Below, piece after piece: positions 1-23,208 of a stretch of DNA of 23,208 bases. The translations under genes were made by a program, and so were the position numbers. The DNA is from a virus (lineage: Duplodnaviria; Heunggongvirae; Uroviricota; Caudoviricetes): IMG/VR virus record IMGVR_UViG_3300031417_000379; one strand, given 5' to 3'. The notes under the pieces were generated by a model that was not told the DNA's origin, searched no databases, and saw nothing but the letters and a program-made list of their open reading frames with translations. Positions within the stretch are counted from its first letter, which is position 1; each line of letters opens with the position of its first letter.

Positions 1-90
1 AGCGATCGAAAGGCCAACAGTTGCGATGGCGAGAGTTGCGATGGCCACGCGGGTACGGCCGGTGAACTTAGAGCGAATCGAGGTGGTCAT
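1..90 (-). CDS. Partial CDS (N-terminus only, runs off the left edge); probable secreted or exported protein
   Basis: Manual translation from ATG at 90: MTTSIRSKFTGRTRVAIATLAIATVGLSIA. A basic N-region is followed by a hydrophobic stretch. RBS-like AAGGAG lies upstream. Not in the supplied ORF track. Confidence 0.75.
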   Translation of the reverse strand, partial: MTTSIRSKFTGRTRVAIATLAIATVGLSIA

Positions 91-183
91 TTAGAGCTCC
101 TTGGAGAGGTGATGAGTTTGTCCACTGTTCGACTTCAAGCTGTTTTGAGTGTCTCGAATGTGAATTGTGGCAACGATGAGCTA

Positions 184-213
184 TTTCTAACACAATTTAA
201 CATCACATGTCAA
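184..213 (-). promoter_or_regulatory. Sigma70/SigA-like promoter for the gene starting at 90
   Basis: Minus strand TTGACA (213-208), 18 nt spacer, then TAGAAA preceded by TGT. The intergenic region is AT-rich. A 7-bp inverted repeat GTCAACA-tt-TGTTGAC (209-224) overlaps the -35. Confidence 0.5.
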
Positions 214-240
214 CATTTGTTGACTGAGTATCTTTAAACG

Positions 241-276
241 CCTCTGAGATAGCAGGTTTGCCTGCTATCTCAGAGG
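241..276 (-). terminator. Intrinsic terminator-like hairpin
   Basis: Perfect 16-bp stem CCTCTGAGATAGCAGG / CCTGCTATCTCAGAGG with a 4-nt loop, 14 nt after the stop of 291..1067. Only a short T tract follows. Confidence 0.75.
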
Positions 277-290
277 GTAGCTATTTAATT

Positions 291-1067
291 TCACCAGCCC
301 CAGTGACCGGTGTAAGCACCGAGAACAGTCGAGAATATTCGTACGATGAGTGTTAGTAGCACAAAGATTGCGAAGACCACCGAGATACTGAATCCAGCTA
401 TAGAGAGGTAGCGAGAGAAGCGATCATCCGGAACTCCTTTAGAATTCACCCAACCGAGACCTGAGAATAACAGCCCTGCTGGGAAGAACGCAAATGCTGC
501 AAAGATGCCGAGCCAGGCAAAGACGTTAAAACGTCCTCTTCGGCCCGGCCAGGCCTGGAAATAACCAGGAGCGACGATGACACCGTTCTCAGTATAGGTT
601 GCTTCGTTTGACGCGCGCTTATAAACCTTCTTTACACGCTTGTAAAGCTTTTTCTCAGCCTTCAAGTCTCTTTGCTCGTCGTAGATCGTTGCACCTTTGA
701 AGAACTCTTTAAGCTTTTCGTGGTTTTCATCGCGGGGTTCATGATCCGCATGCTCATCTTTAGTGTTAGCAGGTGGTTCTTCGTGAACTCGTGGCTCTTC
801 AAGGTGAATATCTGACTTACGAAGCGGATAGTTAATGTCTTCGAAAGAAGTACTAGGATCAGCTTGTGAAGCTTTTTCAGCTGCTGGAGCAGGAAGCTTT
901 ACCGTAGCTCCATCCTCTAATACCTGAGCCCCCTCCGGCGCAACCGGTGGCTTGCGAGGTGCTCGAGGCTTTCTTGGTGCACGTGGCTTGGGAACCGGCG
1001 TGGTGGGAGCTTCGTTTACCCCAGTGTCTTTAATAGGGCCGTCGTCTTCGTTCTCTAGATCTGCCAT
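291..1067 (-). CDS. Membrane protein with a Pro/acidic disordered N-terminus and two C-terminal TM helices (DUF4190-like)
   Basis: RBS GAGGAGGA. Hydrophobic segments FNVFAWLGIFAAFAFFPAGLLFSGLGW and YLSIAGFSISVVFAIFVLLTLIV. PRAPRKPRAPRKP repeat near the N-terminus. Confidence 0.7.
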   Translation of the reverse strand: MADLENEDDGPIKDTGVNEAPTTPVPKPRAPRKPRAPRKPPVAPEGAQVLEDGATVKLPAPAAEKASQADPSTSFEDINYPLRKSDIHLEEPRVHEEPPANTKDEHADHEPRDENHEKLKEFFKGATIYDEQRDLKAEKKLYKRVKKVYKRASNEATYTENGVIVAPGYFQAWPGRRGRFNVFAWLGIFAAFAFFPAGLLFSGLGWVNSKGVPDDRFSRYLSIAGFSISVVFAIFVLLTLIVRIFSTVLGAYTGHWGW

Positions 1068-1190
1068 TGTATCCTCCTCAGTGATACAGCGAATATCGCA
1101 AAAGAATATGCAAGAACACGTCTATCCTATGAGAAGGATGATATTCAATTGCAGAACTATGGCCATGTTCACCGAACGATAGGATTCACA

Positions 1191-2255
1191 ATGAGCGATC
1201 AGGCTAATAACGAAGCCAATGAGGCTTCAAGCCTACTTGTAATGGCTCGCCAGCTTCATGAGCAGCACATCACCGCGGCGCGAGAGGAGGCCGCACAGAT
1301 TGTAGCCGTAGCACGAGCTGAAGCCGATCGGCTCGTGAACGACGCAACAGCCGAGGCGAGCAGCCTCGTGACGAACGCTCGCAACGAGCACGATGGACTT
1401 CAGGCTTCTATTGAAAAGCTTCGTGAGTTTGAAGGCGCCTACCGTGCTTCGCTCACCGACTACCTCCGAGGACTGCTCTCCGAAGTTGCTCCTGAGGACG
1501 AACCTTTTGAGCCAGCATCTGTCGATGAAGCACCTTCACAGTCTAACGCGTTCCTCGCAGCTTCTCCTGCTTTTGCCGCAAACCCGGCTTTCTCAGAGGA
1601 GCCGTTCGTTGCTCCGACCGCTGAAGAAGAGTCGCAGCCGGTTGAGCCGGAGACACAGCCGCAGGTTACAGCTGAGTTGACCGATGAAAGTTCAGCTTTT
1701 GAAGCGGATGATGACGAGGGCTTCACCGCTGCTGACTTTGACAGTTACGCAGAACCTCAGCCAGGCGAGGATGTGGTGCTCGATTTCCCAGAAGCGGACG
1801 AGGCTGACGCTCCTATGGACGAAACGCCAGCCGATGATGAAGCGGTGCAGTTACCAAGCTTCGATCAGGCTCCTGCAGAAACAGAAGACGACACTGTAGA
1901 GGCACTCCTGGCAAGTGAGGCAGAGCTCAAGGCTGAAACGGATGCTGTGCCAACGGTTGATGTTGAACAGTCCCAGAACGACAATAGTGCGGAAACTCTC
2001 CGAGAGCTCCTCAATGACCTTGACGGCACTGAGGTCGATGACGACGGTGGTTCTTCCACTGAGGGTGAAACACCGTCCGAAGAACAGCCGAAGTTCCCAA
2101 GCTTTGCGGCTGACGACGAGGCGGTGAGTGCTGAGGATCTCAACGCTACTGATGTTGATGCCCCAGAGGCGGAGAACGAGAAGCCTGAAGCTAATCACGA
2201 GGTTGAAGAGGAGCCTGAGAAGAAAGGCCCCTTCAGCTTCTTCTCTCAGAAGTAA
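1191..2255 (+). CDS. DivIVA/Wag31 C-terminal coiled-coil-like protein with a long acidic disordered tail; lacks the N-terminal DivIVA domain
   Basis: SSLLVMARQLHEQHI and IEKLREFEGAYRASLTDYLRGLLSEV resemble the conserved C-terminal block of actinobacterial DivIVA (recalled pattern LRxFEREYRxxLKxYLExQL). Start reassigned from TTG 1149 to ATG 1191, which has TAGGAT 5 nt upstream. Confidence 0.7.
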   Translation: MSDQANNEANEASSLLVMARQLHEQHITAAREEAAQIVAVARAEADRLVNDATAEASSLVTNARNEHDGLQASIEKLREFEGAYRASLTDYLRGLLSEVAPEDEPFEPASVDEAPSQSNAFLAASPAFAANPAFSEEPFVAPTAEEESQPVEPETQPQVTAELTDESSAFEADDDEGFTAADFDSYAEPQPGEDVVLDFPEADEADAPMDETPADDEAVQLPSFDQAPAETEDDTVEALLASEAELKAETDAVPTVDVEQSQNDNSAETLRELLNDLDGTEVDDDGGSSTEGETPSEEQPKFPSFAADDEAVSAEDLNATDVDAPEAENEKPEANHEVEEEPEKKGPFSFFSQK

Positions 2256-2264
2256 GGCTAAAAT

Positions 2265-2302
2265 CTAAGAAGGCCAGGCGCAATTGCGCCTGGCCTTCTT
2301 AG
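2265..2302. terminator. Perfect 38-bp palindrome between convergent genes; probable bidirectional terminator
   Basis: CTAAGAAGGCCAGGCGCAATTGCGCCTGGCCTTCTTAG is its own reverse complement. It lies between the stops at 2255 (+) and 2320 (-). Confidence 0.8.
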
Positions 2303-2319
2303 TAAGAGCTACCGACGGA

Positions 2320-2871
2320 TCAGAACGGAGCCTTCGAGAGCTCGCGGTGATAGCGAGCCTGATCGAGCGATGCGCGGATGTCATCCATCGCTTCGTGCCC
2401 GTAACCCTTGTGGAACTTCTTGCGACCATCCGTGTTCACCAGGAATTCCTCGATGCTGCTCATGTCTAGACTGCGGTAAGAGAGGTGAGCAAAGCTCTTC
2501 GGCAGGAACTGACGCATGAAGTTACGGTCGAGAGTGATGGAGTTACCTCCGAAGCGAAGCACGCCCGGTTCCGGCTGCAGCTCCTTCAGCCACGCAGAGA
2601 AGGTCTCATCGAACTCTTCGTGAGTAGGATTTGCCTCATCAGAGAGCTGATCCCAGAGCCCGGTCTTCGTGTGCATCTCGCGGACGAAGTCGTTGGCGTG
2701 CTCGTAGGCAGCCTTAGCAGCACGAGGAGCGAAGTAGAACTTCGTCTCGATCTCGCCAAGCTCGTTGAAGTCAGAGTCGGTGACGATGGCAGCGAGCTGG
2801 AGGAGCGTTGCTCCCGGAAGCCTCTCGTCCACGTCGTTGGTCTCCACGTCGGTCCAGGCAATGCTTGTCAT
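2320..2871 (-). CDS. orn: Oligoribonuclease (Orn-like DEDDh 3'-5' exoribonuclease)
   Basis: IAWTDVET (ExoI), LLQLAAIVTD, EMHTKTGLW, GGNSITLDRNF (ExoII), HLSYRSLDMSS, HEAMDDI (ExoIII). Strong RBS GAAGGAG. Confidence 0.9.
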   Translation of the reverse strand: MTSIAWTDVETNDVDERLPGATLLQLAAIVTDSDFNELGEIETKFYFAPRAAKAAYEHANDFVREMHTKTGLWDQLSDEANPTHEEFDETFSAWLKELQPEPGVLRFGGNSITLDRNFMRQFLPKSFAHLSYRSLDMSSIEEFLVNTDGRKKFHKGYGHEAMDDIRASLDQARYHRELSKAPF

Positions 2872-2891
2872 GTGTTTCTCCTTCTAAAGCT

Positions 2892-2900
2892 ACGGTATCA
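2892..2900 (-). promoter_or_regulatory. Extended -10 promoter (TGa-TACCGT) upstream of orn
   Basis: TGn-TAnnnT pattern. The same GTGATAC core recurs upstream of the Pnkp and rIIA genes. Confidence 0.5.
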
Positions 2901-2919
2901 CACAGCGGTGACATAGAAT

Positions 2920-3273
2920 TTACTTAAGCTTGATTACATGCCCAACGATGCTAGAAAGATCTTCAATAGCAGCATCACGCCACTCTTTCTGAACCTTCTT
3001 GTCGAATTCCCACCAGTCACCGGTGCTGCGATCGGGGAGTCTCTTAAAACCTGGGCCTCCGACATGGCTCTTGAACCACTCTTCGAGTTGCACCACGTCG
3101 AAGAGATCAGGCCCTGCGAACTTGAATGGGACCAGTAGATCAAGGTTGTAGTGGTGCCCATCCCGAAGGTCAACTCCACCCATGCGACTCAGCTCAAGAC
3201 AGAGGGCGTAGATCGATTCGTACTGGCGGAACCAGCCGGGACCTTCTTCTTTAATAAACAGCGAGTATTTCAT
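2920..3273 (-). CDS. Hypothetical protein (117 aa)
   Basis: ATGA 4-bp overlap with the upstream ATP-grasp gene. It fills the gap in the operon. No motif recognised. Confidence 0.7.
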   Translation of the reverse strand: MKYSLFIKEEGPGWFRQYESIYALCLELSRMGGVDLRDGHHYNLDLLVPFKFAGPDLFDVVQLEEWFKSHVGGPGFKRLPDRSTGDWWEFDKKVQKEWRDAAIEDLSSIVGHVIKLK

Positions 3274-4082
3274 CGGCCCTCCGTTAGTGTCTTAAGCTTA
3301 CCCCAGAGGAGCTTGGGGTTGTTAGCCGAAAGTCCTGCCATCACACCATCGTTAAGCTCTACAACTCCCCAGGTTCCGTCAGGGTATTCAGCAAGATCGA
3401 TGACGTAGAAATCAGCGAGATGCTCAGTTCGAGCTACAGCATTACCAAGCGCTTTCTCAAGCTTACTTGGATCAAGTGGTCGAACCGCCATAGCCGCTTC
3501 GTGGTTGGACCAGTAGATTCCTTGGCTCACCACCTGACCACGATAGACAAACACGCGAAGCTCGTTGAAAACCGGCCTACCATCTACAGCTGTGCTCACC
3601 TGACGATAGCGCTGGAACGGTCTGATGTAAAGCTCCTGGCTCCCGACTGTCGAATCAGCATAGTTCGCGCGGATCACATCGAGGAGCGCTGTCTTGTTCG
3701 GAGCGTAGCAGGCCTCAAACCAGCGATGCTTGAGCGAGTTCGTCTCGCCCTTGACAAAGTACTCTCCTTCAGGGATGCGTGGAATCTCGTCTACACGATA
3801 GGCTGCAGGGGTAAGCCCATCGAGAAGACCGATCCAGGTCGAAAGGTCTGCGATGGCTCGATGCTGTCGGTACGTGTTGATGAGTTGAGAACCAAGAGTG
3901 ATTGTCTCTTGCTCAAGCTCTTTGCCGAACGGAAGCATACGGTACCGAGGAAGCACCAAGCTTCTAGCCGGGATCTTTGCTAGGTTCGACCCCGCCGGTA
4001 CTCCAAGCTCAGCAAAAGTCTCGAGATCCTCCTGGAGGCCTGGGTAGGCTGAAATCATGGAAGGATGGTAGAGATAAAGCAT
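3270..4082 (-). CDS. ATP-grasp domain protein, R2K/DUF4343-like
   Basis: YFVKGETNSLKH, ELRVFVYRGQVV and FYVIDLAEYPDGTWGVVELNDGVMAGL (ExN-type terminal motif). RBS AAGGAAAG. Confidence 0.8.
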   Translation of the reverse strand: MLYLYHPSMISAYPGLQEDLETFAELGVPAGSNLAKIPARSLVLPRYRMLPFGKELEQETITLGSQLINTYRQHRAIADLSTWIGLLDGLTPAAYRVDEIPRIPEGEYFVKGETNSLKHRWFEACYAPNKTALLDVIRANYADSTVGSQELYIRPFQRYRQVSTAVDGRPVFNELRVFVYRGQVVSQGIYWSNHEAAMAVRPLDPSKLEKALGNAVARTEHLADFYVIDLAEYPDGTWGVVELNDGVMAGLSANNPKLLWGKLKTLTEGR

Positions 4083-4105
4083 TAGCTTTCCTTGTGTGAG
4101 CGTTC

Positions 4106-4504
4106 TTAGTTCTTAAGGCCAAGATCTGTTTTGGTCTCGAAGGCGGACCAGTAAGGGCGCGCCTCGACTGCTCGAGTGATGGTGGGTCGAAGGCGCTCGA
4201 AAAGCTCCTCAGCTGTGAAGCCTGCAAAATCCACGTGCTGTTCGAAGGCTTCGAGCAGATCTACGAACTTTGCACGCTCTTCTGCACCATCGGCTGTAGC
4301 CCGCACAACGGCGGGGGCTGCGAGGAACACAGCGTAGGCTACGCCGATGAGATCAGCGTTTGGAGAGATCGCAGCCGTGTAGTGGCAACCACACGAGCAA
4401 CTCTCCGGTTGGGTCGCCGCACAGAAGCGATGCTTCTCGGAGATACAGAAGAGACTGATGTGTCGTTCCCCGAGGTTCCGTGAACCGAGCTTAGTGATGT
4501 CCAT
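4106..4504 (-). CDS. Hypothetical protein with a Cys/His-rich probable metal-binding segment; probably leaderless
   Basis: FCISEKHRFCAATQPESCSCGCH. Start reassigned to ATG 4504, 6 nt after the -10 TACCAT. Confidence 0.7.
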   Translation of the reverse strand: MDITKLGSRNLGERHISLFCISEKHRFCAATQPESCSCGCHYTAAISPNADLIGVAYAVFLAAPAVVRATADGAEERAKFVDLLEAFEQHVDFAGFTAEELFERLRPTITRAVEARPYWSAFETKTDLGLKN

Positions 4505-4510
4505 AGCTCT

Positions 4511-4554
4511 ATGGTACACCACTACACAAACGGCGGCAACAAGCTCTTACTCTT
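4511..4554 (-). promoter_or_regulatory. SigA-like promoter TTGCCG-17-TACCAT with a conserved upstream element
   Basis: -35 at 4539-4534, -10 at 4516-4511. The 18-mer AAGAGTAAGAGCTTGTTG (4554-4537) matches 22672-22655 at 17/18 positions in the same register. Confidence 0.65.
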
Positions 4555-4590
4555 TTCCGCAACAGGACCATAACTGTTGCGGAAAAGAGT
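4549..4590 (-). terminator. Terminator-like hairpin
   Basis: Perfect 17-bp stem ACTCTTTTCCGCAACAG / CTGTTGCGGAAAAGAGT with an 8-nt loop, abutting the stop of 4590..5141. Confidence 0.7.
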
Positions 4591-5141
4591 TAAACGAGAG
4601 TAGTCTCGTCCTTCGGGACGTTGTGAACATCGCCGTCGGTGAAGCCTAGTGTTACGTGAAAGTCAAGCTTCGGAAGCTGTAGCTGACGGCGCCAGCCACT
4701 AGCAGCATCGGATCGTACAACCGCGTACCAAGCCTGGGACTTACTGCTAGAAGCTGTTCCAACCCCAATGAGACTAAGGTTAAACGCATCGCCACGAGGG
4801 ATTAAGAATTCCTTACGCTTACGAAGCTCTCGGAACTCTTTTGGGGTGATAAACGTGGCGTGGTAACGATCTTCACCGTCACGCTCAGCTTTCTTGTTCG
4901 TAATGAGCTCAAAAAGCTCTGAAGCCATTCCGCTTCGAAGCTGGTTTAGTGCCGGTGCTAGGACCTCTGGCTGAAGCTCGACTCCCACGTACGAGTTCTT
5001 AAGCACTCGTGGATAACCAGCGACCTCGATAGGAGCCATCGGCTTCACAGCCTCGGGATCCCAGTGTGAGAAGCGGCACCGTTCGGGAGAAGTGCATCGC
5101 GCCATAGTGCCTAGCACCGGCGAGTAGTGCAGTTTGGCCAT
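4590..5141 (-). CDS. 2H phosphoesterase with a degenerate N-terminal MAKxH Cys/His module
   Basis: Two HxT motifs: RYHATFI and DFHVTLGF, followed by DVHNVPKD. True start is ATG 5141 (MAKLHYSPVLGTMARCTSPERCRFSH), 1 nt after the Pnkp stop; the ORF-track extension to 5390 overlaps Pnkp. Confidence 0.8.
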   Translation of the reverse strand: MAKLHYSPVLGTMARCTSPERCRFSHWDPEAVKPMAPIEVAGYPRVLKNSYVGVELQPEVLAPALNQLRSGMASELFELITNKKAERDGEDRYHATFITPKEFRELRKRKEFLIPRGDAFNLSLIGVGTASSSKSQAWYAVVRSDAASGWRRQLQLPKLDFHVTLGFTDGDVHNVPKDETTLV

Positions 5142-5142
5142 G

Positions 5143-6312
5143 TTAGACTCCGCAGTTGTCGTGAAGAAGCTCTCCCTCGGGGAGGTCACCTCCACAGACG
5201 AGACAGAAGCCCTGACCGGTGATATCGTCCACAGTCGACTCAACGTAGCTCTCCTGCGGAAGCCCAACCTCGTGGAACGGAACTCGCGACACCGAAATGC
5301 CGCGCTCGTCCCAGACACGGATCGAGCTCGGGCGGTCATCGATGGCGTGAACCACGACGAAGCCCTCTGCCTCAAGCGAAGCCACAGCATCCTTCTTCAC
5401 AGCGTAGTCGCCTCGGTAGTCGCCGGCACGTGCCATGATAAGTCGCGAGATAGGAGCACCCGACCCCTGGACAAACTCGATGGTGCTCTCAGCATTCCCA
5501 TCCACACGACCGGTGATCGCGAAGACGGTGAGGCCTCCTGCACGAAGCTTTCGGACGAGCTCAAGCACCGACGTGTTCACCGGCGCCGTGGAGGACTCAT
5601 TGTAGAAAGCGTCCCAATCCTTCTTGTCGTTCGGCCCAAGCGCGCCGATGTAGCGGTCGATGAGCTCGTGGTTGAACGCAAGGGTGCCGTCCAGGTCCAC
5701 GATGGCCACTCGGCTACCGAGGATCGGATAATCCGCCTCGAGCAGCGCGTTGAACGTGTCGAGTCGGCGCATCCCCGGCGTGTACTTGTCCACGAAGAAC
5801 ACACCTCGGTCGTTGAAGACAACGTCCTTGATGTGACCGTCCGCCGAGTAGACGTTCTGCCCCATACGGTCGATTACCGAGTCAGGGACCAGGCGACCTC
5901 CGCTAGCACCGCGAAGCGCGTTGCGACGCTTCGCCTCGGCGAGCGGCACGTCAATCGTACGGATGTCCACCGAAGCACCGTAGTTCAGCGCCTGCTGGAT
6001 GCCCTTGAAGAGGAACTTGGGGTTCGTGTTGGTGTTGTCGTTGATGATCGTCTTGCCAGCACGAAGGGCCTCGACCGTCATCCGGTCAGCCTCGACAGTG
6101 ACCTGCGACTCGACCTTCTTGTCCGGGCTTCCGTTGTGGTACTTCGCACCGGCGACAGCAGTTCGCAGGTCGTCACGGTTGACCACAACAGCATCCGGGT
6201 ACTCTCGAAGAAGCTGAGCAGTGATGGTGGACTTTCCTGCGCCGGGGACGCCGACGAGGAAGATCACTCGCGGAGTCGCCTTTGATCGAGCGAATCCGTT
6301 GATCTCAGCCAT
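5143..6312 (-). CDS. pseT: Polynucleotide 5'-kinase / 3'-phosphatase (T4 PseT-like; P-loop kinase plus HAD phosphatase)
   Basis: Walker A GVPGAGKS, VVNRDDLR, NDNTN, AKRRNALR. HAD motif I IVDLDGTLA, ITGR, K-K, AIDDRPS. C-terminal CLVC...H..C segment. Confidence 0.9.
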   Translation of the reverse strand: MAEINGFARSKATPRVIFLVGVPGAGKSTITAQLLREYPDAVVVNRDDLRTAVAGAKYHNGSPDKKVESQVTVEADRMTVEALRAGKTIINDNTNTNPKFLFKGIQQALNYGASVDIRTIDVPLAEAKRRNALRGASGGRLVPDSVIDRMGQNVYSADGHIKDVVFNDRGVFFVDKYTPGMRRLDTFNALLEADYPILGSRVAIVDLDGTLAFNHELIDRYIGALGPNDKKDWDAFYNESSTAPVNTSVLELVRKLRAGGLTVFAITGRVDGNAESTIEFVQGSGAPISRLIMARAGDYRGDYAVKKDAVASLEAEGFVVVHAIDDRPSSIRVWDERGISVSRVPFHEVGLPQESYVESTVDDITGQGFCLVCGGDLPEGELLHDNCGV

Positions 6313-6367
6313 TACATTCTCCGTTAGTAGACCTCAGATGAGGTGGTGTGGTTTGCGGTACTTGTCC

Positions 6368-6376
6368 ACAGTATCA
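6368..6376 (-). promoter_or_regulatory. Extended -10 promoter (TGa-TACTGT) upstream of Pnkp
   Basis: TGn-TAnnnT in the 73-nt intergenic gap; GTGTGATAC core as upstream of orn. Confidence 0.5.
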
Positions 6377-6385
6377 CACTATCTG

Positions 6386-7084
6386 TTAGAAGCGAAACCG
6401 ATCTACAACAGTGTTGTAGCGCTCTACGGCAGCTGCACAAAGCTCCTCAGTGAAGTCGCGAGAAGCGGTCACCGGAGTAAGCCCGTCTTCACTCTTGATG
6501 ATGAAGCGGCCGTTGAACGTGTTCTCGTCGATGGTCTCCCAAGGAGTACCGACCAGGATGTCCCCGCGTTCGCGAGTAGAAACGCCCATGAGCTCCTTGT
6601 GCGATCGCAGATGACCAGCTGCCATGCTAGTGGCGTTCTTGCGGCAATCGAGTCGGCGCCAAGTGATGTACTCGCGAATTGCTTCCGGTGTATCGAGCTC
6701 TAGTACTCGACCATCAAACGCCGGAGTACCCACCACGCCGGGCACCGCCTTAGTGAAGGCAACTGCAGCTGTGGCCGCAGCCACCGAAACCAGCTTCTGA
6801 ATACGGCGACCGTATGGAAGCTGAGCAACTCGATCGGAAACCACTACAGAGATCTCGTCCGAAGCCACGTAGGTTACGAGCGAGTTTGGGAAGAGCTCAC
6901 GAGCCACCGCAGTTGCGGCCTCGTTCATAGCGTGTTCGAAGACATCGCTAAACGGCTTCTCGAACTGACGAGTAAGCTTGCTGAAGTTTGAACCGTCGAG
7001 ACGGATCACTGCGATACCGTTGGCGCGCAGGCGAACATCGAGATCTGACTCGGCGTCTTTGAAGATCGAGAAATCGGAGTGCAT
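6386..7084 (-). CDS. tRNA-His guanylyltransferase Thg1-like protein (3'-5' polymerase family)
   Basis: VIRLDGSNFSKLT, YVASDEISVV, RRIQKLVSVAA, AFDGRVL, YITWRRLDCRKNA. Start reassigned to ATG 7084, 7 nt after TGa-TAGCAT; the ORF-track start at 7162 overlaps the upstream gene. Confidence 0.9.
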   Translation of the reverse strand: MHSDFSIFKDAESDLDVRLRANGIAVIRLDGSNFSKLTRQFEKPFSDVFEHAMNEAATAVARELFPNSLVTYVASDEISVVVSDRVAQLPYGRRIQKLVSVAAATAAVAFTKAVPGVVGTPAFDGRVLELDTPEAIREYITWRRLDCRKNATSMAAGHLRSHKELMGVSTRERGDILVGTPWETIDENTFNGRFIIKSEDGLTPVTASRDFTEELCAAAVERYNTVVDRFRF

Positions 7085-7091
7085 GAGGCTC

Positions 7092-7100
7092 ATGCTATCA
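7092..7100 (-). promoter_or_regulatory. Extended -10 (TGa-TAGCAT) positioned for a leaderless Thg1 transcript
   Basis: The -10 ends 7 nt before ATG 7084. No SD sequence is evident. Confidence 0.5.
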
Positions 7101-7110
7101 CAGGTTTCTG

Positions 7111-8295
7111 TTAGAGCTCTCTTCGGAAGGTAAGCGAACTGTCTGCTACCTCTACCGCCCATTCGCCGCCGAGATTCTTATGGAGTGAGGCGAGTAGAAG
7201 CTCGCTAAAGCGCTGCACTTTAGGATTAGAGGACTTAAGGACTTCGTCACTATAGACACAGAAAAGGATTGGAGCCCCGATGCCGTCTGACTTCATAATC
7301 TCGGGCTCATCGTCCAGCGTGAAGAGCCCTGCCTCGTCAGCGGCGATCTCAACCTCAGCAGCTAGGAACGGTAACGGTTCGTTCACGTAGCGCGAGACCT
7401 CGCCTGCTGCAATCGCAGCCTCACGAGCGGCTGTCTCTCGAGTCTTTCGCTCTGCTTCTGCTTCGCGCCAGGCCGTTTCCCGAAGTTTCGTCTCTTCAGC
7501 TTCACGCTCTTCACGTTCACGATCAGCCTGGCGCTTAGCCTCGAGCTTAGCTTCGAATGGATTAGCCTCTTCGGGCGTCTCAAGTGCTGATGCTAGATCA
7601 GCTTCGCTCTCTCTACGGAAGATGATAGCGTCCTCAGCTACAACCGAGGCGAGCCAGACCCCTTCGAAGTTCTCAGCTAGCTTCTGAAGTACATGAGTAG
7701 CTACAGCATCATCGTCAGTGGGGAATTCGCTCCCAGTAAGGATGAAACTTTCTAGAGTAGCTGGATTCTCTGGATCCACGTTATCAGCAAGATCAACGTG
7801 AGAGAACTCATTGACAGGATAGACATCTTTGATGAGTGAGAGAATCGCCTGGTGGATTCGGAACAGCCGGTACTCTGTACTAGCTTTCTCTACTGAGTAG
7901 AGACGTAAGTAACCAGATGCAGCATCGTCCACATCATAGATGAAAGCATAAGGCGAATCTTTAGGCTGAAGCTCTGTATTAGCCGCTTCGGTAAAGTCGA
8001 GTGCTAGTCTCTGAGTAAGGCCCTCGATCTCCTGACGTACGTCAAGTTCCTCAGGATACTTTTTCGGCCAGATGAGCTTAAAGAATCGCTCGATAGCTTT
8101 CGAGTTGAGTGCTGCGTTCTTCCCGAGGGTAGGAAGCTGAAGCTGATGAGCCCACTCAGAGTAAAGCAAAGCGGTCTTCTGAGCCTTCTTCGGAGCCATC
8201 ACCACAGTGTAGATCAGCACCCCAGCCGCTAAAGCGATGAGTACACCGATAGCGATTGCAGCGTTCCCTACGGTGAAGATACCGGATAGGTCCAT
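7111..8295 (-). CDS. Membrane-anchored hypothetical protein (N-terminal TM helix, charged coiled coil near the C-terminus)
   Basis: AAIAIGVLIALAAGVLIYTVVMA followed by PKKAQK; E/R/A-rich helical segment. RBS GAAAGG. Confidence 0.75.
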   Translation of the reverse strand: MDLSGIFTVGNAAIAIGVLIALAAGVLIYTVVMAPKKAQKTALLYSEWAHQLQLPTLGKNAALNSKAIERFFKLIWPKKYPEELDVRQEIEGLTQRLALDFTEAANTELQPKDSPYAFIYDVDDAASGYLRLYSVEKASTEYRLFRIHQAILSLIKDVYPVNEFSHVDLADNVDPENPATLESFILTGSEFPTDDDAVATHVLQKLAENFEGVWLASVVAEDAIIFRRESEADLASALETPEEANPFEAKLEAKRQADREREEREAEETKLRETAWREAEAERKTRETAAREAAIAAGEVSRYVNEPLPFLAAEVEIAADEAGLFTLDDEPEIMKSDGIGAPILFCVYSDEVLKSSNPKVQRFSELLLASLHKNLGGEWAVEVADSSLTFRREL

Positions 8296-8330
8296 GCTAG
8301 CCTAAGCCTTTCTGCGGTTGAGCTTAAAGC

Positions 8331-9071
8331 TCAGCCCTCGTTTTGAGTCTTCTTGTCGCCGACGTTTACGCCTTCACCGGCGAAGACATCCACCGTAGGA
8401 GCAATGGTGTCGTCCAAGGCGTCGTTGAACTGTAGGAAGCGCACTCCCATGGGAGCGGCTGCGTCCTTTGGAGTAGCTACAGTAAGTGTTGCTGAACCAC
8501 CGGCTGCGTTAAAGATGCCGGCGGTATCACCGCTGACGATGTAGGAAGTTGCCCCGGTACTGCTAACTGGCCAGATAACTGGAGCTTTAGACTTCACGAT
8601 CCCGTCTTTAAACCCTGACTTGTATTCAGCGGTGACAGTCACTGTATAGGTTTTTAAATCTGTAGCTTCGATTTCGGTGGGCTGCGCTTCACCTTCGTCG
8701 TTCAGTTTGAGTGCAAACACCTTAGCCGAAGCAAGCTCTCCAGCAGGAGTAACTTTCGAAGAGGTCACGTGGAAAACAGTTGTCTGGTCACCGGTAACGT
8801 CATCACCGCTAATAGGATCAGTTGTTTGCACGTTCTCTGAAATGTACTTCACATCTTTAGAGCCATCCTGACGAGTAGTGTCGTTCGGGTCAACGTACCC
8901 GTTAGCTCCAGGATTGATCGTAGTCTGATTCGTCGGCTCACGGAACTGCGTAGACGGCTTTTCTCCGGTCCCATCCGAAGGAGCAGGAGCATTATCTCCG
9001 GTTGAACATCCGGCGATAAGAAGAGCCGCGACGAGGGTAACGCCGACACCGACGGTACGACCTAGCTTCAT
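8331..9071 (-). CDS. Putative lipoprotein
   Basis: MKLGRTVGVGVTLVAALLIAG-C has a basic N-terminus, a hydrophobic core and a lipobox-like IAGC. A Pro/Thr/Gly linker and a beta-rich domain follow. Confidence 0.8.
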   Translation of the reverse strand: MKLGRTVGVGVTLVAALLIAGCSTGDNAPAPSDGTGEKPSTQFREPTNQTTINPGANGYVDPNDTTRQDGSKDVKYISENVQTTDPISGDDVTGDQTTVFHVTSSKVTPAGELASAKVFALKLNDEGEAQPTEIEATDLKTYTVTVTAEYKSGFKDGIVKSKAPVIWPVSSTGATSYIVSGDTAGIFNAAGGSATLTVATPKDAAAPMGVRFLQFNDALDDTIAPTVDVFAGEGVNVGDKKTQNEG

Positions 9072-9139
9072 AGAACTACCTCTTCAAAGGAAGACTTCAG
9101 CTTACAGATCAGTAAGCCTGTAGCCCTATATCGCTTCGG

Positions 9140-11215
9140 TCACCGGCTAGAGTCGGCCTCAAGCGCAATTTTCTGGGCTCGTACGCGGGCTGCTTCGGTG
9201 ATGCGCTTGGTTCGGAAGGTCTTGTTCTTGTACAGGAACTCCTGAAGTCTTCCTAGAGCCTTCATCATCATTACAGCATCCGCGGTTGCGGCATGCGCTC
9301 CTGCGTAAGGAACCCCGTTATCCTCCGCGAACGACTGTAAGGATGAGTCATCCGAGCGAGTCATCAAGAAACTAGCAAGCTTGCGCGTATCAAGGATAGT
9401 GATTTCACCGGCCTCTTTCGCCTCAAGGTAGCCGTTGAGATGAGCGGCGAAGAAACGATCTTCGAAGCTTGCGTTGTGAGCGACCAGCGTGCCGGACTTC
9501 AAAAGTTCGAGCACGTCGTGCTGAACCTTCGGGTCATCAAAGCGAGGTGCACCGACGATCATATCCGAAGAGATACGGTGGATGTCGTACTCCCCGAGTC
9601 CAACGCCAGCAAGTGCCTCAGTCGGAACATCGTGAAGGGTGCTGTAAACAACCTCCGTCTCCCCGTCGGAGTTAAGACGGGCGATGCCGGTCTCGATGAT
9701 TCGGCCGGTGCGAGGCGAAGTAGTAGTGGTTTCTAGATCAACTCCGATGAGCGGACGCTGTCGAGTGGAGGGGTCGTGCTGAGCAAAGACTGTGACAGCA
9801 GCACGCTGGAACTCGGTCTCAGTGAGCATTCGACCCTTTTCGACCTTGAGCGCCTCGATTGAGGTGACAAGCTGCTCCTTAGCCTCCGCGGGAGTAATGC
9901 CGGCGTAACCAGCGTAGACATCAGCAATGGCGTCGTAGTCGTTGGTGAGCTTCATGCCACGCTTACGTCGAGTTCGGATCTCTTCGCCGGCCTTGAGCTT
10001 CGCTCGCTTCTCCTGCATAGAAATCCAAAAAGCATCCGTCGCTGAAATCATCTCTTCGATCTCCGCGCGCAGTCGAGGATCGTCCAAGGAGAAGTTATAC
10101 TCCCGGTAATCGTTGTCGTCGAGTACCGCCACAAGCTTACCGTAGCTAAGGCCACCGTTATAAGCGTACCAGAGCACCTGCTTGCGATACCCCGCCGGTA
10201 CGCCGAAGATCCCAAGGGCTTCGGGGCCCCACTTTGAAGGATCTGAACCGGTCTTAATCTCGAGGATTCCCTCGGGTACGCCTGACTCGTCGAGGAATAG
10301 GCCGTCAAAGTTAGCGTGACGATACGGTGTCTTCGAGTTGTGCCAGGAAGTCTTGCAGAAAGCGACACGAAGCTCAGGGTGCTTAATGGCCACCGTCTGA
10401 CGGATGTACTCCTCCCAGGCGTTACCTCGACCGATGCCGGAGCGCAGATCCCAGCTATCGGGCGGAGTTCCGTTGAGCTCGTCAAGGCCAAGCTTGGAGT
10501 TCACCACACGAGAGTAGTTTGTAGAAGCCCATTCCTTGTCTACGCGAAGGATGGCTCCCACATCGGAGCCACCGATACCGCTGGCGCGAGCAGCATGCCA
10601 CTCCGGAGAGTTTGTTTCGTACTCGCCAAGAGCCTCGAGATCGTTGAGCTTCTTTTCAGTGAATTCTACGAAGGTGCCATCGGCTCGTTCGATGCGCTCC
10701 TGAAGGATAGAGGAGGCAAGCGCTGCCTGAGCTGTTAGTGCTCGGTACTCGTTAAGCTGTGCCCAGAGGAAACGCATGGTTTCGAAGCGCTCGCGGAACT
10801 CGAGCGAGAACTTGCGGATGGCGAATCGCGCCTCCTTAGCCACAGCTTTGTTCACGAGCTTTGAACGATTACGAGCAGCCTCAAGTTCGTTGGCCAGGTG
10901 ATCGACCTCGACCTTGAGCTCCGCACGACGAGCAAGAGCATCACGGTAAACCTGAGCGTTAGCACGCTGTTCAACCATCGATCGGAGGCCACTGTAATCT
11001 TGCGCCGCGACGAGACGAACAAGCTGTGCCTGAGCTTCGCGCTCTTTCAAAGAGCTAACGATTGAACCTGAAAGCTTCTCTCCTGCTGTCTGAGTGAGAA
11101 AGCTAAAAATCCCAGCATCCTCCGTCGTAAGAACCAATGTGTAGGAGTCGACGGGCGAGCTATCTTTGTACTCTGCTACTTCGCCGGTGGCTACGTTCAA
11201 ATGGAGCTTGGTCAC
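9140..11215 (-). CDS. Fusion protein: N-terminal coiled coil, YqaJ/lambda-exonuclease-like domain and C-terminal DEDDh (DnaQ-like) exonuclease
   Basis: YqaJ motifs: WHAARASGIGGSD, GNAWE, HANFDG, LEIKT, YRKQVLWY. DEDDh motifs: GVDLETT, HNASFEDRF, HAATADA. GTG start with RBS AAGGAG. Confidence 0.85.
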   Translation of the reverse strand: MTKLHLNVATGEVAEYKDSSPVDSYTLVLTTEDAGIFSFLTQTAGEKLSGSIVSSLKEREAQAQLVRLVAAQDYSGLRSMVEQRANAQVYRDALARRAELKVEVDHLANELEAARNRSKLVNKAVAKEARFAIRKFSLEFRERFETMRFLWAQLNEYRALTAQAALASSILQERIERADGTFVEFTEKKLNDLEALGEYETNSPEWHAARASGIGGSDVGAILRVDKEWASTNYSRVVNSKLGLDELNGTPPDSWDLRSGIGRGNAWEEYIRQTVAIKHPELRVAFCKTSWHNSKTPYRHANFDGLFLDESGVPEGILEIKTGSDPSKWGPEALGIFGVPAGYRKQVLWYAYNGGLSYGKLVAVLDDNDYREYNFSLDDPRLRAEIEEMISATDAFWISMQEKRAKLKAGEEIRTRRKRGMKLTNDYDAIADVYAGYAGITPAEAKEQLVTSIEALKVEKGRMLTETEFQRAAVTVFAQHDPSTRQRPLIGVDLETTTTSPRTGRIIETGIARLNSDGETEVVYSTLHDVPTEALAGVGLGEYDIHRISSDMIVGAPRFDDPKVQHDVLELLKSGTLVAHNASFEDRFFAAHLNGYLEAKEAGEITILDTRKLASFLMTRSDDSSLQSFAEDNGVPYAGAHAATADAVMMMKALGRLQEFLYKNKTFRTKRITEAARVRAQKIALEADSSR

Positions 11216-11230
11216 GTACTTCTTCTCCTT

Positions 11231-11260
11231 GGTGAGATCTCACCCAATGCTGGGTAGGAT
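11231..11260. promoter_or_regulatory. Divergent promoter region with a perfect 14-bp palindrome and a + strand -10 TAGGAT
   Basis: GGTGAGATCTCACC (11231-11244) is self-complementary. TAGGAT (11255-11260) ends 6 nt before ATG 11267. Confidence 0.5.
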
Positions 11261-11266
11261 CTCTCT

Positions 11267-11623
11267 ATGGACCTACAAGCGTCAATCGACTTTATACCTC
11301 AGGCGGATGTCGAGGTCATGCTCGACCTAGATCGCGAAGCTCTTGAAGAGCTAAGTGATGCTAAAGTCTTGCTTTCGTTGAAGCTTTCAGATGGAGAGCT
11401 TGTGTTCCCGGCCTTCCAGTTTCAAGCCGGGTCTCTACACCCAAGACTCATTGTATCATTCCAGAAGTTTGACGCAACAACCGACGGGTGGTTTGTTGCT
11501 AGCTGGTTCCACCGCTGGAATGAGAATCTCCGCTCAATCCCTGCAAGACTCATCGAAGAGCCGAGTGGAATTGAGCGGATCATCTTAGCGATCACTACAG
11601 AGCAAAGCTTGGCTAAGCTGTAG
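11267..11623 (+). CDS. Rv2175c-like / Xre-MbcA-ParS C-terminal-like small protein, possibly DNA-binding or antitoxin-like
   Basis: LVFPAFQF, DGWFVASWF and N.NL...PARLI resemble these actinobacterial families. The N-terminal helices could form an HTH. Assignment is from memory of motifs only. Confidence 0.5.
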   Translation: MDLQASIDFIPQADVEVMLDLDREALEELSDAKVLLSLKLSDGELVFPAFQFQAGSLHPRLIVSFQKFDATTDGWFVASWFHRWNENLRSIPARLIEEPSGIERIILAITTEQSLAKL

Positions 11624-12854
11624 CCTCCTTGAGAGCTTTCGTATAGGCTCTGAGGGAAAGGCTCGGCAGGTCTGTAACGTGGCGTGAATCAGTCACCCAG
11701 TCACCGGTACGGTTGCCCATGCTCGAAACACGCAGCATTACACCGTACTTTCGAGCGCGGATGCCGTTACGCGAGATCGGCATACTTCCACTGAGAATTT
11801 CTTTAGGAGTCGGGGCATCATCGAGGCTTGAAAGCTTACTAAAGTCGCCGATAACGAGAGCTCGAGCAGCGCTGTTCTGAATGCTACCTACGTTCTCCTT
11901 GTGAGCGTTATGGATAGTCATCGGCTCTGTCTGGCTAACTCCGCCGAACGCGACAACAGCGGATTCTTCTGGGAGAGTTGGACGATCAGTAGGGATTTTG
12001 TCAAGCTCTCCATACTCGATACGGACGGAGGCTCCTGAAAGCTTTGGCGAGCCGTCTTTCAGAAGTCGTAGGCGCTCTGCCTCCTCAGGCTTGGTAGCAA
12101 ACGCCTGGTACTTGGGGCGGAAGTAGAAGATCCGATTACTGGTCTTTTCAATGAGCTCAGTAGCTTTTGGCCCAGGTGTGATCTCAGCCACGGTGGCTCG
12201 TGAAGTGTAAGTCTCGATCTGAGTACCGTTAGTTTTCTTGATGCTTAGATGGTACTGCTCACCGTTAAGAGCCACCACCATATCTACCTTCGGCTTTCCG
12301 CCAGAAGGGATATTCCCCGTCGGCATGAACACCTCTACTCCTTCGTAGCGTGAAAGAGCTGCGGCTAGCACGTACTCGTTCTTGAAGCCGTCTTCTTTCT
12401 GCTGTTCTGCGGCGGCTAGAAAAGCTTCTGAAGCGCTCTGATCCTCACGTAGCTTCATCGGCATAGTCTCAAGCTGCTTAAGCATCGCCTTGTGCTGCCG
12501 ATCTGACTCCTCGGAGAAAGCGTCAATACGTTTGACAAAATCCTCTGAGAGCTCGACGTGAGGTGTTAGGTCAAGGTAACCGCCGGTGATAGCCTGACGA
12601 GAACTTCTTGGAAGCTTTTTCAGGTGCCCTCGCACAGCGGTGTTCTTTTTGAGCGCAATTCGAGAACTATCTGGACCAGCAGTCGTCTTTCGCAATCCCG
12701 GTACTCCGTGAGCCTGTTCGAGCTGTTCTTCTGAGCGCTTTACCGCCTCAGCTAGACTGTCAAAGTGCTCAGCCTCTCCACCGAACGGGCAACGACCTTG
12801 AGTAGCAGCGCACTTTCCTGCTTCTCCTGCTTCGTTTATGTGATACTTAGCCAT
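11613..12854 (-). CDS. N-terminal MAKYHIN Cys/His module fused to a probable PD-(D/E)xK endonuclease (HinP1I/MspI-like)
   Basis: N-terminus MAKYHINEAGEAGKCAATQGRCPFGGEAEHFDSLAEA. Catalytic-like series DGFKNE ... KVD ... SIKK ... TQIE. RBS GGAGG. Confidence 0.6.
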   Translation of the reverse strand: MAKYHINEAGEAGKCAATQGRCPFGGEAEHFDSLAEAVKRSEEQLEQAHGVPGLRKTTAGPDSSRIALKKNTAVRGHLKKLPRSSRQAITGGYLDLTPHVELSEDFVKRIDAFSEESDRQHKAMLKQLETMPMKLREDQSASEAFLAAAEQQKEDGFKNEYVLAAALSRYEGVEVFMPTGNIPSGGKPKVDMVVALNGEQYHLSIKKTNGTQIETYTSRATVAEITPGPKATELIEKTSNRIFYFRPKYQAFATKPEEAERLRLLKDGSPKLSGASVRIEYGELDKIPTDRPTLPEESAVVAFGGVSQTEPMTIHNAHKENVGSIQNSAARALVIGDFSKLSSLDDAPTPKEILSGSMPISRNGIRARKYGVMLRVSSMGNRTGDWVTDSRHVTDLPSLSLRAYTKALKEATA

Positions 12855-12872
12855 GAACGCCTCCGATAGACT

Positions 12873-12881
12873 TTTCTAACA
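12873..12881 (-). promoter_or_regulatory. TGTTAGAAA motif upstream of a tagged gene
   Basis: The identical 9-mer occurs at 18833-18841 and 184-192, each upstream of a minus-strand gene. Confidence 0.4.
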
Positions 12882-12936
12882 TAGCCTGCGTTTTTGGTAG
12901 GATGAAGACACATGGCTTTACTAGGAGTTGCACCAT

Positions 12937-13239
12937 ATGAACACCAACGATTCGCGTTTCAACTTCGATGAGAAGCTTTTGAGTTCTTGCGATCAAATTG
13001 CAGAAGAACATTTAGGGAACGCTGCTCGTAAAAAGCTTTATCCCGAATACAAGTCAGTGCTTTACAAGCACAAAACTTTGGGCGACTACATGCTCGTATG
13101 CGCCGACGGATCAATGCTTTATGCACCATACGAAATCGGCGTTTCTATTCTCATCAACGGGTTTAAGAACGGTCTGCGCTCAGGCCCCAGCGCTGTTAAG
13201 CACGCTATGGAAAGTAGGGTGGCAGAGATGGCCGCCTAA
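12937..13239 (+). CDS. Hypothetical protein (100 aa)
   Basis: ATG 12937 with AGGAG 9 nt upstream, and extended -10 TGg-TAGGAT at 12895-12903. No function recognised. Confidence 0.7.
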   Translation: MNTNDSRFNFDEKLLSSCDQIAEEHLGNAARKKLYPEYKSVLYKHKTLGDYMLVCADGSMLYAPYEIGVSILINGFKNGLRSGPSAVKHAMESRVAEMAA

Positions 13240-13296
13240 GTAAGACACGCTCTGTATAAGCAGGCTCAAGACCTACTCTAACGCTGTAGAACTGCT

Positions 13297-13357
13297 TCTA
13301 AGCGGGTAAACCCATCGTCACGACACGTTATGTGATACAGGGTTTAACCCGCTTAGA
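13297..13357. terminator. Long imperfect hairpin between convergent genes
   Basis: TCTAAGCGGGTAAACCC pairs with GGGTTTAACCCGCTTAGA with one bulge. Weaker outer pairing CTGTAG/CTACAG extends to 13284-13370. Confidence 0.6.
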
Positions 13358-13372
13358 GCGTCAGCTACAGTT

Positions 13373-13906
13373 TCAGAAGAGGGGTACTTCAGGAGCCTCG
13401 AAGTTCTCTTTAGAGACTGTACGAGTCTCAGGATCGAGTATTAGAAGCGGCTTCTGAAGTTTACGAACCTTCTTTACAGCGGAAGCTGTTCCGCCGCTTG
13501 TCTCTGAACGTCGGTAGGCGGCGACACAGAGTGATGAGTCGCGGATCATAGCGTCGTTCCTAGCATGGAGATAACCGACGGAGAAGTGCGGTCCAACTAC
13601 GATCTCACGAGAGGCAGCTTTGCGAAGCTCTCTCCAGTTGTCGCGAGCAAAGCTGGGCCAAGCGTTTGGCTGCTCTTCGAACGGAATGTAAGCTGCTAAA
13701 GGAATATCTAGCTCAAGCGCAACCTCAGCCCAGATCGTGTCAGCACCTACGGCCATACCACTGATGATCTCTTCTAAGCCGTGAAAGGCTCGGAGGCGTT
13801 TCGCTGTACGTCGAAGTTCTTTCTGAAGCCAGAAAGTTTCATCGTGAGTAAACTTTCGATGCCCCGTGAGCATCACCTTTGGGAATAGTGGCGGCTGTTC
13901 AGCCAT
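13373..13906 (-). CDS. SLOG superfamily protein (YspA/DUF1273-like)
   Basis: VMLTGHR, ISGMAVGADTIWAEVAL, IPFEEQ, ARNDAMI, SGGTASAV. Confidence 0.85.
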   Translation of the reverse strand: MAEQPPLFPKVMLTGHRKFTHDETFWLQKELRRTAKRLRAFHGLEEIISGMAVGADTIWAEVALELDIPLAAYIPFEEQPNAWPSFARDNWRELRKAASREIVVGPHFSVGYLHARNDAMIRDSSLCVAAYRRSETSGGTASAVKKVRKLQKPLLILDPETRTVSKENFEAPEVPLF

Positions 13907-14342
13907 TACGCTGAGCCTCGAGATCGATCACAACAGATGTCTCAAGGAATGAGTCAGGATGATCAGAACTTCTCTTAAGGTAGCTATACCCACCGTCAAC
14001 GCTGACGGCCCCACAGCTGCACGTTTGGTAGTCATGCCGATGACGACTCTCGATAGCATCTCCACACGAGAGACAAAGAACCGAGTTCTGAAGAATCGCC
14101 TCTGAATCCATCTGAGAGAAGTAGTCGTCGGGGTCAAGGAAGAGCTCGCCTCCGACTCGGCGGATCATGTAGCGACCGTTGAAGTAAAGCTGTTCACCTC
14201 GGAGCGCGTGATCGCTCGGCTTATGAATCGGACACGAGTCTCCGGCACACTGCTTTACGTTGTGAGTCTTGACGAGAACCTGGCCACTATTAAGCAAGAC
14301 TCCGCCATCGGGGCGAACAAACGCATCCGGGCTTTTCACCAT
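13899..14342 (-). CDS. Hypothetical protein with two Cys/His clusters (C-terminal part DUF7695-like)
   Basis: HNVKQCAGDSCPIHKPSDH, and CLSCGDAIESRHRHDYQTCSCGAVSVDGG. Confidence 0.7.
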   Translation of the reverse strand: MVKSPDAFVRPDGGVLLNSGQVLVKTHNVKQCAGDSCPIHKPSDHALRGEQLYFNGRYMIRRVGGELFLDPDDYFSQMDSEAILQNSVLCLSCGDAIESRHRHDYQTCSCGAVSVDGGYSYLKRSSDHPDSFLETSVVIDLEAQRNG

Positions 14343-14345
14343 GAG

Positions 14346-14915
14346 TTATCCTTCGAGCTCCTTGACAAGCTTTGCGTAGCTCATCGCATACTTCTTACCA
14401 ACTTCTGTCGGTGTCTTCGGCTCGCCACGCAGGCGTAGGTCAAAGACACGGTTCAGCACGCTCACTGTCTTCGGGCACTTGTAGCAGCCCCAAACGTCTT
14501 CAGGCGCAGCGTGGAATCCGGTACGTTCACCACAGGTAGGGCAAACGCCGATCCAAAGATAACGATCTTCGGTGTAGCTCTCGGAAGAGGCATAAGCAAA
14601 AGCGCTGCCGTTACCGCCGAGCGCAACGAAGTTTGCTTCCCAGTCGGCGTCGTGGCCGTGGTTCGGCCCAGTGATGGCGTGAGCCACTTCGTGAAGCATC
14701 GTGTTCAGACGCTCCTGCTTCGTGGCGGTGAGCATGAAGAGAACAGAGTAGCTGATGCGTTGCGCAGTAAAATTACACTGACCAGCACGAGAATCAGCGT
14801 TGTCAAAACCCACCGTCCAGCCGACGATCCCATGCCCGACGAGAAGCTTAAGCGTTGACTGCTCAAGCTCTCGTCGAATAGCAAACCAGGCGGGGGAGTT
14901 GACGGTGATAGGCAC
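14346..14915 (-). CDS. SprT-like zinc metalloprotease
   Basis: SRAGQC, TMLHEVAHAI (HExxH), GHDADW, then CPTC and CYKC. GTG start. Confidence 0.85.
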   Translation of the reverse strand: MPITVNSPAWFAIRRELEQSTLKLLVGHGIVGWTVGFDNADSRAGQCNFTAQRISYSVLFMLTATKQERLNTMLHEVAHAITGPNHGHDADWEANFVALGGNGSAFAYASSESYTEDRYLWIGVCPTCGERTGFHAAPEDVWGCYKCPKTVSVLNRVFDLRLRGEPKTPTEVGKKYAMSYAKLVKELEG

Positions 14916-14921
14916 CAGATT

Positions 14922-14950
14922 ATCTTACGTTTTGTTCTACAGCTCGTCAA
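14922..14950 (-). promoter_or_regulatory. Near-consensus SigA promoter TTGACG-17-TAAGAT, leaderless for the SprT-like gene
   Basis: -35 at 14950-14945, -10 at 14927-14922, and GTG 14915 lies 6 nt after the -10. Confidence 0.7.
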
Positions 14951-16167
14951 CCTCTAAGGAAGTGAGCCATCGCGCGCCGCATCTCAGCTAGCTCCTGGAA
15001 TACCGGAGCCTTTGAATCACCATCGACCATCAGCAAGCTCGTAAGCTTTGGATCAATAGAACCTTCGACTGTACCATCCTGGATGCTTTCGATCCAAGTA
15101 TCCAACGTCGGCCGTTCAGTCCGCACGGCTATCAGAATCTGAACAATGTTCTTGAAAGTAGCCACGGGGTCATCAGTTTTGTTAATGACCTCGGAGTAAA
15201 GCGCCAGCACACTTCGCGTTCCCTCCGGAGGCCGCTTGATAAGTGAAGCGGGATTGCGTAGTGCGTGAAGGAGTACAAGGAAATCGTAGAAACGGAATGC
15301 TCCGGCGTTCTGAAGGAGCCAGTCAGCGAAGACTTCAATCTCGGCTGTTGAGGCATCGCCAAAGATAGCACGGACAGGGTTTGAGAAAGAACACTTTTCG
15401 ATACGGCGAAGTTCTTTCTCAACGAGTAACGTGGCTGGTTCAAGCTTGTCGAAGTTTGAATCCGATTCAGAGACAAAGAGCGTCACGAAGGCTCTACGAA
15501 GCTTACGCTCTATAAACTCAAACTTCGGAAGATCAACTTTGATCCCTTTGTGTGCTGCAAGGATAGCTTCAATCTTCGTGTCCACAGAGCTTGCAGAAGT
15601 CTTGTCACGCCCGATTGGGGAGCTAAAAATTGCGTTAACCTCAGCCAGATTACGCTTCGCTAAAGCGTTGTAGACAGCCTTCGACGCAGTAGCTCGAAGA
15701 AGCACCGGTGCGTCTGGACGCACGAAATCGTTACTGTATGTAAAGATTCCCTCGAAATGTGGAGTCTGCAGAATCTCTAAAGAGTCACAGCGGTTAAGAA
15801 GCTCTTCTCTGTGCTCGTCGAGCCAGTCACCGAAGACGAGTGAAAGATCGGTCTCTGCTAAGAAACCGTTGAGTGCGTGGCGAGCGAAGAGCTCTGATTC
15901 GCTGTTCTCGATAGCTCCAATAACGCCTCGAACTACCTCGGCTACCGTGGACTCATCCATCCAAGGGTTTGCTCGCTGAACCGGCTTTAAAGACGCCTCA
16001 TCGTTGTTGACCCGGGTGTAGCCAAAAGTTTTAGAGTCCTCTGCCTTACGCTTAAGGAGTTCGTCCTTCTCGACGCCCTGCACCAGAGCGAAAGGACGCC
16101 AGCCCTTTTCGTCTACTCTCCAGTGAGCGTGTGTCTCGTTCTTAGAACGTAGCTTGCGTGCGGTCAT
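14947..16167 (-). CDS. Hypothetical helical protein, paralogue of 16167..17420
   Basis: ATG 16167 overlaps the upstream TGA (TGATG). Collinear similarity blocks are shared with the neighbouring gene. Confidence 0.75.
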   Translation of the reverse strand: MTARKLRSKNETHAHWRVDEKGWRPFALVQGVEKDELLKRKAEDSKTFGYTRVNNDEASLKPVQRANPWMDESTVAEVVRGVIGAIENSESELFARHALNGFLAETDLSLVFGDWLDEHREELLNRCDSLEILQTPHFEGIFTYSNDFVRPDAPVLLRATASKAVYNALAKRNLAEVNAIFSSPIGRDKTSASSVDTKIEAILAAHKGIKVDLPKFEFIERKLRRAFVTLFVSESDSNFDKLEPATLLVEKELRRIEKCSFSNPVRAIFGDASTAEIEVFADWLLQNAGAFRFYDFLVLLHALRNPASLIKRPPEGTRSVLALYSEVINKTDDPVATFKNIVQILIAVRTERPTLDTWIESIQDGTVEGSIDPKLTSLLMVDGDSKAPVFQELAEMRRAMAHFLRG

Positions 16168-17420
16168 CAAAGTTTCTTTCCGAAGAGAGCTCGTCGGGTA
16201 GCAAGAATCTGAGTAGTGGTTGCAGGGTCATCGGAAGCTGCTACAAGAAGCACTGTAGTACTGGGCTCAAAGACAAAGTCAAGCTCGCCGTTAGCAAGAG
16301 CCTTCTTCCACTGAACAGCTGTCGGAAGAAGCTTGTTGTAACCAAGCCCGAGCTGGCCAACCATCTTCATAAGTTCGAGAGAGTTGTCCATCTCAACAAA
16401 GGCTAGGAAGAGCTGCGAAACATCACTCACAGTACCGGAACGCATAAAGATTTTCGGATTGCTTAGCGCGTAGATCACAAAGAACATTTCAGCAAAGGTG
16501 AACTCTTTAGCGTTATCTTCGAGATACGTCCCAATTTTGCCGAGGTCATTCGGCGGGAACTGTGCAGTAGTGTAGTTGATTGAGTCGTCGGCGATCCTGC
16601 TGTTTAGCTCTTCGCTGATCTCGGTAAAGGATTTGTAGACCTTAATAAGATCCAGATTACTGTGAAGCCCACCCGAAAGAAGTGAGGCTGAGAAAGCTCG
16701 CATGAGTTGGTTCGTGGCTTCCTGGCGGGACATGGGACGCTCGATCTTGCCTTCGAGCTCTAACCGTGAGTTCGTGAAGAAGATACCGATGCTCTTGTTG
16801 TCCACCGAGGTGGGGTCCTTAGCGATGTAGCGAAGTAAATTCTCTTTTGTCTCTTCTTGGAGGAAAGACTGGAGCTTCTTCGTGTTACTCCAACGGAACA
16901 CGAACGGAGAGCCTGGATTGTAGTGCTTGTAGACATCTTCAGTATGTGGATACATGGTGATTCTACTCTGACGAGCGTCTTCGAATAGATCGTCCCACTT
17001 TTCATCGAGGAAGTCTTTATAGACAGTGAACTCGTTCTGTGCTAGAAACTCATTGAGCATGAAGATCGAGAACTTTGTCGCTTCGTCACGCGGAAAGTTG
17101 TAAATACTCTTACTCATTGCGTGGCGAACAGCTACGGAAAGCTCCGGACGAAGTCGATCGAGAACAGCACGGTTAACCTTTTGTAGGTTATCGTACGAGT
17201 AGTCACGCTGTCTAGGCTGTTCAGCAGCAGGACCACCCCATACGCTACGTGACCAGAACGAAGGTTGAAGCGGAACCTTTTCAAGCTCAGCGTAGTACTC
17301 ACGTTCTGCCTCAGGAATCACTAGCTCCATATTGGAGTAATACCCTGTCACGTCTAGCTTCTTAAAGCTTACGTCACGACTCTCGTGTTCTGTCTGAAAC
17401 GGCTTCTTTGTGCGGCTCAT
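16167..17420 (-). CDS. Hypothetical helical protein, paralogue of 14947..16167
   Basis: 417-aa ORF with RBS AAGGAG. Shared blocks such as MLNEFLAQNEFTVYKDFLDEKWDDL. Confidence 0.75.
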   Translation of the reverse strand: MSRTKKPFQTEHESRDVSFKKLDVTGYYSNMELVIPEAEREYYAELEKVPLQPSFWSRSVWGGPAAEQPRQRDYSYDNLQKVNRAVLDRLRPELSVAVRHAMSKSIYNFPRDEATKFSIFMLNEFLAQNEFTVYKDFLDEKWDDLFEDARQSRITMYPHTEDVYKHYNPGSPFVFRWSNTKKLQSFLQEETKENLLRYIAKDPTSVDNKSIGIFFTNSRLELEGKIERPMSRQEATNQLMRAFSASLLSGGLHSNLDLIKVYKSFTEISEELNSRIADDSINYTTAQFPPNDLGKIGTYLEDNAKEFTFAEMFFVIYALSNPKIFMRSGTVSDVSQLFLAFVEMDNSLELMKMVGQLGLGYNKLLPTAVQWKKALANGELDFVFEPSTTVLLVAASDDPATTTQILATRRALFGKKL

Positions 17421-17423
17421 CGC

Positions 17424-17693
17424 CTACTCCTTGACTAGGATACTCTCTGGCTCTTGGCTAATCCGCTCACAGACTAACCGCTGCTTACTCGTAAGCGTTG
17501 ACGGATCTGCCTTCTCCATCATGAGCTTCCACCAAACAGTAGAGGCCATAGGACAGTTTGGACAGGTCCGAGGAGAGATGGTGCCGAAGACGCCCATGCG
17601 CGGTGGGTAATCCCATCCAGCGTTATAAGCTTCTTCCGGCTCGAGGATAGCCTCTGTTTCGCACACCTCGCAGATGTGTCGTAGCTTAGCCAT
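17424..17693 (-). CDS. Small zinc-binding hypothetical protein
   Basis: HICEVC ... GWDYPPRMGVFGTISPRTCPNC (two CxxC). Strong RBS AGGAAGGGAG. Confidence 0.75.
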   Translation of the reverse strand: MAKLRHICEVCETEAILEPEEAYNAGWDYPPRMGVFGTISPRTCPNCPMASTVWWKLMMEKADPSTLTSKQRLVCERISQEPESILVKE

Positions 17694-17696
17694 ACT

Positions 17697-17747
17697 CTGA
17701 ACTCCCTTCCTAAGACTATTTTACCGAGCCTTAGGAAGGGAGTTCAG
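17697..17747 (-). promoter_or_regulatory. 18-bp hairpin whose 3' arm contains the SD of the 17693 gene; may also terminate upstream transcription
   Basis: CTGAACTCCCTTCCTAAG / CTTAGGAAGGGAGTTCAG perfect stem with a 15-nt loop containing TAAAAT on the minus strand. The stem ends 3 nt before the ATG. Confidence 0.65.
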
Positions 17748-17772
17748 TTGAGATCCCTGTAGATACCGCGTT

Positions 17773-18810
17773 CTACTTGCTGACAATCCAAAGAAGTCGA
17801 GCCTCGATGAGATCAAGGGAAGCCGCCACAGAGCTGTAAAGCATCGGATCCTGGATGTCAACGCTAGCGAAAGAATCGCGAAGCTTAGGAACAGTCCCAA
17901 GATACTTGACGCCCTGCTTCACTGTCTGTCGTCGAGACGACTCGAAGTCAGTGTGGCGAAGCCCAGCACCGTTATCGTGCATGTCGGAAGTCTTGTTGAG
18001 GAAGACATCCAGATCGTTAAGAGTGGCCTGAGCCACACCGTCGGCGTACTCCTCGTTCTTCTGCTCGATAGGCTTGGCGTTGCGAGCTTCCTTAGACTCA
18101 ACCGGGTGCGAAAGCTTGTTGACAGCTCGAGCCACGCGAGCACCGTAGTTGTCTTCAATGTGCTTAAGAAGGTGAGTACGAGCATCCTGCTCGTCGGTGT
18201 AAGTGATGCCGTTAAGATCACAGAACTTCTCTGGGCAGTCTTCGACCGTGTCGTGGAATACACCCATAACAACCTGGTCCGTGTCACGAACACCCCAACG
18301 GATCAAGCGCACAGCGTTACGGAGAGGGTGAGTGATGTACGGAGGACGCTTCTCGCCCGGAGCAGCACGACGGAACTGGCCCTCGTGGAGCTGGAAAGCA
18401 AGCTTTGCAGCAGTGTCAAGCTTCTCTACGTCGAGTCCGACGATGGCGGCTTCGTTGAGCAGAGCCTGGTGAAGTCCCTGAGCATCCAGCGACTTAAGCG
18501 GTGGAAGGTTTGCGAGATGAAGAACCCCGGTCTGGAGCTTCGGGGAGTTGAGCGTGGCCTTGTGGGTCATGAGAGTACCTTCCCTACCTCTGTAGCTTGA
18601 TCCTACCAGGTTTTCGGGAGTTTCACGACCGTCTGTGATACGACGACCTACAGACTGTAGTGTAGCTTCTGAGTTCGACGCTTCAAAAGCTTGACGCGCT
18701 TCAGCCGCCGAAGCAAAGTGCTGATCATCTCCAGCAAACGGGCATCCTCCGCTTTTGGCCGAGCACTTGCCTGGTTCGCCGGTGGTGGGGTTGATGTGGA
18801 ACTTCGCCAT
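17773..18810 (-). CDS. N-terminal MAKFHIN Cys/His module fused to a RelA/SpoT-type HD hydrolase (small alarmone hydrolase/Mesh1-like)
   Basis: AFQLHEGQFRR, PYITHPLRNA, GVFHDTVED, ARAVNKLS, NKTSDMHDN. N-terminus MAKFHINPTTGEPGKCSAKSGGCPFAGDDQHFASAAEA. RBS AAGGAGG. Confidence 0.85.
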   Translation of the reverse strand: MAKFHINPTTGEPGKCSAKSGGCPFAGDDQHFASAAEARQAFEASNSEATLQSVGRRITDGRETPENLVGSSYRGREGTLMTHKATLNSPKLQTGVLHLANLPPLKSLDAQGLHQALLNEAAIVGLDVEKLDTAAKLAFQLHEGQFRRAAPGEKRPPYITHPLRNAVRLIRWGVRDTDQVVMGVFHDTVEDCPEKFCDLNGITYTDEQDARTHLLKHIEDNYGARVARAVNKLSHPVESKEARNAKPIEQKNEEYADGVAQATLNDLDVFLNKTSDMHDNGAGLRHTDFESSRRQTVKQGVKYLGTVPKLRDSFASVDIQDPMLYSSVAASLDLIEARLLWIVSK

Positions 18811-18832
18811 GTTGTCGGCCTCCTTGGCGATG

Positions 18833-18841
18833 TTTCTAACA
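18833..18841 (-). promoter_or_regulatory. TGTTAGAAA motif upstream of the tagged HD gene
   Basis: Lies 22 nt upstream of ATG 18810; same 9-mer as at 12873-12881. Confidence 0.4.
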
Positions 18842-18974
18842 GATCAACAGAAGTTGCCTAGTGTCAGTCTAAGCGCTTCTAACGTATCCCTATGTCGTTA
18901 TGTAAAGACTAGGTCTTACGCTGTGAGAACAAAAGCTAGTCTCTTTGGCCTAGACTTTAGCGGAGTGCTAGTAA

Positions 18975-19018
18975 AACACTTACGGCCCTGCCTCCGAAGA
19001 AGTAGGGCCGTAAGTGTT
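18975..19018 (-). terminator. Intrinsic terminator-like hairpin
   Basis: 15-bp stem AACACTTACGGCCCT / AGGGCCGTAAGTGTT, with a short T run on the minus strand, just after the stop at 19028. Confidence 0.75.
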
Positions 19019-19027
19019 GTTTGGTTG

Positions 19028-19219
19028 TTACGAGCGACGAGCGTTCTGTCGGAGCGAGACCACAAGGAAGAGAGCCATGAGAGCCAGCGAAGCCGGGATT
19101 GCGGTCCAGATGGAGATGGCGGCCAGGTGAACGCCGACGAACGCGGCGGTGACGATAAGCATGGCGACGAGGAAACGGACGATGGAGCGGACGAGGATGT
19201 AAACCTTCGAGTGCGTCAT
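19028..19219 (-). CDS. Small two-TM membrane protein, probably leaderless
   Basis: MTHSKVYILVRSIVRFLVAMLIVTAAFVGVHLAAISIWTAIPASLALMALFLVVSLRQNARRS. The start lies 7 nt after TATAGT. Confidence 0.7.
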   Translation of the reverse strand: MTHSKVYILVRSIVRFLVAMLIVTAAFVGVHLAAISIWTAIPASLALMALFLVVSLRQNARRS

Positions 19220-19226
19220 GGCCCTA

Positions 19227-19254
19227 ACTATACACGCCTTCAGACAAAACACAA
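19227..19254 (-). promoter_or_regulatory. SigA-like promoter TTGTGT-16-TATAGT
   Basis: -10 at 19232-19227, -35 at 19254-19249. Confidence 0.55.
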
Positions 19255-19299
19255 CCGCCTCGAGCACCGAAGTACCCGAGGCGGTTGTGGAAGGCTAAC

Positions 19300-20376
19300 T
19301 TAGCCCAGCTTCTTCACGCTCTTGATGCGATCGATGCGGAAAGAACGGTGACCGTTACCCTCGAGCGGGAGCTCAAGCTGCACAAGCTTTCCATCGATAG
19401 AGGTCGGCTTGATTACGTAGACCTTCTCGATGCCGGAGCCTGAGACGTAGGTGACCTTAAGCTTGCGCTCCTTCTTGACAGCCTTCTTGAGCTTCTGCAC
19501 GAACTCCTCGTTCAGCTTCGGCTCAGCGGCAGGTGCAGGCTTCGGGGCCACAGGAGGAGTGTAGACCGGAGCCGACTTCTTACCGACCGTGGCCACAACA
19601 TCCGAGTCCTTCGTCACGACGAGGAGCACCTCGTAGCGAGCCACACGGATCTTGTGGAACGCTCCGTCCTGCGGGACAGCAACCACGTCACGCGGATTGA
19701 TGGCGTTAGCGGTAACGGTCGGGCCCCAGCTCTTAGCGTACTCGTAAGTACCGACATGGAGACCGACACCACAGCCAACCCCGGTGTTGCTGTTTACCGT
19801 GGAGCGAGCCATCTCGAGGATCGAGCCAGGTTTGTTCGGGAGGTGGCCGTTCATCGGCTTGTTGTCCACGATACCCGGGCCGGAGCGCTTCGAGGTGAGG
19901 TCGGTGAGAATGCCCTTGTAGGCGATGAAGTCGCCGTCGGGACGAATGGTGAGCCCGTGCTTCTGAATGAAGGTGTAGAGGCTCTTGCGCGACTCCTCGT
20001 TCGGGTTCTGAGCGAGCTTCTCGAGGAAGTTTACAAACGGCTTCCAGGAAGGAGCATCCGCGTCCTCGTTCTCGAGACGCACCAGGCCGATGATGTAATC
20101 AGCAAGAGCGTCGTGGAGAGCGTCACCGTCGAAGAAGAGGTTGCTGCCGTCGGTGGTGACGCGGTCAGAAAGTCGCTGAAGTCGTGTTGCGATGGACTTC
20201 ACCGGCTGGAAGAGGCTACGGATCTCGTCCGCAGGAGCCTCCTCGGCAAGTCGCTTCGTAAGGACACCGAAGTTGATGTCCGAAGAACCGAGGTTCTTTG
20301 TTTCACCGTCATCGAAGATAACAGAAAGACTCGGTCCGTTTGAACCGTTGGTTCGTGACCAGATATAAGACGTCAT
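19300..20376 (-). CDS. rIIB: rIIB-like protein with a C-terminal WYL-like domain
   Basis: FVNFLEKLAQNPN...SLYTFIQKHGLTIRPDGDFIAYKG, CGVGLHVGTYEYA, INPRDVVAVP, KIRVARYEV. A Pro/Ala linker is followed by KVTYVSGSG...IKP...RSFRIDRI. Lies downstream of rIIA. Confidence 0.85.
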   Translation of the reverse strand: MTSYIWSRTNGSNGPSLSVIFDDGETKNLGSSDINFGVLTKRLAEEAPADEIRSLFQPVKSIATRLQRLSDRVTTDGSNLFFDGDALHDALADYIIGLVRLENEDADAPSWKPFVNFLEKLAQNPNEESRKSLYTFIQKHGLTIRPDGDFIAYKGILTDLTSKRSGPGIVDNKPMNGHLPNKPGSILEMARSTVNSNTGVGCGVGLHVGTYEYAKSWGPTVTANAINPRDVVAVPQDGAFHKIRVARYEVLLVVTKDSDVVATVGKKSAPVYTPPVAPKPAPAAEPKLNEEFVQKLKKAVKKERKLKVTYVSGSGIEKVYVIKPTSIDGKLVQLELPLEGNGHRSFRIDRIKSVKKLG

Positions 20377-20408
20377 GCTGTTTGTACCCTTTCCAGTGGG
20401 ATCTAGTT

Positions 20409-20417
20409 ATTCTATCA
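20409..20417 (-). promoter_or_regulatory. Extended -10 promoter (TGa-TAGAAT) in the rIIA-rIIB gap
   Basis: TGn-TAGAAT with an A-rich upstream tract in a 65-nt intergenic gap. Confidence 0.55.
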
Positions 20418-20441
20418 AGCTTTGCTTTTTATTTGTAGGTG

Positions 20442-22592
20442 CTAGTTCTGCTCGGCGGCCTTCTCCGCCATGTAGCGATCAGCGGACCAGTTTACATAGG
20501 CCGCCGCCTCTGCTGAATCTTCGCTGCCGTTGTTAGTGAGAAGCGAGAACACTCCGCCGCGGTTACGGCCACGATCCGCGCGGAGCTTATCGAAGTCGAA
20601 GATTGCCTTGAGCGCAGCGGAAGCATCCGATGACTTCGAGTTATAGCTGTAGAGAACCATGCCACGCCAGAGGGGCTCTGCAAGGCGAGTTACATCTGCG
20701 GGGAAAAGAGCCTTTGCGTTATCGCTGAGGAGATTACTCCTGTCGAGCTTGCCGATGAACTCAAGCGTACGCATCTCCTTGGCAATGCGAGCAGCCTTCT
20801 TGAAGCGCTTGAGTCGATTCTTCACCGCTTCTTTCTGTTCAAGACTCAGCGTGTCGATGTACTCCTGAGGGCTAAGAACGTGCTTGTGAACACGCTTGAT
20901 GGTGATGAGTGCACGCTTGTTCTGAACAGCAAAGACCTGGCCGTTGAGATCGAAAAGATCGTTGAAGAGGAACACGAGAGAAGATGTCTCGCCGCCTTCG
21001 GTGAACATCACCGTAGGGCCATCAGCCTTAACAAGATCGCCAAGACGAGTGTTTCCCACTCGCTTGCTTTCAGCATTTACAGCGAAAACCGGCTCGAGCG
21101 CGGCACGCTTGATAGCTTCTGTGTCGGTGACCCGAGTTCGCGAAGCAGCGGACGTAACCGGCGCCTTCTTGATCTCAGAATACGTCACGATCTTTGAGGT
21201 GACCGGGTAAAGCTCGTCGTCCTCAGTAGTGAGTAGGATACCGAAGCCACGGTTGTGGTAGATACGGTTGCCGTTGGCATCGGTCTTGTTGATCCACTTG
21301 CTAAGCTCGTCGTTCACTACGGAACGAATGTACTTACGCTGAGTGTCAGGCGTGAGAGAAGCTTCAGCAGCGGTCACCTTGATAATGAGATCGATCTTCG
21401 AGCTCTCTACCTTAAGCGTGTCGGTGGTCATGAAGCGCGACTCATCCATGATACGAACAGAGCTGCCGTCCCTGTGAGCAGTGTAGTGCTTCTGTCCGAC
21501 GTAGCTGATCTGGGTAACATCTCGACCGTTGAAGAGCACCTTGAGCTGAGCGTGCTGAATGAACGGCGAATGCCCGAAGGCATAGGCTTCCTCAATGGTC
21601 TTCAGGTTCTTCGACTTGTCATCAATATAACCCTGAACCTCGGAAACGAACTCCTTGAGAACCTTAACGATGGCCTCAGTGTTCTCAGCCGAAGGTTCGA
21701 TGACCTCTCGTGAAGATGGGAAGGTCACATCGCCGATGTTCATCTTGAGAGCGAATTCCCCTCTCGTAGCGTCGATGAACTTTGCGTACTCGTAGTTATC
21801 GTGTGTGCGAAGTGTCTGATGCACCTTATCCGGCATCGGATACGAAACCGGCCCTACCAGCACACGGGTCTTGGGGCTACGGTAACCGTACCGGGTCCTC
21901 ACCGCGCCCTTACCGTCGATGATCTCGGACTTGATCACACCGTGCTTGAACTCGATAGCGTCCGTGAAGACAGAAGTAAAGTTGCCGTTGACGAGCTCTA
22001 CTTCCTCCGGTCGCCAGCCGTTGAGAACCTCGTTGATCTGGTTCTCGCTAAAGTTCCATCCGTTGGAGGCCACCACGGTAACCTTGACGCCGTTGCCTTC
22101 ATCGGTCGGCTTGTCACGAACCACAGCCTTGACCGAGAGGCCACCCTTGCTCGAGCGCTCGAAGACGAAGACGTTCTTGAGCCCGTCCTTGACCGCTACC
22201 ATGGTGTACTGATCGGAGATGGCGAGGGCCGACTTACCACCGATGCCGAAACCGCCGATGCCGAAATTGTCGCCGGACTTGGTCGAGTTCAGGAAGCTCG
22301 CATAGACGTTACGGACCTGGTCGTAGGACATGCCGACGCCGAAGTCTTCTACGATGAGGTTCTGCGAGAAACGCGAGGGGAGCGTTACCTTGACGGGGGT
22401 CTTCACGCCGGCTTCCACGTGGCTGTCGTGAGCGTTACTCACCCATTCACGGAGCGTGGCAAGCTCGGGGCTGTTGTAGTTGCGGATCAGGATCTGCATC
22501 ACCGATGCGAGCTTCGCTGAGTTCAGAGTTCCCTCGAAGGTCTCTCCGTCGAAGTTCGTGGTGTTCTCAACCTCTGGTGTCTTGATTTCCAT
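20442..22592 (-). CDS. rIIA: rIIA-like protein (N-terminal GHKL ATPase)
   Basis: LREWVSNAHDSH, EDFGVGMS, TKSGDNFGIGGFGIGGKS, GVKVTV, VTFPSSRE. 716 aa, immediately upstream of rIIB. Confidence 0.9.
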   Translation of the reverse strand: MEIKTPEVENTTNFDGETFEGTLNSAKLASVMQILIRNYNSPELATLREWVSNAHDSHVEAGVKTPVKVTLPSRFSQNLIVEDFGVGMSYDQVRNVYASFLNSTKSGDNFGIGGFGIGGKSALAISDQYTMVAVKDGLKNVFVFERSSKGGLSVKAVVRDKPTDEGNGVKVTVVASNGWNFSENQINEVLNGWRPEEVELVNGNFTSVFTDAIEFKHGVIKSEIIDGKGAVRTRYGYRSPKTRVLVGPVSYPMPDKVHQTLRTHDNYEYAKFIDATRGEFALKMNIGDVTFPSSREVIEPSAENTEAIVKVLKEFVSEVQGYIDDKSKNLKTIEEAYAFGHSPFIQHAQLKVLFNGRDVTQISYVGQKHYTAHRDGSSVRIMDESRFMTTDTLKVESSKIDLIIKVTAAEASLTPDTQRKYIRSVVNDELSKWINKTDANGNRIYHNRGFGILLTTEDDELYPVTSKIVTYSEIKKAPVTSAASRTRVTDTEAIKRAALEPVFAVNAESKRVGNTRLGDLVKADGPTVMFTEGGETSSLVFLFNDLFDLNGQVFAVQNKRALITIKRVHKHVLSPQEYIDTLSLEQKEAVKNRLKRFKKAARIAKEMRTLEFIGKLDRSNLLSDNAKALFPADVTRLAEPLWRGMVLYSYNSKSSDASAALKAIFDFDKLRADRGRNRGGVFSLLTNNGSEDSAEAAAYVNWSADRYMAEKAAEQN

Positions 22593-22628
22593 ACGGAAGC
22601 GTCTCTCCTGTAGCGGTCAGATAAGTCC

Positions 22629-22672
22629 ACTGTATCACGCTTATGCTCTCACCACAACAAGCTCCTACTCTT
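22629..22672 (-). promoter_or_regulatory. SigA-like promoter TTGTGG-17-TACAGT (extended -10) with the conserved upstream element
   Basis: -35 at 22657-22652, -10 at 22634-22629. The 18-mer AAGAGTAGGAGCTTGTTG matches the copy at 4554-4537. Confidence 0.65.
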
Positions 22673-22716
22673 ACGGCTACGACGAGTGGCGCCTAAGCAT
22701 CACTCGTCGTAGCCGT
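22673..22716 (-). terminator. Terminator-like hairpin
   Basis: Perfect 16-bp stem ACGGCTACGACGAGTG / CACTCGTCGTAGCCGT with a 12-nt loop, 9 nt after the stop at 22726. Confidence 0.75.
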
Positions 22717-22725
22717 TTCGAGAAC

Positions 22726-23208
22726 TCAGAGCTCTCCGGGGAACTCCTCTTCAAGCTTCACGCGATGAGCAGCCTTGCGGTTCTCCATGCGGCGTGAAAG
22801 CGTTGCGGCGAAGCCGGCGATGAGCCCGATGTGCTGTGCAGCCTCACGCTCATCCTTACCCCAGTTGTAGATCTGCTTTTCTCCAAGCTTCGGTGCGTAC
22901 TTTTCCCACTCCTCGCCGATGGTGACAAGAGCAAGCTGAAGTTCGTGCTCGTTGAATTGCCCGTAGTCCATAGCGTTACGTAGCGTTACCCAAGCGCGAT
23001 TCGGAAGCTGACGCGGTCCGATCGACTCGAGAAGAGCCTTCTGATCTTCGGAGAACTTAAGCGGCTCAGCTTCGTATTCAAGCTCGTACGAGCGTCTCGC
23101 GATCTCCGGCGAAGGGAAGTGATCCTTCTCTAGATCACCGAAGGGGCAGTTCTTTCGAGCCTTGCATACTCCAGGAGTGCCTTCTAGGTTGATGTGGTAC
23201 TTAGCCAT
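22726..23208 (-). CDS. N-terminal MAKYHIN Cys/His module fused to an unknown ~115-aa domain
   Basis: MAKYHINLEGTPGVCKARKNCPFGDLEKDHFPSPEIA. The ATG is at the last three bases of the window, so upstream signals are not visible. Confidence 0.8.
   Translation of the reverse strand: MAKYHINLEGTPGVCKARKNCPFGDLEKDHFPSPEIARRSYELEYEAEPLKFSEDQKALLESIGPRQLPNRAWVTLRNAMDYGQFNEHELQLALVTIGEEWEKYAPKLGEKQIYNWGKDEREAAQHIGLIAGFAATLSRRMENRKAAHRVKLEEEFPGEL

Follow-up and report, generated by a model that had tools for sequence, protein, structure and literature searches.

A predicted headless, acid-tailed DivIVA homologue on a giant phage-like element

The stretch of DNA analysed here, called the window in the following, comprises 23,208 nucleotides of the IMG/VR virus record IMGVR_UViG_3300031417_000379. 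Among its genes are those for rIIA, rIIB, a RecE-like/RNase_T fusion and a polynucleotide kinase–phosphatase (PNKP) as well as those for a 2H phosphoesterase (2H-SAK), Thg1 and an R2K ATP-grasp enzyme. The gene under study lies near the beginning of the window and has the following features and surroundings:

291–1067, minus strand: conserved divergent neighbour coding for a 258-aa protein with a basic N-terminal part rich in Pro, Lys and Arg and two C-terminal hydrophobic segments (the two-TM neighbour)
1068–1190, no strand: divergent intergenic region of 123 bp, presumed from the gene layout to contain both promoters
1181–1184, plus strand: AGGA, resembling a ribosome binding site, 6 nt 5′ of the ATG (direct sequence reading)
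1191–2255, plus strand: coding sequence, with its stop codon, of P0001, the headless DivIVA-CtD protein (open frame, conserved start of the relatives, 16-member alignment)
1191–1490, plus strand: residues 1–100, homologous to the C-terminal coiled coil of DivIVA/Wag31 (CC2/CtD) according to hhalign, phmmer, the reversed-sequence control and AlphaFold2
1491–2219, plus strand: residues 101–343, predicted acidic intrinsically disordered tail (composition, family motif conservation, low pLDDT)
2220–2252, plus strand: residues 344–354, basic-aromatic C-terminal motif KKGPFSFFSQK (family alignment)
2265–2302, no strand: perfect GC-rich hairpin of 17 bp between convergent genes (dG −40.2 kcal/mol, z −7.5)

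The stop-free translation of positions 1191–2255 yields a protein of 354 aa. As all relatives begin with MSDQ or MTDQ in the family comparison, we take ATG 1191 as the start rather than TTG 1149. The gene is the sole plus-strand gene within a run of minus-strand genes, with the divergent gene 291–1067 upstream and the convergent gene 2320–2871, coding for an RNase_T exonuclease, downstream. The preliminary description of this gene as an isolated plus-strand unit is thus borne out. It had also ascribed to the gene a terminator of its own; the hairpin is indeed there, but the plus strand has no T-tract behind it, so that a consensus terminator scan did not call positions 2265–2302 and the hairpin was recognised by reading and folding. 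It is likely a terminator for both directions that lacks a U-tract on the plus strand. A consensus promoter scan of the intergenic region gave a single weak sigma-70-like match on the minus strand. The sole RNA run (X19) has contigs at window positions 1–294, 5249–6118 and 8830–9039; it leaves the gene uncovered and is silent on its expression either way.

P0001 begins with a region that carries the motifs LLxMARxLHExH and REFExxYRxSLxxYLxxLL and a central segment of 11-residue repeats, all within residues 1–100. The strings singled out previously are all present, namely SLLVMARQLHEQH at residues 14–26, LREFEGAYRASLTDYLRGLLSEV at residues 77–99 and the terminal KKGPFSFFSQK. From an alignment of 16 sequences AlphaFold2 predicts one single helix for residues 3–98 with a pLDDT above 90, and disorder with low pLDDT beyond it, except for short helices at 180–187, 236–251 and 266–275. 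A coiled-coil start followed by an acidic low-complexity tail had been proposed, and this stands, though the tail measures about 255 residues and not about 270. Over its approximately 245–255 aa the tail contains 30% D+E, 3% K+R, 10% P and 15% A and has a net charge of −67. Several motifs are conserved in it (FD.LAEPDAS.AED, FPSF(D/N), DTVE.LLA.E, TDAVPTVDV and L..L.DL.GTEVDDDGGSS), and ESFD.IL recurs in the tails of the family and is absent from P0001. With the tail as query, a search of the ESM Atlas gave no usable match. The terminal motif has the family consensus K.[KR]FSFFGKK or [KR]GFFG..K, in which F350, F351 and K345 are invariant or nearly so. Within the family alignment indels in the element proteins are exactly 11 or 22 residues long, and the hydrophobic pairs I36–V37, L47–V48 and L58–V59 are spaced by 11 residues; thus the centre of the helix is a coil of the hendecad type.

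When P0001 alone is compared with Pfam, its scores are close for two families, 20.1 bits for DivIVA (PF05103) and 19.2 bits for V-ATPase_G_2, and both lie below the cut-off, which is 28 bits for PF05103. Likewise, NF050102 (DivIVA_Wag31) scores 29–44 bits with a cut-off of 260 bits, as is expected for half a protein. A profile search of the PDB returned only a designed bundle, V-ATPase E, ATP synthase b and HflK, with alignments to the central segment only; since to our knowledge no structure of an actinobacterial CtD has been solved, a DivIVA match could not appear there. Taken by themselves, the Pfam and PDB results would fit a generic alanine-rich coiled coil similar to the stalks of ATP synthase (b) or V-ATPase (E/G) and unrelated to DivIVA. 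We find this reading hardly credible. Such matches are limited to the hendecad segment at about residues 20–75, whereas DivIVA CtDs align over their whole length with both flanking motifs, and the hendecad-type centre accounts for the weak matches to ATP-synthase stalks and to Scy. In the NCBIfam search NF050102 is the best match for P0001 (9e-7) and for two other family members, P0003 (2e-11) and P0013 (1e-9); the match covers positions 124–252 of 256, which is the C-terminal half of the model, and Scy and V-ATPase E rank after it. Pfam DivIVA is matched by 12 of the 16 family members and V-ATPase_G_2 by 4 of the 16. The preliminary description was to be abandoned if the coil scored no better against DivIVA than against generic coils, and this is not what we see.

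Searching residues 1–105 with phmmer against 1.84 billion proteins gave 274 matches at E ≤ 1e-3. Among the best 150 of these 274 at least 79 are DivIVAs with a head, recognised as the canonical MALTPEDVVNKRFQPTKFREGYDQDEVDDFLDEIV-type, and in these the alignment is one ungapped stretch from about query position 8 to 100, located at the C-terminal end of the DivIVA protein. A few giant coiled-coil proteins among the matches align in multiple partial stretches. The element-family HMM scores the 79 DivIVAs, which had been chosen as matches beforehand, with a median of 76.8 bits and a minimum of 46.6 bits; the same sequences reversed reach at most 19.9 bits and shuffled ones about 0. Thus, composition and periodicity do not account for the match to DivIVA, and the reversed-sequence control contradicts the generic coil together with the NCBIfam and Pfam results. 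With hhalign, 16 element domains and 40 DivIVA CtDs align over 100 columns without a gap (99.8% probability, E 9e-30). Column conservation in the element family and in cellular CtDs correlates with a Spearman coefficient of 0.61 over 101 columns; 17 columns are strongly conserved in both families and 14 of these 17 have the identical residue, the shared positions including H23, F80, E81, Y84, R85 and L96. The CtD with the motif FE..YR..L..YL, on which self-association of DivIVA is based, is accordingly found by hhalign, in the 17 shared columns and in the match to the C-terminal half of NF050102. Position 30 differs, as 95% of the cellular CtDs have G there and the element proteins A or S, and the identity of the P0001 domain to any cellular CtD is 29–38%. 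From these sequence comparisons we conclude that residues 1–100 are homologous to the DivIVA CtD, the likeness being far beyond chance. The DivIVA/Wag31-type coil that had been suspected from the letters alone is in this way confirmed by phmmer, the reversed-sequence control, hhalign and NCBIfam. The motif of the type LLxLARRLHEEH, which had been named for DivIVA of Micrococcales, is real as well, for example LLQLARKLHEEH in Frigoribacterium.

Two more specific identities were considered and rejected. A stalk subunit (ATP synthase b or V-ATPase E, G or H) is not tenable with scores far below cut-off, matches to the central segment only and no TM segment. Scy (NF041483/PF28068) fails as the protein forms a single helix of 96 residues and scores 24.7 bits with a cut-off of 1040.

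The head at the N-terminus of DivIVA is the part that targets the protein to septum and membrane. It comprises about 60 aa with the motif F..TKFREGYDQDEVDDFLDEV, and we built a head HMM from 79 heads. Run against all six reading frames of the window (23 kb) and of six related loci, this HMM found nothing (best E 0.11). The DivIVA domain model TIGR03544 did not match P0001, P0003 or P0013; the DivIVA of Demequina was matched. In fact P0001 begins directly with the CtD. Both searches agree with the earlier statement that the N-terminal membrane domain is absent, and by sequence P0001 is a headless DivIVA with no head encoded in the window or in the related loci examined.

The family comprises 16 cluster representatives of 289–434 aa, each of which opens with the CtD at its very N-terminus, continues as an acidic tail and closes with an aromatic motif. 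P0001 has these defining features, CtD, acidic tail and a motif of the [KR]-x-F-F-G type, and phage-like contexts are common to the contigs of the family. A relative 40% identical to P0001 lies at the end of a JGI contig of 697,753 bp. In a quick maximum likelihood tree, rooted at the midpoint only, the 16 members group together (support 82, not starred), with short headless proteins of 115–175 aa as a neighbouring, well-supported clade (98), and both headless groups are nested inside a group of cellular DivIVA CtDs supported by 96. The short proteins are likewise found on large phage-like contigs, and the gene of one of them adjoins PNKP and 2H-SAK as in the window.

The two-TM neighbour has 34% identity (E 3e-43) to its counterpart in the related locus L001 and 40% identity (E 3e-18) to its counterpart in L006, a locus of a distant subfamily. 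The divergent pairing of the headless DivIVA with the two-TM gene is thus kept in three lineages (window, L001 and L006), and a conserved gene neighbourhood of the family is evident from these comparisons. For the short homologue in L007 the adjacent gene is unrelated to the two-TM protein. No family for the two-TM neighbour was found in Pfam, PHROGs or NCBIfam.

All 16 long members have tails with a net charge between −48 and −86, and the gene lies beside a block of the RNA-repair/anti-defence type (PNKP, 2H-SAK, Thg1, ATP-grasp, rIIA/rIIB); PNKP and 2H-SAK also adjoin the short homologue mentioned above. The polyanionic tail could therefore mimic nucleic acid or draw off basic host proteins that bind DNA or RNA, with the coil serving only to dimerise or tetramerise it. 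We rate this as distinctly unlikely. The CtD and not the tail is the constant part, as short headless relatives of 130–170 aa retain it with little tail, and in the family alignment the CtD is the best conserved part with a mean column identity of 51% versus 30%. Moreover, the tail contains specific conserved motifs beyond its charge, and a tail of −43 is also carried by the cellular DivIVA of Demequina.

Scanning species genomes for the pattern LL[QAV][ML]AR[QK][LTM]HE led to Microbacteriaceae and other Micrococcales, among them Rhodoluna, Frigoribacterium, Lacisediminihabitans and Glaciihabitans, with 29–38% identity to the query. Headed DivIVAs are encoded at 76 of the 79 scan loci that have a complete 3′ end. 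The C-termini of these Micrococcales DivIVAs are of two types, [FY][QKR]GFGGN or TFQI. As references we used the DivIVAs of Kocuria palustris (WP_144792784.1), Demequina capsici (WP_313541836.1) and Frigoribacterium sp. CG_9.8 (locus L074, 5641–6573). In Frigoribacterium the gene order is ftsZ–ylmE–sepF–ylmG–divIVA, the canonical dcw cluster, and its DivIVA has a non-acidic tail of 82 residues with the end SFRGFAGN. The DivIVA of Demequina capsici continues after the CtD with a tail of 295 residues and a net charge of −43, for which no homology to the element tail beyond composition was found.

The element ends FSFFG and KGFFG match the pattern F-x-[GF]-F-G of the Microbacteriaceae DivIVA ends. 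Thus, the terminal F-x-F-F-G motif, too short for statistics, is probably inherited from DivIVA and not a new anchor. The preliminary description had taken it for a replacement membrane anchor; its resemblance to the [FY][QKR]GFGGN end that is native to Microbacteriaceae DivIVA speaks against this, and the conserved two-TM neighbour is the better candidate for anchoring. Sequences of membrane tags as in SepF and MinD have given rise to the idea of an amphipathic tag, which we keep as a minor alternative for the terminal motif; the SepF N-terminus of Frigoribacterium, MANPLRKTMVYLGL, lends it little support. In the simplest history the element would have captured the 3′ two-thirds of a divIVA of the Micrococcales type, namely CC2, the C-terminal disordered domain and the motif at the end. 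The tail would later have become acidic and gained its new motifs. As the domain is only 29–38% identical to cellular CtDs, the capture would be old.

Runs containing the sequence come from phyllosphere, leaf-litter, plant and soil metagenomes of 12 studies. Among the isolated phages of INPHARED (50,697 records) megablast with 8 kb gave no DNA match, and tblastn gave no match for the whole protein and a single marginal one (E 0.03) for residues 1–105; thus no cultured phage with a headless DivIVA gene was found in this collection. The family profile had no match in the IMG/VR viral_contigs. The nearest isolated-phage relatives of rIIA are from Streptomyces phages (26–32% identity), those of the RecE-like part from Propionibacterium and Gordonia phages, and the exact pattern LL.MAR.LHE is found in DivIVAs of Microbacteriaceae. 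Given these actinophage relatives and this pattern, the host is probably an actinobacterium. The element had been called a phage; giant phage-like element is the better name.

Internal proteins of virions include long acidic disordered ones, and this counts for P0001 being a structural protein or a part of the transfer apparatus (virion, ejection or T4SS-associated), with a DivIVA likeness that would reflect ancestry without any role at the pole. The genes around it, however, belong to nucleotide and RNA metabolism or are rII genes and are not structural ones, and there is no match to a structural family in PHROGs, so that we give this possibility very little weight.

Polar growth in actinobacteria such as mycobacteria, corynebacteria and streptomycetes depends on DivIVA/Wag31 as its essential organiser. 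We suggest, with about even chances of being right, that P0001 co-assembles with the DivIVA scaffold of its host via the CtD, in the role of either a poison subunit or an adaptor. In this model the giant phage-like element would enter an actinobacterial cell, the CtD of P0001 would form mixed dimers or tetramers with the host DivIVA, and P0001 would join the polar scaffold through these mixed oligomers. As a poison subunit it might then disrupt or cap the DivIVA network by means of the acidic brush and the tail motifs. As an adaptor it might use the tail motifs to bring proteins of the element or of the host to the pole, and the two-TM neighbour may act as its membrane partner. Co-assembly is suggested by the retention of the CtD together with its most conserved positions. 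Published work is consistent with self-interaction of the CtD: In Corynebacterium glutamicum the Wag31 CtD alone forms a single focus or aggregate without septal or membrane localisation (PMC13463852). CC2 is essential in filamentous Actinomycetota (Kitasatospora), where, in models, its C-terminal end carries an antiparallel dimer–dimer (tetramerisation) motif (PMC12585849). A precedent for phages profiting from contact with DivIVA is Fruitloop gp52, which binds Wag31 and excludes a DivIVA-dependent phage (PMC7474061).

In addition, we predicted the complex of the element domain with the CtD of the Kocuria palustris DivIVA as a stand-in host protein, which scored 0.43 (best of three controls 0.00), with a contact agreement of at least 95% and a partner pLDDT of at least 84 in the runs; passes in this score band are mostly wrong unless the pairing is likely beforehand, and the predictor may pair homologous coils simply because they are alike. 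The pass mark is met by 58 of 80 solved complexes and by 2 of 110 mismatched pairs, and passes at 0.60 or under include 7 of the 80 solved complexes plus both of the passing mismatches. The idea of the preliminary description that the protein co-polymerises with host DivIVA is thus hinted at by the published CtD self-interaction, the conserved interface positions and the stand-in prediction. Against co-assembly, the domain may at 29–38% identity have drifted to pairing with itself only, and at position 30 the element proteins carry A or S instead of the G found in 95% of the cellular CtDs. A tail of −67 is also hard to reconcile with a place near an anionic membrane.

The same observations can be read in a different way, namely that P0001 is an autonomous scaffold or hub of the element, whose CtD assembles only with itself and whose tail with its short helical motifs recruits clients into a PopZ-like hub or condensate, tethered by the two-TM protein and leaving the host DivIVA unengaged. 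That the CtD by itself aggregates into one focus (PMC13463852) suits this reading, and so do the architecture of an oligomerisation domain with an acidic disordered region rich in Pro, Ala and Glu and short conserved helices, the divergent two-TM pairing conserved in three lineages and an old divergence, with 29–38% identity to cellular CtDs, that would permit orthogonal pairing. We nevertheless regard it as a doubtful, if serious, candidate: The positions conserved in cellular CtDs are kept and no bar to mixed assembly is visible, the prediction of the heteromer with the stand-in DivIVA did not fail, weak as this point is, and no client is known. In the polar hub PopZ of Caulobacter, a helical domain for oligomerisation is combined with an acidic disordered linker rich in Pro and Glu and with a short helix that binds clients. 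Its likeness to P0001 is an analogy of layout and not of sequence, with the opposite domain order and in another phylum.

A further variant, which we consider unlikely, combines both genes: The headless DivIVA and its divergent two-TM neighbour would be an orthogonal polar-targeting pair of the element that takes over the polarisome by mimicry. The membrane protein would substitute for the head, the CtD would dock on the host DivIVA scaffold or seed beside it, and the tail motifs would draw the replication or DNA-transfer machinery of the element to the growing pole.

Returning to co-assembly with the host DivIVA, how does P0001 compare with known systems? With DivIVA/Wag31 it shares the homologous CtD of about 100 residues including the motifs H-[ED]..V and FE..YR..L..YL...L, and many Micrococcales DivIVAs likewise have the CtD followed by a disordered tail with an aromatic-glycine end. 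It differs by the missing head and intercoil linker and by a far more acidic tail (−67) with conserved motifs of its own. In addition, the gene lies on a mobile element between the two-TM protein and the RNase_T exonuclease, whereas divIVA follows sepF and ylmG within the dcw cluster. Scy of the Streptomyces polarisome is a partner of DivIVA and has an alanine-rich coil with a non-heptad period as well; P0001 weakly matches positions 1044–1108 of 1293 of the Scy model with E 4e-6, with a weak PF28068 label. Scy however comprises about 1300 aa of repeats versus one helix of about 96 residues, and DivIVA outscores Scy in every member tested. GpsB, the DivIVA paralogue of Firmicutes, is a natural half DivIVA too, with one module kept and a different second part. 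It is a cellular protein that keeps the head and has its C-terminal domain replaced, and P0001 is the converse.

The CtD-only construct of C. glutamicum Wag31 resembles P0001 in having the CtD without the N-terminal domain, but it is artificial, has neither the acidic tail nor the terminal motif and was assayed in Wag31-depleted cells (PMC13463852). Fruitloop gp52 is a mycobacteriophage protein that targets Wag31 and alters the pole (Ko and Hatfull 2018, as cited in PMC7474061). It is small and unrelated to DivIVA, whereas P0001 is a homologue of a DivIVA fragment and would act by mimicry and co-assembly. A literature search found no further documented phage–DivIVA interaction besides Fruitloop gp52, and its full-text part found no paper on a DivIVA homologue encoded by a phage or element. 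On this basis the headless, acid-tailed DivIVA family appears not to have been described previously; DivIVA proteins and mobile-element effectors aimed at DivIVA are already known.

If co-assembly is true, the family would represent a novel kind of effector in mobile elements, one that imitates a subunit of the host cytoskeleton, whereas Fruitloop gp52 is an unrelated binder. It would also be a new route by which a mobile element could disturb the growth of its host cell. The family also highlights the conserved aromatic-glycine motif at the C-terminus of DivIVA, for which we found no described function. Aggregation of full-length DivIVA has hampered the study of how the CtD builds the polar network, and a natural CtD-only protein tuned by evolution would serve as a ready probe or inhibitor of CtD assembly.

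The gene of the headless DivIVA is flanked on one side by a divergently oriented gene whose product we refer to as the neighbour protein, and on the other by a palindrome and a block of RNA-repair-type genes:

Window 291–1067, minus strand: neighbour protein gene, divergent to the headless DivIVA gene
Locus L001, 3733–4629, minus strand: neighbour protein gene, divergent to the headless DivIVA gene
Locus L006, 7311–7904, minus strand: neighbour protein gene, divergent to the headless DivIVA gene
Window 2265–2302: perfect 17-bp GC-rich palindrome between convergent genes
Window 2320–7162, minus strand: RNA-repair-type block (RNase_T, ATP-grasp R2K, 2H-SAK, PNKP, Thg1), adjoining the headless DivIVA gene

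The divergent layout is constant in the window, L001 and L006, the last of which belongs to the distant subfamily. The N-terminal part of the neighbour protein (PRAPRKPRAPRKP) is basic and rich in Pro, Lys and Arg, and its C-terminal side holds two hydrophobic segments; the protein is conserved and matches no known family in Pfam, PHROGs or NCBIfam. Possibly, it is a membrane partner of the headless DivIVA. The adjacency to the RNA-repair-type block recurs: on another contig (L004, 2994–6417), PNKP and 2H-SAK also adjoin a short homologue that is headless. The palindrome has no U-tract on the plus strand; on the minus strand it is followed by ATTTTAG.

Within the family, the length differences in the coiled coil (window 1191–1490; columns 50–72 of the family alignment A2) amount to exactly 11 or 22 residues, which points to the centre of the DivIVA CtD having a hendecad (right-handed-type) register.

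Acidic disordered C-terminal tails of 214–295 residues with a net charge of −36 to −51 are also present in the cellular headed DivIVAs P0136 (Demequina capsici, 470 aa), P0096 and P0068. DivIVAs of Microbacteriaceae end in a conserved aromatic motif, [FY][QKR]GFGGN or TFQI (L074, 5641–6573, and 78 other genome loci within L009–L088); to our knowledge, no function has been described for this motif.

On a contig of 697,753 bp (L002; JGI 3300055142, Ga0540642_0000002), the 40%-identical relative is located no more than 40 bases from the contig end. This contig represents a phage-like element of very large size, unless the assembly is chimeric. In the phyllosphere run X1 the word depth of the element (window 1–10000) is ∼6000–10000 compared with 3–10 in the other runs; either the element is extremely abundant there or the sample was enriched for it.

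Follow-up and report, generated by a model that had tools for sequence, protein, structure and literature searches.

A Cys/His module at the N-terminus of unrelated proteins in giant phage-like elements: a candidate docking handle

Phages and conjugative elements encode so-called "polyvalent proteins", reportedly described by Iyer et al. in 2017. In the giant phage SPN3US, the N-terminal propeptides of ejected proteins are cleaved by the prohead protease at A-x-E (PMC7411985). Bacillus phage G shows a lineage-specific expansion of a zinc ribbon, to about 35 copies, for which a role as transcription factor or in DNA binding was proposed (Iyer et al. 2021, PMC7824862). The DNA analyzed here, referred to as the window, is the whole 23,208-nucleotide stretch of the IMG/VR virus record IMGVR_UViG_3300031417_000379, and several of its genes start with a small Cys/His module. 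We consider that this module, the header, may serve as an address tag or docking handle, folded and of zinc type, for the members of a polymorphic effector family, a reading to which we assign a probability of about 0.4.

Three tagged genes in the window

One N-terminal module of about 45 amino acids heads three minus-strand genes (with ends at 23208, 18810 and 12854). A six-frame scan of the window with a module HMM identified exactly three copies (80-88 bits, E 1e-24 to 1e-26), and the next match was below 5 bits. Downstream of the module, BLAST comparisons among the three proteins showed zero similarity. The first-pass annotation, made from the letters of the sequence, had described three genes that share an N-terminal module and then diverge; the open reading frames, HMM scores and BLAST results agree with that description.

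The first header copy (23077..23208, minus strand; 80.5 bits, supported by alignments) comprises residues 1-44 of a 160-amino acid protein encoded at 22726..23208 on the minus strand. The 112-amino acid cargo of this tagged gene 1 has no known family, and a match to DUF4348 was sub-threshold only. The gene sits directly upstream of rIIA, and the order module gene followed by rIIA is repeated in locus L016 and in the divergent locus L067. The second copy (18673..18810, minus strand; 87.7 bits) comprises residues 1-46 of a 345-amino acid protein (tagged gene 2, 17773..18810, minus strand), in which the module is joined to a RelA/SpoT-type HD phosphohydrolase resembling small alarmone hydrolases (TIGR00691, E 3.3e-10 over residues 135-199; phrog_990, metal-dependent phosphohydrolase, E 3.3e-11). 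The third copy (12720..12854, minus strand; 82.5 bits) comprises residues 1-45 of a 413-amino acid protein (tagged gene 3, 11613..12854, minus strand) with a 368-amino acid cargo that profile searches did not assign to a family: searches of Pfam, PHROG, NCBIfam and PADLOC were unmatched except for a PADLOC match of 14 bits, and a single-sequence AF2 run on residues 60-413 produced an unusable model (pLDDT 33.8). The header genes of the window stand among an RNA-repair island.

The window's module copies share 53-61% DNA identity, their longest common DNA word is 9-11 nt, and 33-45% of the identical residues are encoded by different codons. These results indicated that conservation acts on the peptide and that the module is not a DNA repeat, as had been proposed earlier on the basis of synonymous differences (GCG/GCT, ATC/ATA, CCG/CCC), all of which were found in the sequence.

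A promoter-like sequence of the extended -10 type, TGTTAGAAA, precedes two of the tagged genes as an exact 9-mer, located 19 nt upstream of the ATG that starts tagged gene 3 (12873..12881, minus strand) and 23 nt upstream of that of tagged gene 2 (18833..18841, minus strand). The exact 9-mer has three copies in the window, each on the coding strand upstream of genes, an arrangement that is suggestive. As a statistically enriched motif TGTTAGAAA was rejected, the count with one mismatch allowed being no higher than in shuffled sequences. A strong terminator-like hairpin with an 18-bp stem followed by a T run is found after rIIB (19250..19289, minus strand), and would therefore place tagged gene 2 in a separate transcription unit.

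Conservation, predicted fold and position of the header

The pattern His-x9/10-Cys-x5/6-Cys-x7/8-His, with flanking G, A and CP(F/Y)G residues, is present in the three window copies. Among 300 distinct copies of the module, H5, C15 and C22 are conserved in 100% and H30 in 99%, and these four positions top all others except the structural residues G10, A17, P23, G25 and A37. The earlier suggestion that the His, Cys, Cys and His residues are invariant and fit a metal site is thus extended to the family. His5, Cys15, Cys22 and His30 most likely bind one zinc ion, as judged from conservation and the predicted structure; CxxC knuckles are not part of the module. An AF2 model based on 50 sequences (pLDDT 81) has a beta-hairpin formed by residues 3-6 and 12-15 and a helix at residues 34-46, and the module is therefore predicted to be a folded mini-domain of about 45 residues, consisting of hairpin, loop and helix, that is uncatalogued. 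In a Pfam-A search at E<=10, two of the window's copies had no match and the third had only sub-threshold matches to DUF6233 and DUF7552. Searches of NCBIfam and, at E<=10, of PDB sequences were unmatched, a feature search of the ESM Atlas produced no usable match, and no description of the module was found in the literature searched.

The first 24 residues of the module carry a mean charge of +1.9, and the second half is acidic (-3.0). Cys accounts for 0.1-0.4% of the residues in linker and cargo. At positions 40-42, 66% of the copies have A-x-E, compared with a background of 0.8%. This tripeptide may be purely structural, since E42 lies four residues past R38 on the predicted helix.

Searches of metagenome cluster representatives (clusters at 50% identity) with the module profile identified 3,976 at E<=1e-3, of which 1,266 were at E<=1e-10. 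Of the 155 top proteins, 144 have the module from residue 1 onward, as do all three window proteins, and model position 1 coincides with a start codon in 108 of 131 copies at metagenome loci (102 ATG and 6 GTG). Internal, C-terminal or repeated copies were absent among about 300. Whether the module is always N-terminal, and whether its matches are tied to one cargo family, had been posed as checks in the first-pass annotation; the position is N-terminal throughout the copies compared, and BLAST clustering of the cargo of 291 non-redundant proteins gave 167 clusters, including 122 singletons. Folded metal domains are not usually confined to residue 1, and this strict position calls for explanation.

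The module genes are often organized in head-to-tail arrays, with up to seven genes in 14 kb or six in 5.4 kb; the gaps between neighbors on the same strand are mostly short, about 50 of 68 being under 170 nt. Such tandem arrays, and the promoter-like TGTTAGAAA common to the upstream regions of two window copies, would be expected if the header had no common biochemical partner and were a "gene-start cassette", portable and made up of a promoter, a ribosome-binding site and a first domain that expresses and folds well. Such a cassette would persist for historical reasons, spreading as genes are duplicated in tandem and their 3' parts replaced. The strict N-terminal position would follow automatically from this mechanism. 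However, the peptide is under strong purifying selection across very divergent lineages while the DNA, upstream regions included, is unconserved (53-61% identity), and conservation of four ligand positions at 99-100% in 300 copies is unexpected for a neutral passenger. For these reasons we find such a cassette very improbable.

Cargo, header decay and possible functions

The recognizable cargo domains are a 2H-SAK phosphoesterase, a Zeta/AAA_33 P-loop kinase, YqaJ and DEDDh exonucleases, HNH, a winged helix and an HD hydrolase. Profile searches of the PDB with the four largest cargo families gave best E values of only 0.05-0.9, and a nucleic-acid enzyme signature was not seen in most families, those four included. 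The description of the cargoes as nucleases and nucleotide-signal hydrolases fits only the recognizable minority, and most cargo families have no recognizable function.

GRF, PBZ and PARP-type fingers hold eukaryotic DNA-end enzymes on their substrate. The header could be a small nucleic-acid-binding zinc finger that holds repair, processing or nuclease domains on RNA or DNA, perhaps at broken ends or single strands. This function would be in agreement with the activity on nucleic acids or nucleotides of each cargo with a recognizable domain, with the mean charge of +1.9 in the first 24 residues, and with the location of the window's header genes within an RNA-repair island. Nonetheless, it does not account for the lack of internal, C-terminal or repeated modules among about 300 copies; the module's second half is acidic (-3.0), and most cargo families, the four largest among them, do not look like nucleic-acid enzymes. 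Moreover, nucleic-acid enzymes make up most of the recognizable proteins of mobile elements in any case, which makes their enrichment weak evidence. We regard the finger as the main rival to the docking handle, a possible but doubtful one.

Two proteins of the window had been proposed to carry degenerate headers. The N-terminus of the 2H-SAK phosphoesterase (gene at 4590-5135, minus strand; PF22547, E 8e-17 for the cargo) has a divergent, shortened header, H-x10-C-x5-C-x3-H, at 5052..5135 on the minus strand. Matched directly to the module HMM, the window protein scored about 2 bits and would have been missed, but the N-termini of 14 2H-SAK orthologues retain the H..C..C..H arrangement, and through their profile hhalign recovered the relationship to the module profile (95.5% probability, E 1.4e-8). 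The second protein is a YqaJ-DEDDh exonuclease fusion (gene at 9140-11215, minus strand), and the orthologue series identifies its N-terminus (11081..11215, minus strand) as a decayed relic that has lost both Cys residues. The window protein is absent from the list of direct HMM matches and its near-identical orthologue P0175 scored 4.5 bits; orthologue P0176 is decaying (11 bits), and orthologue P0177 has the full module with both Cys residues (41 bits). The header tentatively assigned to this fusion is therefore a relic of the module, and the window copy no longer has the two cysteines. The header decays in place while the enzyme remains intact, and so, judging from these sequences, it is dispensable for the enzyme.

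A dispensable header would also be consistent with a regulatory, stability or assembly module, i.e., a zinc or redox switch, a protease or chaperone recognition element that times early proteins, or a self-association domain that oligomerizes the cargo. Invariance of the four Cys/His residues in proteins where Cys is otherwise rare (0.1-0.4% in linker and cargo) points in the same direction, and the location of two of the three tagged genes just downstream of the common promoter-like TGTTAGAAA suggests co-regulated expression. A timing tag, however, would not require a folded domain of 45 amino acids whose conservation spans elements with 31-62% GC, and we consider this explanation quite improbable.

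We infer instead a handle function and a destination of the following kind. The constant header, combined with considerably more than a hundred unrelated C-terminal domains, constitutes a polymorphic multigene family. It would guide a variety of effector enzymes to one common partner or place, in the way that polymorphic toxins use their constant N-terminal parts and T4-like phages their capsid-targeting peptides. A plausible destination would be a carrier that takes proteins into the new host cell along with the element DNA, and the candidates for this carrier would be the capsid or the elements' type IV secretion-like apparatus. It is also observed that the recognizable cargoes nearly all act on nucleic acids or nucleotides, which counts against a handle in that it would fit a substrate-binding finger equally well.

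The module is restricted to uncultivated phage-like elements of 0.2-0.8 Mb, with GC contents of 31-62%, that have rIIA/rIIB and type IV secretion-like genes, and T4SS-type genes adjoin the module genes. Two MAG bins contain 16 and 19 copies, "Siphoviridae sp. ctHip2" has at least 11 module proteins, and the density is about 5 per 20 kb on contigs of 573 kb and 828 kb. None of 40 relatives of one MAG and none of 40 relatives of the other had the module, and 400 genomes of one phylum produced one marginal match. Searches of about 50,000 isolated phage records by megablast and tblastn, using the window and header variants, produced two chance-level matches only; scans of IMG/VR with degenerate patterns yielded zero matches, a count that does not prove absence as the patterns were strict. 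The MAG of 32% GC was discarded as a cellular carrier of the module, its 40 relatives being negative and its module contigs bearing rIIA-like and T4SS-type genes.

Capsid, portal, terminase and prohead-protease genes were not found on the module-bearing DNA scanned, which represents a small part of the elements. The T4-type prohead protease and gp23 (PF03420 and PF07068) had zero matches in the two MAG bins, an uninformative result since the control genomes were silent too, and matches to PF05065 and PF03237 were confined to contigs without modules. A "terminase" lead, phrog_2666, was rejected as evidence of packaging: the family matches 14 of 14 control genomes, and the open reading frame in L045 is a HerA/DUF87-type ATPase. 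An "actinophage virion" as the setting is an assumption, because the elements carry type IV secretion-like genes beside the module genes. Packaging into virions is a possible, putative version of the function of the header, suggested by the 66% of copies that end in A-x-E, like the propeptide sites of giant phages. It is unlikely, in our estimation, that the header would act as the general loading signal, marking all that the giant phage-like elements deliver to a new host with their DNA, by way of the capsid or the T4SS-like apparatus. The type IV secretion signals known so far lie, as a rule, at the C-terminus, which we counted against the handle reading. The initial idea of a portable tag on counter-defence enzymes was upheld in part, in that the header is portable, selected as a peptide, strictly N-terminal, joined to unrelated cargo and expanded far beyond the window.

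Were the header an address tag, sequence would suffice to list the effectors of these uncultivated giant elements, about whose biology almost nothing is known, and more than 160 cargo families, mostly without known fold, would become candidates for anti-defence or host-takeover activities. If it is a loading signal, the same approach would reveal an element's whole "first-strike" set of effectors, dozens of proteins whose folds are mostly unknown. Even as a nucleic-acid-binding finger, the header would be a domain that Pfam, NCBIfam and PDB lack despite its great abundance (about 4,000 clusters at 50% identity). At 45 amino acids, the header is of a size that suits quick biochemical and structural work.

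Comparison with known systems

The header has a simple topology in common with the Kunitz/BPTI-like fold: a C-terminal helix follows a beta-hairpin, and cross-links substitute for a hydrophobic core. Kunitz domains differ from the header in being disulfide-linked, secreted and eukaryotic. Fold searches of the module against PDB and AFDB gave only weak Kunitz-like topology (Foldseek E >= 0.35, VIA Z <= 4.0), a common small arrangement that is not evidence of kinship, and a Kunitz relationship was rejected. The header recalls the zinc ribbons of phage G, another small zinc-type module that was amplified, there to dozens of copies within a single giant phage genome. The phage G module is nevertheless a separate domain, described as a zinc ribbon, whereas the header has no CxxC knuckles; header variants of high and of low GC also gave no real tblastn match to the roughly 50,000 phage records, which should include phage G.

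Known trafficking domains were unmatched by the header in the Pfam-A search. Like the capsid-targeting sequence (CTS) of T4 internal proteins and Alt and the propeptides of SPN3US, the header is an N-terminal element common to unrelated proteins, which in those phages are delivered with the DNA. Those elements have an x-X-Glu end, and 66% of the header copies end in A-x-E, the motif of the SPN3US protease. However, the T4 peptide is short (10-20 residues), unstructured and without a metal site, and the SPN3US propeptides have 111-130 residues (PMC7411985), whereas the header is a folded domain of about 45. Neither has any sequence similarity to the header.

Compared with polymorphic toxins and polyvalent proteins, the header is much smaller and of metal type, and each tagged protein has one cargo rather than many domains. 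With these systems, which include the LXG, MIX, PAAR/Rhs and MuF-linked toxins, the tagged proteins have in common a constant N-terminus, C-terminal domains that are hypervariable and unrelated, and an arrangement of the genes in tandem, as well as cargo enriched in nucleases and nucleotide-active enzymes and a context of conflict and mobile elements.

A shared header and its copies in the window

The module of about 45 amino acids that opens unrelated proteins (hereafter the header, the remainder of each protein being its cargo) had no match in Pfam-A at E ≤ 10, nor among NCBIfam models or PDB sequences, and literature searches found no paper describing it. A profile search over 1.84 billion cluster representatives returned 3,976 matches at E ≤ 1e-3 and 1,266 at E ≤ 1e-10; nearly all of the best 150 carried the module at residues 1-45 of proteins of 65-446 amino acids. 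Among 300 distinct copies, H5, C15 and C22 were conserved at 100% and H30 at 99%, followed by G10, A17, P23, G25 and A37 (96-99%) and by E42 and N7 (about 90%). AlphaFold2, supplied with a 50-sequence alignment, predicted a confident small fold (pLDDT 81) composed of a hairpin (3-6/12-15), a CP[FY]G loop and a helix (34-46). Fold searches recovered just a weak Kunitz-like topology (Foldseek E ≥ 0.35, VIA Z ≤ 4). Residues 1-24 are basic (mean charge +1.9), the rest of the module is acidic (-3.0), and cysteine is scarce in linker and cargo. The simplest reading is one predicted structural metal site, His-x9/10-Cys-x6-Cys-x7-His.

The window is densely coding, predominantly on the minus strand, with a GC content of 49-61%. 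Every stop-to-stop frame was scanned, all filters off, with an HMM built from the three window copies and three metagenomic copies. Exactly three intact headers were found (80-88 bits; next match below 5 bits), in minus-strand genes at 22726-23208 (160 amino acids), 17773-18810 (345) and 11613-12854 (413). These are the genes named in the first-pass annotation; they start with the peptides quoted there and are unrelated past the header. Since the headers share only 53-61% nucleotide identity, use different codons at a third to nearly half of their identical residues and have no common DNA word longer than 9-11 nt, selection acts on the peptide, as that annotation had argued, and the copies are old paralogues rather than a DNA repeat.

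The same annotation saw degenerate headers on a 2H phosphoesterase and possibly on a YqaJ-DEDDh fusion. Neither N-terminus matched the HMM directly, and orthologues settled both cases in its favor. The 2H-SAK gene (4590-5135, minus strand) truly starts at the Met of MAKLH, directly after the kinase gene. The 14 orthologues compared all open with LH[YF]SP.LG..A[RK]C.....C[PAR][FY]..H, in which H, C, C and H never vary, and their N-terminal profile aligned with that of the module (hhalign probability 95.5%, E 1.4e-8). The header of the YqaJ-DEDDh gene (9140-11215, minus strand) is decayed: orthologue P0177 keeps the whole header, including the two cysteines (41 bits), in another orthologue the cysteines are gone (11 bits), and P0175, nearly identical to the window copy, scored 4.5 bits. 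On these orthologue comparisons, the tally is three intact headers, one divergent and one relic, the last showing that a header can disappear while the enzyme stays.

Other genes of the window were also inspected. The 2H-SAK gene lies in an RNA-repair-type island (2320-7162, minus strand) with an RNase T-like exonuclease, an R2K ATP-grasp, a PNKP-like P-loop kinase plus HAD phosphatase, and a Thg1-like 3'-5' polymerase. A HisRS-like gene also occurs on the related contig L028. Three minus-strand genes at 13373-14915, SLOG/YpsA-like, DUF7695 Cys-rich and SprT-like zincin, overlap or closely abut at their ends and look like one operon. The adjacent genes 14947-16170 and 16167-17420 (minus strand, about 410 codons each) overlap at the stop codon of one and the start codon of the other and match no family; they are old paralogues, their products sharing 26% identity over 327 amino acids (E 9e-16). 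A third exact TGTTAGAAA at 184-192 (minus strand) follows a perfect TTGACA by 17-18 nt and precedes an ATG by about 95 nt, resembling a complete promoter of the sigma-70 type that belongs to the element.

Cargo diversity and the role of the header

The module begins at residue 1 in 144 of 155 top-scoring proteins, and 291 non-redundant header proteins fell by BLAST into 167 cargo clusters, 122 of them singletons. Pfam matches among 45 cluster representatives comprised two cargo types only, HNH and winged helix, and none of the four most populous cargo families had a profile match in the PDB. Domain searches left the cargoes of the 413- and 160-residue window proteins without family assignment. 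Recognizable cargoes include the RelA/SpoT-type HD hydrolase of gene 17773-18810, 2H-SAK, YqaJ plus DEDDh, and a Zeta-toxin/AAA_33 P-loop kinase found on a 573-kb contig, in an ESM Atlas cluster and in the GenBank virus 'Siphoviridae sp. ctHip2'. Because few cargoes match any family, the earlier description of them as nucleases or nucleotide-signal hydrolases holds for the recognizable minority only.

Wherever headers are present they are multiple: at least 11 header proteins in ctHip2, 16 and 19 copies in two MAG bins, about 5 per 20 kb on contigs of 573 and 828 kb, and 134 in 335 kb of metagenome loci centered on header matches, the densest stretches having 7 in 14 kb and 6 in 5.4 kb. Most same-strand neighboring header genes in these loci are separated by less than 170 nt. 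A full-length MFS transporter (L055, 5333-7117, plus strand, E 2.5e-52), unusual in a phage-like element, lies inside a 14-kb stretch with seven header genes.

A constant N-terminus at a strict N-terminal position, hypervariable unrelated C-termini, tandem arrays and a mobile-element setting give these proteins the architecture of a polymorphic effector family, of which the module is the uncatalogued, folded, metal-type constant part. In such families it is the constant part that serves for addressing or docking. By that analogy, we prefer to read the header as an address or docking element, at a probability of roughly 40%. The main rival is a nucleic-acid-binding finger, which would suit the basic hairpin and the fact that nucleic acids or nucleotides are the substrates of all recognizable cargoes; it leaves the strict residue-1 position unexplained, and we consider it somewhat less likely. 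A regulatory, stability or oligomerization module is improbable, and a historical gene-start cassette more improbable still.

The virion-loading version of the address reading gains one new point of support. A-x-E at positions 40-42 ends 66% of copies (75% if S or G is allowed first), against a cargo background of 0.8% per position. The SPN3US prohead protease cuts after A-x-E, removing N-terminal propeptides of ejected proteins, and the T4 capsid-targeting sequence (CTS) is removed likewise (PMC7411985). The pattern may, however, reflect nothing more than a salt bridge between R38 and E42, which are separated by one helical turn.

Giant phage-like carriers

The header was not found in the approximately 50,000 isolated phage genomes searched, nor in IMG/VR in two scans with strict patterns; none of ten header clusters looked up was present in NCBI or UniRef. 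When 185,579 species genomes were scanned with a strict pattern, only 3 loci emerged, all in two MAGs; a single marginal match came from 400 genomes belonging to one phylum. The two species-representative MAGs, G001 (DUQJ01..., 'Clostridiales bacterium') and G002 (JAVBSF01..., 'Pararhizobium sp.'), include many giant-element contigs with 16 and 19 header genes. These contigs are likely binning carry-over in reference genomes, since 0 of 40 relatives of each carries a copy.

Carrier contigs range from 31 to 62% GC. Proteins of the window occur on contigs of the 0.2-1 Mb class, with relatives at 211, 220, 437, 573, 674, 740 and 828 kb, and its DNA recurs in phyllosphere, leaf litter, soil and plant metagenomes from 14 studies. 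The 828-kb contig (L026, JGI 3300062451, 828,236 bp) has the window gene set of PNKP-like kinase/HAD, 2H-SAK, RNase T, Prim-Pol and rIIA-like ATPase. If it is one element, a matter of completeness and possible concatenation, it would surpass the largest reported phage genome, 735 kb (PMC7162821).

Phage-type genes are common on header-bearing contigs. Several neighbors matched PHROG families, the window encodes rIIA (E 2.5e-53) and rIIB (E 4e-42), rIIA recurs in L067 and on G001 contig C200, and header-bearing ESM Atlas clusters are labeled Viruses/Uroviricota. The nearest isolate relatives of the window rIIA are from 120-135 kb Streptomyces phages (27-32% identity). At 19300-22592 (minus strand) the rIIA-like ATPase (716 amino acids) precedes an rIIB-like protein with a C-terminal match to a WYL domain (E 5e-5). 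L016, a near-identical contig, preserves the succession of header gene (112-residue cargo), rIIA and rIIB, and L067, a divergent element of 49% GC, preserves that of header gene and rIIA.

Capsid, portal, terminase and prohead-protease genes were not seen on the module-bearing DNA scanned. Genes of type IV secretion or pilus type share contigs with header genes and rIIA-like genes, and this holds for three lineages, whose GC contents are 32%, 47% and 49%. They include a VirB4-like AAA_10 ATPase (E 2e-42; G001 contig C31, 24570-25592, with four header genes), a VirD4-like match (E 7e-8; C200, 10030-10863) adjoining the rIIA-like gene, a TrbL/VirB6-like protein (E 4e-8; L036, 7045-9288) adjoining header genes on the 211-kb contig, T2SSE/T2SSF ATPases on the 573-kb contig (L025, 15188-17823) and C31, and a HerA/DUF87 ATPase in L045. 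Giant phage-like mobile element is therefore the most fitting name for the carrier.

The closest functional analogues of the header include the T4 CTS together with the head propeptides of giant phages, the N-terminal trafficking domains of polymorphic toxins, and polyvalent proteins. Bacillus phage G has a zinc-ribbon expansion of roughly 35 copies (PMC7824862). That zinc ribbon and the header are different domains, isolated phages having yielded no header, but the expansion is the closest genomic analogue of header multiplication.
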